The notes beneath the pieces are model-generated. The model ran no database searches, was not told the origin of the DNA, and saw only the letters and a list, made by a program, of their open reading frames with translations. Both the position numbers and the translations under genes were made by a program. A stretch of 64,000 bases of DNA from Escherichia coli (GTDB taxonomy: Bacteria > Pseudomonadota > Gammaproteobacteria > Enterobacterales > Enterobacteriaceae): the NCBI GenBank assembly GCA_025336685.1, contig GCA_025336685.1_4717.1. The stretch is one strand, 5' to 3'. Numbering within the stretch: the stretch's first letter is position 1; every line of letters begins with the position of its first letter. This document shows positions 1 to 64,000 of this stretch, one piece after another.

Positions 1-1
1 C

Positions 2-181
2 GATTCGACGATTGCGCTCGCAGCGATGCCTGCCTGGAAATGTCCGAAATGTAATACCGATATTGCTGACAATCTGCGTGACCAGAAATACTACGATCTG
101 ATTGCTTTGGATGTACCCCAGCTTTTTTTTACCCTAAACTCCGTCCAATCTCTTCAGGAGGGGATGGACGCGGTATTCTAA
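2..181 (+). CDS. partial CDS, 3' end of a gene starting left of the window (contains a CPKC Cys pair)
   Basis: Open frame runs from the window edge to TAA at 179-181; no start codon inside the window. Confidence 0.25.
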   Translation, partial: DSTIALAAMPAWKCPKCNTDIADNLRDQKYYDLIALDVPQLFFTLNSVQSLQEGMDAVF

Positions 182-243
182 TCGATCCGCGATACGGGTT
201 ACACGACGGACAACTTGTTCGTAACGATGAAAAAATCTGGGAA

Positions 244-603
244 TTGCTGTTAGCGCGTAAAGGCGACGGTGGCATGAAACTTAACATCGAAATGGGTATT
301 GCGTACGATACCATGTTTGGCTTGTACGATCGCGTCAGCGACTGGACACCGTTGAAATGGGTTGCTCAGCATCCCGCTGAAGATCCCTGGGACAGATTAG
401 GGATTAAGCCCTTAATCGAGGATTATGTTCGATTCGGTATTAAAGAGTTCATGACGCTGGATGCGTTTTTACAAGCACCGTATCCTTACGCGCAAACGGT
501 ACTCAAAATCGCACAAGACGAACTGCGGAAACGTAGTGCGGTACTGGACGACGATGAGGACAAGTTACGACGAGAAGAAGAACGTTTACGAAACGGAAAA
601 TAA
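244..603 (+). CDS. hypothetical protein (119 aa)
   Basis: Longest ORF in the left 1.1 kb; convergent with the leftward tail module; no recognisable motif. Confidence 0.35.
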   Translation: MLLARKGDGGMKLNIEMGIAYDTMFGLYDRVSDWTPLKWVAQHPAEDPWDRLGIKPLIEDYVRFGIKEFMTLDAFLQAPYPYAQTVLKIAQDELRKRSAVLDDDEDKLRREEERLRNGK

Positions 604-823
604 AATGGCGAGATTTACCAGTTTGATTGGGTTGGATATTTGGGAAACACCGGCCCGTTCGGTTATTCCTGTCAACACCGTCGGTGTGATGGGACATGGT
701 CTTGCCAAGCAGGCGTGATCGTGTGCCCGGTCTTCTTGAAGCGTACCGTAAGCAATGTCGAGATGGGTTTAAGGTGGGTGAAGTCGTATCGTATCAACAT
801 GGTGATAACGATCAACTCACTAC

Positions 824-1105
824 GTGTTGTTTCCATCAAAATCGGATTGGCGTGAAAGGCACGGCGAGTATATCGTTAACGGTTTACTGGCGTTAAAAGC
901 GTGGTTATTGGAGCTTCAGTTCGAAAGAGACGGCTTCTCATGCCGGAGTCCGGCTGAACCGTTGATTGTCGCAATTCCTCCGGTTGGTTCTGGTTGCGGT
1001 AATATCGGTTACGGACAATCTGAAACAATCCAGCCTCAATGGGTACGCGCACAAATCAAACAGTATCTTGCCACCGTGCCGAACGTTCATTTCTACTTGT
1101 TCTAA
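824..1105 (+). CDS. hypothetical protein (93 aa)
   Basis: ORF ends 17 nt before the 1122-1153 hairpin; frame assignment in 600-1105 is ambiguous. Confidence 0.2.
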   Translation: MLFPSKSDWRERHGEYIVNGLLALKAWLLELQFERDGFSCRSPAEPLIVAIPPVGSGCGNIGYGQSETIQPQWVRAQIKQYLATVPNVHFYLF

Positions 1106-1121
1106 TGCAAAGATAGCATAA

Positions 1122-1153
1122 CCCTCCTCCAACCCATCAGGGAAGGAGGAGGG
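1122..1153 (-). terminator. intrinsic terminator hairpin (9-bp CCCTCCTCC/GGAGGAGGG stem, 14-nt loop)
   Basis: Perfect stem 1122-1130/1145-1153 directly downstream of the 1171..1545 gene; minus-strand RNA continues UUAUGCU; sits between convergent genes. Confidence 0.6.
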
Positions 1154-1170
1154 AATATGCTGTTATGCTA

Positions 1171-1545
1171 TTAATGTTCGTTCCAGATGGCATCTTCCGG
1201 TGGAACAATAGGATCTTTCTTCGGCATTGATGGCACTTCATGACGATGTTTACGGAACTGTCCGTCGATAACTTCACGAAGTCGGTACGCATCAACCCAC
1301 GTTGATTTATTGAACAGCTCCAACGTCACAGTTAACCGCGTTCTTGACATTGAATAGCTTTTCTTTGCAATCAAATCGGGATAATTCAGTTGAGCGAACC
1401 ATGCCCGTATTTGTGCTTCGGTAAAAGCGATGCTGTAATAACTAAGTTTACCGTCATTAAAATCGTGCGCGTGGGTGTAACGTCCAGCGTAACGCCAAAC
1501 AAGATGCACATTCAGATCTATCCATGGTGGGGTGGTATCAGCCAT
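1171..1545 (-). CDS. hypothetical protein (124 aa)
   Basis: ORF at the distal end of the leftward tail operon, followed by the terminator hairpin. Confidence 0.5.
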   Translation of the reverse strand: MADTTPPWIDLNVHLVWRYAGRYTHAHDFNDGKLSYYSIAFTEAQIRAWFAQLNYPDLIAKKSYSMSRTRLTVTLELFNKSTWVDAYRLREVIDGQFRKHRHEVPSMPKKDPIVPPEDAIWNEH

Positions 1546-1554
1546 GTGTTACCC

Positions 1555-2124
1555 TCAACGATTTTTCATCACTTTACCCAGGCTTTCGATATTATCCCAA
1601 AAGCGATTTTTACTTGGCGCATCGCCGACGATAACCGACATCAAATCGCGACGTTCACGACTGATGATGCCCTGCGATTTCCAGATCACCATCGTCCAGC
1701 AAGCTGCCAGAACGAACAGGTGGTTAATACTCGGTTTGGTTTGTGCGATGAACGCAAGCCATGCCCAGATACCGGTGTATACTACCGTCACTAAAAAGAG
1801 AGAGATTGTTGCAACGACAACAACGAAGTTTTGGATGGCTGGCTGATTGGCGTTATCCTGAAAAGCGGTAAGATCAGGAAGATTACCTTCAACGGAACTC
1901 GTATCATCGATTTCCAATTCTTCGATTTCTTTTCGTATGTCGGGAGCTAATCCGGCATCATCAAGATGCTTCTTTAACCGCTGAATACTTAATCGTTGAC
2001 CGACAGGGATATTGATGTTGTCGTAACTATTAAGCGCATCAACCAGGGAGCGTCCGTCAACGAGAACCAAGCTCGCAGTACCCATCGTCTGCGGTTTTAT
2101 TTTGTAAAGGTCTTTTACTTTCAT
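1555..2124 (-). CDS. membrane protein (189 aa, two predicted TM helices)
   Basis: Hydrophobic segments FVVVVATISLFLVTVVYTGIWAWLAF and HLFVLAACWTMVIW; ATG preceded by GGAGGTGG. Confidence 0.5.
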   Translation of the reverse strand: MKVKDLYKIKPQTMGTASLVLVDGRSLVDALNSYDNINIPVGQRLSIQRLKKHLDDAGLAPDIRKEIEELEIDDTSSVEGNLPDLTAFQDNANQPAIQNFVVVVATISLFLVTVVYTGIWAWLAFIAQTKPSINHLFVLAACWTMVIWKSQGIISRERRDLMSVIVGDAPSKNRFWDNIESLGKVMKNR

Positions 2125-2145
2125 GTAGACACCACCTCCAACGTG

Positions 2146-4758
2146 TTATACGTCCGGCGTAAAATCAAAAGGAACGTCCGTACGAATGATATCATAACGT
2201 TTTCCTAAGAAATAGAACTCTTCGGGAACCAGACCGGGAATAATGCTATCGCCGATGAACTGTGGGTATGCCCAGATGTACTGAGTGAGTCCTTCGAACA
2301 TATCCAGGTTATTTGCGTGGTTACCCATGATACGTTTCCAGAGTTCGCGTTTATACGGTGTTTTGACATCGAACCCATAAAGCGGTGCGAGGTCTTCGCC
2401 AGGAACAAACCCCAGGTAATAGTGGATCTGACTAACCGGGAACCCAAGCGTATCTCGCGGAATGGTGATCGCTTGCTCGGCCTTGGTGACATGCGTCTCA
2501 ATAATCCAGTCGTAGCACTCCGAATAGAACCGATCGAATTTCTCTGGATTATACCACGCTTTGGGAAGATTCAGTTTCTCCGTGAACGCGTTCGACATGA
2601 TCGTCGGCAAGAACGGAAGAACGCCGGTTTTGATCTGCGTGTATTTCGATTTTACCCGATTGACTAGATTCCAGCAACTGTATCCTAATTGATCGTTGCA
2701 GAACTCAACGTAGAGATCGTAATCCCCACCCGATAATGGATTATTAATATCGCCGATGTCTGCCGCATATTTGTTGGGGTATCGGTTATTGAAAGCCAGT
2801 TTGGTTTGGTAATCGTAAATGCACGGTTTATTGTTCTTCGTGTTAATCCACCACCAGGGTTCACCCACCTGCACACAAATGTCTTGGACATGCGGGTAGA
2901 TGATATCAGCAAACGCGGTTAACACATCCCCTAACCACGCCATCGCGTGTTGGTTGCATGGCGACAACAACCAAGACGGCGGCGTATATCCGGTTGCTGC
3001 TATGTTTCCTTCCCAATCCTGCTGCGCCCACTCGAACGGGCATGCCGTGCTCATCAATTCGTAACTTAAACTGATTGTAACAGAGAAATGGTGTTTTGCA
3101 GCGTATGCGGCGAAAGCTTCATGCCATGCGATACAGGGTGGGTTGAGTACATCTGTGGTGTTCACCAGTAACTTACTCGCACTTGGTGTCCAGACAGTAT
3201 CGTAGAAATGCGACATTCCAACATAGTGCACTAATTCATCTTGATATCCCGCATAAACCAGGTTCTCAAATACGCGTTCCGGCGTGATGTTGTAATGGTC
3301 GTCATAAGCGGTTATCGCACGAAGCTCGTGTGGTGTACATTGGTGACGATTAACCGTCATTTCCTGATACACCCCATCAATAGGAAGAATCTCGAGGGTT
3401 AAACCGAGGTCGATCGGTGTTTCCAGGTAGGTCGTTTCTGTAGCACCTTCCTTATAATGTCGAGAACTCATGCTGAACATCAACGACGTGACCGATTCGA
3501 GTTCGATAGGTTCGTCAGCATAGAACCCCGCCATTGCGTCGTTGAAATCGATCGTTACGATTGCGCTTCTACCATCTTCAGAGACGTCGGTGGCGTATCG
3601 GGTTAATGAGATATACTGACGGCTATCGTCTTTGTGTACGACGGTTAAAACCGGCGGGTTTTCGGTATCCGCAAAGTTACGCTGATCGCCAGTAAACGTG
3701 ATCTTGGCTTTAAAGATCAAACCGAACAACGACGTCATGGGATCATACGCAACACAACCATGATCTAGCGTATCCGTTGTCCGCCATTCTATCCCTACCA
3801 ACCCGTTAGCGGTATGGCATCGCATATACGCATTAAGTGTCATGTCTTCACTGACAACCGCGAAGTTCTCTGTAGATTGACCGTTGATAATCCAATACAT
3901 CGGTTGCCAGAGGTTACGCGTGCCTTTTGCGTAGCGGTAGGTTGGTGCGCCTTTAGGGTTGCCGTTATTGAGATGGAATACAGCCGTACCTTGGTAATGA
4001 TCGTTCGTGTTAATCGGAACACTGTACGCGTCGCCGAGGTCCGTACGTTCGACCTTCGTGACAGTTGCGTTTTCAAACAGCCCACGTAGTGTAGGAAGAC
4101 CAATGTCATCAGGCGCGTTTTCTCGGCGAATCGCGTCCGCGATGCGGTGGGCTAGGGCGGGGTAAATGGTCTCACCCTGCTGTAGGTTTGCAAGACCTAC
4201 AAAGCGATCGGGGTTGATACCAGCAATCAATAACTCGACATCGCCCTTCGTTCTATCGTCATGGAGGTATTTCAGTCCAGTAAGATCAAGATGTTGAATT
4301 AACGACAACAGATTGTACTTACGGTTTTCAACAGTCAGTACAAGATCACCTGCCCAAACCAAACTTCCCTCATCCGCCGTTACTCTAACGGATTGGCGGC
4401 CTGTGGTAGACGTTGTTGTCGTTTTATTTAATTGTCCTTGTAGGAAGTCGGTTGCGAGGTCAAAGGCAACGCCGTAACGGTCAGCGACCGCCTGCATGAT
4501 TTCACGTAACTGGGTATCTTCTTCAATGATGATCTTGACAGGTATTCCCAAGAACGCCTTGGCGAGGTCTCGCTTAACCATCGAGACGAATACGGATTTG
4601 TAATATCGGCCTCCATCTTTCCCTTTAAAAAGAATGGAGGTTGTTTCGGGTGACGATAGAACACGTGCAAATTCAACATCGTCGAAAGTAAGAGAAAGTC
4701 CGTTTTTCTCGTTGGTTAATCTTAGTATTTCATTTTGCGCGGTTTCATGTAACTTCAT
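2146..4758 (-). CDS. tail spike/fibre-like receptor-binding protein (870 aa) with shared N-terminal anchor domain
   Basis: N-terminal ~170 aa (KRDLAKAFLGIPVKI...VWAGDL) paralogous to four other proteins in the window; large distal domain of unknown fold; TGAGG SD. Confidence 0.55.
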   Translation of the reverse strand: MKLHETAQNEILRLTNEKNGLSLTFDDVEFARVLSSPETTSILFKGKDGGRYYKSVFVSMVKRDLAKAFLGIPVKIIIEEDTQLREIMQAVADRYGVAFDLATDFLQGQLNKTTTTSTTGRQSVRVTADEGSLVWAGDLVLTVENRKYNLLSLIQHLDLTGLKYLHDDRTKGDVELLIAGINPDRFVGLANLQQGETIYPALAHRIADAIRRENAPDDIGLPTLRGLFENATVTKVERTDLGDAYSVPINTNDHYQGTAVFHLNNGNPKGAPTYRYAKGTRNLWQPMYWIINGQSTENFAVVSEDMTLNAYMRCHTANGLVGIEWRTTDTLDHGCVAYDPMTSLFGLIFKAKITFTGDQRNFADTENPPVLTVVHKDDSRQYISLTRYATDVSEDGRSAIVTIDFNDAMAGFYADEPIELESVTSLMFSMSSRHYKEGATETTYLETPIDLGLTLEILPIDGVYQEMTVNRHQCTPHELRAITAYDDHYNITPERVFENLVYAGYQDELVHYVGMSHFYDTVWTPSASKLLVNTTDVLNPPCIAWHEAFAAYAAKHHFSVTISLSYELMSTACPFEWAQQDWEGNIAATGYTPPSWLLSPCNQHAMAWLGDVLTAFADIIYPHVQDICVQVGEPWWWINTKNNKPCIYDYQTKLAFNNRYPNKYAADIGDINNPLSGGDYDLYVEFCNDQLGYSCWNLVNRVKSKYTQIKTGVLPFLPTIMSNAFTEKLNLPKAWYNPEKFDRFYSECYDWIIETHVTKAEQAITIPRDTLGFPVSQIHYYLGFVPGEDLAPLYGFDVKTPYKRELWKRIMGNHANNLDMFEGLTQYIWAYPQFIGDSIIPGLVPEEFYFLGKRYDIIRTDVPFDFTPDV

Positions 4759-4780
4759 TGAAAACCTCAGCCCTTTAGAA

Positions 4781-5422
4781 TTAGATGTACTGCTTACCGC
4801 CCACGAAGGAAGTTAGCCAGTTCCCACTGACAAGCTGTGATACCCAGCCAGGCACTGCCCTGCCATTCTGGCTCATGACGTTACCACACCAGCCAGGGAA
4901 TCCGGGACGGATATAATAGAAAGTTAAATTGTAGAGATGGCAATTCCATACCGCAACGTTATGTTTACCAGAAACCGCTTTAAAGACAAACGCAACGGGT
5001 AAAGGCGACGATAACAATTCAGTCACAGGAACGGCTGACCAGTTTGCGTTCGCGTTCCATGGTTGCCAGGTATGGCTACGCGAGTCGCAAAATACGTTAC
5101 CGTTGTTACCGCGCCCACCAGCATGCCACCACAGCGACGGACTCATGTTCTTAAGTGAGGTAAATTGCTGTGGTGGAATATTAGGAATAATAACAGGGTT
5201 GGTACCTTGCCCATGTTTCTTTTCTTTTGCGTTTACATACCCACTTATCGATTCGAGGTATTTGACACCAGGATAATTGTTCTGGACTTGTGTCGCAATA
5301 TCACGGACATCAAACGTCCAGCAGATCATGGTGTTGTAGTAAGCATCGGTGTTGTCGTACCAAGCGTTACCATCTTGTAAACGTGCGCCACTATTCGGTG
5401 TTTTATCTGTGCTTATAGCCAT
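4781..5422 (-). CDS. hypothetical tail-module protein (213 aa) with conserved C-terminal module
   Basis: C-terminal ~45 aa (RPGFPGWxGNVMSQNGRAVPGWVSQLVSGNWLTSFVGGKQY) identical to the next gene; AGGA SD. Confidence 0.5.
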   Translation of the reverse strand: MAISTDKTPNSGARLQDGNAWYDNTDAYYNTMICWTFDVRDIATQVQNNYPGVKYLESISGYVNAKEKKHGQGTNPVIIPNIPPQQFTSLKNMSPSLWWHAGGRGNNGNVFCDSRSHTWQPWNANANWSAVPVTELLSSPLPVAFVFKAVSGKHNVAVWNCHLYNLTFYYIRPGFPGWCGNVMSQNGRAVPGWVSQLVSGNWLTSFVGGKQYI

Positions 5423-5528
5423 GTTATTGTCCTATACTACGATGATTGAGATATCGAATGTCGGACGCTTGGTGCCGTCTGGTAGTACATACAGAAACAC
5501 CCACAGATAAAACAATAACTCCCATCAA

Positions 5529-6194
5529 TTAAATTGATGTTAGATACTGCTTACCTCCGACAAACGATGTCAACCAGTTCCCACTGACGAGCTGTGATAC
5601 CCAGCCAGGCACTGCCCTACCGTTCTGGCTCATCACATTACCCGCCCATCCCGGAAAACCAGGTCGGAAAATATATACTTGAATATGTGTTAAAGCGTTA
5701 TCATTACCTCCACCAACAGCAACATTACGACGTCCGGATGATGGGAAATATTCTTTTAAGAACAGGGGATCGTTTGCCAATAAAGAAGCGGGCCAAGGAT
5801 TAGCGGATGCGTCAACATCGAATTCGGTCCATCGCCATTTGCGTCCGGTATCGAACCAGGTTGACGTACCACCGCCACGCACCGCAAGATTGCGTGCATC
5901 ACGGGCACTGTATATTGATTCGATGTTTCGCCACCCACCTTTTGCGGCGTTTGCCGCATAGCAAATCGCATTACCACCATTCTTCTTTTCGTAAACGGTT
6001 CGTTTGATATGAACACGGTCGATAAACGCTTCACCGTATTTGTTGACGAGTGTTTGCGCGATATCACGAAGATCGTGCATATGAAAGGCGATGTCTTCGT
6101 TGTGGAACCACGTTGTCGGGTTCCAAACGGTGCCGTTTGGTTCGGCACACATCGATCGGATATTGTTGCGTTGATTAATCGCGATAAAGCCCAT
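5529..6194 (-). CDS. hypothetical tail-module protein (about 221 aa), paralog of 4781..5422
   Basis: Same C-terminal module with different N-terminal region; start chosen at internal ATG 6192-6194 with GAGG SD (ORF track extends to 6257 through the terminator). Confidence 0.5.
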   Translation of the reverse strand: MGFIAINQRNNIRSMCAEPNGTVWNPTTWFHNEDIAFHMHDLRDIAQTLVNKYGEAFIDRVHIKRTVYEKKNGGNAICYAANAAKGGWRNIESIYSARDARNLAVRGGGTSTWFDTGRKWRWTEFDVDASANPWPASLLANDPLFLKEYFPSSGRRNVAVGGGNDNALTHIQVYIFRPGFPGWAGNVMSQNGRAVPGWVSQLVSGNWLTSFVGGKQYLTSI

Positions 6195-6246
6195 GGTCCA
6201 CCTCGTTCCTGTTCTCGAAGGAAATTTCATACGATGACGCCATAAC

Positions 6247-6303
6247 AGCTCCCCCATCCTCCCAACCCGTAAGGGAAGGGAGGATGTAAGGGAAGGAGGA
6301 GCT
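6247..6303 (-). terminator. nested GC-rich hairpin terminator
   Basis: Inner stem CATCCTCCC/GGGAGGATG (6255-6263/6278-6286) with loop AACCCGTAAGGGAA, enclosed by AGCTCC/GGAGCT; downstream of the lipoprotein gene. Confidence 0.5.
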
Positions 6304-6309
6304 ATTTAA

Positions 6310-6813
6310 TTACTGGCTGACAACCTCAACGGAACTGGGATCGGCGATCAGCGCACGGTCGGTAGAACAATTGAAGAAGACCATGCCAACACCATCACCG
6401 TTCGAGTTCAGGGTTGAACTTACGTAAGACAATGTTGGTTTATTCATACGGTAGAAGCGTTCGTTGGTGGTGGTATTGAACCCCAGATCAACGTAGTCTT
6501 TCACCGTGGTGTACAACTGTGTGGACTCGAAAACGGTTACCGGAGAGTCAACGGTAAACTGACTACCTTCGTCCACTACCAGAACTTTATCGTTCCAGAT
6601 TTCAGTGGTTGAGAACTTCGGTTTCCAGTGTTCGAATTCCTGGGTTGCTCCCCAGCAGGAATACACAGCGAGATCGCTGTTCTTCTCAACAGGTTTTAAC
6701 CCCACCAGTTGTGTCAGGCCTTTATCCAGATTCGGTAAGCCTTCCAGTGTAGCACACCCACCCAGAGAAAGTACCATCAACATACCGAGAATAATCGCGC
6801 AAAGTTTCTTCAT
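6310..6813 (-). CDS. putative lipoprotein (167 aa)
   Basis: N-terminal MKKLCAIILGMLMVLSLGGC: signal peptide with lipobox-like LGGC; AAGGA SD. Confidence 0.55.
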   Translation of the reverse strand: MKKLCAIILGMLMVLSLGGCATLEGLPNLDKGLTQLVGLKPVEKNSDLAVYSCWGATQEFEHWKPKFSTTEIWNDKVLVVDEGSQFTVDSPVTVFESTQLYTTVKDYVDLGFNTTTNERFYRMNKPTLSYVSSTLNSNGDGVGMVFFNCSTDRALIADPSSVEVVSQ

Positions 6814-6857
6814 CGTCGGATTTCCTTATGTGTTAACGGAAGTGATTTCCATAGTAA

Positions 6858-7273
6858 TTACACAGTTTTAGGAAATTCCGGCCAATCGATATTTGGCGCG
6901 GCGTCGGTATCGATAGCCGTCACCTCGTCAATGTAATCCAAAACAGCATTAAGTTGGGCTGTTTCTTCCGGAGTCAGTTTTCGCCCGGCCCGTAATTTTA
7001 ACTGAATAAGATCAATGGAAGCCAGCGCAGAGTCAATCAGAGATTTTTTCATCTGTTCTGCCTCGGCGACGAGATCTTCGTGTTGCCGCTCGGGTTCCGG
7101 AGGTGCGGTAAACTCACCATTTGAGTATAACCAACCTATTCCAGGCGACACAGCTCCCGTATCGCTAATGCTGACCAACTGTTGATTGTCAGATACATCG
7201 AGCTCTGCTTCGCCATCGTAAACAATCGTGTTTACTACCACCCCATTTTCAATAACAGCGTATGATGTACTCA
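6858..7273 (-). CDS. tail fibre assembly protein (chaperone)
   Basis: Lies immediately after the long fibre gene; start ATG overlaps the fibre stop (ATGTAATGAGT); C-terminal region resembles phage Tfa chaperones. Confidence 0.55.
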
Positions 7274-10200
7274 TTACATAAACTCCTCGATGATGCAAAT
7301 CCCGTCAGCGCCACGCCCGCCACGCATAACGGTTCCAGTGTAACCGTTATCGTAAGCGCCGCCGCCCGAACCTCGTGCGAGGCCGTTTGACCCACCGCCA
7401 ACAGCTGCGCGACCACCGCCACCCCAATATGACGCACCCCCACCACCACATACAGGAAATGCGCCAGCCTGACCGTCATCACCATCACCACCTGAAATGC
7501 GTATATCCCCGGTACTAGGTACACCACCACCCCCACCGCCAGTGTTTGTGACAGTTGTTTTTCCTGCGCCTTGCCCACCGGGAGCAGTCAGCAGGGATGC
7601 AAATTTACTATCCCCGCCCCTGTTTCCAACTGTTGCCCCGGAACCACCAGTGCCACCAGAACCAATTACAACAGAATAACTAGTAGCCGCTACCGTTATA
7701 ACCGAAATTACTGTTGCCCCGGCCCCACCGCCAGCACCAAAAAACGTTTCGCTGTTGGAAAAAGCCTGGCAACCACCACCGCCGCCTCCACCACCGGTTA
7801 ATATTACTCTAATCCGTTTTGTTCCTTGTGTTGGGGTGTACGTCCCTGACGATGTGAAAACACGCATGTTCAGTAAACGTCCGACATATCCACTAGAATC
7901 GGCTAAACCAAGATCTTTAGCTGCTAACGTGATATTAGCTGTGCCATCGAAAGGTTTACCGTTAATCGTGCGTGCCGTCTGCAGCTTCGTGGCCGTTGCT
8001 GCGTTTCCTGACGTATTCTGGTTTCCCGCGGCGTTAACACCTGGTAGATTGATGTTCGCACTACCGTCGAAAGACACCCCACCAATGGTGCGGGCTGTCT
8101 TCAGTTTTGTCGCCGTGGCGGCATTACCGGTCGTGTCTTGGTTACCGGTGGTGTTTACCCCAGGTAGGTTGATATTGGCTGTTCCGTTAAATGAAACACC
8201 ACCAATCGTCCTTGCTGTTTGCAACTTCGTTGCGGATGCCGCATTCCCCGTGGTGTTTTGGTTACCTGTTGCATTCACGCCTGGGATGCTATCCTTAGAT
8301 GTGTAGATCTGTGCCCATTCCGACCAGTTCGAATCGGCCGCATCACGACGTGAACGTAGGTAAGCTGGAGCGTGTGCGCCTGAGGTACCTGACCACCCAA
8401 TGAGGATTTCACCTTCACCGACCGATGAAGCCCCTTTAAGATGAATGATGTTACCATAAGCGGTGGGATATCCGTTATTGTACGCTTCATACATCTGGAT
8501 GCCCGCATTGCTGCCCTGAGCCGTGTTAGCTAAGGCCGTAACACGACCTTTGGAAGCGAGAGCGTTAATACTGAAGCTAATATCCTTAGTACCGTCAAAG
8601 GCGACCCCATTAATCTTCCGTGCTGTTTGGAGTTTCGTAGCAGTAGCCGCATTACCAGAGGTACTCTGATTACCTGCTTTGTTCACGCCCGGTAAATCAA
8701 TGTTGGCTGTTCCATCAAAGGACACACCCCCTATGGTTCTCGCTGTCTGGAGTTTTGTTGCTGAACCAGCGTTTCCAGAAGTGCTTTGATTACCTGCCGC
8801 GTTGACACCCGGTAGGTCAATGCTAGCAGAACCATCAAAAGAAACTCCACCGATCGTGATCGGTGTTTTCAATTTCGTGGCTGTCGCAGCATTACCCGTC
8901 GTATTCTGATTGCCAGCAGCATTAACACCAGGTAATGCGATATCGGTCGTACCATCGAACGCAACACCACCGACTTTACGGGCGGTCTGTAGCTTGGTCG
9001 CTGTAGCCGCGTTGCCGCTGGTATTTTGCGTGCCTGCTTTATTTACGCCAGGCAAATCAATGTTCGCAGTACCATCAAAAGAAACACCCCCGATGGTTCT
9101 CGCGGTCTCAAGTTTGGTTGCGCTTCCTGCGTTTCCGCTGGTGCTTTGATTTCCCGCTGCATCAACACCTGGTAGATTGATGCTGGCCGAACCATCGAAA
9201 CTCACACCACCGATAGTAACAGCGGTTTTCAACTTCGTCGCCGTTGCTGCGTTACCGGTTGTATTTTGATTGCCTGTCGCATTAACGCCCGGTAATGCAA
9301 TATCCGCTGTTCCGTCAAAGGCAACGCCACCGATTCTACGTGCAGTTTGTAGCTTGGTTGCACTAGCAGCGTTACCGCTGGTATTCTGGGTGCCAGCTTT
9401 GTTAACACCGGGGAGATCGATATTAGCAGAACCATCGAAGCTGACGCCACCTATCGTTCTTGCAGTATCGAGTTTAGCTGCTGTGGCTGCATTATTACCC
9501 ACTTTCAGCCAATCATCCCATGGACCATCCTGGCCGTTCCATGATGCCGTTAAACTACGTACGTAAATATTGCCGGTACGTACAGTGTAACGTTGCGTTC
9601 CACCGAATTGTCCGGCAGGGAGCACTTCAAGGTAACCTGCAGCATTTGCTTCAGGGAAATTGTGGGCGACGTCCGCGTTCGTTGATACTGGTTTAGACCA
9701 AATACCCACAGACACTTCAACCGGACCGTAAGTATTCAGATTTGCGTCGGTGGGGAGCTGTCCTCGAAAACGTTGGAATTGTGTCGCCGATAACCCCAAC
9801 GTTGTTTGCATGCTTTCAATGCTGGATTGCTGAAGTAACGTCCGTGCTGTCGATGTAATCACGGTAAGCGCAACTTTATTAACACCGGTGAAATACGGGA
9901 GTTTGTCTGCTGATGTCGCTAAACCTGAAAAGGCGGTCAGTAATGCGTTAAGGGGCTGCTTCCCAGCTAACGCATTTGTTACCGTCGTTGCGAAATTAGG
10001 ATCGCTTCCTATAGCTCGAGCCAGCTTATTAAGCGTATTTAGCGTCGCTGGTGACGAGTCGATCAGCGCCGTGATCGCACGCATCACAAATTCCGTGTTG
10101 GCTATCTGTCGACTGCTATTGTTAACTGCTGCGGTGGGCGCTGCTGGCGTACCAGTGAATACAGGGCTATTAAGATCCGCCTTGAGGGCGATGAGACGTT

Positions 10201-11149
10201 TAAGCGCTTCAACATCGACTTTCAGGTTTTCCCATCCGATGAGAGAACCACCACTGTTGGCATGGTAACGGTTGTACCAGAAGTCACCGTTAACGCCTAA
10301 AAAGAATATTCCCTTCTCTTCGTTTTGTGGGCCGGAACTATTTCGTGATGCGCTGATATATTTGATTTTAATAATACCGTTAAACACCACTCCTGGGATT
10401 ATTTCGCTGCTTCCAGCTAACTGTGATACTTGGTAAATCCCCGGGGTCGCAGCTTTAACCCATGTTAAGAATTCTGTTACTCCGGCGTTACCACTGAAAT
10501 TCTTAACGTCGGTAAGTATCGCACCATAACCGAACATACCGGGCAGAGCAACTCGTCCGTTGGTACGGTCACGAATATTTGATGCGATTACAGGTAGCTG
10601 TTTACGAACATTATTAACCGCCTTAGGTGTGGCCGATTTTGTCTCATCGTCGCTATCGATGGCGTTGCTCAGGATGGTCAGCCCTCGCTTAGCAGTAGTT
10701 GCATCAGGAAGAAATGCGTTATCCAACACCTTAAGCTGTATTGCACTCGTATTACTAACAACGACATGCATCTGACAGTTAAGAACGCTGGTTGCGCCTT
10801 CGGTAGGCATAGGCTTATATCTTTCTGGTGCACTGCAGACGGCAATCAGAACACCCTTGTCGTCGTACAGACCGATCTCACGTACCCAGAACCCACCTTG
10901 ACTGGCAGGAATAATACCCTCAACGACAATCCTGGTTGTACTATCGCCATCCGCATGGATATTAGAAACTTCCCCACGATAAACTTCGTGAACAAGCGCT
11001 GTTTGGCTGGCGGTCGGGGTTGGTGTCGAGCCGTTACCATCACCAACGGCAAAGTGTGTGATTTTTAGTTTCTCACCGTCGGGAAGTAACGCAGCGGTGA
11101 TACGTTCTGCTCCTTTATCGGTAACTACCGTTTTATATGCTGTACTCAT
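7274..11149 (-). CDS. long tail fibre protein (about 1291 aa from internal Met; ORF track 1318 aa)
   Basis: About 12 degenerate ~34-aa repeats (TARTIGGVSFDGTANIDLPGVNxAGNQNTSGNAATATKLQ) typical of phage fibres; Gly-rich C-terminal domain; likely start MSTAYKTVV at 11147-11149. Confidence 0.8.
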   Translation of the reverse strand: MSTAYKTVVTDKGAERITAALLPDGEKLKITHFAVGDGNGSTPTPTASQTALVHEVYRGEVSNIHADGDSTTRIVVEGIIPASQGGFWVREIGLYDDKGVLIAVCSAPERYKPMPTEGATSVLNCQMHVVVSNTSAIQLKVLDNAFLPDATTAKRGLTILSNAIDSDDETKSATPKAVNNVRKQLPVIASNIRDRTNGRVALPGMFGYGAILTDVKNFSGNAGVTEFLTWVKAATPGIYQVSQLAGSSEIIPGVVFNGIIKIKYISASRNSSGPQNEEKGIFFLGVNGDFWYNRYHANSGGSLIGWENLKVDVEALKRLIALKADLNSPVFTGTPAAPTAAVNNSSRQIANTEFVMRAITALIDSSPATLNTLNKLARAIGSDPNFATTVTNALAGKQPLNALLTAFSGLATSADKLPYFTGVNKVALTVITSTARTLLQQSSIESMQTTLGLSATQFQRFRGQLPTDANLNTYGPVEVSVGIWSKPVSTNADVAHNFPEANAAGYLEVLPAGQFGGTQRYTVRTGNIYVRSLTASWNGQDGPWDDWLKVGNNAATAAKLDTARTIGGVSFDGSANIDLPGVNKAGTQNTSGNAASATKLQTARRIGGVAFDGTADIALPGVNATGNQNTTGNAATATKLKTAVTIGGVSFDGSASINLPGVDAAGNQSTSGNAGSATKLETARTIGGVSFDGTANIDLPGVNKAGTQNTSGNAATATKLQTARKVGGVAFDGTTDIALPGVNAAGNQNTTGNAATATKLKTPITIGGVSFDGSASIDLPGVNAAGNQSTSGNAGSATKLQTARTIGGVSFDGTANIDLPGVNKAGNQSTSGNAATATKLQTARKINGVAFDGTKDISFSINALASKGRVTALANTAQGSNAGIQMYEAYNNGYPTAYGNIIHLKGASSVGEGEILIGWSGTSGAHAPAYLRSRRDAADSNWSEWAQIYTSKDSIPGVNATGNQNTTGNAASATKLQTARTIGGVSFNGTANINLPGVNTTGNQDTTGNAATATKLKTARTIGGVSFDGSANINLPGVNAAGNQNTSGNAATATKLQTARTINGKPFDGTANITLAAKDLGLADSSGYVGRLLNMRVFTSSGTYTPTQGTKRIRVILTGGGGGGGGCQAFSNSETFFGAGGGAGATVISVITVAATSYSVVIGSGGTGGSGATVGNRGGDSKFASLLTAPGGQGAGKTTVTNTGGGGGGVPSTGDIRISGGDGDDGQAGAFPVCGGGGASYWGGGGRAAVGGGSNGLARGSGGGAYDNGYTGTVMRGGRGADGICIIEEFM
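7905..8285 (-). repeat. coding tandem repeats, block B (about 3 units) inside the long fibre gene
   Basis: Same ~34-aa unit after a ~100-aa non-repeat spacer. Confidence 0.55.
8575..9485 (-). repeat. coding tandem repeats, block A (about 9 units of ~102 bp) inside the long fibre gene
   Basis: Repeated GGVSFDG...LPGVN...TGNAATATKL units read from the translation; DNA copies are diverged. Confidence 0.6.
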
Positions 11150-11156
11150 GGTGTTT

Positions 11157-11684
11157 TTATCCTGGATAAATAGTGATGATATCACCAATGACCGTTGTGG
11201 CACCGGCGTAAAGATGAGCCGGAGATACATCGTGTTGGTTTGTCACGGTAAGATCCAATCGACCACGCCAAACCATGGAGGTATTCGCGATGGGGATAGA
11301 AATCTTTTTGGATATATCGTCACGAAAATCAATAACAGTGGCAAGGGTAACTGTATCAAAGTCAACGTCGGGGTCAAAGACGAACCCGTATTGATCTGAA
11401 ATCGCCCGAATAATCGCGTGTATAGTTGTTGTCTTAACAGACTCTAAAACGATTTTTATTGGTATTCCTAGAAATGCCTTCGCAATATCGCGTCGAGCGT
11501 AAACGATAAAACTTTCACCGTTCCACCTTGTTCCTTCATTTGCTGTGACGATCACTTTTGCCCTGTTAGCACCAGAACTTCCATCCAAGACTAATGTAAG
11601 ATCGGAGCTGTTGAATACGCTACTGTTACGTCTGTTTATCAACGACGTCAGTTCGTCTTTCCATGGCGGGTAAAGTGAACACAT
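11157..11684 (-). CDS. free-standing anchor-domain protein (about 175 aa) upstream of the long fibre
   Basis: Paralog of the N-terminal domain of the 870/590/503-aa proteins (YARRDIAKAFLGIPIKI); start MCSLYPPWKDEL with GGAGGAGGG SD. Confidence 0.5.
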   Translation of the reverse strand: MCSLYPPWKDELTSLINRRNSSVFNSSDLTLVLDGSSGANRAKVIVTANEGTRWNGESFIVYARRDIAKAFLGIPIKIVLESVKTTTIHAIIRAISDQYGFVFDPDVDFDTVTLATVIDFRDDISKKISIPIANTSMVWRGRLDLTVTNQHDVSPAHLYAGATTVIGDIITIYPG

Positions 11685-11797
11685 ATGTGCACCCTCCTCC
11701 AACATAACCAGATTAAATATATATTTCTTAAACGTGGGACACGATTCGAGATAAACGTTAACGGTCTTAACGACCGCATAAAATTCCGCGCATATTA

Positions 11798-11829
11798 CCC
11801 CTCTATCCCGACAAAGCGAGATAGAGGGG
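11798..11829 (-). terminator. intrinsic terminator hairpin (10-bp stem)
   Basis: CCCCTCTATC/GATAGAGGGG perfect stem with 12-nt loop, 12 nt downstream of the 590-aa gene stop. Confidence 0.6.
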
Positions 11830-11841
11830 AGGATAATACGA

Positions 11842-13596
11842 TTATGCTGCTACATATCCAGGCCAACGTTCTCTTGGCCAGTTTGTTGCGCCCTGTCCAA
11901 CGTTGTCCTTACCAGAAATTACGTTACTTACATCCCATCCACTCAGATCCTGATTGAACGCGGTGTTTTCGCGCATCATGAGATCGATCTTACGTAGTGA
12001 ACGGGTATTCCAGCCGGAAATGTCTTGGTTGAATGCTGTATTGTAGGCAAACATGTTAGACACGCTTTGTAACTTCGATGTGTTCCAACCACTGATGTCG
12101 CTATTGAACGACATGCTCGAGAACATGCTGCTCGCATCAACAAGGCTGTCGGTTTTCCAATTAACCAGTTTATCACCATCAAGCGCAGCGCTGCTGCTGA
12201 ACATAAAACTCATGTCGTTAACTTTGGACACATCCCATTTATCCAACCCGTTACCCACGAACGCGGGACAGGACGAGAACATATAACTCATATTAGTAAC
12301 CCGACTCACATTCCATTTACTGAAGTCGAGGTTAAGTTTCTGACACCCTAAGAAGGTTTTAGACATGTTGGTGATACGACTAACATCCCACTCTTGGATG
12401 TTGGGGTCGTTAAGTGTCGTTAAATAGTTGAACAATGTCGCTAACGACGTCCATTTCTGTGGAATCTGGTTTGGTACCGTACGAAGCGATGCGAGGTTGT
12501 TGGTTGACGGAGAGCAGAACATGCCGTTATCCCAATTTACGATCTCCGTAATTTTGGACCCTTTGATCGTCTGAGTGACGTTACCATCTTTCACCATACC
12601 TGTAGCGACGATGGTATATTCACCGGTGTCCGCATAATCGTGGGAGTAGGAGTTGTTGCTTGAGGTCTCCGTTACTTTATTCCCATCACCCCAATCGATA
12701 TTGACCTTATCCCATCCACCTAGATAGAACTGTACTTTGCCTCCGGTGGCTTTTAGGATGTATTTACCCCCATTGTCTGTATAATAACAGACGACCATCG
12801 AACCGTACAGATTACCTATCTGCCAATCATCCTTTTGCGTTATTGCGATTTGCGCCGCACCACGCTGTACGAAGAGTACCGTACGATTCTCGGCAGTCTG
12901 TAATGTGGTTATTGCCTGAGCCTTATCGTCCTCGCTAATTTCGCCAGACGCCACCAAAGCGCTTAACATCCTTTCGAAGTATTCGATCGGTAACTCGGTT
13001 CCAACAGACTTATCAACAGACGATACGGCAAGATCACCCAATGCTGCGGTGGTAGCCAACGCCAATGAACCCTTGGTCATATCTGTTTCTTGGATGTAAT
13101 GCAGTCCTGTAAGCTGGTACGCTTGAATAATAGTAATCAGGTTCAGCGTATCGTTAACGACCTGTACCTGTAAATTCCCGGACCATACATAACTGCTTTC
13201 AGCAATCGGTAGTTCGACCGACTGAATACCCGATGTTTCAAAGGTGATCTTCTTATTAAGATCGGTTTCCAGGAAATCAACCGCGAGGTCGAAATTCATG
13301 CCGTACTTTTCAGCGATGGAATCTACGATATTCTTGAAAGCAACATCGGTGCTTACGATAAAACGTAACGGAATTCCTGTAAACGCTTTAGCGATATCTC
13401 GACGAACATACGTAAGCGATTGTTCGAAGAAATAGGGACTGTTATCTCCAGGCTTGATGGTTACCTGACACGCTTCAGGATATTCAGCTGGGATGAACGA
13501 TTCGAATTTAACATCGGATTCCTTCAACGAAAGCTTGTTATTTCGGTTCACTAACGCCAGAAGATCGGCTTTCCATCCGGGGTAAACTGTAGACAT
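11842..13596 (-). CDS. receptor-binding protein: anchor domain fused to DUF285/BspA-like repeat domain
   Basis: N-terminal anchor paralog; C-terminal repeats WNVSRVTNMSYMFSSC / WDVSKVNDMSFMFSS / WNTSKLQSVSNMF match the DUF285 repeat signature; start MSTVYPGW with GGAG SD. Confidence 0.6.
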   Translation of the reverse strand: MSTVYPGWKADLLALVNRNNKLSLKESDVKFESFIPAEYPEACQVTIKPGDNSPYFFEQSLTYVRRDIAKAFTGIPLRFIVSTDVAFKNIVDSIAEKYGMNFDLAVDFLETDLNKKITFETSGIQSVELPIAESSYVWSGNLQVQVVNDTLNLITIIQAYQLTGLHYIQETDMTKGSLALATTAALGDLAVSSVDKSVGTELPIEYFERMLSALVASGEISEDDKAQAITTLQTAENRTVLFVQRGAAQIAITQKDDWQIGNLYGSMVVCYYTDNGGKYILKATGGKVQFYLGGWDKVNIDWGDGNKVTETSSNNSYSHDYADTGEYTIVATGMVKDGNVTQTIKGSKITEIVNWDNGMFCSPSTNNLASLRTVPNQIPQKWTSLATLFNYLTTLNDPNIQEWDVSRITNMSKTFLGCQKLNLDFSKWNVSRVTNMSYMFSSCPAFVGNGLDKWDVSKVNDMSFMFSSSAALDGDKLVNWKTDSLVDASSMFSSMSFNSDISGWNTSKLQSVSNMFAYNTAFNQDISGWNTRSLRKIDLMMRENTAFNQDLSGWDVSNVISGKDNVGQGATNWPRERWPGYVAA

Positions 13597-13614
13597 AAGC
13601 ACTCCAAAGTTCAT

Positions 13615-13631
13615 GGGGCGGTAACCGCCCC
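13615..13631 (-). other. short GC hairpin in the 22-nt spacer between two tail genes
   Basis: GGGGCGG-TAA-CCGCCCC perfect 7-bp stem; no U-tract follows, so attenuator or RNA-processing element rather than a clean terminator. Confidence 0.4.
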
Positions 13632-13636
13632 GTTGG

Positions 13637-16600
13637 TTAAATTGTTGGTTTAATATCGCGTAATAGGGCGATATAATAGCCTAATCCTCGGAGGATCTCC
13701 CCGCTCCAGAAACCAAAATACATTCCGTCTCTGCCGAGATTAGCACTATCTGGTGCAGGACTCCACCCACCATTCATTGCGTCATCAACGGTGTAACGGT
13801 TTATGTAGTTCTCAACGATCTCGTTATAAACATTAACAGCAACAGAATAGCCTTTATCGTTGGGATGTTCGTACAACATCGCTAACGACGCTCCGGCTAA
13901 CCATAATCCCGCCATATGACCAGTAAAGTCGTTCGGGATAAAGGTAGGGGGTTTATCCATCGGAAAATCCGTAGGAGACCGATAGGCGTTTTCCTGCTGA
14001 TACGTAAACAAGAAATCGATCCAATGACTGATGTAAGTGGATAACTTCTCAGGGACAGCCAAACCACGATCAAGCAGTCCTGCATAAAGCCTCACCGCTG
14101 AAAAGAAAGCCCTCGGCTGATAACCAGACCATGCTGTCTGATCGCCGAAGTGGTACATCGTAAAATCATTAACTTTTGATCCGCTTGGCGCATCCCAACG
14201 ATCCCACACGTACGCACTCGCACCCGGCCCTAAAACCCCGAATTTCTGATAATACCACTGTTGTGAGTCATACCAGAAATTCACAACATTCTGGATCATA
14301 AGGTCACGTCGTTCAGCCGGTACGTCCATATCCAGGAAGACCCATGGATGTTGGTAGCCGGGATAAGGCTGCCCACGCCAACTGTCGAACGTCGGTGCGT
14401 TAGGGATATAGTTGTTCGAGAACGGAATAATACCCGGAGTATAAGGCAACGGATCGAGACGCTGGTTGACAATCGTGCAATCACCAACCCGTAATGTTCC
14501 CTCCGCCTCAAAGGTTGCTTTTAACGTAAACAGCATGGTATATCCGTCATCCGTGGTGTAAGTTGACGGCGGATTGTTGATGGCGTAAAGCTTAAATACC
14601 CCTTCAGCGATATCGCTGTCATCGGGCAAGAACAAAATTTCAGTTGAGCCATCACCCCACACAGGTGCAGAAGGTTTAGGGTCAGTATCCGTGTGGTTCG
14701 GTTGATACCCCGAGAGCGTCCATCCGGTAGCCGAAAGCGTCAACGTATTTCTTGATGTGGTGGTCGGTAGCATCTGCCACCATCGCCAACCATTCGCATC
14801 TTCTACACGAACGTTGAAGTCAATCGACGCGAAATAACTGACCTGTCTTACGATCTGTTTTGCTGTTGGATTGAATTCAAATTGTCCGCCTGCCGCAGTA
14901 AGCTGCGCTTTTAAGAACAACCCATCCCAGGAATCTTCCGCCGCTTCGCTGAATTCTGTTGTGATTGCGACATCGTCTTTCCAGCCGACTTTATCGGCCG
15001 ATATCAGCACAGAACCCGTAACAGCATCACCGGTTGGTGTTGAAGCTTCATCAACCGCATCAGCAGGAATCAACGAGCCTATTTTGAAATCCCATCCTTT
15101 CGGTTCAACGCTGGAAGGTAATACCAGCTTATACGTTTTGGCTTTCGCTTCGGTTTTGTCCAAAGAAAGCGATAACGAGATCTCAACCGGAATTGCAAGG
15201 CCTGTCGTATCTTTACCTCCGCAGGTTACACGAAGAATCGATTCGCGATTTACGCGGAACGGAATGGCCTGCTGTTCGAGGTAAATTTGTGCTGAAGATG
15301 CTTGAATCACGATCCAGCCATCGGTATCACGCGTGATTGTGAACGGCGCTTTCGATGGGTATGTATACGTGTAAGCGATACCGTCGGTATCGTAACGATT
15401 GGTTCCTTTTACCTGACGGAAGAACTTATCGTTGGCGTCGATACGGGTATATTCTTCAATTGTAAACAAAGATGCCTTGTACGCTTTCTGATAGCGCTCC
15501 TGCTGCGTTAAACGGTATAAGGTGTAGGCTGATTCACAAAACCACTGTTCGGCGTCTGATGCGTTTCCCATGTAGTCTCTGGTGACTGGCACCTGGATCG
15601 GTCGGTTATGCTGACATTCATTCGTTTTAATAAGGTATCCGCCATATTCAACAGGAACACGGGGTGCCCATGCAACCAAGTAAGAACCGTTGACGGATTT
15701 ATCTTTGAGTACGATGGTGCCCACCTCATCGTCGGTACACGCTGCAAGATCGTCCCCGTCAGCACTTACGTAACGTTTTGTGCGTAACGCAACTTTCTCG
15801 ATAGGAAACACCGTACCCTTTGTATTCCAGTCAATTGTCCCATCATCATTGGTTTTGAACACGTCCGCGTTCAAATTCTGCCAGCCGAGTTTACCCTCAT
15901 AGACCTTAACAACAAGATCCGCGTATTCCCCGAACGTTGGTGCACCATGTGCTATTTTTCCAATACCGTTGGTGAATGTAACCACTGTGTCATGGAAACC
16001 ACCATGTGTTGGGTAATCGTCTTTTGCAAGAGGATAATGGGCCAACACAGGCTGTTTACCATTAACAATCCAGTTAGCGATCCAGCGTGCCGGTGTATCC
16101 GGTGGTTCAAGGCCTGCATAGAACGCTTTTATATACGCATCGAACGATGATTCTGCTAATGTAAGATAGTGCGCTTTAAGTTTGGTATCATCCGTTGTAT
16201 GACTGAATATACCAGCACCCAGAATTAACAACGACTGTCCTTCTGTTGTCGCGTCACCGTCTGGTTGTGCTTCTTGTCGTGTTGCTGCGATGAAATGGCG
16301 ATTGTTTACCATTACCCCGCTTTCATTTAACACGTAATGATCGGTTTCTGGGTTGGTAAACGTTCCTGTATTTCGGGTTAAGAAGCTTGCATGGCCATAA
16401 CCAACGAAATTAACCGGCGACGCTGTAATCATCCATTTACCGATAAGTTGGGCGACGTCGTTATAACGCTCCGATGCGGTGATTTGTTTCACGTACCAAT
16501 CTTTACGGTTGAATGTCCAAAGCAGGAAGTAATACGTGGCATTGATTTCCATTACCGGAAACGTCGGTGTTAACGGCTCCAGCGTTAAGTAGTTGCTCCA

Positions 16601-17233
16601 ATCAATCTGCCCACCAACAACCGATGGGGTAATCTCTAATAACTGACACCATTCATAACGGTCCGACACACTACTGGACGTTGCTGGTAAAGGTAACTTG
16701 TATACGCCAGTACGATTCAGATTGAATGCTTTCCTAGCTGATCCTAAATCAACATAAATACCGGATGATGCGTTTGCACTAGATGTCTCCAAAGCACCTA
16801 GCGTTGACCGATACATTGAGATGAACAGCGTATCTTTCCAGTAAGGGTTATCCTTGGTTGGTTCTAGTGCGATTTGTGCAAAGATGCTGTTCTGTGTCCC
16901 TAACTGGTATGTTGCACTTAAAGATTCTTCTGTGAAGTAACTTTCTGCAATCGCCAGATGGAACTGCTCGTTCAATAACGCGAGTGCCGCTCGACCAGAA
17001 ACCGCTTCATTACCGGTTTCTTTTTTCATGATTGCGCCGAACGGAAACAGTGTCGCGAATGACCGTTTTGGTTTATTAACCGTAACCGTCCCCGTGTAAT
17101 TTCCAACACCATCAAGTTTTTGACTATCGCCGACAGCAGTGACTGTGACGCCATCAACTGGGATATCTGTTTTGTTTAGTGCGTTGAGTTGGTCGACCAG
17201 ATCCTGTTTATCATCAGGTAAGAATGTCGTCAT
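13637..17233 (-). CDS. large tail-associated protein (1198 aa), putative tail spike
   Basis: Giant ORF immediately downstream of a free-standing anchor-domain gene (13-nt gap, GGAG SD); no motif confidently recognised. Confidence 0.5.
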   Translation of the reverse strand: MTTFLPDDKQDLVDQLNALNKTDIPVDGVTVTAVGDSQKLDGVGNYTGTVTVNKPKRSFATLFPFGAIMKKETGNEAVSGRAALALLNEQFHLAIAESYFTEESLSATYQLGTQNSIFAQIALEPTKDNPYWKDTLFISMYRSTLGALETSSANASSGIYVDLGSARKAFNLNRTGVYKLPLPATSSSVSDRYEWCQLLEITPSVVGGQIDWSNYLTLEPLTPTFPVMEINATYYFLLWTFNRKDWYVKQITASERYNDVAQLIGKWMITASPVNFVGYGHASFLTRNTGTFTNPETDHYVLNESGVMVNNRHFIAATRQEAQPDGDATTEGQSLLILGAGIFSHTTDDTKLKAHYLTLAESSFDAYIKAFYAGLEPPDTPARWIANWIVNGKQPVLAHYPLAKDDYPTHGGFHDTVVTFTNGIGKIAHGAPTFGEYADLVVKVYEGKLGWQNLNADVFKTNDDGTIDWNTKGTVFPIEKVALRTKRYVSADGDDLAACTDDEVGTIVLKDKSVNGSYLVAWAPRVPVEYGGYLIKTNECQHNRPIQVPVTRDYMGNASDAEQWFCESAYTLYRLTQQERYQKAYKASLFTIEEYTRIDANDKFFRQVKGTNRYDTDGIAYTYTYPSKAPFTITRDTDGWIVIQASSAQIYLEQQAIPFRVNRESILRVTCGGKDTTGLAIPVEISLSLSLDKTEAKAKTYKLVLPSSVEPKGWDFKIGSLIPADAVDEASTPTGDAVTGSVLISADKVGWKDDVAITTEFSEAAEDSWDGLFLKAQLTAAGGQFEFNPTAKQIVRQVSYFASIDFNVRVEDANGWRWWQMLPTTTSRNTLTLSATGWTLSGYQPNHTDTDPKPSAPVWGDGSTEILFLPDDSDIAEGVFKLYAINNPPSTYTTDDGYTMLFTLKATFEAEGTLRVGDCTIVNQRLDPLPYTPGIIPFSNNYIPNAPTFDSWRGQPYPGYQHPWVFLDMDVPAERRDLMIQNVVNFWYDSQQWYYQKFGVLGPGASAYVWDRWDAPSGSKVNDFTMYHFGDQTAWSGYQPRAFFSAVRLYAGLLDRGLAVPEKLSTYISHWIDFLFTYQQENAYRSPTDFPMDKPPTFIPNDFTGHMAGLWLAGASLAMLYEHPNDKGYSVAVNVYNEIVENYINRYTVDDAMNGGWSPAPDSANLGRDGMYFGFWSGEILRGLGYYIALLRDIKPTI

Positions 17234-17246
17234 TATTTACTCCGCC

Positions 17247-18077
17247 TTAATCGTAACTGAAATAAAGTTTGCTGCTGACGCCGCTATCGGAATGAGGTTT
17301 TAATACCAGAACAGAGCTTCCGAACGACGGAAGTATCGGAACATTTAAATCGTTTGCGTCGGCAACTTTTCCGTTATAAACGACACTGGCTGTTGTGATA
17401 AGTTCCCAAGCTAAGGCATAACTCATTGAAATCAGTGAAGAGGCTAAACGGAATGCGTTGTATCCTTCAGGAGAATCTCCAACCGACAATGAACGTATCG
17501 CATCTTGCGGTGGTAAATTTAGCTTGATGCCGTAGGTGCTAAACGTGTGGAAATCCCCTTGTTTACTATCTTCTGGATAGTAAGAGGTTAGCGGTTCTCG
17601 CACCGTAATCAGTTCGCTAATATCGGTATTTACCGCTTTTCGTGCGAGGAATTGAAACGTACCGTACCACGATGCTGATGCATCAGAACGAATAGGAACA
17701 GTTATGGTTTTCTCGCCGCTTTCAAATTCAATCTGTGTCGCTAACGTTGAAGAATCAAAGATCGTTAAATCGATCTTCAACCCATACTTCTTAAACAGCT
17801 GCGTTAAGCAGTCTGCTATAGTCGTCATATCAGCAACGACAATAAAAGGTTGGTGTTTGATAAAGAGCTTATTAATGTCTCGACGTTGAAGATAAACCTG
17901 CACGGGGTCTTCGATATAGTAAGTCGATTGTGATGTGGGGACTATAGAAAGGCGTAACCGACCTGATGCACCATACCAGGCTGGCGTTAGCGTAATGTCT
18001 GACGGGGATAATGGGTGCTGGAGGTCGGTGTTTATTTTAGATAACACTTCCTCTTGCCATGATGCTTCAGGATACAT
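17247..18077 (-). CDS. free-standing anchor-domain protein (276 aa)
   Basis: Diverged paralog of the anchor domain (YLQRRDINKLF...); TGAGG SD; first gene after the 18163-18190 terminator. Confidence 0.45.
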   Translation of the reverse strand: MYPEASWQEEVLSKINTDLQHPLSPSDITLTPAWYGASGRLRLSIVPTSQSTYYIEDPVQVYLQRRDINKLFIKHQPFIVVADMTTIADCLTQLFKKYGLKIDLTIFDSSTLATQIEFESGEKTITVPIRSDASASWYGTFQFLARKAVNTDISELITVREPLTSYYPEDSKQGDFHTFSTYGIKLNLPPQDAIRSLSVGDSPEGYNAFRLASSLISMSYALAWELITTASVVYNGKVADANDLNVPILPSFGSSVLVLKPHSDSGVSSKLYFSYD

Positions 18078-18162
18078 GCTGACCTCATAGATGATCGTTG
18101 ATAGGAAAGAGACCTAATTCATACCATGGGAACCTCAAAAAAAAAACAAAAAATAGGAAAAC

Positions 18163-18190
18163 GGTGCTCATCCCTAAAAGGATGAGCACC
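18163..18190 (-). terminator. rho-independent terminator
   Basis: Perfect 11-bp stem GGTGCTCATCC/GGATGAGCACC, loop CTAAAA, followed on the minus strand by a long U-tract (plus-strand A-run 18137-18160). Confidence 0.8.
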
Positions 18191-18211
18191 GCGTACCGTT
18201 ATATCGAATGA

Positions 18212-18790
18212 TTAGTAAGGAATCAGATCGTTAAGCTTTTCTTCTTCGATGACAAAGAAGTTGTTCTGGTCGTCTAAATCTGTTAACAGGACTTGTCCGA
18301 CAGTAAAGCACGTGCCACCCTTCTTAGGCATCCATACCGGCTCATTTGTTACCTTATCGGGATACCATTTGAAACGATTGGTATCCAAGAAGAACGCTGC
18401 TTTGTTCACTTTATCCGTTGATCGGTAACTTACTAACGCTGGCCACTCAATCCAGGTATTTGTGCACGGCACATGTAAAGGATACCATGCACGCCAGCGT
18501 TTGCCTGGCTTGTTAGGATCAACCCAATACTCGGCAGTCAATACAGCATCTTTATAATGTTTCTGTATTAACATTTCGAGCACAAGCTCATTGCCTTTTG
18601 ATGAATCTAAAGTCACTTCAGCCATATAAAGAGATTTAGGTAATCCAGACTGTTTTGCGGGTGGTATTACGACACCGGTAACCAACGGTCTGCTCGGCTT
18701 ACGCTTCTGTTCTTTCCGATGTGTGTAAAGGAATAGCCCGATAGCTGCGGCAACAAGTATAATAAACAACACTACCTTAATCCAATTCAT
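18212..18790 (-). CDS. membrane-anchored hypothetical protein (192 aa)
   Basis: N-terminal hydrophobic helix VVLFIILVAAAIGLFLY; 4-nt overlap with the upstream gene. Confidence 0.45.
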   Translation of the reverse strand: MNWIKVVLFIILVAAAIGLFLYTHRKEQKRKPSRPLVTGVVIPPAKQSGLPKSLYMAEVTLDSSKGNELVLEMLIQKHYKDAVLTAEYWVDPNKPGKRWRAWYPLHVPCTNTWIEWPALVSYRSTDKVNKAAFFLDTNRFKWYPDKVTNEPVWMPKKGGTCFTVGQVLLTDLDDQNNFFVIEEEKLNDLIPY

Positions 18791-19536
18791 TCGTCAATAT
18801 CTCCTTCTACAAACAGAGTCAATTTGATTTCAGGATCATAGAACATAGTAATCACACCATCTTGCTCTACTGAACGTTGCGCTGTCCATATTAACTGTTC
18901 ATCCCGAATATCAAATTTATGCCGCTCATCACTCACCACGGCTTCCGCATCAACGTAATGGTAAACATCACCGAGAGGGTTCTCAATCCAACCACGTACC
19001 ATCAAACGTTCTTTTTGTTTACGTGTAAAGAAGCGATAAGGATCTTCGCACGTGCGCCATACATCCCCGTTCCCGCTGACCAGCTCATCATAAACTTTAG
19101 AGAGTTCGTCAGGTACCGGAATCAAAATGTTATCTTGATAGTTCGACCAGAAACGACGTACATCTTGGATCAGCTCATCGTCCTGCAGTTTGATTACCGC
19201 GTCACTATGATCGATTTTAACAGTATCGATATCAAGACGGGTAAACGGAAGAGCGTCTAGGTTTACCGCAACGACATCGATCCGATCATGATGAACATAA
19301 ACCCACCCATCAAACCACCGGTAACCATCAGCTTGATATAGCGTTGTGTGATATCTGACGACGCTGATGTCTTCGAACGATTCTAATAAGGCTTTAGCTG
19401 CTAAAAGCGGTGAAAAGTTCTTTGATTGTCCTGGTTTACGTATCTCTTCTTTGATGAACAATTTACCAAGCAGTGGGTGTTCGATAACAAAACCACAGGA
19501 AAGCATGATGCTTCCTTGATAGCGAGGTTCTTGCAT
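18787..19536 (-). CDS. hypothetical protein (249 aa)
   Basis: ORF with GAGGAA SD. Confidence 0.45.
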   Translation of the reverse strand: MQEPRYQGSIMLSCGFVIEHPLLGKLFIKEEIRKPGQSKNFSPLLAAKALLESFEDISVVRYHTTLYQADGYRWFDGWVYVHHDRIDVVAVNLDALPFTRLDIDTVKIDHSDAVIKLQDDELIQDVRRFWSNYQDNILIPVPDELSKVYDELVSGNGDVWRTCEDPYRFFTRKQKERLMVRGWIENPLGDVYHYVDAEAVVSDERHKFDIRDEQLIWTAQRSVEQDGVITMFYDPEIKLTLFVEGDIDE

Positions 19537-19654
19537 TTCCTATTCCTCAAACAAATGATTGTCTTTTACGCGACATGATTACAAGTACACAGGTTACTGA
19601 ATTTCTGTAAGAATTAATTTTCGTAAACTAAAAGAAAATGTATCCGTGTTTCCT

Positions 19655-19691
19655 GGTTCTTCCCCTCCACAGCCTCAGGAAGAGAAGAACC
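19655..19691 (-). terminator. terminator hairpin
   Basis: Stem GGTTCTTC/GAAGAACC around a CCTCC-containing loop, after the 82-aa gene; minus-strand RNA continues U-rich. Confidence 0.5.
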
Positions 19692-19711
19692 GTTTGCTAA
19701 GTTGTTATGTA

Positions 19712-19960
19712 TTAAAATGCATTGATTGGACTGTTCAATGCTTTATCACGGATTTGAATCGCCGCCAGCATTGCTTTCTGGTACGAATCGTAAGCATCAA
19801 CAGAAACAGTCGTATCAACCAATTCCTTTAATACTGATTCAGCCGCTTTTACGCGGACGCGGAACTTGGTGATTGCATTATCTTTGTTACGATAAACCGT
19901 GATGTGGTGCAGCGGTTGAACTTTGGTTTTAACGGATTTAGTTGCTTTGATCGTTTTCAT
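19712..19960 (-). CDS. hypothetical protein (82 aa)
   Basis: ORF flanked by terminators on both sides; AAGGAAA SD. Confidence 0.4.
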   Translation of the reverse strand: MKTIKATKSVKTKVQPLHHITVYRNKDNAITKFRVRVKAAESVLKELVDTTVSVDAYDSYQKAMLAAIQIRDKALNSPINAF

Positions 19961-20014
19961 GGTGATTTCCTTCTTTATTAGGATGATTACATTTAGTCAG
20001 TTTAACAGCATAAA

Positions 20015-20039
20015 CCCTTCCTGCTTTACGCAGGAAGGG
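20015..20039 (-). terminator. intrinsic terminator hairpin
   Basis: CCCTTCCTGC/GCAGGAAGGG perfect 10-bp stem, loop TTTAC, followed on the minus strand by UUUAUGCUG. Confidence 0.7.
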
Positions 20040-20053
20040 CATACGGATTTGTT

Positions 20054-20551
20054 TTACGCGTGTCGTCGTTTACCAAAGAAAATATGATTGTCTACCACGG
20101 TGATATTGGTAGCATGTTTTCTGAAATGTTTAGGGCGAAGATGTTTCGCGTTAAAGAATACGGCTCCTCGTGTTGGATCGGCTTTACGGTAAGCAACAAT
20201 GTCGTTATTGCGCAATGTTGCGACCTCTCGTGCTATCGCTCTTGCCCGCTCAAAAGCGGCACGATCGCGTATGACAATTCGTTGTTGTCTTGCCCAGGGG
20301 AATTGACCTCTTTGCAGTACGACGTCTCTGACGTTCGTAGGGAATCGGTAGTCCATAGATCGATTATGTATTAAAAACGCCACGGAGTATTGCCCTTTTA
20401 CAGATTCGCCTCTGGCTTCCATATACACAGCGCATGCGACGATCTCTTTCCGGCAATCGATTCTAGGTCCTGCGTTCACCGATGCTTGACTTAACGGTGC
20501 GATAAGCAACATAACAAGCCCTAAAACCAACGTGTGTAAAATACCTTGCAT
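20054..20551 (-). CDS. SleB-like cell-wall hydrolase with N-terminal signal/anchor (candidate endolysin)
   Basis: Hydrophobic N-terminus GILHTLVLGLVMLLIAPLSQA, then CAVYMEARGES...VAFLIHNR...VVLQRGQF resembling the SleB hydrolase family; start at Met18 with GAGG SD (ORF track extends to 20602). Confidence 0.6.
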   Translation of the reverse strand: MQGILHTLVLGLVMLLIAPLSQASVNAGPRIDCRKEIVACAVYMEARGESVKGQYSVAFLIHNRSMDYRFPTNVRDVVLQRGQFPWARQQRIVIRDRAAFERARAIAREVATLRNNDIVAYRKADPTRGAVFFNAKHLRPKHFRKHATNITVVDNHIFFGKRRHA

Positions 20552-20805
20552 CTTAATTAACCTCACGATAAGGTGCTGTCCACTGGCGTCTTGATAACGC
20601 ATCCCGTCTATCGGGTTATTCTATTCAGCGGGCAGCAGGTTAGCGTCAGATGTTTGCCCGACATCCACGACAGAAATAAACGGTACTGAAAATACGGTCT
20701 CCTCTGGTTTGGCAATAAACATAACGTTGGATAACAGAACCCATTTCCCGCATCCAACGCGGTAAAGGTGTACATCGTTTGAATTCATATAGTTTCTCAA
20801 AGATG

Positions 20806-21108
20806 TTAACCTCTACCGTCGAGCCACAAGTTGTATTTCTCACGAGCGTCGGGATCGCGATAGATGCGACGATACCTTAATTCCGGTAATAATCCGGTTC
20901 GCACTAACTCATCCGTTAACTTTCTACGACGTTCTACGCCGTTATGGATACGACGTAACTCACGAAAGTTAAGCGGTGTTTGTTTCATTAGAACCCCCAT
21001 TACGATCGGGCGATGATCAATTTCATACAGCGATAATACCCCACGTATTTCATCTAATACCCGCTCGCGATCGATTAGTATTCGATCATGATATTTTAAT
21101 TGTTCCAT
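20806..21108 (-). CDS. hypothetical protein (100 aa)
   Basis: ORF in the lysis-like cassette; no motif. Confidence 0.35.
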   Translation of the reverse strand: MEQLKYHDRILIDRERVLDEIRGVLSLYEIDHRPIVMGVLMKQTPLNFRELRRIHNGVERRRKLTDELVRTGLLPELRYRRIYRDPDAREKYNLWLDGRG

Positions 21109-21134
21109 AACAGTCGCTCTCGTTTCAGGGGGAG

Positions 21135-21338
21135 TTAAGTATTGTGTTTATTCCTACCTACATTCCTCAACAGTGTAACGATAACGAATACCGCCACCAT
21201 CAAGAAGACGAACCATAACCCGACATTAATTCGGGCGGCTGGTACATCCACCATAAGGAGCATCGTCCCACAAAACCCAAGGACTATCCATACTAACATC
21301 ATCCCTATCAACCCCCGCAGCAACTTAAGCCAGATCAT
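21135..21338 (-). CDS. small membrane protein (67 aa), holin candidate
   Basis: Two hydrophobic helices (LIGMMLVWIVLGFCGTMLLMV and LWFVFLMVAVFVIVTLL); start preceded by TAAGGAGGAG. Confidence 0.4.
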   Translation of the reverse strand: MIWLKLLRGLIGMMLVWIVLGFCGTMLLMVDVPAARINVGLWFVFLMVAVFVIVTLLRNVGRNKHNT

Positions 21339-21511
21339 AAACTCCTCCTTACTTTCTCTGATAAAGCGACGATTCTAATTTTAGAAACATCCCTAATGCG
21401 AATGCGAGTAATGACGCACGTACCCACATACCTCCTTGAAAACTGTTGTACAACATAAAGACCAGAGCGATGCCGCCCATATGCAGGCGGCACTTATCGA
21501 ACAATGTTGGT

Positions 21512-21721
21512 TTATACATAGGAGATTAAACGTTGAATGATTTTTACTTTGCCTTTGCCTGGACCTTTCTTGCGACGATTCAATAGACGGATACGGTTTC
21601 CAATTACGGAATCGCCGTCATAATCAGCACGCAACTGTGGTGGGAGAGCAAGATGTTCGCGATTGACACCCGGGTTGTTATAAAAACGATTGAAACTTAA
21701 AAGATGGTTAGTTGGAATCAT
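21512..21721 (-). CDS. small basic protein with RRKKGPGKGK motif
   Basis: Shares the motif (I/L)xxRxx(K/R)KKGPxKGK with three small ORFs at 39.9-40.4 kb; ORF-track start is TTG, first ATG at 21719-21721. Confidence 0.4.
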   Translation of the reverse strand: MIPTNHLLSFNRFYNNPGVNREHLALPPQLRADYDGDSVIGNRIRLLNRRKKGPGKGKVKIIQRLISYV

Positions 21722-21739
21722 TGTATTGACCTTATTCAA

Positions 21740-22090
21740 TTATTTACCAAGATAGAGGTATTCGCCACCCTGAATAACACCGGTTGATGGGTCAACCAGT
21801 ATGCGAACCCGCGCGTAGGTCTTGAAAGAGGGATTGAAAACTTCGAAGTCAGCCACTTTCAATTTCACGCTGGGGTTGGTAGGGTTTTTAACTCCTGGAA
21901 GTTCTTTCGGTAATCCGAAGTCGACTCCATATTCTTCAAGGTCTGCTGGTGTCATGCTCTCCATGGCCATGTAGATTGCTTTTGCTTTATCGTAAACCTC
22001 TGGGCTATCCAGCAACCCAGCCTGCGCTGAACCGACAACACTACCGAACAGAATAGCAACAGCAACAAACAATTTAGTTAACGTTTTCAT
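21740..22090 (-). CDS. secreted/periplasmic protein (116 aa)
   Basis: N-terminal signal peptide MKTLTKLFVAVAILFGSVVGSAQA. Confidence 0.5.
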   Translation of the reverse strand: MKTLTKLFVAVAILFGSVVGSAQAGLLDSPEVYDKAKAIYMAMESMTPADLEEYGVDFGLPKELPGVKNPTNPSVKLKVADFEVFNPSFKTYARVRILVDPSTGVIQGGEYLYLGK

Positions 22091-22126
22091 GATATTTTCC
22101 TCGAAAGTAAAATGTTACAATACCTA

Positions 22127-22549
22127 TTAACGTACGGCTGCTACGCTGTTAGCGCATGCCTGAATATCATCGGTATTTACGATGATGGTTTCGTTAAACG
22201 CACGAATGCGTGCGCGACGGGCTTCTTTAAGGCTGGCGATTGCGTTAGCAGCTTGATCTGTATTCGCAAGGCTAATAACCGGGATCAAACGCATGTCAGG
22301 ACTGCAGATATTCAATGCTTGGTATACACGGCCGTTGATTCCTACGGTATCAGACATCGGATAGTGCGCACGGCATTGAAATTGACCCATGACAACAAGC
22401 GAACGATCGGAGATACCAATCTGATAACGACCGTCTTCGCTGTAGGTGTAACAGTTATTCCCACGAGCCATCCAGTTAGCTTGTGCTTGTGCACTAACAA
22501 AAGCCAGGGTAGCGACGATAGCGAATGCGATATTTTTGAACAGTTTCAT
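22127..22549 (-). CDS. secreted/periplasmic protein (about 141 aa)
   Basis: Signal peptide MKLFKNIAFAIVATLAFVSAQAQA from the internal ATG at 22547-22549. Confidence 0.5.
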   Translation of the reverse strand: MKLFKNIAFAIVATLAFVSAQAQANWMARGNNCYTYSEDGRYQIGISDRSLVVMGQFQCRAHYPMSDTVGINGRVYQALNICSPDMRLIPVISLANTDQAANAIASLKEARRARIRAFNETIIVNTDDIQACANSVAAVR

Positions 22550-22585
22550 GATAAAGATCCTTATTGAAATAAAATCGGTATAAAG

Positions 22586-22601
22586 CCCCCCATTTAGGGG
22601 G
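22586..22601 (-). terminator. short terminator hairpin
   Basis: CCCCC-ATTTA-GGGGG followed on the minus strand by a U-rich run. Confidence 0.4.
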
Positions 22602-22607
22602 ACCTGA

Positions 22608-22925
22608 TTAGTTTGCACTTAAGAAATGACCCAGAACCGTTACGATTGGAAACAGTCCCGTAACCGTATTATCGCCAGAAAACATCATCTTTGAGTCGTT
22701 AACGGTGATGAAACGGATGTCGGTTGCAGACCCATCGATAGCGACAAAACGCATCGAGTTCGGTGGAAGATCCTCAACAACTTCCACGAGGTGTTCACGA
22801 TTTTCAAAGGCTTCTTTAACACGACGCATGAAACGAATCAATGTTCCTTCAGCGTCGGCTTCCAAATGACCTAAGATATCGCGATTATTACGAATAGCGA
22901 ATACAGCCATTTTAAACATACACAT
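22608..22925 (-). CDS. hypothetical protein (105 aa)
   Basis: ORF with AAGAGGA SD; conserved 17-mer and a 12-bp hairpin lie upstream. Confidence 0.45.
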   Translation of the reverse strand: MCMFKMAVFAIRNNRDILGHLEADAEGTLIRFMRRVKEAFENREHLVEVVEDLPPNSMRFVAIDGSATDIRFITVNDSKMMFSGDNTVTGLFPIVTVLGHFLSAN

Positions 22926-22998
22926 CTTGACATCCTCTTATATTGGATTGCTTGCTAATAATTCAAGGTGAAGCCAATGACTCCATTGCTTCACCTAG

Positions 22999-23015
22999 GT
23001 AATATAGCCGTGAAA
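22999..23015. promoter_or_regulatory. conserved 17-mer GTAATATAGCCGTGAAA, copy 1
   Basis: Exact copy of the 17-mer at 53145-53161; both lie within about 100 nt upstream of a leftward gene; ACTCACGT octamer nearby in both. Confidence 0.35.
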
Positions 23016-23029
23016 ATTAATGCATTGAC

Positions 23030-23986
23030 TCACGTCTTTGCTACATGGGGCTGAATCTCGTCGATGCGTTTAACCACAACCTCAGGGAAAAGTTGGAGGA
23101 TTTCATCAGGTGGTGTCGTACCTTCTGTCCAACGATAACGTTCAACCTTTTCGATGCGTGGACTCCCTCCGACATCAGCGATACGAAAGATACAGGCGAT
23201 ACCTAAATCGAAACATACGCTGTAAATATCTTCCGTGCCCCCTTTATCGGCAAGTATTTTCGCAAAATGCTCGTTATCAGGAAGAATGGCTAAATTACGG
23301 ATACACCAAACATTATCACCCATTTCTTCAAGTTTTGGGTAGGTTAAAGTGTGTCCGTAGCATGTTAACCATCGATGATTTTCTAGGCGGAAGTCCTTAT
23401 CTCCTGGCCGATAACCCAGTATCACCTCGGTGTAGAAGAGATTAGGCATATTGAGCAGTTCTCTAATCGTTGGACCGGTATGCTCCCAGAGACAGATTTG
23501 TTTACGGTCTATATCGTAATCTGTGACGTTACTCACCTCCCAACTTATCGTAAGTTCATCGACAACGTGCCAACCTAAAGCATGTTCACCACCAAGCAGA
23601 TTAACAATAGCTGCTATCTCGTGCTTGTCAAATACCCCCAAATTCTGCGGTGGTTGCATCGTACGTAATGGCTCCCATAACGCACTGTAATCATAGAGCA
23701 AATGACGACACAGACTTTTTGTTAAGGGGGTATGTTCAGTAAACAGTGGGAGAATCACTGTATCCAACAATGGACGTAATGGATGATTGTCGGGTGGCAA
23801 CGAAGCGTATAGCCGACTTTCCTTTTTAGGAATGTCGTAACCAAACCCGTAACGCTCCGAAATGAGAGCAATCAACACTTTTGCTATGCGATTACGCAGC
23901 ATGCGATGGATATCATCCGTGTAACAGAATTTCGGTCTATTACCAGAAACGAAGGTGAAGTATCTGGGCGTTAGCGCAGCCATCAT
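23030..23986 (-). CDS. hypothetical protein (318 aa)
   Basis: ORF, no motif. Confidence 0.5.
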   Translation of the reverse strand: MMAALTPRYFTFVSGNRPKFCYTDDIHRMLRNRIAKVLIALISERYGFGYDIPKKESRLYASLPPDNHPLRPLLDTVILPLFTEHTPLTKSLCRHLLYDYSALWEPLRTMQPPQNLGVFDKHEIAAIVNLLGGEHALGWHVVDELTISWEVSNVTDYDIDRKQICLWEHTGPTIRELLNMPNLFYTEVILGYRPGDKDFRLENHRWLTCYGHTLTYPKLEEMGDNVWCIRNLAILPDNEHFAKILADKGGTEDIYSVCFDLGIACIFRIADVGGSPRIEKVERYRWTEGTTPPDEILQLFPEVVVKRIDEIQPHVAKT

Positions 23987-23993
23987 CTTTCCC

Positions 23994-24440
23994 TCAATCT
24001 AAATAGTACGTGATGGAAAGGTCTTTTCCATCGAACACGATATCCGTGCAGTCATGGACCGTCGGTAATACCATTTTGGCGGCTACTGGAACGTACGCCT
24101 GCAACTCCATGAAGTTATCCATACGGAATGCACGACGCACCATCAGCGGCGTTAGTGTAAACGTTACGCTGACGTTACCACCTGAGGTCAAGTGCATTAT
24201 CGCATGCCCATGATCGCACCAACAATGGTTTTCGATCCATCCGGTGTAAATCAGAATATTTTTATCTTCGTCGTAATAAGCAATGCCAGTCTGCTTTAAA
24301 CGGCTGGTAAACCGAGAGGCTTGCTCGTAGCCCGCACGCAACATTCGAGCAACCAAACGGGTATTGTTAGCGATTCGATTCTGTTCGTTGGTTTTTGTGG
24401 TTTTGAAAAGTTCGATACGTTCTGCTTTTGTAATTTGCAT
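23994..24440 (-). CDS. hypothetical protein (148 aa)
   Basis: ORF, no motif. Confidence 0.45.
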   Translation of the reverse strand: MQITKAERIELFKTTKTNEQNRIANNTRLVARMLRAGYEQASRFTSRLKQTGIAYYDEDKNILIYTGWIENHCWCDHGHAIMHLTSGGNVSVTFTLTPLMVRRAFRMDNFMELQAYVPVAAKMVLPTVHDCTDIVFDGKDLSITYYLD

Positions 24441-24445
24441 GATTA

Positions 24446-24859
24446 CTAACCTAATGAATTGTGTTTAAATAATTGGATGTATGGGGTACCGAATAAAGGA
24501 CTGTATGAATGTATTCGGTTCTCCTCTGATTCGTAATACTCGATAGGCCACGATATTGGTTTAGGTAGACGATCTAATGCTTGCAACACAGCGAGTTTAA
24601 CGCTATTACTTTCGATCGGATACGGAAGTACCGTTGACGAACAGAACACACGTGTTCGATGTAAATAAATGAGATGCTGTTGTAGCTTAGACAAACGCCT
24701 ACGCTTGATTAAGAAACTGGCTACGCGACAATCGGGGTGATCGTAGTGATAGCGCATGGTGTCGAAATAAACCTGTTCTCCTTTAACAATGAGGTATTTA
24801 ATCGCGTGTATGAATGAATAACGACGTAGTTCTCCATCAGCCAACATAACACGGATCAT
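24446..24859 (-). CDS. hypothetical protein (137 aa)
   Basis: ORF, no motif. Confidence 0.45.
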   Translation of the reverse strand: MIRVMLADGELRRYSFIHAIKYLIVKGEQVYFDTMRYHYDHPDCRVASFLIKRRRLSKLQQHLIYLHRTRVFCSSTVLPYPIESNSVKLAVLQALDRLPKPISWPIEYYESEENRIHSYSPLFGTPYIQLFKHNSLG

Positions 24860-25458
24860 TACTTAGGCTCCAGAATCGGTCCGAACAACCAGAAAGTCAG
24901 ACGTTGGTAGATCTGTTCGATGACAGCGGATTCTGTTTGCTCTTCCCACGATTTCCCTTTCTTATACTTTATTTCTGGCGGAATATCGCCAGTGTAAACG
25001 TACCCCGTTGAGAAATCCCACACCAATCGTTTACCGAAAGCGGGTAAGAACACCTCTTCGAATCTGAACGCTTTCGAATTCCAATGCAGCAATTGATCGG
25101 ATTCAACACGTAATGCTTTATTACGTTTGCTCGGCATGTTTCCGAAGTACTGAACGATGGCTGACTTCATAACCCGATCAGCGAAGTCTTTGGCTTCAGC
25201 CTCATCGAGGGGAGGCAGGTGATGTGACAGATTTAGCTTGCGTTGTTCGATATCGATCTTACGCATTGCTTTAATTAAATCGCCGGGGGTAATTTTACCC
25301 TTATGTCCTTCCTGCCGATGTATGAAGCATCCCTGGAATAACACGCAAAGCTCTTGAGGCGCGGTACTTTCCATTCGTCCATAAGCAACGATCACCGAAC
25401 GACGACGGTCGATAACTTCACGGATAAACCGCGGCTCAGTAATACTCACCACTGTCAT
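24859..25458 (-). CDS. hypothetical protein (199 aa)
   Basis: ORF, no motif. Confidence 0.45.
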   Translation of the reverse strand: MTVVSITEPRFIREVIDRRRSVIVAYGRMESTAPQELCVLFQGCFIHRQEGHKGKITPGDLIKAMRKIDIEQRKLNLSHHLPPLDEAEAKDFADRVMKSAIVQYFGNMPSKRNKALRVESDQLLHWNSKAFRFEEVFLPAFGKRLVWDFSTGYVYTGDIPPEIKYKKGKSWEEQTESAVIEQIYQRLTFWLFGPILEPK

Positions 25459-25502
25459 TTAAAGCCCTCTTTATCTTTTTCCATTTCTCTTTACATAACC
25501 AA

Positions 25503-26228
25503 TTAAGACGTCGCCATCTTATCTTCCAGAGACTTCTTCGGTAAACCATGGATAACTCCTTCCGGGGTTAAGAACACACAGTCCGGATTCTGCGTTCGTG
25601 AGCGGTCGTCTGGACTGTTCAACGAGAACAGCAACGCAGAAATACCTTTTGTCCGATTTAATGCCGCTACGATCACGTCAAGCTGTCGCAGCGCATCCGA
25701 CACGGTTCGATGAGGAACAATACGTGACTGTTTGAAGCTGGCTAACCGCCAAGTCTCGAACAAACAACGCAGTTTAAACACGTCGGACGGAATAGCAGTA
25801 GATCCCTGTTCGATAACCTCAACACGATCAGCTTCAGGATAACCTACAGCAACCGCACTAAAGTGTCGTACCCCATTATGAAAATCATCGATAGATGCTT
25901 CGGCGTATTTACATACCGTGCCAGAAACGACCATCACTTTTGCTAAACCGCGATAATTGATCGTCAATGGAATACGAAATACGCGCAAAGCATGTTCTGG
26001 ATTTAATGAGACGTCGTTAACCTTTGTTGCGGTCAACTTACCACGCTCGTAACGTGCGGTGAACGGCAGCCCGTCATAAACGGGATTAATCACAACGCCC
26101 CCTGGGGAGGCGTTAGCGTTAAGATGGACATTAAGCCAATCGGATACTTCCTGTCTACTAGTTACGATTAACATAAAACGGTCCTCCATTTCTTTTCCTT
26201 CATTCATGGCGCATATCTTCCAAATCAT
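25503..26228 (-). CDS. hypothetical protein (241 aa)
   Basis: ORF, no motif. Confidence 0.45.
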   Translation of the reverse strand: MIWKICAMNEGKEMEDRFMLIVTSRQEVSDWLNVHLNANASPGGVVINPVYDGLPFTARYERGKLTATKVNDVSLNPEHALRVFRIPLTINYRGLAKVMVVSGTVCKYAEASIDDFHNGVRHFSAVAVGYPEADRVEVIEQGSTAIPSDVFKLRCLFETWRLASFKQSRIVPHRTVSDALRQLDVIVAALNRTKGISALLFSLNSPDDRSRTQNPDCVFLTPEGVIHGLPKKSLEDKMATS

Positions 26229-26850
26229 CCTTTTGTTTTGTAAATTCTGATTGCTTGCGATAAACCTCCCATGCGTCGTATAAACCGTAAAAGTTCAAAT
26301 GGCGTGCATTTAAGTTAACGGTGAATTCTTCCACAGAGGCAAAATCCGAACGAAGCATCGAATGGAAGGTGTCATCTCCAGTGCAGCCTCCGTATCCTTC
26401 ACCCTGATAGACCAAAAGCTGGTGAGGTTGGATACGTGCGGCAACCAATGCAGCTTGTGGTTCGTCGTAAGGCGGCCATGACAGTAGAATAACGTCGTAC
26501 TGTGAAAGATCGATGTTTGTGTAGTCGGCTTGCTGAATGTCCTCGATAAACGGGTGGGGATGTAATTCCGTATCGTAAGCGGTAATGTCCTCAACACCAA
26601 GTTTACGCAACACATAGGTCAGGTAACCCGTCCCACAACCCAGGTCAGCGACACGTCGCCCGTAACAGATGTTCGCTAACTGGAGCGCAGTATCCATGGT
26701 TAACAACGACCATCCAACGCGTTGTGTGTATTCTTCACGTACATCCCATTGTTGATGGAACGTCATGGGTTCTATGATATTAGCAAGCTGCTGGTACGGC
26801 AACGGCATTTTGGTTTCGCCTTGCGTGAGTAAAGCAATAACATCGTTCAT
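26200..26850 (-). CDS. class I SAM-dependent methyltransferase
   Basis: Motif I VADLGCGTGYLT, acidic residue after strand 2 (AYDTE), and a PPY tetrad (LLSWPPY) after strand 4; start MNDVIALL with AGGAAA SD. Confidence 0.6.
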   Translation of the reverse strand: MNDVIALLTQGETKMPLPYQQLANIIEPMTFHQQWDVREEYTQRVGWSLLTMDTALQLANICYGRRVADLGCGTGYLTYVLRKLGVEDITAYDTELHPHPFIEDIQQADYTNIDLSQYDVILLSWPPYDEPQAALVAARIQPHQLLVYQGEGYGGCTGDDTFHSMLRSDFASVEEFTVNLNARHLNFYGLYDAWEVYRKQSEFTKQKDDLEDMRHE

Positions 26851-26873
26851 TTTGTTTCCTTTTATCAGCATAA

Positions 26874-26894
26874 ACCCTCCCATACCGGGAGGGT
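26874..26894 (-). terminator. intrinsic terminator hairpin
   Basis: ACCCTCCC/GGGAGGGT stem, 5-nt loop, followed on the minus strand by UUUAUGCUG. Confidence 0.6.
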
Positions 26895-26898
26895 ACGA

Positions 26899-27327
26899 TT
26901 ATTCATTTTCAATAACTTTAAGATTCGGTGTGCCGAGCGTTTTCTTCACCAACGCCTCAGCAATGCGTTTCTCGATGAAATCGGTCGAATTGCTTCCGTC
27001 TATCGTACGCATATCACCACGGAAATTGTTGAAGACCATAAACAAATCACACCCGTCGATAGGTATCGCAAGATCATAACTGACTTGTGATGCGGTGAAA
27101 TGGACGCCAACGACAACGGCGGGAACGAATTCAACCGCCGTGTTATCCCCTTCTTCTCCGGTTCCGAATGGAAGTTCAACACGATCGCCGATAGAGAATT
27201 GAGTGACATCATTAATTGCGTTCGTTAATGCAATTCGTTGCATGTTAGCGATATTTTCATTATTCGCATCACAAGGTAGATCCAGGACTTCTTCCAATGT
27301 GAAGAATTTACGATCGAACCAGCTCAT
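26899..27327 (-). CDS. hypothetical protein (142 aa)
   Basis: ORF, no motif. Confidence 0.45.
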   Translation of the reverse strand: MSWFDRKFFTLEEVLDLPCDANNENIANMQRIALTNAINDVTQFSIGDRVELPFGTGEEGDNTAVEFVPAVVVGVHFTASQVSYDLAIPIDGCDLFMVFNNFRGDMRTIDGSNSTDFIEKRIAEALVKKTLGTPNLKVIENE

Positions 27328-27328
27328 G

Positions 27329-27862
27329 TTAATCTCCTTTGTGTTTTACGGACGATGTTAACCACGATGATCTTACAGTGAAACCCTCGGATTCATAGAA
27401 CGCCTGGGCTTCATCGTTATCGGCACGAACATCCAGGCCGATAGAATGACCACCACACTGGTAAGCGATGTTACGTGCTTCATTCATCAAGGCGTGACCG
27501 ATACCGCGCCCGCGATATTCGGGTTTTACAATAATCGATGTAACGTCATGAATGCCCATATGGCTCTCTGCGCTCACTTCCAAGAGGCCCACCGGCGTCG
27601 AAACGATAGCGTCGATCATAACGACCAGCATTGCGGCGTCCGGTAAACGCTTTTCTAATTCTAAGGAATCATATTCACGTTTTAAATCGGGAATATTCCC
27701 AAACATAAACGTGGTGCCCCACGCCTCCGATTCCGCATCATCGAGAATACGGTACAGTTCACGAATCTGTTGTTTATGTGGATAAAGATGTGGATCAGCG
27801 ACCGTCGAGGTGCTAATGCAAAAGAACGGTCGTTCGTTAATAACCAGTGTTTTGATGCTCAT
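27329..27862 (-). CDS. GNAT-family N-acetyltransferase
   Basis: Acetyl-CoA binding motif RGRGIGHALM and C-terminal AQAFYESEGF. Confidence 0.7.
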   Translation of the reverse strand: MSIKTLVINERPFFCISTSTVADPHLYPHKQQIRELYRILDDAESEAWGTTFMFGNIPDLKREYDSLELEKRLPDAAMLVVMIDAIVSTPVGLLEVSAESHMGIHDVTSIIVKPEYRGRGIGHALMNEARNIAYQCGGHSIGLDVRADNDEAQAFYESEGFTVRSSWLTSSVKHKGD

Positions 27863-28365
27863 GCTAAAATTCCTTCATTACCTAACAGTCGATTACGATG
27901 ACGTCGGTACATTTGACAAAGTGTTGTAATTTGATAAAGTTTGTTGTAACGTACTTCGATACGTTTTTGCACCTCTTTCCACGGAAGTTTATCGTATTGC
28001 CGATAACGATGGATTTCATTCAACATCCGAAGACGCGTAGGATCGGTATTCTTTATTGTTACGAGCTTCACGCGTTGGTATCCGCGCTGCAACCCCGATT
28101 CCGAATACGTAATGCCGAACTCATCCTGAATGATAGTAATGATCTCCCGCCATCGGCGCTTCTCACCGTCACGTAAATGGACAACCCGCGATAAGATATC
28201 GTTCCGATTACGATGACTCAGTTTAATGTTAAGCATTGAAGCAATCGCGCTGATTGCTCTCTGACTCCGTCCTAACGCATCACCGATCTCTTTCGATGTC
28301 ATGACGCCAGCGTTTCGGCGTATGAATGCGATTTCGGTTGTTGTGTATTCTTTACCTGCTGCCAT
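27859..28365 (-). CDS. Myb/SANT-like DNA-binding protein, paralog 6 (168 aa)
   Basis: Repeat pattern (Y/W)xxxExxxL...EIGDALGRSxxAIS and a third Trp-spaced repeat; member of the six-gene tandem family. Confidence 0.5.
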   Translation of the reverse strand: MAAGKEYTTTEIAFIRRNAGVMTSKEIGDALGRSQRAISAIASMLNIKLSHRNRNDILSRVVHLRDGEKRRWREIITIIQDEFGITYSESGLQRGYQRVKLVTIKNTDPTRLRMLNEIHRYRQYDKLPWKEVQKRIEVRYNKLYQITTLCQMYRRHRNRLLGNEGILA

Positions 28366-28829
28366 TTTTTACCACGTGTGTTATAATAGTAACGCTGACA
28401 AAGATGTGTGTGATGGTACTCCCGTTTGAACTCGACGTTGATAATGCGAGTAACTTCTCTCCATCTGACCCCTTCATGTCGCAGTGCTGTGATACGGTCT
28501 GAAATTTTGCACCATTCATCTGGGTCGTATCGTCGCAGTTTATGGCGTCGTATTACGGAGGCGACACTCGCTCTCGATCGGCCAAGATGGTTTGACAGTT
28601 GTTTAACCGAGTATCTGTGGATATTGTCGCGAATATAGGAAATCTCGTTGTTCGTATATGCCTCATTGGTTCTTGACGAAGGGAACAACATATACAACTT
28701 ATTCTTAATCGCGCTTTCTGTGCGTTGAAATACCGTAGTCAAATCACTAACTGGTGGTCTGGGTATCTGATCCGCGTAACTCTCAAGGCGTGAGAGTTCC
28801 TCATCTGTCCAGCGACGATACTTGCGCAT
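28299..28829 (-). CDS. Myb/SANT-like DNA-binding protein, paralog 5
   Basis: RRWTDEELSRL...LSNHLGRSRASVASV; start MRKYRRW with AAAGGAG SD (ORF track extends to 28913). Confidence 0.5.
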   Translation of the reverse strand: MRKYRRWTDEELSRLESYADQIPRPPVSDLTTVFQRTESAIKNKLYMLFPSSRTNEAYTNNEISYIRDNIHRYSVKQLSNHLGRSRASVASVIRRHKLRRYDPDEWCKISDRITALRHEGVRWREVTRIINVEFKREYHHTHLCQRYYYNTRGKKWQQVKNTQQPKSHSYAETLAS

Positions 28830-29304
28830 GGGCAACTCCTTTGTTTTTCGTGTAATAGCACCAACGTTGATACAACGCATGTTTATTCGTTGTAATCCCA
28901 AATTTAACAACAACGTCGTATGTGATAATATTCCAATTTTGGGTAACGTTAAGTCGTTCCGCGATAAACGCGATAATCGCTTCCCGTTCTTGCTTGGTTA
29001 ACGCACGACGAATTCCATTAAGTCGTATAAACTGACGAACCGAGTCATACGAACGGTTTAAATCATACGCAATCTCTCGCAATGATTTTTGTTTGATTAC
29101 AGACTTGATGTACGTTCGTTCCGCTTCCGTATACGGCCGATGCTTCTGACGTTGACGTATTCCCAAGCGTCCTAGACGCGCGTCGACGCTAGCGCGTGTT
29201 CGTCCTGCCTGTTGCGCGATTTCATCAATCGTCAGCGACGTGTTCAAATACAGATGCGTAACATCTTTCAGCTCGTCGTCACGCCATGGTTGAGATCGTC
29301 TCAT
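28801..29304 (-). CDS. Myb/SANT-like DNA-binding protein, paralog 4
   Basis: QPWRDDELKDV...IAQQAGRTRASVDARL...LREIAYDLNRSYDSV; AGAGGAG SD. Confidence 0.5.
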   Translation of the reverse strand: MRRSQPWRDDELKDVTHLYLNTSLTIDEIAQQAGRTRASVDARLGRLGIRQRQKHRPYTEAERTYIKSVIKQKSLREIAYDLNRSYDSVRQFIRLNGIRRALTKQEREAIIAFIAERLNVTQNWNIITYDVVVKFGITTNKHALYQRWCYYTKNKGVAHAQVSSLDR

Positions 29305-29782
29305 CTTGGACTCCTCTTTTCTTTCTATGATGCCACCAACGCTGATAGACAGCTTGCTTCGTCCGCGTTATACCAAAATGCGCATTAACCCGTTCAGCGA
29401 TATGGTACCAATCCTGCGTTTCTTCTAACAACGCATCAACGAAAGCTATGAAGATCTTAGTATCATCCTCGCTTAACCGCTTGAAACCATGGCGGTGTGC
29501 TATTGTTCGAATACTGTTTGGATCTCTGTTTAAATCGCGTGCGAGCTGTTTGTAACTTTTGTGCTTACAGTGTAGTCTGATATGTTCCAATTCGTCGGCG
29601 CTGAAACGTTTATGTGGTTTACGGCGTTCAACGTTTAAGTGCATCAACCTCGATTTAATTGCACCGTACGTTGTTTCCATGATTTCTGCGATTTCACGGA
29701 TTTTTAATTTCGGGTGACGGTAGTACAATTTCAACAACTGTTCATCGTACTCACGATTCCATCGTCGTACTGGAGGTTTCAC
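29279..29782 (-). CDS. Myb/SANT-like DNA-binding protein, paralog 3
   Basis: RRWNREYDEQLL...IAEIMETTYGAI...LARDLNRDPNSI; GTG start 2 nt after the upstream stop. Confidence 0.45.
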   Translation of the reverse strand: MKPPVRRWNREYDEQLLKLYYRHPKLKIREIAEIMETTYGAIKSRLMHLNVERRKPHKRFSADELEHIRLHCKHKSYKQLARDLNRDPNSIRTIAHRHGFKRLSEDDTKIFIAFVDALLEETQDWYHIAERVNAHFGITRTKQAVYQRWWHHRKKRGVQDETISTMA

Positions 29783-29784
29783 AA

Positions 29785-30264
29785 CTAGATTTCTCCTGTT
29801 CTACGCGTTTTTAATGCTTGAGTGTAGTAGAGTGTATGAACACCACTTAACGTGTAATGGGTGTTAAATTCGTTATTGATGATATTCTGTATTCTCTCCC
29901 AGGTTCTGTTCTCTTTTCTAAGCGCATGTATTCGGTGATAAATCATCTCTCGACGTTGCGCTTTGCAAGCAACAATACCGTAACGGTAGCAGAGTTTAGC
30001 GATTGCGTCCACGCTACGATTGAACATTACCGCGGCTTCTTTCACGCTGTGCGTCTTGAGATAATCGGCTAACATCACGCGTTCTTCGAAACAACAATAG
30101 CGATGACGCGACATGAGTTTCCAGCGCTTGCGATTACGGTTAATTCGACCTTGAACCGAACCTTCTGTTCGACCAAGCCGTTCCGCAATCTCTTGCATCG
30201 GTATACCGTTTCGGTACAGGGTAATCAACATCGCATCTTCTTCGGGTGTCCAGTCCTTGACCAT
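29785..30264 (-). CDS. Myb/SANT-like DNA-binding protein, paralog 2
   Basis: WTPEEDAMLITLYRNGIPMQEIAERLGRTEGSVQGRINRNRKRW: near-canonical Myb repeat with three spaced Trp. Confidence 0.55.
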   Translation of the reverse strand: MVKDWTPEEDAMLITLYRNGIPMQEIAERLGRTEGSVQGRINRNRKRWKLMSRHRYCCFEERVMLADYLKTHSVKEAAVMFNRSVDAIAKLCYRYGIVACKAQRREMIYHRIHALRKENRTWERIQNIINNEFNTHYTLSGVHTLYYTQALKTRRTGEI

Positions 30265-30276
30265 AGTACCACCCCA

Positions 30277-32940
<2,664 letters not shown>

Positions 32941-32999
32941 ATTGTCGTTTCCTCCATACGAAACCAAAAAATTGTCAAAATGTACATCGGCATAACACC

Positions 33000-33027
33000 C
33001 GTGTCCGCCCGCGATGGGAGGGACACG
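33000..33027 (-). terminator. terminator-like hairpin
   Basis: CGTGTCC...GGACACG outer stem with inner CCC/GGG pairing, between the 210-aa gene and the membrane-protein gene. Confidence 0.45.
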
Positions 33028-33047
33028 AGCAATACGCTTTTATTTCT

Positions 33048-33680
33048 TCAAGACTTCACAACACATTCGACTTCGTCGTTCATATAGGCTTCGTATAAAG
33101 ACAGCACTTCCTTCATTTTAATTTCAGGTAGCGCGACGGAACGAATCGCTTTCAGGATATTCCGTGTTTGATGGTGTTTAGCCTTCGCCTCACGCAGTTT
33201 ACAGAATTGACGGATACAGGTATTAACTTTACCGCCTTCCGCACGTTCGAGGGCGACATGCAGTTTCAGATCCAGTAATACTTCCGTGAGTTCCTGGGTG
33301 GCAGGATCGTTACGAATAAGTCGCACCGTCCGTTCATCCGGATTCAGCATCGTAAGGTACTGAAGCTTGATCTGCTCGGGTACGGGTTTCGTGTTCATCA
33401 TGATGGTGTCAAACTGTTCCTTAACATCCAACTCATTGAACACATAACGTTCGATGTGTACGACGTGCGCTTTTCCTGACTCACCGTAAACCGCCATCGC
33501 ACGATAGTCATCGAACAACACGACATACATCAGATCTTGTTCCGGTCCGGTGGTACCATCGATGAGCTTCGGTGCATACTCCTTAAAGAAGCCGCAACGA
33601 ACCGCTTCATCCGGCATGATCGTCCACGCTTTAACGGGTTGCTTTACGAGTTCCATGTAACACCTCATCAAGATTATCAC
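33048..33680 (-). CDS. hypothetical protein (210 aa)
   Basis: ORF, no motif. Confidence 0.45.
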   Translation of the reverse strand: MIILMRCYMELVKQPVKAWTIMPDEAVRCGFFKEYAPKLIDGTTGPEQDLMYVVLFDDYRAMAVYGESGKAHVVHIERYVFNELDVKEQFDTIMMNTKPVPEQIKLQYLTMLNPDERTVRLIRNDPATQELTEVLLDLKLHVALERAEGGKVNTCIRQFCKLREAKAKHHQTRNILKAIRSVALPEIKMKEVLSLYEAYMNDEVECVVKS

Positions 33681-33951
33681 TTACACCTGGCGGTACCACG
33701 ATACCGGTACGAATCACAGCAGCAACTTCCTGCATGCCTTTACCCTTCAACGCATATGTTTCATGTACCACATTACGTCGAGTCGTTAATCCAACAAATT
33801 TACATACCACCATGTTGTTTTCTGAAAGATAAGCGGTGTCGAGTTCACCGTGCAACAATTCTTTTTCTTTGGTATCAATGCCTAATAACGCAATTTGATA
33901 AGCAGAAAGTTTCCAATAACGCATGTTATCACCCAAACTGTTAAGAAGCAT
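33631..33951 (-). CDS. hypothetical protein (106 aa)
   Basis: ORF overlapping its neighbours by 50 and 11 nt; start uncertain. Confidence 0.35.
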   Translation of the reverse strand: MLLNSLGDNMRYWKLSAYQIALLGIDTKEKELLHGELDTAYLSENNMVVCKFVGLTTRRNVVHETYALKGKGMQEVAAVIRTGIVVPPGVSDNLDEVLHGTRKATR

Positions 33952-34357
33952 CCTGTTTAATGTTGATGACTATTTCCGTTCGAACCGGATTGGTCAGTAC
34001 GGCCTGCATGCGTTCAAGCATCATTGGGTTATCCGTAACTACCACATCGGCGTAACACATTGGATGACTTTCGAACGCTTCGGTGTCGCTTACTAACAGA
34101 ACACCCATCACATTTACGTATTGCGGTATGCGACCACGAATGCGTTGCCACATGTCTTGAGTAAGGTCTTCGCTTTCTAACGCAACCACGACAACAGGAC
34201 TGATATTTACCGGGAAACGCGGATGTACCGTGCGGCGAAACGTTATCCAGCTTTCGATGTGGGATAATGCAAGTTCGAGAGAACAACATTTTGGAGAAAT
34301 CTGTATGTTTATTTGCTGAATCAATGAAAGGGGGTTTTGTACAGTCTCTTCAGCCAT
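33941..34357 (-). CDS. hypothetical protein (138 aa)
   Basis: ORF, no motif. Confidence 0.4.
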   Translation of the reverse strand: MAEETVQNPLSLIQQINIQISPKCCSLELALSHIESWITFRRTVHPRFPVNISPVVVVALESEDLTQDMWQRIRGRIPQYVNVMGVLLVSDTEAFESHPMCYADVVVTDNPMMLERMQAVLTNPVRTEIVINIKQDAS

Positions 34358-35335
34358 TTACTTTTTCCTGAAAATCAATGTCGGTAAGCCGTTTCTTACA
34401 GCATAATACAACACTAAGAGGTTAATCTTGCCTGCGGATACCGTAAGCATTTTACGACGACGTGGTAAACTAACCGGTACGGTAGATGCCATCGTCGCAC
34501 TGTTCTTGAACGTTTGGGAATAACGTCGCAGCGACGCTTCACCTAACAACGGAAGGAAAAGATCCTCGGTAAGAATATCATCGCAGATATACGTAATCGC
34601 AAGTAACGACGGATTCCACTCGTTCAGGAACTCGAAAATCTCGTTTGCGATACCCAGTGCGTTATTGGGAAGCGGAACCTCACGAACGTATTTCTGATTG
34701 CCTTTATCCAGCAGGATTCTCGACATACAGTAGTCGTGGATTATACCCGCAACGTCATCCGCTGTCTCAGCATTCTGCATCAATGCTTGCGCTTCTTCCC
34801 AAGCCAGCTGACGTTTTGTTTCGTAATAGGTTGGTTTCAAAACCGCGTAAAAATCATGGATTAAACGACCAACGTCGCCACGGGTTTTCTCAGCCAGCGC
34901 GATTGCGTACGCTTTCTTCTCCGCATCCGTTAAGATCTGATTACGCCACAGTTCATATTCGTCTAACAGCTCGGTGTATTTGGCGGTCCAGTCAGAGGAA
35001 AGATAATAACCGATGCTATCAATCAACGCCTTCGTTAAAACACCCAGACGTTCGCGTCTCGGATCGACCGACGGCTCATAGACGAAAGGCAGCTTCGGTT
35101 TTTCAAAACCGCTGGCTACGACGGTATCTGAAAAAGCGTTCGCGAAAACACCCATCGGTTTCCATGACGTGAGGAGATCCTGATACAGCATCGGATGAAC
35201 GTTATTAATCGCTGTGAATTTATCGTCGAAAAGACTCACGCTTGGATGTTCGGCATTCGCAAGTTCAAAATAAATTATTTCGAGCAACGCCTTTACCGCA
35301 TCGCGTGTCTTATCGATAGGGCCAACAGAAGCCAT
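34358..35335 (-). CDS. hypothetical protein (325 aa)
   Basis: ORF, no motif. Confidence 0.45.
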   Translation of the reverse strand: MASVGPIDKTRDAVKALLEIIYFELANAEHPSVSLFDDKFTAINNVHPMLYQDLLTSWKPMGVFANAFSDTVVASGFEKPKLPFVYEPSVDPRRERLGVLTKALIDSIGYYLSSDWTAKYTELLDEYELWRNQILTDAEKKAYAIALAEKTRGDVGRLIHDFYAVLKPTYYETKRQLAWEEAQALMQNAETADDVAGIIHDYCMSRILLDKGNQKYVREVPLPNNALGIANEIFEFLNEWNPSLLAITYICDDILTEDLFLPLLGEASLRRYSQTFKNSATMASTVPVSLPRRRKMLTVSAGKINLLVLYYAVRNGLPTLIFRKK

Positions 35336-35349
35336 GTAAAATATCCTCG

Positions 35350-35616
35350 TTAAAAAGTACCCATGATCGATAGGGCAATATGGTCTTTATTCGCACGCGC
35401 TTGTAACGACATATCGAGACCGCTTTTCTTAATATGCCAACGTGCCACCAGTTCCGGTTGGTCAACGGAATACAACCCTTCTCGATGTTGATTCAACCAT
35501 TTAGCAATCGGATGCAATTTATCGGGATTGACCACACCCAATTCCAAGCCGCCAGGTGTTAATGGTTTAGAATAAAAGTCAAGTGCGTTCCGTAAAAAGT
35601 CATCCTCGATGTTCAT
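35350..35616 (-). CDS. hypothetical protein (88 aa)
   Basis: ORF; ATGA overlap with the upstream small ORF. Confidence 0.4.
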   Translation of the reverse strand: MNIEDDFLRNALDFYSKPLTPGGLELGVVNPDKLHPIAKWLNQHREGLYSVDQPELVARWHIKKSGLDMSLQARANKDHIALSIMGTF

Positions 35617-35729
35617 CGTAGCATACCTACCATGCCAATTACAGCAAACAGTACGCCGACGGCGCTATACGCAAGCAGCGCTTTAGCAACCCAAGATTTT
35701 ATTTCCGTAAGCTCGTCATTATTTACCAT
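35613..35729 (-). CDS. small hydrophobic protein (38 aa), below the ORF-track size cut-off
   Basis: ATG at 35727-35729 preceded by GGGGTGAGAT; encodes a single TM-like segment (SAVGVLFAVIGMVGML); stop overlaps the next start (ATGA). Confidence 0.35.
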   Translation of the reverse strand: MVNNDELTEIKSWVAKALLAYSAVGVLFAVIGMVGMLR

Positions 35730-35780
35730 ATCTCACCCCGTTATGTTATTGTCTGATCTCATACCTTTACCTAAGCGTAT

Positions 35781-35799
35781 CCCCGCCATTAAGACGGGG
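35781..35799 (-). terminator. short hairpin, possible terminator
   Basis: CCCCG-CCATTAAGA-CGGGG downstream of the 124-aa gene; weak U-tract. Confidence 0.35.
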
Positions 35800-35805
35800 T
35801 GCTTA

Positions 35806-36180
35806 TCACCAGAGACGATTACCTTCCTCGTCCCACCAAGCAAACGCTTGTGTCGACCCAAATGCGTTAGGGCGTAATGCCATGCCCTTACGGTCAACGA
35901 TTAACCGCAACTCAGTACCGAACCATTCAATCGAGATAAACAAACCCTTCCGAATGATTGCTTGATAACCTGATAGCCGTTCAAAGAGTCGTTGAAAATT
36001 CTCATCATGTTCACACGACACTAATGCTTCTGAATAGCGCCGCATCGATCTTGCGTCAGCGGGTAAACGTGTTTTACAGTCCCACCATAACACAGCGTAC
36101 ATCAATGCGGCATTACGCAATCGTAGTGATTGAACCGGTGTTAATTGTCGTCCTTCAACATCGTCGATGATAACGTACAT
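35806..36180 (-). CDS. hypothetical protein (124 aa)
   Basis: ORF, no motif. Confidence 0.4.
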   Translation of the reverse strand: MYVIIDDVEGRQLTPVQSLRLRNAALMYAVLWWDCKTRLPADARSMRRYSEALVSCEHDENFQRLFERLSGYQAIIRKGLFISIEWFGTELRLIVDRKGMALRPNAFGSTQAFAWWDEEGNRLW

Positions 36181-36413
36181 TGCGTCTTATTCCGCGTTTG
36201 TTTCCTTAACATGGACACATTCCGCATCGATCGTCACACCGGTAGAACGATGGGTCTCGTTGGGAGAATCAAATCCGCTATTGAACAACATAGCGAACGT
36301 GTTATTATCCATACGAGCAAAGGTCTCCGCAATACGATCGGGATGAAAATCGGTGCGGTTGATGGTCGATTTCACAAAAACTCCTATAAACAATTTAATT
36401 ATTGGTATTAAGA

Positions 36414-36899
36414 TTAAAGCAGGATCTGCGGACAGCAACATGATTCGTAACCACCTTCATGCGGTAACGTATTGCTGGTGTCAGGCCAGACAAGCTGAAT
36501 GCCCGCAACTTTTTTACCATATCGAGCGACAGCAGCTATCGCATACACTTCATTGAAGGATTCAATATCTTCAATTTCGCGTACGTCGAGACGCAACGTT
36601 TCGCCTGTACCCTTCAAAGTCAGATTGCCGTCGAACGCACCTAACGGGATGGTCTTTGCCTTCACCATGAAGTTACCCAGCTTGTTGATTGCTGAACCAA
36701 GGGCAGGGCAGTAACCGGACACGAAGATTTCCGGCATCCCATGTTCGGTTAGACCAACAGTATACATAAAGCCGGGCTCGTCGCTTCCCTCATCAGGAGC
36801 GACACCGACAATAGCCCACTGCTTTTTCTCGATATATTCTTCGACAAAATCGTCCAGTTTTGAAAAATTGTTTTCATTAAGTTTAACTGTGTTACTCAT
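36414..36899 (-). CDS. hypothetical protein (161 aa)
   Basis: ORF, no confident motif. Confidence 0.4.
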   Translation of the reverse strand: MSNTVKLNENNFSKLDDFVEEYIEKKQWAIVGVAPDEGSDEPGFMYTVGLTEHGMPEIFVSGYCPALGSAINKLGNFMVKAKTIPLGAFDGNLTLKGTGETLRLDVREIEDIESFNEVYAIAAVARYGKKVAGIQLVWPDTSNTLPHEGGYESCCCPQILL

Positions 36900-37173
36900 G
36901 TTCTTTATCCTTTAATGCGTTTTCTAACCAACGGACATAACTTTCACGATAAATATGAATATGTCTTTTACCGTCGCGAAAGTTAGGGTCAATAAGATGA
37001 ATCGCAGCATGGGTTGAGGTAGCCGCATGCTGCAAATGTTTTCGTGTTAATCGTCCACGTTTTACCCAGCGTTGAATATACCGTGCGTCTGCTGCAAGAC
37101 AGGTATGTTCATCGATGAAAGGCACCAATACCTGAACGATGCTACCGTAATACACCATCGAACTGTTGAACAT
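36892..37173 (-). CDS. hypothetical protein (93 aa)
   Basis: ORF, no motif. Confidence 0.4.
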   Translation of the reverse strand: MFNSSMVYYGSIVQVLVPFIDEHTCLAADARYIQRWVKRGRLTRKHLQHAATSTHAAIHLIDPNFRDGKRHIHIYRESYVRWLENALKDKEHE

Positions 37174-37203
37174 CTGCGTCTCCGTGCAAATGGATGGGGC
37201 GGA

Positions 37204-37512
37204 TTAGTGAAGAATTACTGTTTGCGATCCGTTCTCGTATTCAGCAAGTAACTCGTCGTACCGACGATCAACTGTCTTGATCGCATTATCAATCTCCGAC
37301 ATGTCTGATGCCGTAGATCGTTTCGCTTCCAGTCGATATACTAACGCATCACGCATACCCTCGGCTGCAGCGAGTTCACAGGTTGCTTGATGTTTATTAT
37401 CCGAAAAGACGAAGAACGGTTTGTTTTCTTCATCAGCCAAGAAGTAGTCACGAATCGCAACCAACCTTTCTTCTGGAACCAGTTCACAATTGTTTTCGTT
37501 CATTTTCATCAT
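37204..37512 (-). CDS. hypothetical protein (102 aa)
   Basis: ORF, no motif. Confidence 0.4.
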   Translation of the reverse strand: MMKMNENNCELVPEERLVAIRDYFLADEENKPFFVFSDNKHQATCELAAAEGMRDALVYRLEAKRSTASDMSEIDNAIKTVDRRYDELLAEYENGSQTVILH

Positions 37513-37517
37513 CTCTC

Positions 37518-37844
37518 TTAAAGTTTTAACGTATTGACGCCGCTTATAAAGGCGTTGATTTCATTGTCGATGTTACCGGTTTGTTCGATAATCTTCTCCA
37601 CCATCAATCTTGGTTTGTTGTATGCGATACATACAGCATCGGGACCATTTCCATACATGCTAGCGACGTAAATCCGAAGTTCTTTTAAACGATCGAGTAA
37701 CAACTGTGTGACATCCAGAACTTCTTCTGTGGCGGTCCGTGTGTTACAATCGCGTAACTTATGCTCTAACAGTGACGTCGCGGCATCGAGCATGGATGTG
37801 TATTTACGGTAGTTATAGATATCAATCATGGCTGTCTGATTCAT
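37518..37844 (-). CDS. hypothetical protein (108 aa)
   Basis: ORF, no motif. Confidence 0.4.
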   Translation of the reverse strand: MNQTAMIDIYNYRKYTSMLDAATSLLEHKLRDCNTRTATEEVLDVTQLLLDRLKELRIYVASMYGNGPDAVCIAYNKPRLMVEKIIEQTGNIDNEINAFISGVNTLKL

Positions 37845-37855
37845 ACATACGTTAC

Positions 37856-38515
37856 TTATTTGTCAGGGTCTGGAAAATAGTAATATCGCCAATACAACAT
37901 AGCAATCGCATTTCTTATTCGACGCGCCTCGAAACGACGGCCGAGAAAGGACTTGTAACAAGAATCGCGAACCATAAACAACTCATGGCTCGATATCATC
38001 AGAACCACGATCTCTCTTATATACGAATTGCAGCACTCGATAAACGGATCTGTATCGTACGTATATTTCCTGGCACTACCTATCCCCAACTCTCTATTTA
38101 ACTCACGACAGTTTATCAAAGACTTCGCACAACTGATAAGCCGGACGAAGTCCCGTAAATTGCGGCGAAAGCAAAAATGTCGCCAGGTTCTTAGTGCGTT
38201 ATGTAGCGGACCTAGGATATCTATTCCGATTTTTACAATGTCCGCATCTTTCTTTAATACTTTTTTGTAATACTTCCTATCGTTCGATAATCCATTAAAC
38301 TCATAATTACAATTATATAGCTTATTCGTGCATTCAACCATCTCGTCGATGTATGATAAGAAGTAGTCCACTAATCTAACTGCTTTGTTATCGTCGTACT
38401 GTTCAGTCAGCAGGCGAAGCTGGAGTAGTCGTTTTCGGAAGCGGCGAATACGCCATTGCCACCAAAACCATCGAATATCCCGAATAGGTTTTACTGTCTC
38501 TGTATTAGAGTTCAT
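37856..38515 (-). CDS. hypothetical protein (219 aa), AT-rich block
   Basis: ORF in a lower-GC segment; Trp/Arg-rich N-terminus. Confidence 0.4.
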   Translation of the reverse strand: MNSNTETVKPIRDIRWFWWQWRIRRFRKRLLQLRLLTEQYDDNKAVRLVDYFLSYIDEMVECTNKLYNCNYEFNGLSNDRKYYKKVLKKDADIVKIGIDILGPLHNALRTWRHFCFRRNLRDFVRLISCAKSLINCRELNRELGIGSARKYTYDTDPFIECCNSYIREIVVLMISSHELFMVRDSCYKSFLGRRFEARRIRNAIAMLYWRYYYFPDPDK

Positions 38516-39149
38516 CGTTATTGATACCCTCTATTAGTTGTACCGCAACCTCTCTTTCGGTGTTGTAAAAGAACTTGCGATGGAACCGAACAAGAAGCCT
38601 TTCAAATTTACGTTGCACGATCTTTTTGCGTTCGATATGGCCCAGGGAGAGCAAAGCACCCATGCAACGTACCGCCTGTTCAAGAACTTGTTTCGCGGTA
38701 TCATGATCATCCGGCAACGGTAAATCTTCTTCGTCGTCTTTAGCGATAAGACGTCTAATGATGTTATCGATGCGTATCTCATCGCCGTTAATAAAAGCAC
38801 CTTTCTCCCATTCATCAAACCGTTGATGGATTTGACGTTGTAGGTTGGCCCTATCTTCCGTTAACTCTTTCAACTGGTTTTCTAAGTTGAATACGGTACG
38901 GCGATCTGTTTCAGTGAATCTTTCCGACTCTTTATACCACCAATCATTACGTGCCAGTAAATCGTTGACACGCGATACCATCCGACGACATTCACCAACA
39001 AGTCCATCACCATTCGGTAACTCTGTGCCGAAATAACATTTGTATTTATAACGCGTAACACGGATTAAACGTTTCGCTAGAAAACCTTGTTTTTCCAGTT
39101 TCTTCTTCAGCTGTATGTATTTCTCTTCTTTTGTTTCCATTAATTCCAT
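38505..39149 (-). CDS. hypothetical protein (214 aa), AT-rich block
   Basis: ORF, no motif. Confidence 0.4.
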   Translation of the reverse strand: MELMETKEEKYIQLKKKLEKQGFLAKRLIRVTRYKYKCYFGTELPNGDGLVGECRRMVSRVNDLLARNDWWYKESERFTETDRRTVFNLENQLKELTEDRANLQRQIHQRFDEWEKGAFINGDEIRIDNIIRRLIAKDDEEDLPLPDDHDTAKQVLEQAVRCMGALLSLGHIERKKIVQRKFERLLVRFHRKFFYNTEREVAVQLIEGINNDEL

Positions 39150-39538
39150 GATGTTGTACCTCGTTCAGCAATCAGGAGGGTCGTGGTTGTGCTTTTCACT
39201 AATCTATTAAAGTCTTGATATATCCGCCTGAGGGATGATTTCAAATTGCAATAACGGTTGAAATAAACCTTCAGGTCATCTTTTGTCACCGTCTCCGTAT
39301 TTATTTTCGTAGAAACACCGAGATCGATAAACTCTTTTCTTAATTGGGATAATTCGTCAAGAAGTCGATGATGGCTTAGATAAATAATAGATTTATCGGA
39401 TAACAACTCGCCGGTTATCCGGCTCTGGCGTTCATCGAGATATTGGAGCCGCCATTCAATTCGCTTACGTAATTTATCAAGTAAATCAACAAAAGCGGTA
39501 TAGCTGTTAACGGCTAGGTTAACTTGACTCGCTATCAT
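39140..39538 (-). CDS. hypothetical protein (132 aa), AT-rich block
   Basis: ORF, no motif. Confidence 0.4.
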   Translation of the reverse strand: MIASQVNLAVNSYTAFVDLLDKLRKRIEWRLQYLDERQSRITGELLSDKSIIYLSHHRLLDELSQLRKEFIDLGVSTKINTETVTKDDLKVYFNRYCNLKSSLRRIYQDFNRLVKSTTTTLLIAERGTTSWN

Positions 39539-39885
39539 TCCACATTCTCCGTTATATGCTTTAAACTGTTACGTATACTTCTCAATCGATGGTTAAATCC
39601 GGAACGATAACATTTCCGTTCAAACCGTGCCGCTCGCGATTTATTCGCCTGATGAAGCTGTTCGTTCACCTGCGACGCTATACGTAAACGCCGCAATAAA
39701 GACCTCAGCCGAACGACAACCAACGGCTGTTCTTTTACCTTCTCTAGTTTGAGTAAATCGTCAATACGAAACTTTATTTCGATAATCTGATTCCTGTTTT
39801 TGCGGTACTGATGAATATACCAACATCGACGAAAATAGGCGATGCTAAACATAGGGTAGGTCCTTTTCAACGCCACCTCCAACAA
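39535..39885 (-). CDS. hypothetical protein (116 aa), AT-rich block
   Basis: ORF, basic, no motif. Confidence 0.4.
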   Translation of the reverse strand: MLEVALKRTYPMFSIAYFRRCWYIHQYRKNRNQIIEIKFRIDDLLKLEKVKEQPLVVVRLRSLLRRLRIASQVNEQLHQANKSRAARFERKCYRSGFNHRLRSIRNSLKHITENVE

Positions 39886-40070
39886 TAAAACGGATTAGGT
39901 GCTTTATGGTATTTATAAATACCCACTTTCTTCCGTCTGCCTTTACCCGGTCCTCGTTTAATACGTTTGTTATAAACACGACCCAAATATCGAGTGACGA
40001 TAGATCGGGATAAATACATCGGATCGATATAATCCAGAGTACCCGCTTCTGTTTCTTCGAGACATTGCAT
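39867..40070 (-). CDS. small basic protein with KRGPGKGRRKK motif
   Basis: Paralog of the 21512..21721 product (DYxD...RxxxxKRGPGKGRR). Confidence 0.4.
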   Translation of the reverse strand: MQCLEETEAGTLDYIDPMYLSRSIVTRYLGRVYNKRIKRGPGKGRRKKVGIYKYHKAPNPFYCWRWR

Positions 40071-40096
40071 ACGTAACTCCTCTTTCCTCTAAGAAG

Positions 40097-40300
40097 TCAA
40101 TCCAGCATAAGCCATGGCATCGCTTTCGCGATAGAATCCACCGCAGCATTTGCTATCCTTCGTTCAGTCGTTGGTACCACATGCGCCACGAACCGTTTCC
40201 CTTTATTGCAACCTTTCTTGTGTTTTCCTTTGACCAAACGAACACCAATCATGTCGTTGATAACATGATTTAGTATGTGGCGCTGTAGAGAATTAATCAT
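40097..40300 (-). CDS. small basic protein with HKKGCNKGKR motif
   Basis: Same family; first ATG at 40298-40300 (ORF track starts at GTG 40303). Confidence 0.4.
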   Translation of the reverse strand: MINSLQRHILNHVINDMIGVRLVKGKHKKGCNKGKRFVAHVVPTTERRIANAAVDSIAKAMPWLMLD

Positions 40301-40439
40301 CACTTTTACTCCAGGCAGAGAAGATTCTTGGTTTTAGTTCTATCTGTCCGCATATCCAGGTGTATCTCCATTTACCTTTACGAGGACCTTTCTTATTTTT
40401 AACACCTATCAGAATACGATAAGGGTATGACCAAGCCAT
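40293..40439 (-). CDS. small basic protein (48 aa) with NKKGPRKGKW motif, below the ORF-track cut-off
   Basis: ATG 40437-40439 preceded by AGGAG with 6-nt spacing; stop overlaps the next gene start; same KKGPxKGK motif. Confidence 0.4.
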   Translation of the reverse strand: MAWSYPYRILIGVKNKKGPRKGKWRYTWICGQIELKPRIFSAWSKSDD

Positions 40440-40469
40440 TCTAAACTCCTAAAATAAATCTCGATATTC

Positions 40470-40796
40470 TTAATGCAATTGCTTCTTAAAACCTAATTTA
40501 AGAAGCGTCATTCTCTTGTCGATGGTATCTAAGGCTTCCAGCAAGGATTTACGCTGCTCCTTTGTAAGCATATCGACGCGTAGACGTTCGTTAATTTCTG
40601 CTTTAAGTTGTATAGGAAGGGTTTGTGTAAGTATGCTATCAGCCTCCATCTCGTAACTATTTTTCGGTATGGGTAATGCTTCAGTAACGCCAGTGAGATA
40701 AAAACCGATAATGGTTACTCGTTTATCCATTGCTTCTAACAGTTCAGAACTTACTTCATCCACGATAGTTCTCCGTATTAGGGTGGGCGTACCCAC
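40470..40796 (-). CDS. hypothetical protein (108 aa)
   Basis: ORF immediately upstream of thyA exon 2. Confidence 0.4.
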   Translation of the reverse strand: MGTPTLIRRTIVDEVSSELLEAMDKRVTIIGFYLTGVTEALPIPKNSYEMEADSILTQTLPIQLKAEINERLRVDMLTKEQRKSLLEALDTIDKRMTLLKLGFKKQLH

Positions 40797-40810
40797 CCTC
40801 AGTTGTTAAT

Positions 40811-41107
40811 TTATACCGCCACCTTAGCCTTGATAGCAGGGTGTGATTGATAACCGACGAATACAAAGTCTTCGTAGCGGTAATCCGTAATACTTTCCGG
40901 TTTACGTACGATTGTTAGCTTCGGTAATGGATACGGCTCACGACTAAGTTGCTCTTTAACCTGTTCGAAATGGTTGTGATAGATGTGGCAATCCCCACCC
41001 GTCCACACGAACTCACCAACGTCCATATTCAACTGCTGGGCAAGCATATGCGTTAGCAACGAATATGATGCGATGTTGAATGGAACACCTAAAAATACGT
41101 CAGCACT
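40811..41107 (-). CDS. thyA: thymidylate synthase, exon 2 (C-terminal 98 aa)
   Basis: Begins [15 protein letters not shown] and ends PAIKAKVAV, matching the ThyA C-terminus; joins in frame to exon 1 (...LSCQLYQR|SADVFLG). Confidence 0.85.
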
Positions 41108-42214
41108 CATTCTGTTCAGATAAGGTCGTTAATCTTATCCCGTTAAAATAACAGCTGTAGATTATCTCTACAGTTCGGACTATATCACGATCTCCTTCCC
41201 TGGAGACCCCTCCCGTTTCACACCCACTTGGGCGTTACGCTACTCATCACTATTTTTATTCATCCGTTTAGTGCTTTCGCTAGTCTCTGGGCATTCTTCT
41301 ACAAGTCTGTACGATTCAAATTTGGGATTTTTACTACCTAATCGATAAAGTATCGTTGCCGGAACAACACCTAACTGCCGAGCCGCCTCAGTTAAAGAGA
41401 CATACTGAATTCCGTCGATTTCCACTTTACGTGCTGTAGTGGGAATCTTCCCCTTATTCACTTCGGCAAGACGACGTCGCGTCTCTTCTGTATGGTGTCG
41501 CCCATAGAACGAATTCTTTTCCCCGGTTCGGGTTTTTGCAAACTCTGATATCTTTCGACGAGTTTCTTCGCCAACCTTTACACCTAGGCGTCTAGCCCTA
41601 GACGCCGCGATGTTTTCGGGAGTGCATACTTTTCGCCGAATGAGTTCACGTGTTTCCGGTGTATGTGTTCGACCATACATCCCGTTACGTTCGCCCGGAT
41701 TGCCATGAACAGCGCGCCTTTGTTCAGGCGACATCGAAGCGAATCGATCGTTAACGACTTTAGTTATTTTCTCGATTATGTCATCGCGACGTGGGTTTCT
41801 CGATAAATTATCACCGCCTAAAGCACCTTTCCCGATATTGAGAGATGCTTCTTCCGGGATGCTATCGATATACACCTGCTCTAAAGCGTATGCCTCTTCT
41901 CGGGTACTACATTCATCGATATCCACGGTGATAAATCCACCACGGTTATGGATATCTTGTAATTTAGCGTTGTGGTGAGAACCATTACGCAAAGCCGATC
42001 TGTGCGTAGCTAACCGCTGATTAATGTTCCCGGTGCTACCAACATAGACATCGCCGTCTTGAGTACATAACCGATATACTACTGGTTTTTTCATACTGCC
42101 TCCTTTAAAAGAGAGACAGACTTGTAGAAGGTTAGCAACGGATTAGCCCGTAGGCTTTCCCGTTTTAAGGAGGTTATTCGACGTAGCTCACGCTACGAAG
42201 GCGCAGTTGCGTTT
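41108..42214 (-). mobile_element. group I self-splicing intron (1107 nt) interrupting thyA, carrying a homing endonuclease gene
   Basis: Exon 1 ends in U (CAGCGU), intron ends in G (AAUG) before exon 2; P7 strands CCAGAGACUAG (plus 41279-41289) and GAUAUAGUCC (41177-41186); P9 hairpin CUGUAGA-GAUAA-UCUACAG (41155-41173); P8-like hairpin GGUCUCC...GGAGAUC. Confidence 0.8.
41240..42094 (-). CDS. intron-encoded GIY-YIG homing endonuclease, I-TevI-like
   Basis: N-terminal VYRL...DVYVGST GIY-YIG module with conserved Arg/Glu; repeated NGMYGRTHTPETR / NSFYGRHHTEETR NUMOD3-like motifs; C-terminal HTH; AAAGGAGG SD inside the intron. Confidence 0.8.
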   Translation of the reverse strand: MKKPVVYRLCTQDGDVYVGSTGNINQRLATHRSALRNGSHHNAKLQDIHNRGGFITVDIDECSTREEAYALEQVYIDSIPEEASLNIGKGALGGDNLSRNPRRDDIIEKITKVVNDRFASMSPEQRRAVHGNPGERNGMYGRTHTPETRELIRRKVCTPENIAASRARRLGVKVGEETRRKISEFAKTRTGEKNSFYGRHHTEETRRRLAEVNKGKIPTTARKVEIDGIQYVSLTEAARQLGVVPATILYRLGSKNPKFESYRLVEECPETSESTKRMNKNSDE

Positions 42215-42937
42215 ACGCTGGTAAAGCTGACAGGATAAAGCACGTGTTGGTACGTTATGCGCATTCAACCAAAGTTCTGTTTCACTGCGTCGTACATCAT
42301 CCGTAACCCACTGGGTTCTTAATACGTCGTTGCGCTGGACATAATCAACGCGTTCATCGAGTGTGAGTTCGTGGGTATAGAACTGATAGAATGAATGGCA
42401 CGGAGCGAGATGCATATCGTCTAAATCACCTACGTTCCATGCGCTAACGATGATCCGTCGAGAATCAGGATCTTCTTTAAGCTGACGCATCACGTTTGCA
42501 ATCTGATCGTGATGTCTAACATACACGAGGTGTTTTAGCATACCGTCATTAAGAATGCCGAAATATTCATAGCCGCGTTGCATCAACTCACGAGTACGTT
42601 CTGTATCGTGCGGAACAACCACTTTATAGTCGATCCATTCCCGCCATTGTTTGCCGTAAATCGGTCCTAGATTCCCTTCTTCGTCAGCCCATTCATTCCA
42701 GATACGAACACCGTTATCTTGAAGATAAGCAACGTTTGTGTCGCCGTTAAGAAACCAGAGCAGTTCGTGGATAACGCTCTTAAGGTGAATCTTCTTGGTG
42801 GTTACCAGCGGAAATCCTTTCTTCAAGTCAAAACGCATCTGACGTCCGAATACGGAACGGGTCCCGGTCCCCGTGCGGTCGGCTTTATCGCGACCGTTAT
42901 CCATGATGTCTTGCAAAAGGTCCAAATACTGTTTCAT
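42215..42937 (-). CDS. thyA: thymidylate synthase, exon 1 (N-terminal 241 aa)
   Basis: [12 protein letters not shown]...DRTGTGT...[12 protein letters not shown]...[23 protein letters not shown]...LSCQLYQR: ThyA motifs including the catalytic Cys loop; the ORF-track frame runs on into the intron. Confidence 0.85.
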
Positions 42938-43146
42938 TTTAATCCTCTAAGTGTTTCAAGTAGTTCCTGAAATTTATAACGATATTTAGAATCACTTAAC
43001 GTGTAGCAGCAACCACGTAACACGTTATACGCGTAATCAGCTTGTAAACCACGAACCTTCGGATCCAATGATAGATTCAATGACGCGTCATCAAAAATCC
43101 ACGCTTCAATGTTCTTCTTAGATTCCTTCGTTAACATCGTTTTCAC
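42934..43146 (-). CDS. hypothetical protein (70 aa)
   Basis: ORF overlapping the thyA start by 4 nt. Confidence 0.35.
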
Positions 43147-43268
43147 CTCGTCGTAAAAGTAAATAGAGTTTTGTCGAGACGCCCTAATTACTTACAACGT
43201 AGGTTCTCCTGGCTTCAGAGAATTCTTAAAATCCGTTAGTTTTGATAGATAGGATAAGACGGCATAAA

Positions 43269-43289
43269 AGCCTCCCATTACGGGAGGCT
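43269..43289 (-). terminator. intrinsic terminator hairpin
   Basis: AGCCTCCC/GGGAGGCT 8-bp stem, loop ATTAC, followed on the minus strand by UUUUAUGCCG. Confidence 0.65.
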
Positions 43290-43301
43290 CCATCAATCAA
43301 C

Positions 43302-43850
43302 TTACTTCACGAGAACAGTGAATTCGAGAACGTAAATAGTCTCGTCATCCATCGGATTTGTCGTGGTATAACCAACAAAGCAATAACCCATATCCGCGAT
43401 AAAATCGCTAAGTTTATCAACATCGCCTACATTGATACGATCATCAACAGACAGACGACATTTACGGGTTATACCACATCCGCGAGGAACACCGGATAAC
43501 ACGGATAGGAAATGCGCGATCCGGTTATTGGTTGCGAACTGTGCATAATCGCCGTAGCGTTTAAGGTCCTTCATCGCAACCTCGACAGCCATACGACGAC
43601 CAGGCGCTACGTATTCAGTGTACGCATACGCTGCGATCGTACGACGATCTTCAGTCAGGTAAGTATTCCCATCAGGATGGTAGCTCTCGATTGTTCCGTC
43701 TTCATAGGTGACGTTTACAACAGGTGCACCGTACTCGTCGCGACCGAATTCAATCTTGCATTTATCCGAAAGCGGTAGAATCGTACACGGTTTTGCGTTG
43801 TTCTCATCGGGGAGATTATAACCGCTCATCATTTTCAAAAAGATAGACAT
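43302..43850 (-). CDS. hypothetical protein (182 aa), paralog A
   Basis: Shares MS(I/V)xxK(M/V)M...NNAKP...IEFxRD...TIAxYAY...VK with the next gene; GAGGT SD. Confidence 0.45.
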   Translation of the reverse strand: MSIFLKMMSGYNLPDENNAKPCTILPLSDKCKIEFGRDEYGAPVVNVTYEDGTIESYHPDGNTYLTEDRRTIAAYAYTEYVAPGRRMAVEVAMKDLKRYGDYAQFATNNRIAHFLSVLSGVPRGCGITRKCRLSVDDRINVGDVDKLSDFIADMGYCFVGYTTTNPMDDETIYVLEFTVLVK

Positions 43851-43936
43851 AATAGAACCTCATGATAATAGATAATAGAAATGATAGATAGTACAACAAA
43901 TTGAGGAGGTATTATCCCACCCCCTCGTAGGGATTA

Positions 43937-44470
43937 CTACTTAACGATCGCGATGATTTTGCCGCTCGCACCGGCGTAATATGCTGTTAATTTACCAGTA
44001 AACAACTCTTGTAAAAGACGATTTACATGACTAACAAAGTTAGGGTTGTCTGATTTTACAAACTCGATATTGCGCGTTTGTTTTATATCACGATCGATTA
44101 AGCGTATTTCCAACAACGCACAAATAAGGCGATCGTCAAGTTTACCACTTGTATCCAACACTTCCCCATACGTCGTAGCACGGACGTCCGCATACATACG
44201 GTCAACATCATCCTTCCCAAAACCACAGGAATAGGCATACGTTGCGATGGTATTACCATTGTCCATCACATAAACGTTACCGCCTGGGTAATCGATAAAT
44301 CGTTGATCCTTATCGCCATGAGCGACGAACTCCAGTGTCGGTCTACCTAGTGAATCACGATTGAATTCGATTGTGGTCAAACGGTCAGGTACCACATGCA
44401 ACGTAAACGGTTTCGCATTGTTACGATCGCTAGTATCACAGTTAGCCATTACTTTTACAATAACACTCAT
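43937..44470 (-). CDS. hypothetical protein (177 aa), paralog B
   Basis: Paralog of 43302..43850. Confidence 0.45.
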   Translation of the reverse strand: MSVIVKVMANCDTSDRNNAKPFTLHVVPDRLTTIEFNRDSLGRPTLEFVAHGDKDQRFIDYPGGNVYVMDNGNTIATYAYSCGFGKDDVDRMYADVRATTYGEVLDTSGKLDDRLICALLEIRLIDRDIKQTRNIEFVKSDNPNFVSHVNRLLQELFTGKLTAYYAGASGKIIAIVK

Positions 44471-44544
44471 GTTTTATTCCTTAGTAGTCCTAGTAGTAGT
44501 ATTGAGGAATTTCACCTCATTAGATAGTCTATTTTGGTAATGTT

Positions 44545-44844
44545 TTACTGAAACAGGACATTAAATTCGACAAGATACCCATCGGATCTATCACCACGAT
44601 AACGGTTGCAGAAAACGCCGAATTTCATCAAGAACTCACATAACTCTTCGGCTTTGTATAACGGAATACGATTTTCGTCGAACAGAGGGCACTTATGGCT
44701 AACCCGCTCCGACGAATCAACGCAACACAAATAAAGAAGGAACCGAACGATAGCTCGGTTCTTAGTGAAGCTCTCGAATTCACCTGCGGTTCTGAACTCA
44801 TCGAGGAGCTTTGTCGTTTTCTTCAATCGTTCACGATCAAGCAT
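44545..44844 (-). CDS. hypothetical protein (99 aa)
   Basis: ORF; C-terminal EFNVLFQ loosely resembles the C-termini of the two preceding paralogs. Confidence 0.4.
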   Translation of the reverse strand: MLDRERLKKTTKLLDEFRTAGEFESFTKNRAIVRFLLYLCCVDSSERVSHKCPLFDENRIPLYKAEELCEFLMKFGVFCNRYRGDRSDGYLVEFNVLFQ

Positions 44845-44866
44845 GTTAACCTCAATACGAACATAA

Positions 44867-44898
44867 CCCTCCTCCTTCCCTGATGGGTTGGAGGAGGG
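44867..44898 (-). terminator. intrinsic terminator hairpin, loop-inverted copy of the 1122-1153 element
   Basis: Same 9-bp CCCTCCTCC/GGAGGAGGG stem and flanks (cataa ... aatatgct) as 1122-1153, but the 14-nt loop is the reverse complement. Confidence 0.6.
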
Positions 44899-44907
44899 AA
44901 TATGCTA

Positions 44908-45222
44908 TTATTCTGCTTTAGGCGATGAACCGTTCTTTTTGAAGTCGGATTCGTATTTCACGTTAGAATCGAGAACCTCACGAACGGTTTTATCCGTACA
45001 ACCACGGGCGATGTATGCATTAAGATCGTCGCGTAATTTACGCATTGTTGTTTTATCCGCATCAGAAACATCTGACTTGGTAAGACGGAACGCAATCGCA
45101 TCACGAATTTTATTCAACATTGCTGGGTTATTACGCTGTTCTGCAAATACCGCTTTGATGAACTTATCGCTATCTTTCGAAGCGATGGCTGCATCAAGAA
45201 TCTCAATATGCTTTTCAGACAT
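44908..45222 (-). CDS. hypothetical protein (104 aa)
   Basis: ORF, no motif. Confidence 0.4.
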   Translation of the reverse strand: MSEKHIEILDAAIASKDSDKFIKAVFAEQRNNPAMLNKIRDAIAFRLTKSDVSDADKTTMRKLRDDLNAYIARGCTDKTVREVLDSNVKYESDFKKNGSSPKAE

Positions 45223-45273
45223 CTTCTTTCCTTTATTAAACGATCATCGTCATATTCATTGCGCAGGGTGCTA

Positions 45274-46599
45274 TCACTTCAGAAGCTTAGACATCGCCAT
45301 GCTTCGCGCTAACGCAACATCATACGCATCCATGATCGCGTCACCGATAGCGGTATGACGGATCAGCGGAATACCCATGTCTGGATACTCTTTGGTGCCT
45401 AAGATGGATACCGGTTTGTCTTGATACGCAGCAATCATCGAACGGATATCCTGAACCTGGTTATAACGACAAACTGGCTTAAAGCCCGCTTTACGGAACC
45501 AATGCTCTAATTGAGGCCAATCTGTTTCACCGCGAGCAAGATAATAGAAGGTATCCTTACCGTAGTATTCAGTCATTTTGTCACGAATACTGTTGACGAA
45601 CGCATTTACTTCGGTGATGGCTTCTTTATAACCCATTGCCTTACAATGTTGAAAACAATAGTCGCGCGCTTCCTTTGGTGCTTTGGTTTGCCACCATTCT
45701 ACTGTTGATTCACTGATACGACCACCGTCAGCGATTTGACCATGAACGTCAGGGAAGATATCTATACGCGGACCGTTAACAATGGATTCTGGATTAGCCA
45801 GATCGAAGAACACGATACCGATTTCCAGCAATACTCCATTCTTTTCCAGACTAAGGTTTTCAACATCTAAACAAAATGCAGGCTTCTCTACCGCTAACGG
45901 CTCGAACGAATGGTTGCTGGTATCCGATTCGGTTTTAAGTTCGACGACAACCGGATCGGTATCCGTAGGTTTCAGTTCTACTACAGCATCATCGAGTCCC
46001 GATAACGAAAAATAGTCTTCGAAGAAATCGGGTATCGTCATGCCATGCAAATTGATATCGCAATCTTCCAACCATTGCTTCAACTGGTGCTCACCGGCAT
46101 GAATCGCTAAACGACATGGTCCGGAACGATCATCTAGCGCTGCATCGATCCAGAAGAAAGCGCGTATAAGTAAGTAAGGATTGTACTCCGCGATGATTTC
46201 TTGGCTAGCCGAGAAATCGTACACCATTAGTTGTGTTATTCCCTTACGAGTGTTATACGGATCAACTTTCAATCGACGCACTATTTCTTCTACGAATTCC
46301 AACGCACGCGTGTACGATGTGGACCCACCTTGTTCATACGAACATATACCCGTCAAAAGTTCCTTATAGGACGCATATGGAACCATAGGCGATAATTTGT
46401 ACGACAGTTCAGTATTGTAATTATCGCATAATTTCTTCGGGGCGATAGCATCCTGTATCGCTGTAATAAACGCCGGTCCATCAATATCAAACAACCATCC
46501 TTGACGCCGGTATGCAGTGTATCGTAATAACGCACCGATAACTGCCTGGGGCGGTGTATATTCTTTTCCGTTAATTTCAAACAGTAGTTTGCTCATCAT
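45274..46599 (-). CDS. putative DnaQ-like (DEDDh) 3'-5' exonuclease domain protein (441 aa)
   Basis: C-terminal half has Exo I-like FCLDVENL (D-x-E) and Exo III-like RHTAIGDAIMDAYD (H-x4-D); N-terminal half unknown. Confidence 0.55.
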   Translation of the reverse strand: MMSKLLFEINGKEYTPPQAVIGALLRYTAYRRQGWLFDIDGPAFITAIQDAIAPKKLCDNYNTELSYKLSPMVPYASYKELLTGICSYEQGGSTSYTRALEFVEEIVRRLKVDPYNTRKGITQLMVYDFSASQEIIAEYNPYLLIRAFFWIDAALDDRSGPCRLAIHAGEHQLKQWLEDCDINLHGMTIPDFFEDYFSLSGLDDAVVELKPTDTDPVVVELKTESDTSNHSFEPLAVEKPAFCLDVENLSLEKNGVLLEIGIVFFDLANPESIVNGPRIDIFPDVHGQIADGGRISESTVEWWQTKAPKEARDYCFQHCKAMGYKEAITEVNAFVNSIRDKMTEYYGKDTFYYLARGETDWPQLEHWFRKAGFKPVCRYNQVQDIRSMIAAYQDKPVSILGTKEYPDMGIPLIRHTAIGDAIMDAYDVALARSMAMSKLLK

Positions 46600-46611
46600 A
46601 ACACCTTTTCA

Positions 46612-46947
46612 TTATTCTGGTTTATCTGTTGTCAGGCCGAGTCCGGTCAATATCACGTAGTCGTACCAAGCTTTTACTTTCGCTTTCGCTTCATCTAAAC
46701 TATCGGTGTTGATGTGCGGAAACTCATCGTTGATTGGGAAAGGTAAATCACAGTCGTAGCTTGTATAATCCTTCCAACCTTTCCACTCGATAGTTAGAGA
46801 ACCAAAAACGGTCTCAGCAACAACGTGGTTATAGCGACATTCTTCACATGGCGAGCGCTCTTCCGACCAAACAAGCTCATGCTGCGCTAAAAGTTGTTGT
46901 ACGACCGATAATGGTTGCTCTTCATTAAGTTCGATAATGTCTATCAC
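46612..46947 (-). CDS. hypothetical protein (111 aa)
   Basis: ORF, no motif. Confidence 0.4.
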   Translation of the reverse strand: MIDIIELNEEQPLSVVQQLLAQHELVWSEERSPCEECRYNHVVAETVFGSLTIEWKGWKDYTSYDCDLPFPINDEFPHINTDSLDEAKAKVKAWYDYVILTGLGLTTDKPE

Positions 46948-47540
46948 CGTATACCCTCCTTTTCCTTATCGTAATTACTACACATATTGACAAACGCAGT
47001 ATTATCAGACAGCATGCTAACCATCTGACGGATTGCGTCCAACGGTTCAAGTTTAGGATTGATTGATTCACCGGTCAACGCGCTTATTGCTCGTGTGATC
47101 TCAGCCAAATCAACGTTCGGGTCTTTATCATCAATGATGAGCAGACTCTTCGCTGGTTTCTGACGACGTTTGATGATTAACAAATACGTGACAAGGTTCT
47201 CACGCCAAGCGTCAGAATCCAGATTGCGTATTACGGTTAACGCGCGACGCTCTTCCGCCCATGATGGTTTCTCACGGATAACGGGCATGTAAGATAATTG
47301 CTCAGCAAGCCCTTTCAAACTGACACGGTTGGTGCCACCAGGATGCTCACTAATCCGCAACATCTCGGTTAACAGACGGACATATGCGGTTGTTGTAGAA
47401 ACACCCCGCAGCGGCAGGAACAAATTATGTCCCGGAACCCCATCATGACTCAGCGGTGCGATATACGCCATGAATTGACGGATATCGTCATCGGTCTGTT
47501 CTCCAGCAACGAACTTAAACGCTTCACGTAGAACGCTCAC
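46944..47540 (-). CDS. hypothetical protein (198 aa)
   Basis: ORF, no motif. Confidence 0.4.
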   Translation of the reverse strand: MSVLREAFKFVAGEQTDDDIRQFMAYIAPLSHDGVPGHNLFLPLRGVSTTTAYVRLLTEMLRISEHPGGTNRVSLKGLAEQLSYMPVIREKPSWAEERRALTVIRNLDSDAWRENLVTYLLIIKRRQKPAKSLLIIDDKDPNVDLAEITRAISALTGESINPKLEPLDAIRQMVSMLSDNTAFVNMCSNYDKEKEGIR

Positions 47541-47826
47541 TACGAAGTCTCCTTAATGTTTCTTTTATATGCAATCTCTTCGGCAAGTACAGACGTTTGT
47601 ATAGATCAATTAACAGATAACGCATAACAGAAGCGACCACCAGGTATTCACCTTCAGCTTCCGAATAACGTATCATGTTAATTGGGTAATTCAAATAAGA
47701 ATAAGAAAAGAGATCATCGTTGGTAAGGTGATGATCTTCAAGATACTGACGAAACAATTTTGCTAAGGCATCGTACTCCATTCCGTAGTAACACAACGAC
47801 ACCTGTCTTGCAGATAGTCGTTTCAT
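47524..47826 (-). CDS. hypothetical protein (100 aa)
   Basis: ORF, no motif. Confidence 0.4.
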   Translation of the reverse strand: MKRLSARQVSLCYYGMEYDALAKLFRQYLEDHHLTNDDLFSYSYLNYPINMIRYSEAEGEYLVVASVMRYLLIDLYKRLYLPKRLHIKETLRRLRSERST

Positions 47827-48665
47827 GCTGGGTTACCTTTTAGTTTTCCACGTATCATGTCGACAACGCGTGAGGGATCAGAAATAACATTGGCGATAAG
47901 ATGATCGATAGGTAGGTCGAGAACGATTTTCTTCAGCTGGAAAGCCGTATCTTTACGACGCACGCCGTAGAACACGCCATCTTTAAACACAACCTCGTAC
48001 GAAATGGGGAGCTGGCTAATAACCGTGTTAGCGTAATCACCCAACCACATCGACCCCGCCATCAGATGCGCACAAACCGCATGACTAATACGCACATCTT
48101 TGTTCTTCCGGCTAACGTCTTTGGTTTTCGACATGGTAACCAGAAGTTCACCGATCTTACTCAGCATATCGTCGTATACCCCAAAGAACTTAATCAGTTG
48201 TCGGGCACCTAACGATATATACGTTTCTCGCGGTAAGACACAACACACCTGCGGTAACGTTCCAACCCCATAGACACAACTGTAGGGTGATAATGGGAGC
48301 AAATCAGCAACCGCGTTCTTGATGTTGTTATACTCAACGATATCGTTGAACGGCGAAAGCCCTTTCGTAATCGGTTTATCAATCGCCACATCAAACTCCG
48401 CGAACGTCCATGCTGCTTTACGGGGTTCCCCTTTCTTGTACGGTGGGGCCAGTACCGCAACAACACGAAGTCGATATTCGTGTGTATCGCGTAGCTTAAG
48501 TTGGATACCCTCATCGTCGCCTTCACGCACAAGTGAGTAGCGGCTCGCGCAACCATCACAGGCCACCGTTGGTTCGTGTTGACCGTATGCTGCAAGCATT
48601 GGTTTACTAAGATCTTTATCACAGTGTTTACAATGATGATCCTGTTCCTGATAACTGATTTTCAC
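47823..48665 (-). CDS. hypothetical protein with N-terminal zinc-ribbon-like Cys pairs (280 aa)
   Basis: CKHC...(21 aa)...CDGC at the N-terminus. Confidence 0.4.
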   Translation of the reverse strand: MKISYQEQDHHCKHCDKDLSKPMLAAYGQHEPTVACDGCASRYSLVREGDDEGIQLKLRDTHEYRLRVVAVLAPPYKKGEPRKAAWTFAEFDVAIDKPITKGLSPFNDIVEYNNIKNAVADLLPLSPYSCVYGVGTLPQVCCVLPRETYISLGARQLIKFFGVYDDMLSKIGELLVTMSKTKDVSRKNKDVRISHAVCAHLMAGSMWLGDYANTVISQLPISYEVVFKDGVFYGVRRKDTAFQLKKIVLDLPIDHLIANVISDPSRVVDMIRGKLKGNPA

Positions 48666-48680
48666 ATCAGGGCTCCTTTG

Positions 48681-49637
48681 TTAATGTAATACGCGATCTA
48701 CTGGAATTGTCGAAGCGTTGCTGGCGGACAGATTCGTTGCTTTACGATCGGGACTGAATCGACGAGCGTTCTCTTCATGGTAGTTAACAGGGTTGTCCTG
48801 TTTCAGCAATTCTATTGCTTCATCAAACGCTAATTCCCTATAACCCTTTGGATATAGGAACAGAGGTTCGTCAATATCCAACCCTTTAACAAACTCATGC
48901 GACAACCAAACGCTACCATCGGCACTGTAAAGAACAGGCTCAACATCATAATCCAAAACGTATTGATACCAGTAATTAAACAGTTGGGCGATCCATCGAT
49001 TACGTAATAAATAATCGATTACGACCGCACTACGCACGCTATGGCACCAGCCGATCTTACCGTCAACTCTCTGTAACAATGTACCGTCATTTGCTTGGTG
49101 GATGACAGCATTAAATAACCAGGCAAGATCGGTTGCGAAAAGTGCCGCTTCTTGAATATCGCTAATGTAGCGCACAGGTATCGTCAGATGAGTGCGGTAA
49201 TGCGCCATCGCTTCTTCGTAGTTGTCTCCTTCGATACAGAGAATACCATTTGACGACAGATGCCCCTGATTCAATGACTGGCTGATATAAAGATCAGCGA
49301 TCGCGTTAATATGTTCGACGGTACCCAAGGTTAATTCGGACATAAAACGATCAACGTCAACAGACATCGATGTACCGGAAATGAACGGATTGGCTGGGCG
49401 AGCCGTATTAGAGAAAATGATCGACCAGATCGCTTCGTGTTTTTCATCCGATGGGACAAACGAAATATGACGTTCTGCACTATTATCATCAACAGATACT
49501 TCTACTGTTTTCAAACAGCTAGTACAAACATAACACGTGTTCGGCAACGGCATATCCGAAAACATATCGTAACGAATTGTCGCAATTGAAATATCGTGTC
49601 CGCAGTGAGGGCATGTGGTATCAATAAGTGTTCTCAT
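48681..49637 (-). CDS. hypothetical protein with N-terminal zinc-ribbon-like Cys pairs (318 aa)
   Basis: CPHC...(25 aa)...CYVCTSC at the N-terminus. Confidence 0.4.
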   Translation of the reverse strand: MRTLIDTTCPHCGHDISIATIRYDMFSDMPLPNTCYVCTSCLKTVEVSVDDNSAERHISFVPSDEKHEAIWSIIFSNTARPANPFISGTSMSVDVDRFMSELTLGTVEHINAIADLYISQSLNQGHLSSNGILCIEGDNYEEAMAHYRTHLTIPVRYISDIQEAALFATDLAWLFNAVIHQANDGTLLQRVDGKIGWCHSVRSAVVIDYLLRNRWIAQLFNYWYQYVLDYDVEPVLYSADGSVWLSHEFVKGLDIDEPLFLYPKGYRELAFDEAIELLKQDNPVNYHEENARRFSPDRKATNLSASNASTIPVDRVLH

Positions 49638-49903
49638 TGTTGAATTCCTTTTGATAAGAATAACTGTATATCGGTAAACTGTTCTTTAGGAACATCGTCG
49701 GCAGCCGTTAGAACCTCAGGGCCGTGTTCGTTGAGGTAAGCTTCTCGTTGAAGATGATAAAGTCGATTGGCTTCTTGGAACTCAGTGTCCGTCATGTAAA
49801 CCAACTTAAACTTCGAACGTTTATTCGGATTATATCTCTTATTACGTTTCTTTGGTTTCTTCGCCATAATAGCCTCGTGAAGGTGGATGGGTGTACCATC
49901 CAC
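49634..49903 (-). CDS. hypothetical protein (89 aa)
   Basis: ORF, basic N-terminus. Confidence 0.4.
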   Translation of the reverse strand: MDGTPIHLHEAIMAKKPKKRNKRYNPNKRSKFKLVYMTDTEFQEANRLYHLQREAYLNEHGPEVLTAADDVPKEQFTDIQLFLSKGIQQ

Positions 49904-49914
49904 CTTCCTCCATG

Positions 49915-50436
49915 TTAAAGTGCGTTCATTTCTTCAGGTGTGCGTACAGTGCGCGTGTTGGGATCGACCATTGCTGGTACGCCCGCAGGACATTTACGGA
50001 CATCAATCCGCATCTCCGGCTCGATCGGACGAACGCGATACGTTTTACCATCGTCGGTTAACACCGAAATGGTCAACGCTTGGTTCAATTCATTAACGAA
50101 GTTCACCAAACGCTGCTGCCCGCCTGTCGACCAGAAGTTAAGATCGGTTTCTCCGCTGAAATAACTGATTCCTTCGGCGGTCCCAATCGTGATTTTAACG
50201 ATGCCTGGATAGTCACGAAGAAGGGGTGCCTGATAACCTTCATCTTCCGTATCCAATTTTACCCACGCGCCTCCCGTAGACAAGCAGTTAACTTCCAAGG
50301 CGGTTGGCGCACTGACTTCTGCCGATGACCAGGTATACATCGTACCTAGTTTAGCGTGTCCGGTTTCCAGCTCACTGTAATCCCAAGCGTGTGCTGATGC
50401 TGTAATAAAGAGGGCTGCAAGAAACAACTTTTTCAT
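49915..50436 (-). CDS. secreted/periplasmic protein (173 aa)
   Basis: Signal peptide MKKLFLAALFITASAHA. Confidence 0.5.
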   Translation of the reverse strand: MKKLFLAALFITASAHAWDYSELETGHAKLGTMYTWSSAEVSAPTALEVNCLSTGGAWVKLDTEDEGYQAPLLRDYPGIVKITIGTAEGISYFSGETDLNFWSTGGQQRLVNFVNELNQALTISVLTDDGKTYRVRPIEPEMRIDVRKCPAGVPAMVDPNTRTVRTPEEMNAL

Positions 50437-50491
50437 TCTTTTCGATTCCTATTAAAAGTGACCGATTTCTGTGGTCAGGATTGCTAATACA

Positions 50492-50953
50492 TTAAATCCG
50501 GTTTTGTTTCCGTATTGCACGGTTACGTTTACGTTCTTGGTCTTTGACAGTACCAAGAAACTTCCTTAATTCTGACGGTTGGAGCGTACCCTCACGTACC
50601 ACGCCGTTTTGTTCGATATGGTAAGACCAATAACCAACTTCAGCTGTTAAAGATAACGTTGTTGGTTGCACGTCGGGCAGCGATCGAGGTGAGAAAATAA
50701 AGAGTAATTCAAAAGGCGTTTCTCGGCTGATGGTGGGACGGATACTAACGTCAAGCCCCTCCCATCGCTGCGGCTTAAATATTCCTCCAGCGGCGACGAT
50801 TGTCTCCGAGCGTTGGTCTACAAGCTCAGCTAATTCACGATCGTCATTGAAATAAATATCGTGAAGGATATCTGTGTCGATAAAAAACCCGCGATCGGAA
50901 TCGTGACGAACAATTGAATTCTTCATTCTAACGCCTTTGTTGTTTGTTTTCAT
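50492..50953 (-). CDS. hypothetical protein (153 aa)
   Basis: ORF, no motif. Confidence 0.4.
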   Translation of the reverse strand: MKTNNKGVRMKNSIVRHDSDRGFFIDTDILHDIYFNDDRELAELVDQRSETIVAAGGIFKPQRWEGLDVSIRPTISRETPFELLFIFSPRSLPDVQPTTLSLTAEVGYWSYHIEQNGVVREGTLQPSELRKFLGTVKDQERKRNRAIRKQNRI

Positions 50954-51000
50954 GTCCTATACGAACACGAAAAACCGTTAATTTTTACCTTGGTTGCGTG

Positions 51001-51288
51001 TTAAAATTCCACACCGCGACCGGTCATCGACGAAGGAACCGTGCGATAATAGAAGTAGATGTAATGGTCGCGATGGCTAAAATAGTTTTTGCAAGCATAG
51101 AACTCTCCAGATCCAATGAATGATTTAATACGTGTGACTTGAGGGTGTCGTTCGATTAGCGCTCGTAGGACGATTTCCATTTGGTGTGCGCTCAAGCCTG
51201 GTCGAGCTGCGACATGATAATGAAGCTCCTTAAGAAATCGTTTCCAGGGTTCGGGTTGTGTCGACGATCGAGACATCGTTATCTCCAT
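51001..51288 (-). CDS. hypothetical protein (95 aa)
   Basis: ORF, no motif. Confidence 0.4.
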   Translation of the reverse strand: MEITMSRSSTQPEPWKRFLKELHYHVAARPGLSAHQMEIVLRALIERHPQVTRIKSFIGSGEFYACKNYFSHRDHYIYFYYRTVPSSMTGRGVEF

Positions 51289-51314
51289 AGCAGGTACCGG
51301 TAACGCGGCATAAA

Positions 51315-51332
51315 CCCTCCCCGAAGGGAGGG
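51315..51332 (-). terminator. intrinsic terminator hairpin
   Basis: CCCTCCC-CGAA-GGGAGGG followed on the minus strand by UUUAUGCCG. Confidence 0.6.
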
Positions 51333-51342
51333 CGGTTAATGA

Positions 51343-51900
51343 TTACTCCATCCATACTTCTTCGTCGTAATGATTTTCTATCGCATTACGCCAAAAACGT
51401 ACGGTGTCCAAACTAATCGGTGCGTAAAAGTGTTGGTCAACGCCTACATTAAGTCCGTTGGCCTTCGCTAACATACAGCGATGAATGTGCCCGAATAGAT
51501 TGAAGTAGCCTGGGTTTCTTTCGCTGGGCTTATGGCATAGCCAGTAGGATTCGTCATTGCTAATCGGCAATACCAGCGGATGTTCATAAACAGCAGCAAA
51601 CCCCATACCGAGCAGTTTATCACGCCACGCGTCGAAGCTTAATCCTGTCGCTTTGTATGCGTCTTCGTCCCAATTCCCCATTACCAATTGAACCTGGATA
51701 TCAGAACGAATGGCTTCCACGAACTCGAACTTACCCCAATCACCTAAATGCCACAACACACTGTTCTTTGGAAGATTGTTGATGGCTTTCAGCATATGCT
51801 GGTTCATATCGGCGACGCTTGCGAACGGACGGCGTGAATACGTCCATGTACGCTCGCTATCAAAATGGGTATCCGATATAAAGAAGATGGGTGAGGTCAT
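51343..51900 (-). CDS. calcineurin-like metallophosphoesterase
   Basis: Signature motifs ISDTHFD, GDWG, GNWD and GHIH in canonical order. Confidence 0.7.
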   Translation of the reverse strand: MTSPIFFISDTHFDSERTWTYSRRPFASVADMNQHMLKAINNLPKNSVLWHLGDWGKFEFVEAIRSDIQVQLVMGNWDEDAYKATGLSFDAWRDKLLGMGFAAVYEHPLVLPISNDESYWLCHKPSERNPGYFNLFGHIHRCMLAKANGLNVGVDQHFYAPISLDTVRFWRNAIENHYDEEVWME

Positions 51901-52379
51901 CGATTTAATTGCTCCAGAAATGCACGACCCGATTTACTTGCTTTTAAATGTTGTTCTGCGGAAGTAAGCAGAAGATCGGTTGGTGTGAATGCAGCGCTAC
52001 CTTTCCACGCCGTTTTCAGTTTACCCTTTTCGATACTGAACTGAATCAGTTGTTGGGTACCGAAGTTAAGCGTGTTCGTTGCGGCGCTAAATACACCACC
52101 CATCATGCTGTAACCAAAGACTTTCACATTTTCCGTGTAGAAGTCATTGTCGATCAATTTGTTCTGGAGCTCGAGTTGGTCGGACGGCAGTAATCCCCCA
52201 TCAAAGACACTTAAAATACCAGCCAGGCGATACATACTCACCTTCCCTGCAACGCCCACCACGTAATTGCCATACACGGTTTCTTCCAGTTTAGCAACAA
52301 CGGTGCGATCGTCGGAGGTTTTCATCGAAACCTCAATACCATCACCAACTTCTGTCAACGTTAAATCAACGATACTCAT
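51897..52379 (-). CDS. hypothetical protein (160 aa)
   Basis: ORF between the phosphoesterase and HD genes. Confidence 0.4.
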   Translation of the reverse strand: MSIVDLTLTEVGDGIEVSMKTSDDRTVVAKLEETVYGNYVVGVAGKVSMYRLAGILSVFDGGLLPSDQLELQNKLIDNDFYTENVKVFGYSMMGGVFSAATNTLNFGTQQLIQFSIEKGKLKTAWKGSAAFTPTDLLLTSAEQHLKASKSGRAFLEQLNR

Positions 52380-52401
52380 TCATTATTCTCCGCTTTCATG
52401 T

Positions 52402-53088
52402 TTAACACATGATTTCACCATGTTTCTTTTCAACATACGTATAAACGTCATCCAAATAAGCAATGAGTTTATCCCGATTTGCACAAAGCGATTTAATCGC
52501 CGCAATCTCTTTCATATAAAGCTGCTGACCTAACGCCGGATAAGTAATCCAAGCATAGCCGTCAGGCGCAAATTTAGAAATAAGATAATCGGCGGTTTCC
52601 TGTAATGCGAACTCTTTACTCATCTGACCGTAACGATGTTCGATTGCACGGATACCAAAACGTTCACTATCCAGACGACCCATATCCGCCAAACGAAGCA
52701 CCTGAGAAGCAACCGAGCTACGTGGACCGGAGTATGAGGCACGGTGTTCAGCAATAAGTACACGTATCTCCTCGATGTCTTCTGGTGTGAAAATATGTTG
52801 CTCGTTACGAAGCAGGATAACCGCTGCACGAATACCCCCGATGAGGTGGTGGTATGTTCTGTTTTCATGGCATGCAATATCGTGCATAAAAGCGGCAGTT
52901 AATAGACGACGACGTTCCGTGGGTCTGATGATGCCAACCACATCGGCAAGCTCATTTGCCAGTTCAACAACAGCAAGCACATGTTCTTCTTGATGGGCAA
53001 GATCGTTCTTCTGAATATTTTCAATTACTTCAGCGCGAGTTTCCTGAGATAAGAAATTTAAACAATCCAACGAATATAAAGATTTCAT
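52402..53088 (-). CDS. HD-domain phosphohydrolase
   Basis: HQEEHVLAV...AAFMHDIACH gives the H...HD metal-binding signature. Confidence 0.6.
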   Translation of the reverse strand: MKSLYSLDCLNFLSQETRAEVIENIQKNDLAHQEEHVLAVVELANELADVVGIIRPTERRRLLTAAFMHDIACHENRTYHHLIGGIRAAVILLRNEQHIFTPEDIEEIRVLIAEHRASYSGPRSSVASQVLRLADMGRLDSERFGIRAIEHRYGQMSKEFALQETADYLISKFAPDGYAWITYPALGQQLYMKEIAAIKSLCANRDKLIAYLDDVYTYVEKKHGEIMC

Positions 53089-53144
53089 CGCACGTACCTC
53101 TTTGAATCGGTAGATAGATTAATAGATATTGATTACTCACGTAA

Positions 53145-53161
53145 GTAATATAGCCGTGAAA
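53145..53161. promoter_or_regulatory. conserved 17-mer GTAATATAGCCGTGAAA, copy 2, in the divergent intergenic region
   Basis: Identical to 22999-23015; overlapped by a 6-bp hairpin ATTACT-CACGTA-AGTAAT; ACTCACGT octamer at 53135-53142. Confidence 0.35.
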
Positions 53162-53240
53162 GGATTTGTGTTGGTCCGTTTCGATGCCCATCGTATTTTA
53201 TGGATTGTCGAATGACGTCATTTTAAGGGACATCCCCGAC

Positions 53241-53276
53241 CTCCTCCCCACACCTTTCCAGGGGAGGAGTTTTATC
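53241..53276 (+). terminator. plus-strand terminator-like hairpin in the leader of the SNF2 gene (attenuator or small-RNA terminator)
   Basis: CTCCTCCCC/GGGGAGGAG 9-bp stem, 11-nt loop, followed by TTTTATC; sits 30 nt upstream of the SNF2 start. Confidence 0.45.
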
Positions 53277-53304
53277 ATACTTTTCTATTAATTCGAGCGC
53301 GATT

Positions 53305-55386
53305 ATGTTGGATAGAATCAATCGTTTAATGAACCGAATGACGGTTAAAAATCAGAGTAACAATACCGTGCATATCGGGGGTATCGATGCGTGGCGTCTT
53401 TCAGATGACATTCAGCGAATATGGGGTACCTCCCGATTTATGAAGCACATGTTTCGTAATTTTTCTTCTAGTGGGCTCAGTCTCCACAACTTTTACCTCC
53501 CCGATTTCGTTTATATTCTCGAAACGATCATCGAGGCAAAGAATACCCGTAGCAACAAACGCATGCTGAAACACCTTATCGAGATACTACTACAGGAAAC
53601 ATGGTTGCAAAATACCACCATCGAGCAGCCCGCAATCCTCGATAAAGCACGCATGAACAAAATGCTAACGCTCTCTCTGTTCGATTATCAAGATGAGTTC
53701 ATCGACATCTATAACCGTAACGTACCTAAATACCGACTGAAAGGATACGTGTGTGCGATGGGTGCAGGTGCCGGTAAAACGATCACAGCGCTGGCATTAA
53801 GCGCCGCAATGAACGTCGATGTATTTGTGGTCTGCTGTCCTAAGAACACCATGCGTTCAGCATGGCAATCCGATGTAAACAAAGCCATCGTTGATCCTGC
53901 AACAGAAACCGCGTTCTGGTCAGACACAATGCCACCATCACAGCTGCAGAAAAGCGATAAGTACTATTTTCTACATTACGAATCGATGGGCTTATTAAAC
54001 GATGTGATGATCAAGCATAAACGCACAGCGAAGCGCGTTCTTATTGTTGTTGACGAAAGCCATAACTTCAACGACAAGAACAGCCAACGTTCCCAGCGAC
54101 TGGTTGATCTTGTACAGACAATGCGTCAGACCATGAATGCGGATGTGCACGTCTTGTTTATGTCAGGTACCCCTGTTAAACAGATGGGTTCTGAGATGAT
54201 CCCATGTTTAGGTTGTATCGATCCGATGTTCCAAGGACAGGTGGTCGATAGCTTCAAAGCAATTTACGGTTTAACCAGCAGCCGTGCTAACGATATCCTC
54301 AGACATCGTCTTGGGTTCATGATGCATGTCGTACCTAAAGAGGCTTACCGTAAAACCCGTCCGGAAGTTCAGGATGTTTACGTGAAGCTTCCTAATGGTA
54401 GCGATTATACCATCTCGAGCATTCGTGACGACATGGCGATATTTGTACGCGATCGGGCGAAGTATTACAAGGATAACTGGGGACATTACCGAAAGATTTT
54501 TGATGATGCCTTGGACTACTATCGTAAGACTATTCGTACCGACGGAGAACGTAAAGAGCTATCTCGATACGAATCGATTGTTGCGCGTTTCCAGAAAGGT
54601 TACGATCCCGTCAGAGACAAAGACGATGCGATGTTCTGCAGCGCGTTTGAAAAACGTTCCATCATGCCAGTTCTTCCTTCTGATTTAAGGGTTGCTTTCA
54701 AAGACGCCAAGAGCGTCATCAAGTACGTTGGGTTGAAAATTCAGGGTGAAGCATTGGCCCGTGTTCTGGGCGCAGCGCGCATTCGGTGTCATGTCGACAT
54801 GGTGGAATACATCGACTTCGAAGGGTACATCAATAACGCCGAAGCCAAAGTGTTGATCTTCACGTCGTACGTTCAGGTGGTTGAACGCGTCGATAACATG
54901 CTTCGTGATGCGGGCTTCTTACCGGAACCCATTTACGGGAAGACCAACAAAAACATCAACCAAATACTTGCCCGTCTACGCGACGATCCTGACAGCGGTC
55001 CCGCTATCGCAACCTTTGATAGCTTAGCTGAAGGGGTTCCGATGCTGATGTGTAATGTGGGTCTCTTCTTGAACAACCCGTGGCGTTCATCCGATGAAAT
55101 CCAAGCCATCAGCCGTCTCGACCGTGTAGGGCAAACGCAACCTGTTCGGATTTATCGTTTCATGTTAGATACGGGAAGCGAGGGTAACGTTTCTACCCGT
55201 AGTCACGAAATCATGGAGTTAAGTCGACAGCTTGTTGAAGAAATCACGGGCGTCAAATATGTAGTGAACAAGCAAGATGATGTTAACTTGCAAGAAACGT
55301 TGGCGATGGAAGGATACGATCAATACGTTACCGTAAACGCCACGGAATACGATATTAAACCACGACCTGCGTTCTTGGAATGGTAA
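53305..55386 (+). CDS. SNF2-family (SF2) helicase/ATPase
   Basis: DYQDEF motif, Walker A GAGAGKT, Walker B VVDESHNF, SGTP motif III, C-terminal helicase domain. Confidence 0.8.
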   Translation: MLDRINRLMNRMTVKNQSNNTVHIGGIDAWRLSDDIQRIWGTSRFMKHMFRNFSSSGLSLHNFYLPDFVYILETIIEAKNTRSNKRMLKHLIEILLQETWLQNTTIEQPAILDKARMNKMLTLSLFDYQDEFIDIYNRNVPKYRLKGYVCAMGAGAGKTITALALSAAMNVDVFVVCCPKNTMRSAWQSDVNKAIVDPATETAFWSDTMPPSQLQKSDKYYFLHYESMGLLNDVMIKHKRTAKRVLIVVDESHNFNDKNSQRSQRLVDLVQTMRQTMNADVHVLFMSGTPVKQMGSEMIPCLGCIDPMFQGQVVDSFKAIYGLTSSRANDILRHRLGFMMHVVPKEAYRKTRPEVQDVYVKLPNGSDYTISSIRDDMAIFVRDRAKYYKDNWGHYRKIFDDALDYYRKTIRTDGERKELSRYESIVARFQKGYDPVRDKDDAMFCSAFEKRSIMPVLPSDLRVAFKDAKSVIKYVGLKIQGEALARVLGAARIRCHVDMVEYIDFEGYINNAEAKVLIFTSYVQVVERVDNMLRDAGFLPEPIYGKTNKNINQILARLRDDPDSGPAIATFDSLAEGVPMLMCNVGLFLNNPWRSSDEIQAISRLDRVGQTQPVRIYRFMLDTGSEGNVSTRSHEIMELSRQLVEEITGVKYVVNKQDDVNLQETLAMEGYDQYVTVNATEYDIKPRPAFLEW

Positions 55387-55391
55387 TTAAG

Positions 55392-55419
55392 AAGCTCTGT
55401 CTGATGTCAGACAGAGCTT
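55392..55419 (+). terminator. intrinsic terminator hairpin (13-bp stem)
   Basis: AAGCTCTGTCTGA/TCAGACAGAGCTT perfect stem after the SNF2 stop, followed by TATGCCGTGTTTGTT. Confidence 0.65.
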
Positions 55420-55485
55420 TATGCCGTGTTTGTTACAAAATCGTATGGCGTATATGCGTTGTACTTATTAAATAGGACAGAATAC

Positions 55486-56937
55486 ATGAAACTCAAACAA
55501 AGCTGGAAAGACGAACTTCTTGCGTTAGTAAATAGCAAAAACAGTTTACAGCTGACATTAGCCGACGTAAAATTTGAACTAACTGAACCGGTAAGCGAAG
55601 TGCCCGGAACGGTTACTGTTACGATCAAACCGAACGATGATAGCCGTTACTTTAACGAGCAGTCTCTGACCTACATCCGTCGAGACATCGCTAAAAACTT
55701 CACCGGGATCCCGTTACGGGTTATCGTTAAAAATGATACTGCCGTAAAGGATATCATCAACACGATCGCTGAACGTTACGGATTGGTATTTGACACAACC
55801 GTCGACTTCCTCGAATCCGAGCTGAATAAACAAATTACGTTCGCAGACACCGGTATTAAAGACATCACGGTTCCGGTTGCAAACACGTCTTATGTTTGGG
55901 CTGGTAATCTTCAGTTCAACATTGCTAACGATACGTTAAGCTTGATTACGATCATCAAGCAAACCGATCTTACGAATCTGGTTTATCTGGATGGTGTTGA
56001 AGCTGATACAACGGGATCGTTACTATTAGCAACGACCTCGGTTATCGACGAAAACGGAAATACCGAAACAACTGAAGGTGTCCTTGACGCAGCGCACTTC
56101 CAGAATGTCCTGAACGTCATGGTTCGTTATGGTGATATTACCAACGAACAAATGCAACAAGCAATGCAGACAATTAACCAAAGCGAAGACGTTCGTAGAG
56201 TAGAGGTGAGATCATACGGTGACGCCGAATTACTGGTAACCACCAAGAAAGATTGGGCTATCGGCAGCCTTAAGGGTGCTATGGTTGTTGGACGCGCTTC
56301 ACCTAAACCGATCCAATACGTTCTTAAAACAAAAGGCGGCAGCATTATATTATCATTAGATGGTTGGACAAATGTTTCCATCGATTGGGGTGATGGGAAT
56401 AAGACGACGGAGGACTCAGTCGATAATGAATATCGGCACACCTATGCGGACACTACAGAACGTACGATCGTCGCTACGGGTACCCCTACCAACGTTGAAG
56501 ATACAGAGGTACAGCAAAGCTTCACCGGTGGTAACATCACTGAAATCGTTGACTGGAACAACGGATTACCTAAGGCCCCATCATTACCTGCGGCGAACAG
56601 TTTAACTAAGGTTCCTAATTATATCCCGGCATACTGGACATCGTTAGAAGGTATGTTTACACGATGCAGCGTTATTAACGACGTGAACATCACCAAATGG
56701 AACACCCGCAACATTACTTCAATGAAGGACCTCTTCTACGGTTGCGCTGCGTTCAACCAACCGATCGGTTCGTGGGATGTTTCGTCTGTTAAGAATATCG
56801 ACAATATGTTGTCTGGATGCTTCGCGTTCAATCAGGATCTGAGTGGTTGGACATTCCCGGCAGGCACTTCACACATCAACTACGACGGCATGACCGCCGT
56901 GTGGAGTACTGAACACAAACCACACTTCGCTGAGTAA
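55486..56937 (+). CDS. receptor-binding-like protein: anchor domain fused to DUF285/BspA-like repeats, encoded outside the tail module
   Basis: N-terminal anchor paralog (YIRRDIAKNFTGIPLRVI); C-terminal WNTRNITSMKDLFYGC / WDVSSVKNIDNMLSGC repeats; start MKLKQSWKDEL with AGGA SD. Confidence 0.6.
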   Translation: MKLKQSWKDELLALVNSKNSLQLTLADVKFELTEPVSEVPGTVTVTIKPNDDSRYFNEQSLTYIRRDIAKNFTGIPLRVIVKNDTAVKDIINTIAERYGLVFDTTVDFLESELNKQITFADTGIKDITVPVANTSYVWAGNLQFNIANDTLSLITIIKQTDLTNLVYLDGVEADTTGSLLLATTSVIDENGNTETTEGVLDAAHFQNVLNVMVRYGDITNEQMQQAMQTINQSEDVRRVEVRSYGDAELLVTTKKDWAIGSLKGAMVVGRASPKPIQYVLKTKGGSIILSLDGWTNVSIDWGDGNKTTEDSVDNEYRHTYADTTERTIVATGTPTNVEDTEVQQSFTGGNITEIVDWNNGLPKAPSLPAANSLTKVPNYIPAYWTSLEGMFTRCSVINDVNITKWNTRNITSMKDLFYGCAAFNQPIGSWDVSSVKNIDNMLSGCFAFNQDLSGWTFPAGTSHINYDGMTAVWSTEHKPHFAE

Positions 56938-56956
56938 AAAAAAATAGTTAGCATAT

Positions 56957-56989
56957 CTTCCTCCCTACCCATAACGGGCGGGGAGGAAG
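56957..56989. terminator. bidirectional terminator between convergent genes
   Basis: CTTCCTCCC/GGGAGGAAG stem with 15-nt loop; A9 run on one side and TTTATG on the other gives a U-tract on both strands. Confidence 0.65.
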
Positions 56990-57006
56990 GTTTATGTGGC
57001 TATGAC

Positions 57007-57345
57007 TTAGAACCAGAGTTCTTTCATGAGGTAGGCTTCCATATCGTAGATAAGCCACTCGTCAGGAATTTCTAAAGGATCGTCTTCGGTTAAGGTCAGC
57101 ATGTGCAGGGCGAACGCACGCTTAATATCGTTCAGCAGTTTCTCGTCGTCGTAACCTTCGGGTAGTTTACGGTCTACCAGTTGGGTTTGTTTATAGACAG
57201 CACAGAACGCTTCAGGGCTATGTTTGTCCATCGGAAATTGTTCGGCGGCCTGGACCATCGTCAACGTCCAGCTTACAACATTGTAACGCTCACCGTTAAT
57301 TTCACTGAACTGATCATCGATTAAACAGATTTGTTGTACGTTCAT
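57007..57345 (-). CDS. hypothetical acidic protein (112 aa)
   Basis: ORF, D/E-rich. Confidence 0.4.
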   Translation of the reverse strand: MNVQQICLIDDQFSEINGERYNVVSWTLTMVQAAEQFPMDKHSPEAFCAVYKQTQLVDRKLPEGYDDEKLLNDIKRAFALHMLTLTEDDPLEIPDEWLIYDMEAYLMKELWF

Positions 57346-58235
57346 TCATTTTCTCCATTCTTATCTTGGTCGCAATCGCACTCTTCGACGTCTTTCTTAC
57401 TTAAACGTAAGACACCAAGTGCGGCATGCTTGAGTTCTTGCAACGCGCTTTTCAGCTGACCTTCTTCATCGAAATCAAAATACTTCTCGTTGTAGCTTAA
57501 TGCTGGAATCATATTTACGAGAGGCTCGATGGCAGGCATCAACATTTCAATAACAACCTTAGGATCAACAAAGCGTTCAAACCCTTCAGGAAGTTTGCTT
57601 ACCACAACTTTATCGTTCTTGATGAAGAATTTGTTCTTGAACAAATCGTCAAGAATAGCGTTCTCTTCATCCGTACGTTTTGCGTGAGGACGATCGATCA
57701 TCTGCACAAACACATCACTCAACGCTTCAGGCAAGGTCGGATTTTCACGAAGAGAAGTTCCAGCCGGAATTTCAATATCGATCTTTGCCCACTCAACAAC
57801 CTGGTGATCTCGTGTGTAGATAACATCGACTTCCCATGCCAGGCCGTCCGGACTTTCTACGGTGTAGCGTGTTTTCGCCTGACCTTCCGGAGCCATACGC
57901 TCGATAGCATCAAACATCTCGACTGGAATTTCGACTTCGCTTTCCGTTGCATCGCCTGGACCACGATACACCTTCGTGGTCATGATGTATTTCGGTTCTT
58001 CGTTATCGATCTGTATAGCTCGTGCTCGTACTTGACCTTTCACACCACCAACGGCCGTGTTATCAAACAACCATTGATGTTGCACCATATGTTCGATTTT
58101 TGATGCTACTTGACGAAGACGCTCAACACCATCCTCAGCCAGTTTACCAAAGAAGACCAGCTCACGTTCCTGCTGTGTCTCACCACTTAACATCATTAAA
58201 TTGGCGATTTGTTTCACGCCTCTTACTTTTGACAT
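57342..58235 (-). CDS. hypothetical protein (297 aa)
   Basis: ORF with GGAG SD, acidic. Confidence 0.45.
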   Translation of the reverse strand: MSKVRGVKQIANLMMLSGETQQERELVFFGKLAEDGVERLRQVASKIEHMVQHQWLFDNTAVGGVKGQVRARAIQIDNEEPKYIMTTKVYRGPGDATESEVEIPVEMFDAIERMAPEGQAKTRYTVESPDGLAWEVDVIYTRDHQVVEWAKIDIEIPAGTSLRENPTLPEALSDVFVQMIDRPHAKRTDEENAILDDLFKNKFFIKNDKVVVSKLPEGFERFVDPKVVIEMLMPAIEPLVNMIPALSYNEKYFDFDEEGQLKSALQELKHAALGVLRLSKKDVEECDCDQDKNGENE

Positions 58236-58250
58236 ATATGCTCCGGTTGT

Positions 58251-58272
58251 AAGGGCCTGCTTCGAGGCCCTT
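58251..58272 (-). other. intergenic hairpin
   Basis: AAGGGCCT-GCTTCG-AGGCCCTT 8-bp stem between the helicase and the next gene; no U-tract. Confidence 0.35.
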
Positions 58273-58303
58273 CATTGATTTTTGATTCCACCAAACGCTA
58301 TCG

Positions 58304-59878
58304 TTACAATTCAAAATCTTCATCGATAACGCGCTGGGTAAGCACTTTGTCGCTGAAGAACTCCACCTTGCGCTGATGGTATTTACGATGCGCTTCGATA
58401 GAAGTACATACCAGATACCAGAAGGTTGGCGTCATTCCTTCAAACTTCCCTTTCAGCTGACGCAGTCGCCCCAACACCTGAATGTTACCGGTTCGTGACC
58501 CCATCGCTAACGTCATGAACGCCATCACCAAGTCAGGAAGGTCGATGCCCGTACCTGCCGATTTCACCGTCGTAACGCTAATATCGTTATCCAACAAGAC
58601 CATGAAATCTTCTTCAGCCGTATAAGGACCGATCTCTAACTCAGGAATACGTTCACTGAGATAATGCGACAACGACTTACACATATCAACGGTTGCACAA
58701 TACACCAGCATCTTCATACCTTCCTGATACTGGTTCATGAAACCTTTGATGATAACCGTATAGATAAAGTTGAAATACGCGAGTTTGAGCTGCTTGTTCT
58801 TCATGATAGACTGTTCGAATATCGTGTGAGAATAAGAACCCCCAAACCCTTTGTATCTGACTTTATCTGTACTACGTAGTCGATACGTCACGGCATTTAC
58901 CGCAATGTATTTCTTGTATTCGCCTTTCGCATAACGGGCTTCTTTCGGATACATCAAATACAACATCCGCTCGATGAACGGATCATCGGACACCGCCGTT
59001 GCTGACAGATAGATGATTTCCGGAATACTAGCGTAACACTTGACCTTAAACAAGAAATGCAATGCTTCATGGCACTCGTCATGAATCAGAAGGCCTATGC
59101 CGGTCTTTTCCCAAAACTCAGCGGGATGAAAGGCATACGGCGCAACGCAGTTATTCTTCTCGTAGTCCGCAATATAACGTTGGAACATGTTCAAGGAGAA
59201 CAATGCGATTTTGAAGTCGAGTTCACCTTGTTCAACCAAGGTTTGAAACTCCAACATACTGTAACGAGGAATGTCGGGATGCGGTGGATCCTCCTTAGCG
59301 TTCCCGCGTATCTCGATAACGTCCCCTGGTTCCATCCCGAAGAAGTTCAGCAGTGAGCTTCGCCAACCTGGCATGTATCTCGGCGACAGAATGATACCCG
59401 TCCGTACACCGCGTCGGAAGGTAATCTCCTGCGACATGGCCGTTTTTCCCGACCCTGTTTGAGCGGTGTTTAGACTCATTCTGAAGGGGGTATCCTTACC
59501 CCCATTCATGTACTCCAACCATTCTTGCTGATCTTCACGCCATGGGAACTTCCATTTCTTTACGAACTCCACTTCTTTACCTGGTGCCGGATCGTGATAA
59601 ACGATTTCCAACCACTCTTTTCGTATCCCTCGGGAAAAGATAAAATCCAAAAACGATTTCAACTGTTCGCGGAGTAAGTATACCTCGCTATAATCGCTTC
59701 TCGCTGCGGCATACGTGTTTATGGTATCGGTAACCATTCTCCGTGTACGAGGGTCGCGCCGTTTCCTCAGATGCAAACAACGGTCTCGAAGGTAATGGCC
59801 GATAAGATGGGCAAATCGAAGTCCGTATCCGCTCAGCTTCATGCCATGCGAGAAGACGTCGATACGAGCTAACTTCAT
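58304..59878 (-). CDS. SF2 DExH-box helicase (524 aa)
   Basis: Walker A AQTGSGKT, Walker B LIHDECHE, motif III LSAT, C-terminal helicase domain. Confidence 0.7.
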   Translation of the reverse strand: MKLARIDVFSHGMKLSGYGLRFAHLIGHYLRDRCLHLRKRRDPRTRRMVTDTINTYAAARSDYSEVYLLREQLKSFLDFIFSRGIRKEWLEIVYHDPAPGKEVEFVKKWKFPWREDQQEWLEYMNGGKDTPFRMSLNTAQTGSGKTAMSQEITFRRGVRTGIILSPRYMPGWRSSLLNFFGMEPGDVIEIRGNAKEDPPHPDIPRYSMLEFQTLVEQGELDFKIALFSLNMFQRYIADYEKNNCVAPYAFHPAEFWEKTGIGLLIHDECHEALHFLFKVKCYASIPEIIYLSATAVSDDPFIERMLYLMYPKEARYAKGEYKKYIAVNAVTYRLRSTDKVRYKGFGGSYSHTIFEQSIMKNKQLKLAYFNFIYTVIIKGFMNQYQEGMKMLVYCATVDMCKSLSHYLSERIPELEIGPYTAEEDFMVLLDNDISVTTVKSAGTGIDLPDLVMAFMTLAMGSRTGNIQVLGRLRQLKGKFEGMTPTFWYLVCTSIEAHRKYHQRKVEFFSDKVLTQRVIDEDFEL

Positions 59879-61881
59879 AACGTGAATACATCCTCCGGTT
59901 TAGGTTCTTTGCGCGGTAAAAGCATGTAGTCGATCGGATGATCCGGCTTCATGGTTGGGATATAACTGTTCGGGTTTTGGAACGCATCCAGCTGCTCTTG
60001 GTGAGCGAACTTCATACTCAAGGAGCGCATGTTCATGTTCTTCTTGAAGGTACTGAAGTATCGTGTTGTTCCCTGTTTCGGCATGCGATAATCTTTCGTG
60101 TGTGGTGAACGAATCATGCTAGCGTAGAGAATAACATCGAGATGCGAAAGGTTCATTCGCAGACGCTGGGCACACAGGCGATGCCAATAGTACAGCACGT
60201 TTGCAACTTCTTCCGGTGTAGCTTCGTCTTCCGAGAGGAATCCGGCACTGAAAGAACCTTTCCCGAATTTGAACTCACGTTCGATTTCTTTTGCGTACTC
60301 CATCATGTTTTTGTGGATTAACGGCATCTGGAATAACGTACGTGAATTGTCCCAGTGTTTCAAGTCGAAAATCACAATCCCGTCAGACGTCACTTCCCAG
60401 CTATGGCGTTTAAGATAACGGATAAACGCTTTACTCGGTACAACAGGACGTCCGCAGAAATCGAAATTGACTTTGAGCTTACGATAGCTTTCATCTTTCC
60501 TGTCGTAAATCTCCATATCGCAAAGCGTCATGTTAAACAGACGCTGTGGTATCAGCGAACTGATTTCTTCCGCTTCAGCTACATCGTACAACATGTTCGC
60601 AAGACCTAACTTCATCTTAATCAACACGTGTTTACCTTTCAGCTCACGTGCGAGTTTGATGTCGTTCATGTTCTGGCTGTAGCGAAGGATATGTTGATAT
60701 TCCGGTGGGATTGGTGCTGTGGATACCGTTGACGAACCATCGTGGTGTTTGGTAGAAAGAATGTTCTGCGTTACCTGTTGCGAGCAGGTACGTGCTGCAC
60801 CATCACCGACATTATCAGTCAATGCGAAGTTATGGCTCAATTCACCATAACACGTCGTGCATACCCCAGCAGGATCGGGATGATGACAATAGTTAACGGA
60901 GCGCATGCGTACCGTCGTGCCGATCAATTCTTTCATGTGTGGTTGTATCGCTACCAACGAACCGTCATCACGAATAATGAATCGACCGTGGAAGCCGCGT
61001 AGGTCGGTCTCATCACGGATTGGCATCGGGATGGCCTCTCTACTACCACAATCACCAGGATGTAGTCGTTGCACAACCGCTGTCGCTATCTGAAGTTCGC
61101 GACCGAAATATTCGGACTTTTTAATCTGCTCTTTGTTGAACAGCAGCGATTTCGCCGCAGAACGACTTTCTTTCAAGCTGTCAGGAAGAGAGATCAAACC
61201 GGCTGCATACGACCGCATTACCGGATCGCGGAATATCTCGGAGTTAATATCGGTCAAGAATCCACGCATCCCAATACACTGTAGCACCTGCCCAATCGAA
61301 ACGTGTTCGGTTCTTACCGCACGTGCGATAGGGTTTGCATGTAACGTTTTATCGGTGCTCAGTACCTTTGTCAATTTCTTGTATGCGCTTTCGATACCTT
61401 CGCGGGTGGGTTCCGCTTCAGCGATGATTTTCTTAACTTCAGGGTGTACAGTAATCTGATAAAAATCGTCCGCACAAATAGTTGTTACGTATTCCTCCAA
61501 CGCATACGTAAAGAAGTTATACACATTGTTAAACATATCGAACAATGCTTTCCAGAGAACCTCACGATTCTCTTGTGGGTAAGCATACATGCATTGACGA
61601 TACGCTGCGCTTTGCAACGCAACCGACGAACCAGCAGTAAACTTGCGTTTATCCACCAGGTTCTCTTTTGTCAATGGTGTCTCAGGATACATGCGATGCA
61701 CAGACCAGTGCATGTAACTAAAGAAAATGCGTCGTGCGCGCAATTCATGAACGCCATCGTCCATCTCGATATATACACGGTCGTTAGGCTGTGCCCACTC
61801 GAATACCTCATCAACCGGCCAGTGCATAAGCTCGCGTGCCCTCACACGACGTTTCGTGGTGGTCGTCTGTGTTGTAGTCAT
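59875..61881 (-). CDS. large hypothetical protein (668 aa), replication/recombination-associated by context
   Basis: 4-nt overlap with the helicase gene; basic Thr-rich N-terminus; no polymerase or primase motif recognised. Confidence 0.45.
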   Translation of the reverse strand: MTTTQTTTTKRRVRARELMHWPVDEVFEWAQPNDRVYIEMDDGVHELRARRIFFSYMHWSVHRMYPETPLTKENLVDKRKFTAGSSVALQSAAYRQCMYAYPQENREVLWKALFDMFNNVYNFFTYALEEYVTTICADDFYQITVHPEVKKIIAEAEPTREGIESAYKKLTKVLSTDKTLHANPIARAVRTEHVSIGQVLQCIGMRGFLTDINSEIFRDPVMRSYAAGLISLPDSLKESRSAAKSLLFNKEQIKKSEYFGRELQIATAVVQRLHPGDCGSREAIPMPIRDETDLRGFHGRFIIRDDGSLVAIQPHMKELIGTTVRMRSVNYCHHPDPAGVCTTCYGELSHNFALTDNVGDGAARTCSQQVTQNILSTKHHDGSSTVSTAPIPPEYQHILRYSQNMNDIKLARELKGKHVLIKMKLGLANMLYDVAEAEEISSLIPQRLFNMTLCDMEIYDRKDESYRKLKVNFDFCGRPVVPSKAFIRYLKRHSWEVTSDGIVIFDLKHWDNSRTLFQMPLIHKNMMEYAKEIEREFKFGKGSFSAGFLSEDEATPEEVANVLYYWHRLCAQRLRMNLSHLDVILYASMIRSPHTKDYRMPKQGTTRYFSTFKKNMNMRSLSMKFAHQEQLDAFQNPNSYIPTMKPDHPIDYMLLPRKEPKPEDVFTL

Positions 61882-62026
61882 TATTGCTTTCCGATTTAAA
61901 TGGTTTTATCATACGGTTTACCAAATCCGTTGGACTTTACTATCGTTGTGATAGCATCGGGAATCCCTTCCCTTAGGTTATGTAGGTGTTAATATATCTC
62001 CACTGCTGTCGTAAAGGTCAGCAGCA

Positions 62027-62512
62027 TTATCCAGCTTCCTGTTGTAAAGCGTATGGATCCATAGCGTCTGACATATTCGCAAAAACGGTGAGAATAAACC
62101 CCTTTATCTGTCTCACCTCGGTTACACGAAGCCCTTTATCATTACGGTATACGTTTTCTTCACCGACCAACTTCGGCCTGACAGCATAAACCCCATCAAC
62201 AAACGGGAATGTCGGATACGGATAAACGCCGATACGAATGATGTTTGGGTAATCACCTCGAAGGTCACGCCCAAATGTATCTACTCTACCGTAAACCGTT
62301 CCATCCACACCCTCCACTTCAATGAGATCATTTCGAATATCCTGAAATAGCTGCTCTAACGTGTCGGCGGGGTACGTATATGCGACACCTAACGCTGGAT
62401 CCTCAATGGTTTTGACACTGAATCCGTTAAGCCAAACAATCTGTTCATCCGCCCATGTTTCTTCATATACCGTTAATCCATCGCCGTATATGTTGGCGTG
62501 TGCTATCTCCAT
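62027..62512 (-). CDS. hypothetical protein (161 aa)
   Basis: ORF with GAGGAAA SD. Confidence 0.45.
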   Translation of the reverse strand: MEIAHANIYGDGLTVYEETWADEQIVWLNGFSVKTIEDPALGVAYTYPADTLEQLFQDIRNDLIEVEGVDGTVYGRVDTFGRDLRGDYPNIIRIGVYPYPTFPFVDGVYAVRPKLVGEENVYRNDKGLRVTEVRQIKGFILTVFANMSDAMDPYALQQEAG

Positions 62513-62626
62513 AATCTCATTTCCTCTTATACGTTAGGATAGATGACATGTTGGATATACGTTGCCTTTGCATATATTGCTTTATTTCCGTCAGAAATAA
62601 CGGAAAATAAAAACAACGACATAGTT

Positions 62627-62656
62627 CCCTCCCACCTCCACACGGGAGAGGGAGGG
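62627..62656 (-). terminator. intrinsic terminator hairpin
   Basis: CCCTCCC/GGGAGGG stem with nested CTCC/GGAG pairing, followed on the minus strand by a U-rich run. Confidence 0.55.
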
Positions 62657-62669
62657 TTAGTCATGTTTA

Positions 62670-63035
62670 TTACTCTATGCTGTCTTCTTCAGCACAATCC
62701 TCTTCGGAACCGTCGAACGTTTTCTGCACCGCGGTGGTATCCCAGTTGGCGGCGTAATCAGCCATCGCTTCGCGCAACGCTTCTTCACCAGCATCACCGG
62801 CCAGGTCAAGCACAACCAAACCTTGCGCGACGTTTTGAGCGACTGTATCAATAACGGTTGCATCTTCTTCAAAACTACGTACCGGTTCAATGGTGCCTAC
62901 ATCAACAGCATAGTTCGTGGTCGCTGTAAGCACGGCGACTTGTAGCGCATCGCTATTATCATCATCATGCAATGCTGCTTCAATACCGATTGGACGGGCC
63001 AGTTCTTGCAGTGTTAATTTGCGAATTAAGTTCAT
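62670..63035 (-). CDS. strongly acidic small protein (121 aa), DNA-mimic candidate
   Basis: About 27 Asp/Glu versus 6 Lys/Arg (HDDDNSD, FEED, SEEDCAEEDSIE). Confidence 0.45.
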   Translation of the reverse strand: MNLIRKLTLQELARPIGIEAALHDDDNSDALQVAVLTATTNYAVDVGTIEPVRSFEEDATVIDTVAQNVAQGLVVLDLAGDAGEEALREAMADYAANWDTTAVQKTFDGSEEDCAEEDSIE

Positions 63036-63068
63036 TATGTTTTTCCTCAGGTGAATGTTAGCGATCGT

Positions 63069-63416
63069 TTAAAACTTTAAAACTTTTTCGATACGATGGT
63101 TGACAAGTTCATTGAACGATTCTTCAACTTGTTCAATAATTTCATCAACGTCGATATCTAATTGTTGGGGTTGGATAACATGCTCTTTCATGGTTTCTAG
63201 CCAGTATTCGGCTTTAACCATAACGTTAGCTACTTGTTCAACCTGACTACGTATGTCGACGATCTGACAGTCAGGATTTTTAATGTCGATGATGTGTCCA
63301 TGATGATTGATAAAACCTAGCTTATTCGTTGCTTTTACTGCATCGCGGGCAAGTTCTTGCAGGATTAAATTATTTACGTAGTTCACTGCTATGGAACGAT
63401 TTTCTTTATCACTCAT
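63069..63416 (-). CDS. hypothetical acidic protein (115 aa)
   Basis: ORF with AGAGGA SD; shares an LQELAR motif with the previous gene. Confidence 0.4.
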   Translation of the reverse strand: MSDKENRSIAVNYVNNLILQELARDAVKATNKLGFINHHGHIIDIKNPDCQIVDIRSQVEQVANVMVKAEYWLETMKEHVIQPQQLDIDVDEIIEQVEESFNELVNHRIEKVLKF

Positions 63417-63496
63417 ACCAGGGATCCTCTTTTTAAGTCTTCACATTCTAGTGTTAAGCAGTTAAAATAAACCGTCCCTTTAATCAGCATAAACAT

Positions 63497-63525
63497 CCTC
63501 CTCCCACCACATGGGTAGGAGGAGG
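63497..63525 (-). terminator. intrinsic terminator hairpin
   Basis: CCTCCTCC/GGAGGAGG 8-bp stem, 13-nt loop, followed on the minus strand by AUGUUUAUGCUG. Confidence 0.6.
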
Positions 63526-63536
63526 CGTAATATACA

Positions 63537-63947
63537 TCAGAAAGGAGGACGATCTTTAAATTCTAGCAACGTGTCTTCGAAGCAAGCGATGAGTTCAGAC
63601 TGCAATTCTGTTCGGCCTTGTTCACCGAAAAGTTCCAGCAACATTAACCCCCGAGCGGTCTTCGTAGCAACCTCTTCGCAGATACAGAGATTGTGGACTT
63701 CATCATCGTCAACATCTTTACGTAACTGTGCCGCAATGGGCTTAAGATTGCCGTTTTCATCGTATTCGTCACGAAATGCATCATAAGCCGCATCGATGTT
63801 CGCTATCCGTGTCAATCCTTCAGAATCCCGCCAGTCTCGATATAATCCAAGCAGACGGTTATGATTCTTCGTTTTGATGTTCGGTGCCGGAAGGTTGCGT
63901 AACAGATGTGGTGTAATCCTTGCTATAACGCTATCCGAATGGTCCAT
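63537..63947 (-). CDS. hypothetical protein (136 aa)
   Basis: ORF, acidic C-terminal half. Confidence 0.4.
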   Translation of the reverse strand: MDHSDSVIARITPHLLRNLPAPNIKTKNHNRLLGLYRDWRDSEGLTRIANIDAAYDAFRDEYDENGNLKPIAAQLRKDVDDDEVHNLCICEEVATKTARGLMLLELFGEQGRTELQSELIACFEDTLLEFKDRPPF

Positions 63948-64000
63948 CGTTTACCTCGCTAGCTTTCGCAGTCATCTGCGTCGATGATTTGTCCACCGGC

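What the first reader, a model, noticed from the sequence alone, without database searches (positions are those of the whole stretch)
21512..21721. Family of small basic proteins sharing a KKGPxKGK motif, member 1
This 69-aa product (…ADYDGDSVIGNRIRLLNRRKKGPGKGKVKI…) shares a clear motif, (I/L)xxRxx(K/R)KKGPxKGK, with three adjacent small genes at 39867..40439. The motif resembles an AT-hook-like basic patch. Four copies of a tiny basic protein, one of them 18 kb away from the others, points to an uncharacterised nucleic-acid-binding family.
Basis: seen in the sequence. Interest (0 to 1): 0.5.

Follow-up and report, generated by a model that had tools for sequence, protein, structure and literature searches.

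The report
Four small basic beta-hairpin phage proteins
A Goslar-like giant E. coli phage carries four tiny, strongly positively charged proteins, found only in this phage genus, that share a lysine-rich hairpin tip; they are real conserved genes, are not AT-hooks, and their function (probably gripping DNA or RNA) is untested.

Summary
The window is a Goslarvirus (nucleus-forming jumbo phage of E. coli, about 92% identical to phage Goslar). Four minus-strand ORFs carry K-[KR]-G-[PC]-x-K-G-[KR]: m1 21512..21721, m2 39867..40070, m3 40097..40303 and m4 40293..40439. The motif occurs exactly four times in all six frames, against 0.03 expected, and exactly four times in the whole 237-kb Goslar genome.

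They are orthologues of Goslar gp102, gp137, YP_009820823.1 and gp139, all annotated as hypothetical. They are under purifying selection (dN/dS 0.03–0.42), with synonymous changes inside the motif codons. The gene order is conserved in divergent relatives.

AlphaFold2 places the motif at the tip of a long two-stranded beta-hairpin (pLDDT about 90 in m4). All four proteins have pI 10.1–11.0.

Pfam, PHROGs, PDB sequence and fold searches, and a search of 1.84 billion proteins found no relatives outside the genus. The AT-hook reading fails: there is no GRP core, and the motif is a structured turn rather than a disordered patch.

Nucleic-acid binding through a basic beta-ribbon tip, as in the HU/IHF arm, is the most plausible mechanism but is only inferred. 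The family is a genuine, undescribed, genus-restricted orphan family of moderate interest.

The parts
21512..21721 (-). m1: 69-aa basic protein (pI 11.0), orthologue of Goslar gp102. It has a variable N-terminus and a conserved C-terminal hairpin, ...NRIRLLNRRKKGPGKGKVKIIQRLISYV.
   Evidence: ORF. 71% aa identity to Goslar gp102. dN/dS is 0.81 for codons 1-32 (dN 0.290, dS 0.356) and 0.18 for codons 33-69. Length variants of 63-96 aa occur in relatives.
21548..21571 (-). m1 motif KKGPGKGK (hairpin turn).
   Evidence: Three synonymous and no non-synonymous differences from Goslar within the 8 codons.
39867..40070 (-). m2: 67-aa basic protein (pI 10.1), orthologue of Goslar gp137. GAGGAG lies 6 nt upstream of the ATG.
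   Evidence: dN/dS 0.22-0.36.
39936..39959 (-). m2 motif KRGPGKGR.
   Evidence: Three synonymous changes versus Goslar.
40097..40303 (-). m3: 67/68-aa basic protein (pI 10.7; ATG at 40300 or GTG at 40303), orthologue of Goslar YP_009820823.1. Predicted helix, hairpin, helix.
   Evidence: AF2 pLDDT 66, H4-17 E20-29 E35-43 H45-65. dN/dS 0.03-0.24 at dS up to 1.3.
40196..40219 (-). m3 motif KKGCNKGK. Cys replaces Pro; Tyr or Val occur at that position in some relatives.
40293..40439 (-). m4: 48-aa basic protein (pI 10.2), orthologue of Goslar gp139. It is essentially the bare hairpin. AGGAG lies 6 nt upstream of the ATG.
   Evidence: AF2 strands 3-14 and 24-35, loop NKKGPRKGK, pLDDT 92 and 90 over residues 11-30. 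dN/dS 0.04-0.37.
40371..40394 (-). m4 motif KKGPRKGK.
40293..40300 (-). 8-nt overlap ATGATTAA between the m4 stop and the m3 start. This suggests translational coupling (inferred).
   Evidence: Sequence. The same overlap is present in Goslar, L003 and L134 gene calls.

Best explanation
The four ORFs are real genes. They form a paralogous family found only in Goslarvirus, coding for proteins of 5.8-8.1 kDa with pI above 10.

Their only conserved core is a long antiparallel beta-hairpin. Its turn is K-[KR]-G-[PC]-x-K-G-[KR], a Gly/Pro-punctuated ring of lysines at the tip of a beta-ribbon. The parts flanking the hairpin differ between paralogues: a variable N-terminus in m1, two helices in m3, and a short C-terminal P...W tail in m2 to m4.

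The most likely mode of action is inferred, not shown. The protruding basic tip would contact the phosphate backbone or a groove of DNA or RNA, in the way the Pro-tipped beta-ribbon arms of HU/IHF or the basic hairpin extensions of ribosomal proteins do. The hydrophobic face of the ribbon would be buried either by the flanking helices or by oligomerisation. Because m4, m3 and m2 are adjacent and m4/m3 appear translationally coupled, they may act together.

Shown: the genes, the family, purifying selection, restriction to the genus, and the predicted hairpin with the motif at its turn. Inferred: ligand, oligomeric state, timing and location of action.
For: Genes and family:
- Exactly four motif sites in the window and four in the whole Goslar genome, against 0.03 expected.
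- Orthologues in Goslar and about 110 variants from contigs of 235-250 kb.
- Conserved order thyA, gp140, m4, m3, m2 in divergent relatives L003 and L134.

Coding:
- dN/dS 0.03-0.42, with dS up to 1.3 for m3.
- Synonymous-only changes inside the motif codons.
- The paralogues use different codons for the motif, and there is no DNA-level repeat.
- Shine-Dalgarno sequences and the m4/m3 overlap.

Structure:
- AF2 places the motif at the hairpin turn in both models. The hairpin of m4 has pLDDT about 90.
- In m4, one face of the predicted ribbon is almost entirely aromatic or aliphatic (W3, Y5, Y7, I9, I11, V13, I29, I33, L35). This is my reading.

Charge: net +8 to +11, pI 10.1-11.0.

Motif position 4 is always P, C, Y or V. 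This fits a wedge residue at an arm tip, as in HU/IHF (from my own knowledge). hhalign, without any significance, lays KGPGKGKV on the HU arm tip RNPQTGKE.

None of the four is listed in the virion LC-MS/MS table of Goslar (bioRxiv 10.64898/2026.04.21.720040). This fits an intracellular rather than structural role.
Against: - No sequence or fold relationship to any nucleic-acid-binding domain was found: Pfam, the PDB by sequence, Foldseek against PDB and BFVD, and hhalign against HU and L24 at under 1% probability.
- There are no expression, localisation or binding data for any member.
- The tertiary models are weak (pTM 0.35; m3 pLDDT 66).
- The same 8-residue turn recurs in unrelated proteins, namely portal-like proteins, HNH-type endonucleases, phrog_32989 and the antibody VH PGKG turn. 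It may therefore be mainly a favourable structural turn.
- A high pI alone does not identify the ligand.
- m1 sits among signal-peptide and membrane proteins near an endolysin.
- Homology among the four subfamilies outside the hairpin is statistically weak.
- Small Lys-rich proteins are easily missed by tryptic mass spectrometry, so their absence from the virion table is weak evidence.
Confidence: 0.4

Rival explanations
1. The proteins bind other proteins rather than nucleic acid. On this reading the basic hairpin docks on an acidic surface of a host or phage protein, for example a defence protein, RNA polymerase, the ribosome or shell-associated machinery, and the variable flanks set specificity.
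For: - The family is a genus-restricted orphan.
- The m1 N-terminus is near-neutral or fast-evolving (dN/dS 0.81) with many indel variants, next to an invariant hairpin.
- There are several paralogues with divergent flanks.
- Frameshifted or truncated copies occur in some contigs (P0100, P0115, P0116), which suggests an accessory rather than a core function.
- All neighbouring genes are also orphans.
Against: No partner is indicated by context. The strictly conserved part is a generic poly-Lys/Gly turn rather than a shaped interface. No match in any library.
Confidence: 0.25
2. The proteins are membrane-active cationic beta-hairpin peptides or accessory lysis factors. An amphipathic Trp/Tyr/Arg/Lys-rich hairpin would insert into or perturb the envelope. 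m1 would belong to a lysis cassette.
For: - m1 lies between two signal-peptide proteins (21740..22090 and 22127..22618) and a 67-aa protein with two hydrophobic segments (21135..21338), about 1 kb from the SleB-like endolysin orthologue.
- m4 is a 48-aa aromatic and cationic hairpin with one hydrophobic face.
Against: - m2 to m4 are in an unrelated block next to thyA.
- None of the four has a signal peptide or a transmembrane segment (sequences).
- No similarity to known cationic lysis peptides was found; no library covering them was searched specifically.
- The conserved element is the polar tip, not the hydrophobic face.
Confidence: 0.1
3. The proteins are domesticated or decaying fragments of DNA-binding modules from homing endonucleases, retained beside an intron and endonuclease hot spot.
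For: - The cluster lies about 350 bp downstream of thyA. In this window and in L003, thyA carries an insertion with a GIY-YIG endonuclease gene.
- Goslar encodes several HNH_3/NUMOD endonucleases.
- HNH-type endonucleases in IMG/VR contain ...GYGKMNMRFKKGPRKGKVKSALAHRV, close to m1's ...RRKKGPGKGKVKIIQRL.
Against: - None of 31 members matches HNH_3, AP2 or NUMOD in Pfam.
- The family profile does not hit any Goslar endonuclease.
- The genes are under purifying selection and syntenic across the genus, whether or not the thyA insertion is present.
Confidence: 0.1
4. The finding is an artefact. The ORFs would not be genes, and the motif would be a chance or DNA-level feature.
For: The ORFs are very short, there is no experimental evidence of expression, and similarity between subfamilies is weak.
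Against: - The motif is enriched more than 100-fold over shuffles.
- dN/dS is well below 1, with synonymous changes inside the motif.
- Ribosome-binding sites are present.
- The genes are conserved in about 110 variants and annotated in RefSeq.
- There is no nucleotide repeat.
Confidence: 0.03

Closest known systems
Escherichia phage vB_EcoM_Goslar gp102, gp137, YP_009820823.1 (between gp137 and gp139) and gp139, all annotated 'hypothetical protein'
   Same: Direct orthologues at 71-99% aa identity, with the same order, strand and neighbours.
   Different: m1 differs mostly in its N-terminal 32 residues. Nothing is known about the function of the Goslar proteins, and their relationship as a family sharing one motif is not annotated in the RefSeq record or mentioned in the paper library searched.
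Beta-ribbon arms of HU/IHF (Bac_DNA_binding, PF00216)
   Same: A two-stranded basic beta-ribbon whose tip carries Gly, Pro and Lys/Arg (HU: R-N-P-Q-T-G-K). Small, basic proteins. This is the proposed working analogy: a tip in the groove with a hydrophobic wedge residue.
   Different: No homology: no Pfam hit and hhalign probability 0.09%. The family lacks the HU helical dimerisation body, and DNA binding has not been tested.
phrog_32989 (about 55-aa phage proteins of unknown function ending ...GTQRYRIKKGPNKGKIL)
   Same: Tiny basic phage proteins with an identical KKGPxKGK turn after a strand.
   Different: The motif sits at the extreme C-terminus with no second strand. The Goslar proteins do not match the PHROG model. 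hhalign aligns only 11 columns. These proteins were found by searching for the motif itself, so the resemblance is partly circular. The genomic contexts differ: T4-like neck genes and podovirus-like contigs.
GRF zinc finger (zf-GRF, PF06839; NEIL3 tandem GRF, PDB 7omk)
   Same: A ssDNA-binding mini-domain whose first hairpin reads v-r-K-x-G-x-N-K-G-R-x-F, like m3's KKGCNKGKRF. It was the only PDB sequence hit of the family profile (E = 0.21).
   Different: The hit is not significant and disappears with the core-only profile. Pfam gives no zf-GRF hit in 31 members. The Cys/His zinc ligands are absent or not conserved.
AT-hook (PF02178; core R-G-R-P)
   Same: A short Gly/Pro-containing basic patch.
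   Different: No GRP core. The motif is predicted to be an ordered hairpin turn rather than an extended disordered peptide.

Membership tests
Goslarvirus gp102 / gp137-gp139 orthologous groups | Sequence orthology and conserved gene order | tested here: met
   71-99% aa identity to the Goslar proteins and about 92-95% nt identity. The same neighbours are found in Goslar, L003, L004-L006 and L134.
AT-hook | Core tripeptide G-R-P (R-G-R-P) flanked by basic residues | tested here: not met
   No GRP in m1 to m4. Among 115 homologues only P0030 and P0048 contain it, through a Q-to-P change after the motif.
AT-hook | Lies in an intrinsically disordered segment that orders only on DNA | tested here: not met
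   AF2 places the motif as the turn of a beta-hairpin. pLDDT is about 90 for m4 residues 11-30, and the same topology is predicted in m3.
AT-hook | Binds the minor groove of AT-rich DNA | not testable with these tools
   Needs EMSA or footprinting.
zf-GRF | Match to the family model (PF06839) | tested here: not met
   No hit at E up to 10 in 31 members. The PDB profile hit to NEIL3 GRF has E = 0.21 and is lost with the core profile.
zf-GRF | Four conserved Cys/His zinc ligands | tested here: not met
   m1 has no Cys. The Cys residues in m2, m3 and m4 vary to Tyr, Val, Arg or Ser among orthologues.
HU/IHF (Bac_DNA_binding) | Sequence or profile match to the fold | tested here: not met
   No Pfam hit. 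hhalign against E. coli HU-alpha gives probability 0.09%.
KOW motif (L24/NusG) | Sequence or profile match | tested here: not met
   No Pfam hit. hhalign against E. coli L24 gives probability 0.4%.
Ribosomal protein bS21 (phage-encoded S21) | Sequence or profile match | tested here: not met
   A shared PTTER string prompted the test. hhalign probability is 0.2% and there is no Pfam hit.
phrog_32989 | Match to the PHROG model over its length | tested here: not met
   No hit at E up to 10. hhalign aligns 11 columns only, at 86.6% probability. A profile of the environmental family scores the Goslar ORFs at E = 0.65 or worse.
HNH_3 / AP2 / NUMOD homing-endonuclease DNA-binding modules | Match to the Pfam models | tested here: not met
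   No hit in 31 members. The family profile does not hit the Goslar endonuclease genes.

The most novel reading that the evidence does not exclude
The KKGPxKGK hairpin proteins are a dedicated set of 'arm-only' architectural proteins, specific to this genus, that act on the phage genome or its transcripts inside the chimallivirus nucleus, as a minimal histone-like or RNA-chaperone system assembled from m4, m3 and m2. Alternatively, the invariant hairpin tip is a docking signal read by phage machinery such as the import system or the shell. Either reading would give a new small-protein module in phage-nucleus biology.
Probability: 0.1. Interest if true: 0.7.

Novelty: new variant of a known kind. 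Interest (0 to 1): 0.35.

Why it matters
Nucleus-forming jumbo phages are full of genus-specific small genes of unknown role. This study defines one such set as a coherent family with a clear, testable structural core: a basic beta-ribbon with an invariant tip. It has four copies per genome, about 110 natural variants, and a gene order that hints at a complex.

If the proteins bind DNA or RNA, they would be among the smallest beta-ribbon binders known. They could bear on how Goslar-type phages organise or express their enclosed genome. If they do not, they remain an accessory orphan family.

Practically, the result removes the AT-hook label. It also gives exact constructs for EMSA, localisation and knock-down experiments.

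Tried and rejected
**Known families**
- Pfam and PHROGs scans of the four proteins and of 31 family members gave only sub-threshold noise such as ICMT, DUF7439 and RecR_C.
- AT-hook: rejected because there is no GRP core and the motif is an ordered turn.
- zf-GRF: a single PDB hit at E = 0.21, not reproduced with the core profile, and no zinc ligands.
- KOW/L24, HU and bS21: tested by hhalign, all below 1% probability.

**Relatives outside the genus**
- tblastn against 50,697 phage records found only Goslar.
- A k-mer/HMMER search of 5.8 billion proteins found only Goslarvirus contigs.
- An exhaustive HMMER search of 1.84 billion representatives, with a profile weighted towards m3, found only family members plus one spurious repeat protein, P0117. 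That profile did not recover m1 or m4 representatives, so its reach for hairpin-only relatives is limited.
- An IMG/VR scan with the family profile returned only two Goslar-like contigs.

**Fold searches**
- The m3 model against the PDB gave nothing with E below 1.8.
- Against BFVD it found only Goslar's own protein.
- The m4 hairpin was judged too simple to be worth searching.

**DNA-level repeat or mobile element**
- Only 10-11-nt matches at the motif codons were found.

**Motif as a general signal in many phage proteins**
- Rejected: there are only four sites in the 237-kb genome.

**Regulatory signals and neighbours**
- Promoter and terminator scans gave nothing above shuffles.
- Neighbouring genes gave no functional context.

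**Literature**
- No paper mentions these genes, and no Goslar-wide expression or essentiality data are held in the library.

Full report
**Where the window comes from**

Megablast of both loci against 50,697 phage records hits only Escherichia phage vB_EcoM_Goslar (Goslarvirus, a nucleus-forming jumbo phage of 237,307 bp), at about 92-93% identity. A recent survey expanded this genus from 1 to 237 genomes found in enterobacterial assemblies (PMC12768965). That explains the many close relatives found later.

**The observation**

- The ORF at 21512..21721 (-) and three adjacent ORFs at 39867..40070, 40097..40303 and 40293..40439 (-) exist as described. I call them m1 to m4.
- A six-frame scan for [KR][KR]G[PCAS]x[KR]G[KR] finds exactly four sites, one per ORF, all in the coding frame. 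Thirty shuffles of the window gave a mean of 0.03.
- I stitched together the whole Goslar genome. Strict and loose versions of the pattern again find only the four orthologous genes.
- A family HMM separates the four ORFs (E of 1e-14 or lower) from all 5,329 other ORFs of the window and Goslar (E above 1). The family therefore has four members per genome, and the motif is not a general tag on many proteins.
- The literal motifs are KKGPGKGK (m1), KRGPGKGR (m2), KKGCNKGK (m3) and KKGPRKGK (m4). What is shared is an Arg-containing strand of alternating hydrophobic residues before the motif and another strand after it.

**Are they genes?**

- The orthologues in Goslar are gp102, gp137, YP_009820823.1 and gp139, all annotated as hypothetical.
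- Pairwise dN/dS among the window, Goslar and two divergent relatives (L003, L134) is 0.03-0.42 for nearly all pairs, with dS reaching 1.2-1.3 for m3. The exceptions are Goslar against the 96-aa m1 forms (0.70) and the nearly identical m3 copies of L003 and L134 (1.16, from one synonymous and four non-synonymous changes).
- Within the eight motif codons, the window and Goslar differ by three synonymous and no non-synonymous changes, in both m1 and m2.
- The four paralogues encode the motif with different codons, and blastn finds only 10-11-nt matches between them. Selection therefore acts on the protein, not on a DNA element.
- m4 and m2 have AGGAG or GAGGAG 6 nt upstream of the ATG. The m3 start overlaps the m4 stop (ATGATTAA), the usual arrangement for translational coupling.
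- m1 is split in two: its first 32 codons evolve almost neutrally (dN/dS 0.81), while codons 33-69, which hold the hairpin, have dN/dS 0.18.
- m1 also has length variants of 63, 64, 69, 83 and 96 aa. The 96-aa form contains a degenerate second copy of the strand (RERIRLLVDRKNSDNY).

**Distribution**

- A profile search of 5.8 billion proteins returned 115 hits, all small proteins. The longest contigs carrying them are 235-250 kb, the size of Goslarvirus genomes. Apart from a few truncated or frameshifted copies, they fall into the four subfamilies.
- An exhaustive HMMER search of 1.84 billion cluster representatives, with a profile weighted towards m3, found only family members and one spurious repeat protein.
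- IMG/VR held only two Goslar-like contigs.
- The order thyA, gp140, m4, m3, m2 is kept in the divergent relatives L003 and L134. In L134, m4 has a 48-residue N-terminal extension.
- The family is therefore an orphan restricted to this genus.
- Homology between the four subfamilies is only modestly supported statistically. m1 and m2 detect each other at E about 0.02, and the others at E about 1. It rests mainly on the shared motif in the same structural setting, together with size, charge and tandem arrangement.

**Structure**

- AlphaFold2 with the family alignment predicts m3 as helix 4-17, strand 20-29, turn G-C-N-K-G, strand 35-43, helix 45-65 (pLDDT 66).
- It predicts m4 as a bare hairpin, strands 3-14 and 24-35, with the loop N-K-K-G-P-R-K-G-K. 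pLDDT is 92 and 90 over residues 11-30.
- The motif is thus the turn of a long beta-ribbon.
- Reading the m4 register, one face is nearly all aromatic or aliphatic. This face must be buried by oligomerisation, or in m3 by the flanking helices (inference).
- All four proteins are strongly basic: pI 10.1-11.0, net charge +8 to +11.

**Comparison with known families**

- Pfam and PHROGs give nothing.
- The PDB profile search gave a single weak hit, the tandem GRF zinc fingers of NEIL3 (E = 0.21), whose hairpins read KdGeNKGRqF. The hit vanished with a core-only profile, Pfam zf-GRF does not match, and the Cys residues are not conserved. I therefore treat it as an analogy at most.
- The core-only profile instead picked out the PGKG turn of antibody VH framework 2. 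This shows that the string is a generally favourable hairpin turn.
- hhalign against L24 (KOW), HU and bS21 gave probabilities below 1%.
- Foldseek against the PDB and against viral models found nothing beyond Goslar's own protein.
- The AT-hook idea fails on its defining features, the GRP core and a disordered context.

**The motif elsewhere**

- 62 of the 120 loci encode a different tiny protein family, phrog_32989, of unknown function, ending ...GTQRYRIKKGPNKGKIL.
- Others are portal-like proteins and HNH-type endonucleases in which the string again sits between two strand-like segments.
- hhalign links phrog_32989 to the Goslar family over 11 columns only. Because those sequences were selected by the motif, this is not evidence of homology.

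**Context and literature**

- m1 lies between two signal-peptide proteins and a small protein with two hydrophobic segments, near the SleB-like endolysin orthologue. That is a weak hint of a lysis neighbourhood.
- m2 to m4 lie downstream of thyA, among orphan genes.
- None of the four appears in the virion LC-MS/MS table of Goslar. Lys-rich 5-8 kDa proteins are, however, poor tryptic targets.
- No paper in the library mentions them, and no Goslar-wide expression or essentiality data were available.

**Mechanism**

I commit to the following as most likely, with a confidence of about 0.4. The proteins use the protruding Lys/Gly/Pro hairpin tip to bind nucleic acid, in the manner of the HU/IHF beta-ribbon arm. 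The hydrophobic residue at motif position 4 (P, C, Y or V) would act as a possible wedge, and the ribbon's hydrophobic face would mediate oligomerisation. m4, m3 and m2 may work together.

- Shown: the genes, the family, selection, the predicted hairpin and the charge.
- Inferred: the ligand, the assembly state and the site of action.
- Rivals: protein-binding host or defence modulators (0.25), membrane-active or lysis accessories (0.1), derivatives of endonuclease DNA-binding modules (0.1), and artefact (0.03).

**Verdict**

The finding is a real, previously undescribed paralogous family, but one restricted to a single phage genus and without functional evidence. Its interest is moderate.

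Noticed in passing
window 40811..42937 (-): The thymidylate synthase gene is split. Exon 1 runs from 42937 to about 42234 and exon 2 from about 41094 to 40811. Between them lies an insert of about 1.14 kb carrying a 284-aa GIY-YIG/NUMOD3 (I-TevI-like) ORF at 41240..42094. The Goslar reference lacks the insert, and relative L003 has the same arrangement. Window 41108..41193 matches td genes of T4-like phages, so this is probably a td-type group I intron. Rfam, however, found no Intron_gpI.
   Followed up: partly
window 21108..21135, compared with Goslar 111547..111918: The Goslar gp100 gene (372 nt) appears to be missing from the window, between the gp099 and gp101 orthologues. The megablast match spans 2,833 nt in Goslar against 2,496 nt in the window.
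   Followed up: no
window 39000..39532: This stretch does not align to Goslar. A 132-aa ORF (39140..39538) sits where Goslar has the 214-aa gp135, a mosaic replacement directly downstream of the cluster.
   Followed up: no
IMG/VR loci L013-L127, e.g. L065:9737-9910, L030:2127-2291: A separate family of proteins of about 55 aa (phrog_32989, function unknown) ends in ...GTQRYRIKKGPNKGKIL. In T4-like contigs it sits between what look like the neck genes gp14 and gp15 (my reading of the ORF sequences, not checked against any library). It also occurs in podovirus-like contigs.
   Followed up: partly
L004-L006:4001-4291; proteins P0088, P0091, P0094-P0099: m1 exists in 63-, 64-, 69-, 83- and 96-aa forms across Goslarviruses. 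The 96-aa form carries an internal degenerate duplicate of the first strand (RERIRLLVDRKNSDNY), and the window's 69-aa form looks like a deletion derivative.
   Followed up: partly
proteins P0100, P0115, P0116: Some contigs carry frameshifted or truncated m2 or m3, including an m3 read-through into another frame. These are either sequencing errors or occasional pseudogenes, which would hint that the genes are dispensable.
   Followed up: no
L134:4334-4624 (protein P0087): In one divergent relative, m4 is 96 aa long, with a 48-residue N-terminal extension that has no similarity to the upstream gene gp140.
   Followed up: no
window 39908..39923: A perfect 16-nt palindrome, GGTATTTATAAATACC, lies inside m2 (codons GIYKYH). 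It has one mismatch in Goslar. About one such palindrome is expected per 64 kb by chance.
   Followed up: no
Goslar record, locus tag of YP_009820823.1: The tools print the locus tag of the Goslar m3 orthologue as HOV27_xxxxx, and they mask the corresponding 'gp' number in every output, including paper searches. I therefore refer to the gene by its protein accession.
   Followed up: partly

What the first reader, a model, noticed from the sequence alone, without database searches (positions are those of the whole stretch)
22999..23015. Exact 17-mer GTAATATAGCCGTGAAA repeated at two intergenic sites, with an ACTCACGT octamer nearby
The 17-mer occurs at 22999-23015 and 53145-53161, each within about 100 nt upstream of a leftward gene start (22925 and 53088). 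Both sites also contain ACTCACGT and a short hairpin. Neither site has a convincing sigma-70 -35 element at the right spacing. I could not scan the whole window exhaustively for further copies. This may be a phage-specific promoter or operator.
Basis: seen in the sequence. Interest (0 to 1): 0.5.

Follow-up and report, generated by a model that had tools for sequence, protein, structure and literature searches.

The report
Early promoters of a Goslar-like jumbo phage
The repeated 17-mer is the core of two early-gene promoters of a nucleus-forming jumbo phage, most likely read by the RNA polymerase the phage injects with its DNA; this is a known kind of element, here in a lineage where I found no published description of it.

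Summary
GTAATATAGCCGTGAAA occurs exactly twice. The shared block is longer than reported: on the minus strand it reads TTTCACGGCTATATTAC-N4-GTG, with 0.02 copies expected by chance.

The window is about 91-93% identical to Escherichia phage Goslar (Chimalliviridae). On the coding strand the motif has the architecture published for phiKZ-type early promoters: a -30 box, a T-rich -20 box, TATATTAC at about -10, and GTGA at the start site.

Goslar carries 12 strong copies plus one weaker -10/start-site match and one sub-threshold candidate. All lie on the gene strand. All but one lie in or against intergenic DNA, and one sits in front of the chimallin gene.

I re-read published Goslar RNA-seq from infections arrested at the early vesicle stage. 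Every block of genes that stays expressed begins at one of these sites. Window site 2 (53137-53174) heads a roughly 35-kb early block that ends at a strong terminator (18161-18192). Site 1 (22991-23028) is an internal booster.

ACTCACGT is coincidental as an octamer. No sigma-70 promoter fits either site.

This is a new member of a known kind, of modest interest. Many copies are followed by a stem-loop at the predicted RNA 5' end; that enrichment is only suggestive.

The parts
22991..23028 (-). Site 1: full early-promoter motif TCAATGCATTAATTTTCACGGCTATATTACCTAGGTGA, with a -30 box, TTTCAC at -20, CTATATTAC at -10 and GTGA at the start region. The predicted start is at or near G22992.
   Evidence: Scores 49.6 bits with the Goslar-derived matrix. 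Aligns with the other copies. The promoter core is conserved in Goslar and in an IMG/VR relative, with a single C/T change just after the 17-mer, while the upstream flank carries more changes and an indel.
22967..22995 (-). Stem-loop at the predicted 5' end of the site-1 transcript. It has an 8-bp perfect stem, GGTGAAGC/GCTTCACC, extendable to about 12 bp with one bulge. It starts 3 nt before the predicted start site.
   Evidence: Folding gives -8.8 kcal/mol. The stem arms are invariant in three genomes while the loop differs at several positions.
22608..22925 (-). First gene downstream of site 1: 105 aa, no Pfam family, homologue of Goslar_00105. It has an AAGAGGA ribosome-binding site and a predicted 5' UTR of about 67 nt.
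   Evidence: ORF list, Pfam scan, Goslar annotation.
53137..53174 (-). Site 2: full early-promoter motif CCAACACAAATCCTTTCACGGCTATATTACTTACGTGA. The predicted start is at or near G53138. It lies in a divergent intergenic region opposite a late helicase gene.
   Evidence: Scores 48.8 bits. Fully conserved in Goslar and in UViG_3300011560.
52402..53088 (-). First gene downstream of site 2: an HD-domain phosphohydrolase of 228 aa, homologue of Goslar_00159. The predicted 5' UTR is about 50 nt.
   Evidence: Pfam HD domain, E = 9.8e-8. Goslar annotation.
18212..53138 (-). Inferred early transcription block of about 35 kb: the homologues of Goslar gp159 down to gp94, nearly all on the - strand. Site 2 heads it and site 1 reinforces it.
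   Evidence: Window-to-Goslar mapping. In Goslar, gp159 to gp94 stay expressed under chimallin knockdown (log2FC -0.6 to +1.4), while the flanking genes gp160 and gp93 fall to about -5.
18161..18192 (-). Intrinsic terminator that closes the early block: a 14-bp stem with 8 G-C pairs and a 4-nt loop, followed by a long T-run. It sits directly after the gp94 homologue.
   Evidence: It coincides with the drop from early gp94 to late gp93 in the Goslar RNA-seq.
61969..62006 (-). Possible degenerate third copy, GCAGTGGAGATATATTAACACCTACATAACCTAAGGGA. It lies in the intergenic region upstream of the homologue of Goslar_00165, annotated as a beta-like RNA polymerase subunit and taken here to be a non-virion subunit because it is expressed early.
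   Evidence: Scores 12.8 bits here and 16.4 bits in Goslar, both within the range of shuffles. It resembles the weak site upstream of Goslar_00210, which does sit at a late-to-early boundary. The expression step at gp166 to gp165 is only small. This part is uncertain.

Best explanation
The two 17-mers are the -20/-10 core of two early promoters of a Goslar-like chimallivirus, a nucleus-forming jumbo phage.

Read on the minus strand, each site is TTAAT.CAA (about -30), TTTCAC (about -20), CTATATTAC (about -10) and GTGA (the start region).

By homology with phiKZ-type phages, these promoters are read by the multisubunit virion RNA polymerase. That enzyme is injected with the DNA and works inside the early-infection vesicle, independently of host sigma-70 polymerase.

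Site 2 starts leftward transcription of a roughly 35-kb block of early genes. The block encodes an HD hydrolase, a metallophosphoesterase, thymidylate synthase, DNA ligase, an exonuclease and many small ORFs. It ends at an intrinsic terminator at 18161-18192. Site 1 lies about 30 kb downstream inside that block and re-initiates transcription for its last 12 or so genes.

Shown: the motif, its genome-wide placement and orientation, its similarity to the published consensus, and its coincidence with the boundaries of early gene blocks in Goslar RNA-seq.

Inferred: the exact start nucleotide, and that the virion polymerase is the enzyme.
For: 1. The window is 87-93% identical to Goslar across 92.3-153.6 kb of that genome.

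2. The published consensus motifs are phiKZ TATATTAC, 201phi2-1 TTAWTAVAA_HYWTTTRARR_BTATATTACDWHDGTG and EL WTTTYAAACCTACATTATY (PMC7058600). The phiKZ early motif is described as an extended -10 box plus a T-rich element upstream of -19 (PMC8244752). In 201phi2-1, -10, -20 and -30 are conserved and the AT-rich box lies about 10 bp before the start site (PMC11512511). The alignment of copies here shows the same layout.

3. In Goslar, 9 copies match the 17-mer with 3 or fewer mismatches against 0.65 expected. The weight matrix finds 12 sites of at least 25.9 bits, against a shuffle maximum of 19.7. The short pattern TAYATWAC-N5-TG finds exactly 13 sites. All are on the - strand and upstream of - strand genes. 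Eleven are in or abutting intergenic DNA, one overlaps the last 18 nt of the upstream gene, and one lies within the annotated 5' end of Goslar_00047.

4. One copy lies 66 nt upstream of the chimallin gene (Pfam PF25677, E = 4.8e-25). It is 29/39 identical to the phiKZ chimallin (PHIKZ054) promoter. PHIKZ054 has a mapped primary start site with the early motif. The Goslar matrix ranks the phiKZ TATATTAC sites as its top hits in the first 50 kb of phiKZ.

5. Goslar RNA-seq under chimallin knockdown resembles wild-type infection at 5 min (bioRxiv 10.1101/2023.09.20.558163). The first gene after each of the 12 strong sites has log2FC +0.49 to +1.32. Eleven of the 12 reach at least 0.84, against 21% of all genes (binomial p = 3e-7). 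The mean step across a site is 4.0 log2 units (permutation p < 1e-5). Eleven gene boundaries show a step of at least 3 log2 units. Nine of these are late-to-early transitions: eight coincide with strong sites and the ninth with the weak gp210 site. The other two (gp58, gp246) lie between two late genes.

6. Across site 1, log2FC jumps from 0.19 (gp106) to 1.08 (gp105). Across site 2, it goes from -5.1 (gp160) to +1.1 (gp159).

7. No sigma-70-like promoter is found at either site.
Against: No transcription start has been mapped for this phage or for Goslar at these two sites. The start is placed by analogy only.

The RNA-seq comes from Goslar, not from the window phage.

Knockdown cells still make the non-virion polymerase, so resistance to knockdown does not prove which polymerase acts.

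Promoter-specific transcription by a purified chimallivirus virion polymerase is not reported in the papers I could read.

Some early islands in Goslar (gp183, gp199, gp145) have no detected motif, so this motif may not be the only early signal.
Confidence: 0.88

Rival explanations
1. The motif is a promoter for the non-virion (middle/late) phage RNA polymerase rather than the virion polymerase.
For: Chimallin-knockdown cells translate early genes, including the non-virion polymerase subunits, so resistance to knockdown does not formally separate the two enzymes. In 201phi2-1 some genes expected to be early have middle promoters.
Against: The motif matches the early consensus, not the phiKZ middle motif (TACT near -22 after an A-rich run) or the late motif (TATG at the start). 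The knockdown transcriptome matches wild-type infection at 5 min. Late genes next to the sites are 10- to 100-fold down.
Confidence: 0.06
2. The motif is an operator: a binding site for a phage or host regulator that overlaps some other promoter.
For: It is a long, nearly invariant sequence repeated at several regulatory regions. That would also fit a DNA-binding regulator.
Against: The 17-mer and the 38-nt block have no dyad symmetry, as the sequence shows directly. All 13 copies in Goslar have the same orientation relative to the downstream gene and a fixed distance to a conserved GTGA. No alternative promoter is detectable nearby. The architecture equals that of mapped phiKZ early promoters.
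Confidence: 0.04
3. The motif is a host sigma-70 promoter that uses TATATT as its -10 hexamer.
For: TATATT matches TATAAT at 5 of 6 positions. The host is E. coli.
Against: There is no -35-like hexamer at 16-18 nt and no TG extension. The scan finds 0 sites at both loci. Chimallivirus infection is reported to be independent of host polymerase and insensitive to rifampicin (PMC13282480). The DNA sits inside a vesicle or shell that excludes host proteins.
Confidence: 0.02
4. The two copies are a chance repeat or a remnant of duplicated or mobile DNA with no function.
For: Only two copies occur in 64 kb. One unrelated IMG/VR contig (L011) also carries the exact 17-mer in a different context.
Against: 0.02 copies of the 24-nt pattern are expected by chance. 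The flanks of the two copies are unrelated, so this is not a duplication. Both copies are perfectly conserved in relatives that are about 91% identical overall. Further copies lie at other promoter positions genome-wide.
Confidence: 0.005

Closest known systems
phiKZ early promoters (28-32 sites, attributed to the virion RNA polymerase)
   Same: The -10 element TATATTAC is identical. There is a T-rich -20 element at the same 9-nt offset: TTTAAACAG in phiKZ against TTTCACGRC here. Both have a -30 box (ATTCAAAC against TTAATCCAAC) and an nTGA start region. Both sit in intergenic DNA ahead of early operons. The chimallin-gene promoters of the two phages are 29/39 identical.
   Different: The -20 box here is richer in G+C. 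There are about 13 sites per 237 kb against about 30 per 280 kb in phiKZ. Start sites are unmapped here. Half of the Goslar copies are followed by a perfect stem of at least 5 bp that starts at -3 to +1. That was not seen in 7 phiKZ promoters.
Predicted or mapped early promoters of 201phi2-1, OBP, N1M2 and EL
   Same: The 201phi2-1 consensus TTAWTAVAA..TTTRARR.BTATATTACDWHDGTG lines up element by element with TTAATCCAAC..TTTCACGGCTATATTACYTNNGTG. The CTACATTAC variant seen in Goslar matches EL's CCTACATTAT.
   Different: Individual positions differ by lineage, for example ATATTAT in OBP and N1M2. The hosts differ (Pseudomonas and Klebsiella against E. coli).
Early promoters of Bacillus jumbo phage AR9 (virion multisubunit polymerase)
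   Same: The strategy is the same. An injected multisubunit phage polymerase reads a roughly 10-nt AT-rich element centred near -10 (PMC7598289).
   Different: The consensus is different, the genome contains uracil, and the phage is not a chimallivirus.
Coliphage N4 early promoters (injected virion polymerase)
   Same: Early genes are transcribed by a polymerase carried in the virion from phage-specific promoters that host polymerase does not read. This rests on established knowledge and on the abstract of PMC4496689.
   Different: N4 uses a single-subunit T7-like enzyme that recognises a DNA hairpin upstream of the start site. Here the conserved element is a linear AT-rich box, and the hairpin, where present, lies downstream of the start.

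Membership tests
Chimalliviridae (phiKZ-type) early promoter | Highly conserved AT-rich element (TATATTAC or a close variant) centred about 10 bp upstream of the start site | tested here: met
   CTATATTAC is exact at both window sites. TAYATTAC is present in all 12 strong Goslar copies and in the weaker gp210 site. Its position relative to the start site is inferred from the conserved GTGA, not measured.
Chimalliviridae (phiKZ-type) early promoter | T-rich element near -20 and conserved positions near -30 | tested here: met
   TTTCAC lies 3 nt before CTATATTAC, and a TTAAT.CAA-like box lies about 10 nt further upstream. phiKZ copies show the same offsets.
Chimalliviridae (phiKZ-type) early promoter | Copies lie in intergenic DNA, co-oriented with the operons they precede | tested here: met
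   2 of 2 in the window. In Goslar all 13 are on the gene strand: 11 are in or abutting intergenic DNA, one overlaps the last 18 nt of the upstream gene, and one lies in the probably mis-annotated 5' end of Goslar_00047.
Chimalliviridae (phiKZ-type) early promoter | Downstream genes are expressed early, before and independently of the phage nucleus | tested here: met
   Re-reading of Goslar RNA-seq under chimallin knockdown. The first genes after the sites have log2FC +0.5 to +1.3. All 9 late-to-early boundaries carry a site. Binomial p = 3e-7. The data are for the orthologous sites in Goslar, not for the window phage itself.
Chimalliviridae (phiKZ-type) early promoter | The phage packages a multisubunit virion RNA polymerase | not testable with these tools
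   The virion polymerase genes lie outside the 64-kb window. For Goslar, five virion polymerase subunits were detected in virions by mass spectrometry (bioRxiv 10.64898/2026.04.21.720040).
Chimalliviridae (phiKZ-type) early promoter | Primary 5' ends map just downstream of the motif, and transcription is insensitive to rifampicin | not testable with these tools
   No start-site data for these loci were available. The Goslar study shows chmA start-site sequences only in a figure.
Bacterial sigma-70 promoter | TTGACA-like and TATAAT-like hexamers 16-18 nt apart | tested here: not met
   0 sites at 22850-23100 and 0 at 53030-53350, against 0.6 and 1.1 in shuffles.
Operator or repressor-binding site | Dyad symmetry or direct half-site repeats; function independent of orientation | tested here: not met
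   The 38-nt block contains no inverted or direct repeat, as the sequence shows directly. Orientation is strict in 13 of 13 copies.
N4-type hairpin promoter | Short DNA hairpin (5-7 bp stem, 3-nt loop) upstream of the start site as the recognition element | tested here: not met
   Windows covering the motif (-36 to -5) hold no consistent helix: 0-4 of 12 sites have a stem of at least 5 bp, and at most 2 have a stem of at least 6 bp. The only peak is at the start site, extending downstream.

The most novel reading that the evidence does not exclude
The promoter may be coupled to a stem-loop that begins at the first transcribed nucleotides. A perfect helix of at least 5 bp starts at -3 to +1 in 6 of 12 Goslar copies, and imperfect helices occur in at least three more. 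Window site 1 has an 8-12 bp stem whose arms are invariant while the loop drifts.

If functional, early transcripts made by the injected polymerase would carry a built-in 5'-terminal hairpin. That hairpin might protect them from 5'-end-dependent decay, or mark them for exit from the early-infection vesicle.

A second open reading is that the two upstream sub-classes set different timing or strength. They are TTAATCCAAC..TTTCACGRC and TTGAAAAAAATTTSAGG; the latter is shared with the chimallin promoter of phiKZ.
Probability: 0.2. Interest if true: 0.5.

Novelty: new member of a known kind. Interest (0 to 1): 0.3.

Why it matters
Early promoters of nucleus-forming jumbo phages are known from Pseudomonas phages. 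How the injected multisubunit polymerase recognises them, with no known sigma-like factor, is still open.

This analysis defines a small and very clean promoter set in an E. coli-infecting lineage, with 12 strong copies and one weaker match per genome and two in this window. The set accounts for every block of genes that stays on when infection is arrested at the early vesicle stage.

That gives three things. It provides annotation that the Goslar GenBank record lacks; that record lists only terminators. It provides a compact sequence for in vitro work on the virion polymerase in a tractable host. It also provides defined promoter and terminator parts for engineering.

It does not change the current picture of chimallivirus transcription.

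Tried and rejected
1. ACTCACGT as a second shared element. Rejected: 3 copies against 2.5 expected, opposite sides of the 17-mer, and not conserved at site 1 in Goslar.

2. A third TATATTAC at 63527-63534(-). Rejected: it overlaps the end of ORF 63537-63947, has no -20 box or GTG, and TATATTAC alone is at chance frequency.

3. Sigma-70 promoters at both sites. None found.

4. Rfam families across the whole window. None at gathering score.

5. Exact 17-mer in IMG/VR. Only Goslar itself, two Goslar-like contigs and one unrelated contig (L011) whose context lacks the -30 box and the GTG. I took that one as a chance hit.

6. Overall folding energy of the first 40 transcribed nt. Not different from random 40-mers of the genome, p = 0.24.

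7. Hairpin starting at the predicted start site. Only the position-specific test was significant: p = 3.5e-4 for perfect stems of at least 5 bp, post hoc. Among 31 tested windows the peak at the start site is the highest but not overwhelming. The same test on 7 phiKZ early promoters was negative.

8. Literature search for the 17-mer, its reverse complement or a Goslar promoter description. Nothing found in the library.

9. Supplementary start-site tables for phiKZ and 201phi2-1, and the Ceyssens 2014 paper. Not held.

Full report
**What is in the sequence.**
GTAATATAGCCGTGAAA occurs at 22999-23015 and 53145-53161 and nowhere else in the window, even with three mismatches allowed; 0.18 copies are expected. 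Both copies lie in intergenic DNA, 74 and 57 nt upstream of leftward ORFs that start at 22925 and 53088. The informative strand is therefore the minus strand. There both sites read TTTCACGGCTATATTAC-N4-GTG, a 24-nt pattern expected 0.02 times. ACTCACGT is present at both sites, but the window holds 3 copies against 2.5 expected. It lies upstream of the motif at site 1 and over the GTG at site 2. At site 1 it is not conserved in the closest relative. I treat it as coincidental. Neither region contains a sigma-70-type hexamer pair.

**Where the window comes from.**
The window is 87-93% identical over almost its whole length to Escherichia phage vB_EcoM_Goslar, positions 92.3-153.6 kb. Goslar is a 237-kb nucleus-forming jumbo phage of the Chimalliviridae. 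These phages carry two multisubunit RNA polymerases. [quoted passage not shown] The other is made after infection (PMC7598289; PMC13282480). The Goslar GenBank record annotates terminators but no promoters.

**Match to a known promoter class.**
Published consensus sequences for early promoters of this group are:
- phiKZ: TATATTAC
[quoted passage not shown] - OBP and N1M2...TTTCARRYAKATATTAT...GTG (PMC7058600)

The phiKZ motif is described as an extended -10 box plus a T-rich element upstream of -19, found at 32 mapped start sites (PMC8244752). In 201phi2-1 the -10, -20 and -30 regions are conserved and the AT-rich box lies about 10 bp before the start site (PMC11512511). The alignment of all copies found here gives TTAAT.CAA-N4/5-TTTCACGRCTAYATTACYTNNGTGA, the same layout element by element.

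In the first 50 kb of phiKZ the TATATTAC sites show the same spacing of -30, -20 and -10 boxes and an nTGA start region. A weight matrix built only from Goslar sites ranks them as its top hits there. The best hit is the promoter of the chimallin gene PHIKZ054, which is 29/39 identical to the Goslar chimallin promoter.

**Genome-wide distribution in Goslar.**
With three or fewer mismatches the 17-mer has 9 copies against 0.65 expected. The 38-nt matrix finds 12 sites of at least 25.9 bits, against a shuffle maximum of 19.7. It also finds two weak candidates, upstream of Goslar_00165 and Goslar_00210. The short pattern TAYATWAC-N5-TG finds exactly 13 sites.

All are on the minus strand, which carries most genes. 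Each lies directly upstream of a minus-strand gene: gp4, 21, 40, 47, 75, 105, 159, 175, 182, 189, 210, 221 and 236. Goslar_00189 is chimallin (Pfam PF25677, E = 4.8e-25). In the window the matrix scores the two reported sites at 49.6 and 48.8 bits, and nothing else exceeds the shuffles. In IMG/VR the exact 17-mer occurs only in Goslar, in two Goslar-like contigs, and once in an unrelated context.

**Independent expression evidence.**
Armbruster et al. (bioRxiv 10.1101/2023.09.20.558163) blocked chimallin synthesis. That arrests Goslar at the early-infection vesicle, and the resulting transcriptome matches wild-type infection at 5 min. Their Supplementary Table 2 lists reads per gene. I entered the replicate-A log2 fold changes in genome order. 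Genes fall into blocks that stay on (about 0 to +1.3) and blocks that drop 10- to 100-fold.

- Eleven gene boundaries show a step of at least 3 log2 units. Nine are late-to-early transitions, at gp4, 21, 40, 47, 75, 159, 210, 221 and 236. The other two (gp58, gp246) lie between two late genes.
- Each of the nine carries a motif site. Eight are strong sites; the ninth is the weak gp210 variant.
- The other four strong sites (gp105, 175, 182 and chmA) sit inside or at the head of blocks that stay on. At each of them the ratio steps up.
- The first gene after the 12 strong sites has a mean log2FC of +1.02. Eleven of the 12 reach at least 0.84, against 21% of all genes (binomial p = 3e-7).
- The mean step across a site is 4.0 log2 units (permutation p < 1e-5).

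**The two window sites.**
For the two window sites the orthologous values are these. gp160 is -5.1 and gp159 is +1.1 across site 2. gp106 is +0.19 and gp105 is +1.08 across site 1. In the knockdown, read density roughly doubles across site 1.

**Anatomy in the window.**
Site 2 (53137-53174, minus strand) lies in a divergent intergenic region opposite a late helicase gene. It heads the homologues of gp159 down to gp94 (53138 to 18212). The block ends at a strong intrinsic terminator: a 14-bp stem followed by a long T-run at 18161-18192. That is exactly where the Goslar data switch to late genes. Site 1 (22991-23028) abuts the stop codon of the upstream gene, with no terminator before it. It therefore acts as an internal booster for the last 12 or so genes. 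Both leaders carry an AAGAGG ribosome-binding site. The predicted 5' UTRs are about 67 and 50 nt.

**Limits.**
The start nucleotide is inferred from the conserved GTGA and from the published position of the motif. The identity of the polymerase is inferred by homology. Knockdown cells also make the non-virion enzyme, so the RNA-seq does not by itself tell the two apart. The phiKZ middle and late motifs are quite different, which is why I rate that rival low. The expression data are from Goslar, not from the window phage, although both sites are perfectly conserved.

**The hairpins.**
At site 1 the transcript would begin with GGTGAAGC...GCTTCACC (22967-22995). Its arms are invariant in three genomes while the loop differs. 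Across the 12 Goslar sites, 6 have a perfect helix of at least 5 bp starting at -3 to +1, against 9% of random positions (p = 3.5e-4). Three have helices of at least 8 bp. The test was devised after I saw the pattern. Among 31 positional windows the peak at the start site is the highest but not dramatic. Total folding energy is not unusual. Seven phiKZ promoters show no such enrichment. Site 2 has no such hairpin. I report this as suggestive only.

**Verdict.**
The element belongs to a known class. The Goslar-type consensus and its one-to-one relation to the early gene blocks do not appear in the literature I could search. I file it as a new member of a known kind, of modest interest.

Noticed in passing
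window 40811-42937 (insertion about 41111-42187): The thymidylate synthase gene is split relative to Goslar by a roughly 1.1-kb insertion. The insertion carries a GIY-YIG + NUMOD3 + I-TevI-type DNA-binding homing endonuclease ORF (41240-42094, minus strand). This resembles the T4 td intron with I-TevI. No group I intron model matched, even at E <= 1.
   Followed up: partly
window 53240-53270: A GC-rich 9-bp hairpin with a T-run on the + strand lies 35 nt before the late helicase gene. Goslar annotates it as a terminator although no + strand gene precedes it. Its 11-nt loop is reverse-complemented between the window and Goslar/UViG_3300011560 (all but one base), while the stems are identical. 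This is a hairpin-loop inversion.
   Followed up: partly
window 11842-13614: A 590-aa minus-strand ORF with DUF7941 and DUF285 domains lies in a stretch (11854-13600) with no nucleotide match in Goslar. DUF7941 proteins are described as virion filament proteins in Goslar, so this may be a host-range cassette swap.
   Followed up: partly
window 61969-62006; Goslar 151619-151656 and 187624-187661: A divergent motif variant, TGGAGAT-N-AACCTACATWACCT, lies upstream of the Goslar_00165 homologue (annotated as a beta-like RNA polymerase subunit) and of Goslar_00210. The latter sits at a clear late-to-early expression boundary although it scores only 11 bits. A second, weaker promoter flavour may therefore exist.
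   Followed up: partly
Goslar L002 49584-49772: The annotated start of Goslar_00047 (49772) lies upstream of the predicted promoter and start site (about 49718). The start codon, or the ORF itself, is probably mis-annotated.
   Followed up: no
Goslar promoter set; phiKZ L019: There are two upstream sub-classes. TTAATCCAAC..TTTCACGRC occurs at 8 sites, including both window sites. TTGAAAAAAATTTSAGG occurs at the chimallin gene and at gp40, gp221 and gp236. Both flavours are also visible among phiKZ early promoters.
   Followed up: partly
window 63490-63520 (minus strand): A hairpin, CCTCCTCCTACCC...GGGAGGAGG, lies right after ORF 63537-63947. It has the same CCTCC/GGAGG stem type as the one at 53240-53270 and may be a lineage-specific terminator motif.
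   Followed up: no
Goslar genes gp145, gp183, gp199 (outside or partly inside the window's range): These genes are small islands of strong resistance to chimallin knockdown (log2FC about +1.1 to +1.4) with no detectable copy of the motif upstream. Not every early start is explained by this motif.
   Followed up: no

Follow-up and report, generated by a model that had tools for sequence, protein, structure and literature searches.

The closest described counterpart of the locus analysed here is found in the jumbo phage Goslar, whose gene product gp111 (YP_009820796) carries the annotation 'class I SAM-dependent methyltransferase' and whose DNA was cut by ordinary restriction enzymes in the original study (PMC6563267). 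No mention of WPPY methyltransferases, of GGCTGDD, of Goslar gp111 or of SAM methyltransferases of the Chimalliviridae was found in the literature. Within the 64,000-nucleotide stretch of DNA studied here, referred to as the window, the region corresponding to gp110-gp114 is 91.2% identical to Goslar at the nucleotide level. The gene order is the same, and the encoded proteins share 91.6% (methyltransferase, gp111), 93% (gp112 orthologue) and 89.8% (GNAT, gp113 orthologue) amino acid identity with their Goslar equivalents. At about 91% nucleotide identity the window represents a distinct Goslar-like phage, and its methyltransferase is an already deposited, generically annotated ORF of Goslar-like jumbo phages.

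The ORF list places three ORFs on the minus strand: the methyltransferase gene at 26200..26883 (longest ORF 227 aa), an intervening gene at 26899..27327 coding for an acidic protein of 142 aa (pI 4.3), and a gene for a GNAT N-acetyltransferase of 177 aa at 27329..27862. Read from the sequence, the second ATG of the methyltransferase gene, at 26871 (residue M5), is the likelier start, because it is preceded by GGGAGG and agrees with the annotated Goslar start, and it gives a protein of 223 aa. Between the gene for the 142-aa protein and the methyltransferase gene, the minus strand carries a GC hairpin with an 8-bp stem, ACCCUCCC-N5-GGGAGGGU (26874..26894), with a folding energy of -16.2 kcal/mol (z = -3.0). 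The Shine-Dalgarno sequence of the methyltransferase is contained in its 3' arm, and across four Goslar-like phages the stem stays the same while the loop differs. The 142-aa protein had no match in Pfam, PHROG, NCBIfam or PADLOC, and its homologues were found in Goslar and Erwinia phage Bue1 only.

The GNAT is the second gene upstream of the methyltransferase, with one gene between them, as stated in the original prediction, and it was recognised by Pfam Acetyltransf_1 (56.6 bits against a cut-off of 20.7, 4e-15), Acetyltransf_7 (50.5 against 27) and the acetyltransferase family phrog_3810 (1e-16). Its acetyl-CoA motif RGRGIG is intact (residues 117-122, nt 27497-27514). The best PDB and NCBIfam matches were generic (RimI, Ard1, SpeG, PaiA, YpeA). 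The window GNAT shares the R-x-x-G-x-G CoA loop with the RimI/Ard1/Naa/SpeG/PaiA/YpeA enzymes, but scores below every equivalog cut-off (RimI, 54.7 bits against 86.4), and its N-terminal stretch of about 60 residues is lineage-specific. The GNAT assignment is solid, and the protein is an ordinary acetyl-CoA-dependent acetyltransferase.

The original prediction went further and suggested that the two enzymes could form a module modifying host or phage macromolecules. This suggestion was not supported, and the adjacency was seen in Goslar-like phages only. That the methyltransferase and the GNAT, possibly together with the 142-aa protein, act as one module on the same macromolecule could be argued from the co-directional arrangement of the three genes, which are separated by 1 nt and 15-27 nt, from the GNAT-x-methyltransferase order, which Goslar shares and which persists in relatives with a GNAT of only 83% identity, and from one protein, P0068, in which a GNAT domain is fused to a methyltransferase domain of the same family. 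The adjacency itself carries little weight, because all genes between 23 kb and a point beyond 32 kb run in the same direction as a single array. In the other 47 locus groups no GNAT was detected within +-8 kb of the methyltransferase homologue, and Pfam scans of 253 neighbour ORFs from 44 loci agreed with this. When all 3,638 ORFs of the loci were searched by jackhmmer, neither the window GNAT nor the P0068 GNAT half found anything outside Goslar-type loci, and a word-based search with the window GNAT returned Goslar-like phages only. In four 300-kb Klebsiella and Serratia phages (KpLz_1_41, MJ359, LPKP23 and KpYy_2_45) homologues of both genes are present, but 194-198 kb apart. P0068 is the sole GNAT-methyltransferase fusion found, a singleton; no relatives of its GNAT half were detected, and that half resembles the window GNAT at the generic CoA motif only. 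A shared module is hence improbable, and the adjacency is a feature of the Goslar lineage rather than a conserved module and looks coincidental.

Our analysis revealed that the methyltransferase belongs to a very large and mostly virus-borne family, strongly enriched on viral contigs, with at least 8,443 clusters at 50% identity (E<=1e-3) and 2,422 at E<=1e-30. It was represented by 48 loci in IMG/VR versus 8 MAG loci among 185,579 species genomes. Homologues were found in jumbo phages and in haloarchaeal viruses, and one homologue locus (L060) lies on a contig of a giant-virus MAG; proteins of Klosneuvirinae giant viruses gave structural matches only (TM 0.52-0.68, 12-21% identity). The members are small, about 170-230 aa, with a core of 173-230 aa that ends at beta7; typical members have 173-200 aa, and their model contains only three short N-terminal helices besides the core. 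The median pI of the family is 5.4, the query having a pI of 4.7 and a net charge of -16, and the conserved columns comprise 2 basic versus 7 acidic positions. Fusions to TPR, a protein-binding repeat, occur in 5 proteins, and a single fusion joins the family to NADAR, a domain of nucleic-acid ADP-ribose chemistry. As for the genomic surroundings, blastp clustering of neighbours revealed no partner gene shared by more than 3 of the 48 locus groups, and Pfam scans revealed no recurring family among the 253 neighbour ORFs, in which RlaP, LigT and sigma-70 were found two times each. On three long metagenomic contigs the homologue is surrounded by small hypothetical phage genes only. The PhiCh1 homologue comes immediately after the genes of two DNA methyltransferases, M.PhiCh1-II and M.PhiCh1-III.

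AF2 models of the query (pLDDT 87.6) and of a typical family member (89.4) both display seven strands in class I (Rossmann) order, and Foldseek assigned both with probability 1.0 to many class I methyltransferases. Motif I, VADLGCGTGYL, which forms the SAM-binding glycine loop after beta1, occupies residues 78-88 (26620..26652, minus strand; DLGCGTG at 80-86), and its glycines G82, G84 and G86 are 92-96% conserved in the family. It is here that generic methyltransferase HMMs match, and the homologue L043 carries an intein at precisely this loop, between GAG and TGYW. Asp104 of motif II (26572..26574, minus strand), at the position from which class I methyltransferases bind the ribose hydroxyls of SAM, ends the strand formed by residues 100-104 (beta2) in the AF2 model; it is invariant in alignment A1 and 97-98% conserved family-wide. 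With this predicted fold, the intact GxGxG and Asp104, the protein is, as modelled, a SAM-dependent class I methyltransferase.

Motif IV is represented by W136-P137-P138-Y139 (26467..26478, minus strand), which directly follows strand beta4 (residues 131-135) and forms part of LLSWPPY at residues 133-139. Both motif I and LLSWPPY, named in the original prediction, were thus located in the ORF at 26200-26883, and the proposed placement of the PPY tetrad at motif IV of amino-methyltransferases was borne out by three approaches in agreement: the beta4 topology of the AF2 model; hhalign against E. coli PrmC, which aligned LLSWPPYDE with IVSNPPYID and WPPY with N183-P-P-Y186 (probability 90.9%); and a profile alignment of WPPY with NLPK of Trm5b. 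Structure prediction that put the PPY far from the SAM pocket had been named as grounds for abandoning the idea; judged by topology this objection fails, the PPY standing directly after beta4. The Trp found where Asp, Asn or Ser is usual is likewise real. Across about 200 family domain instances W136 is conserved in 97%, P137 in 98%, P138 in 85% and Y139 in 94%, and the motif is therefore not a product of chance. In these domains an acceptor of the Asp/Asn/Ser type was never seen at the first position: the query has Trp, and the non-Trp copies of the family have Gly and are degenerate.

The second conserved element of the catalytic half is the loop G161-E-G-Y-G-G-C167-T-G-D-D171 (26371..26403, minus strand), located after beta5 at the motif VI position. 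Within it E162 is conserved in 98%, C167 in 95%, T168 in 90% and D170 and D171 in 77-84% of the domains. Cys167 accompanies Trp136 in 191 of 198 domains, and the four domains that have no Trp have no signature loop either. These two coupled elements of the predicted active site, W-P-P-Y(-D) at motif IV and G-E-G-x-G-G-C-T-G-D-D after beta5, define the family. We also considered the Trp as a degenerate, inactive version of the motif, like EPPL of METTL14; against this stand the 97% conservation of the residue and the link to the Cys loop, which point to a function.

Among the libraries searched, phrog_19090 was the sole family spanning the catalytic half (residues 46-209, E 2e-18), but it is itself without annotation, so that the match provides no functional information. 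The matches of the query in Pfam, NCBIfam and PADLOC were generic, sub-threshold and centred on motif I. The generic Methyltransf_23, which matched 86 of 146 members, was the sole Pfam model to do so, and no NCBIfam model matched the methyltransferase domain. Phmmer and profile searches of the PDB gave motif I-driven matches only (E 1e-3 to 1e-4), and a search with a profile of the catalytic half found nothing resembling that half or its signature loop in the PDB at E<=10. The top PDB profile match, the Rossmann domain of KtrA, was dismissed as an artefact. Foldseek matches of both models covered many class I enzymes, all with TM <0.6 and with no consistent substrate class. The family lacks a dedicated Pfam or NCBIfam model and a solved relative of its catalytic half.

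Taken as a whole, we see about an even chance that the protein is an active, stand-alone class I methyltransferase of an orphan viral family whose acceptor is something other than a nucleic acid. The parts of this reading differ in strength. Very probably it is a true enzyme, belongs to an orphan viral family and functions independently of the GNAT. The class of acceptor is a tentative, low-confidence guess, our preference being an amine on a protein of host or phage (Lys or N-terminus) or else a small cationic metabolite. In this proposed mechanism Trp136 would stand in place of the Asp, Asn or Ser that accepts a hydrogen bond from the exocyclic amine, and from the loss of this acceptor we infer that the standard mechanism of DNA and RNA amino-methyltransferases is not used. 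The pocket, as deduced from topology and conservation, would be lined by aromatic residues (W58, Y87, W136, Y139 and F/W198), acidic residues (E162, D170, D171 and D203) and one Cys. Such an aromatic and acidic pocket, in proteins that are themselves acidic, would suit a non-nucleic-acid acceptor with a positive charge or none. The small core that stops at beta7, the scarcity of conserved basic columns and the TPR fusions also speak against a nucleic-acid substrate.

The acidity of the proteins is a soft argument. Small partner-dependent rRNA methyltransferases such as METTL5 are likewise devoid of a recognition domain. Where the weak sequence and fold matches extend to motif IV, most are to amino-methyltransferases of nucleic acids (METTL5, KsgA/Erm/Dim1, MTase_II and mad2), which counts against the explanation favoured here, and the DNA methyltransferase neighbours in PhiCh1 and the NADAR fusion count against its non-nucleic-acid acceptor.

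The readings that involve a nucleic acid draw on these same observations. An enzyme that methylates bases in the rRNA or tRNA of host or phage, resembling the small METTL5, RsmD or the KsgA/Erm catalytic domain and directed to its target by a structured RNP instead of a recognition domain of its own, would agree with the top Foldseek matches of the typical member, KsgA, Erm and Dim1 (TM about 0.5), among which METTL5 was also listed. METTL5 was matched by phmmer in the PDB with E 0.002 over motifs I-IV and, with 209 aa, is close in size. Matches to RrnaAD (Pfam, E 0.054, 13 bits versus a cut-off of 24) and ksgA, all sub-threshold, span residues 49-145, and the genes RlaP and LigT seen among the neighbours belong to RNA repair. 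Against this, every match is weak (TM about 0.5, E 1e-5 or worse) and none surpasses those to small-molecule or protein methyltransferases, 97% of members have Trp where N(L/I)PY or NPPF has its Asn/Asp hydrogen-bond acceptor, nothing corresponds to the C-terminal RNA-binding domain of KsgA/Erm, and the family is acidic with only two conserved basic positions; we regard an RNA substrate as unlikely. A DNA amino-methyltransferase that shields phage DNA from restriction, DNA being among the substrates named in the original prediction, would find support in the PPY tetrad at motif IV, in the PADLOC matches of the query to Type II MTase (MTase_II) and mad2 (about 6e-6, residues 66-139 only) and in the position of the PhiCh1 homologue right after M.PhiCh1-II and M.PhiCh1-III. 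A role in DNA methylation is unlikely, because the protein is small and acidic (query pI 4.7), has no target-recognition domain, typical members of 173-200 aa ending at beta7, and carries Trp in place of the hydrogen-bond acceptor. Typical family members had no match in PADLOC. Nucleus-forming phages, moreover, shield their DNA physically, which further weakens the idea of protection by methylation. The digestibility of Goslar DNA with ordinary restriction enzymes (PMC6563267) also speaks against it, and we consider such a shielding function quite improbable.

Two further readings concern the chemistry rather than the target. Cys167 might take part in covalent pyrimidine C5 methylation, as does the nucleophilic Cys that comes after beta5 in m5U and m5C RNA methyltransferases, or the E/D/D/C cluster might assist the transfer through a metal, as in COMT. 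COMT binds Mg2+ at positions following beta4 and beta5, and the family has acidic residues after both strands (D140; E162, D170 and D171). C167, conserved at 95% in the Gly-rich loop that immediately succeeds beta5 and coupled to Trp136, would suit such a role; m5U methyltransferases were among the lowest-rmsd fold matches (8z62 and 2jjq; TM 0.54, rmsd 4.7), and COMT was among the Foldseek matches as well. The Cys is, however, located six residues past the strand, as opposed to two or three in TrmA/RumA or NSUN, and motif IV is WPPY instead of DPPR or (D/T)xPC. The proteins are acidic and lack an RNA-binding domain, and the fold matches, those to 8z62 and 2jjq being weak, are no better than for other classes, which leaves Cys167-dependent chemistry with little probability. 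A non-catalytic SAM binder, or a SAM consumer without methyl transfer, that lowers or senses host SAM as counter-defence is highly improbable: the evidence for the SAM motifs exceeds that for any acceptor site, the Asp/Asn of canonical catalysis is missing and the gene lies among accessory and early-type genes in many phages, but the WPPY, GEGxGGCTGDD and PxWxGIHD loops are conserved as strongly as the SAM site, and such conservation of acceptor-side loops is the pattern expected for catalysis on a defined substrate and not for binding alone.

A broader and rather improbable reading would make the WPPY/GEGxGGCTGDD proteins a virus-specific class with a reaction new to class I SAM enzymes, in which a Trp-Tyr clamp and the Cys/acidic loop act on a universal host target and serve viruses of bacteria, archaea and eukaryotes as a common takeover or counter-defence tool. 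Candidate targets might then be a protein of the translation machinery, a polyamine-like cation or a nucleotide-derived signalling molecule.

Taken alone, the gene in the window is a modest finding, being an annotated ORF whose proposed partnership with the GNAT was not upheld. The family deserves attention for its size of at least 8,400 clusters, its viral enrichment and a catalytic loop that breaks the rule of PPY methyltransferases. Its substrate, once found, would assign a function to thousands of viral genes and might expose a host-modification or counter-defence activity common to virus lineages, and Goslar offers a tractable E. coli model for a WPPY methyltransferase.

Compared with characterized enzymes, METTL21A, NTM1, CypM, ToxA, TehB, UbiG and COMT, seven-beta-strand enzymes that methylate proteins or small molecules, are similar in size and single-domain and belong to the top Foldseek matches, with TM 0.4-0.57 and identity of 11-18%; none of them has WPPY or GGCTGDD. 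KsgA, Erm and Dim1 possess a C-terminal helical RNA-binding domain and the Asn of the motif, both of which are missing from the query. The best, though weak, sequence and fold matches were given by the (D/N/S)-P-P-(Y/F/W) amino-methyltransferases (PrmC/HemK with NPPY, METTL5 with NPPF, KsgA/Erm with N-L/I-P-Y and the gamma-class Type II DNA methyltransferases), which share with the WPPY family the motif order X, I, II, III, IV and a Pro-Pro-Tyr loop directly after beta4. Unlike them, the proteins of the WPPY family are acidic, have no target-recognition or RNA-binding domain and combine a Trp in the first position of the motif (97%) with a Cys-containing, Gly-rich loop after beta5.

Analysis of the region 26200-27862 revealed three tightly packed minus-strand ORFs in the ORF listing: a methyltransferase of 227 aa (26200-26883), which contains VADLGCGTGYL and LLSWPPY, a middle ORF of 142 aa (26899-27327) and a GNAT of 177 aa (27329-27862, matched by Acetyltransf_1). 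The arrangement claimed in the original prediction, a methyltransferase with motif I and LLSWPPY and a GNAT two genes upstream, is thus present. The region shares 91.2% nucleotide identity with the nucleus-forming jumbo Escherichia phage vB_EcoM_Goslar, in which the orthologues are gp111 ('class I SAM-dependent methyltransferase'), gp112 (hypothetical) and gp113 ('acetyltransferase'), and the methyltransferase gene is an ORF already deposited. The second ATG (26871) is its most probable start codon, giving 223 aa, since GGGAGG precedes this codon and the Goslar annotation has the same start. An 8-bp GC hairpin, ACCCUCCC-N5-GGGAGGGU (26874-26894, minus strand; folding energy -16.2 kcal/mol, z = -3.0), separates the stop of the gp112-like gene from the methyltransferase start, and its 3' arm provides the Shine-Dalgarno sequence of the 26871 start codon. 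In four Goslar-like phages its stem is invariant and its loop variable, and a role in translation or in transcript processing is possible.

The three genes belong to a co-directional array whose upstream end carries the gene of a 689-aa NAD-dependent DNA ligase (30590-32659, minus strand), the orthologue of Goslar gp121. The ligase and the GNAT are separated by six tandem paralogous genes (27859-30624, minus strand; listed lengths 115-204 aa, with 20-32% identity to the first of them), each composed of two or three HTH repeats of ~45 aa that are SANT/Myb-, GcrA- or sigma-region-4-like. They match phrog_323 ('transcriptional regulator, D5-like') at up to 2e-16, and the same six-gene array is found in Goslar (gp114-119) and in more distant relatives.

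Sequence libraries returned for the methyltransferase generic methyltransferase models, sub-threshold and centred on motif I, the sole exception being phrog_19090 (unknown function, 2e-18). The AF2 model, built with 40 homologues as input (pLDDT 87.6, pTM 0.85), has a class I layout, in which beta1 (residues 78-81) is followed by the Gly loop, beta2 (100-104) ends with Asp104, beta4 (131-135) runs directly into W136-P-P-Y139, and beta5 (156-161) precedes GEGYGGCTGDD. When the family profile was compared with E. coli PrmC by hhalign, LLSWPPYDE aligned with IVSNPPYID (probability 90.9%), and in a profile search of the PDB the same LLSWPPY segment aligned with the NLPK motif of Trm5b. On the strand order of the model and these two alignments, the WPPY tetrad is placed in the canonical motif IV loop, as originally proposed for the PPY; judged on the topology of the model, it adjoins the predicted SAM site rather than lying far from it.

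The Trp in the usual position of Asp/Asn/Ser proved to be real and meaningful. Among about 200 domain instances W136 is conserved in 97%, P137 in 98%, P138 in 85% and Y139 in 94%, together with D104 (97%), E162 (98%), C167 (95%), T168 (90%) and D170/D171 (about 80%); R49, W58, Y87, F173, F/W198 and D203 are further conserved positions. W136 and C167 occur together in 191/198 domains, and the whole Cys loop is missing in all four copies without the Trp, so that the two elements behave as one functional unit. In the family alignment, three degenerate paralogues with IGPLxEQP have lost WPPY and the GxGGCTGDD loop and kept Glu162; they may no longer be active or may have taken on another role.

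By word-indexed search 47 homologues were recovered; scanning all 1.84 billion representatives with the HMM yielded 8,443 clusters with a cut-off of E<=1e-3 and 2,422 with the stricter E<=1e-30. Homologues are present in many jumbo phages (of Aeromonas, Klebsiella, Salmonella, Xanthomonas, Pseudomonas and Stenotrophomonas), in the haloarchaeal viruses PhiCh1, phiH and HGTV-1, and at one locus on a giant-virus MAG contig (L060); Klosneuvirinae giant-virus proteins match in structure (TM 0.52-0.68, 12-21% identity). Pattern scans detected 48 loci in IMG/VR and only 8, all on MAG contigs, in 185,579 prokaryotic species (one genome each). One homologue (L043:6498-8393, IMG/VR UViG_3300037845_000029) carries a ~400-aa intein exactly inside its SAM-binding loop, with the junctions GAG | C...HN | TGYW. 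The PhiCh1 homologue (ORF83 of the Natrialba virus, L004:3899-4474) directly follows the putative DNA methyltransferase genes M.PhiCh1-II (m5C) and M.PhiCh1-III (m4C), and that of phiH, by annotation, likewise follows two such genes. Fusion partners of the WPPY domain include NADAR, GNAT and TPR repeats (in MAGs of Obscuribacterales and Proteobacteria); the domain is also repeated in two and four copies in proteins of 610 and 1,932 aa (fused or tandem members P0104, P0068, P0064, P0070, P0051 and P0048; loci L006-L008).

Concerning the substrate, a protein amine or a small cationic molecule is our favoured, though tentative, guess, because aromatic and acidic residues plus one Cys make up the conserved part of the predicted pocket, and because five members carry fused TPR repeats, a protein-binding module; the NADAR, GNAT and DUF2786 fusions and the tandem copies point other ways. 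Several features argue against DNA as the methyl acceptor. Typical members comprise 173-200 aa and end at beta7, leaving no room for a target-recognition domain, and none was found in them. Hydrogen bonding to Asp/Asn/Ser is the established mechanism of N6A, N4C and Gln-N5 methyltransferases, and Trp cannot serve as the acceptor in their place. The family is acidic (median pI 5.4; pI 4.7 and net charge -16 in the window methyltransferase), with 2 basic versus 7 acidic conserved columns, and Goslar DNA was cut by ordinary restriction enzymes in its original description (PMC6563267). The same points make RNA less probable as the target, though not as improbable as DNA; the weak matches extending to motif IV are to METTL5, KsgA/Erm and Type II methyltransferases.

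The 177-aa ORF is a genuine GNAT (Acetyltransf_1, 56.6 bits versus a cut-off of 20.7; acetyl-CoA loop RGRGIG intact), for which no specific equivalog was reached, the RimI, SpeG, PaiA and Ard1 matches all being sub-threshold. That it forms one modification module with the methyltransferase, as originally suggested, is unsupported and improbable. Goslar-like phages retain the order GNAT, 147-aa gene, methyltransferase even where the GNAT is only 83% identical, but it was not seen outside them, and proximity by itself means little since both genes belong to a long co-directional array. Clustering of neighbours in 48 locus groups gave no partner in >3 groups, no GNAT was listed when 253 neighbour ORFs were scanned against Pfam, and a jackhmmer search of every ORF within +-8 kb of homologues, with the window GNAT as query, matched only in Goslar-type loci. 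In four ~300-kb Klebsiella/Serratia phages homologues of both genes are 194-198 kb apart. Only one fusion of a GNAT to the methyltransferase was found, P0068; its similarity to the window GNAT is confined to the generic CoA motif, and no relatives of its GNAT half were detectable.

No curated model covering the WPPY family was found (86/146 representatives match only the generic Methyltransf_23), no NCBIfam model matched the methyltransferase domain in ten members, and literature searches brought up nothing about the motif or the Goslar gene. A profile of the catalytic half, running from motif IV to the C-terminal end, gave no relatives in the PDB at E<=10. Foldseek with two models retrieved many class I enzymes (TM about 0.4-0.57), including KsgA/Erm, m5U methyltransferases, NTM1, METTL21A, ToxA, CypM, UbiG and COMT, among which there was no consistent substrate class. 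The value of the finding lies in the recognition of this branch, testable in the Goslar/E. coli system: within the class I SAM enzymes, the WPPY family is an uncharacterised branch, very large and virus-enriched, set apart by its non-canonical motif IV and the coupled Cys loop.
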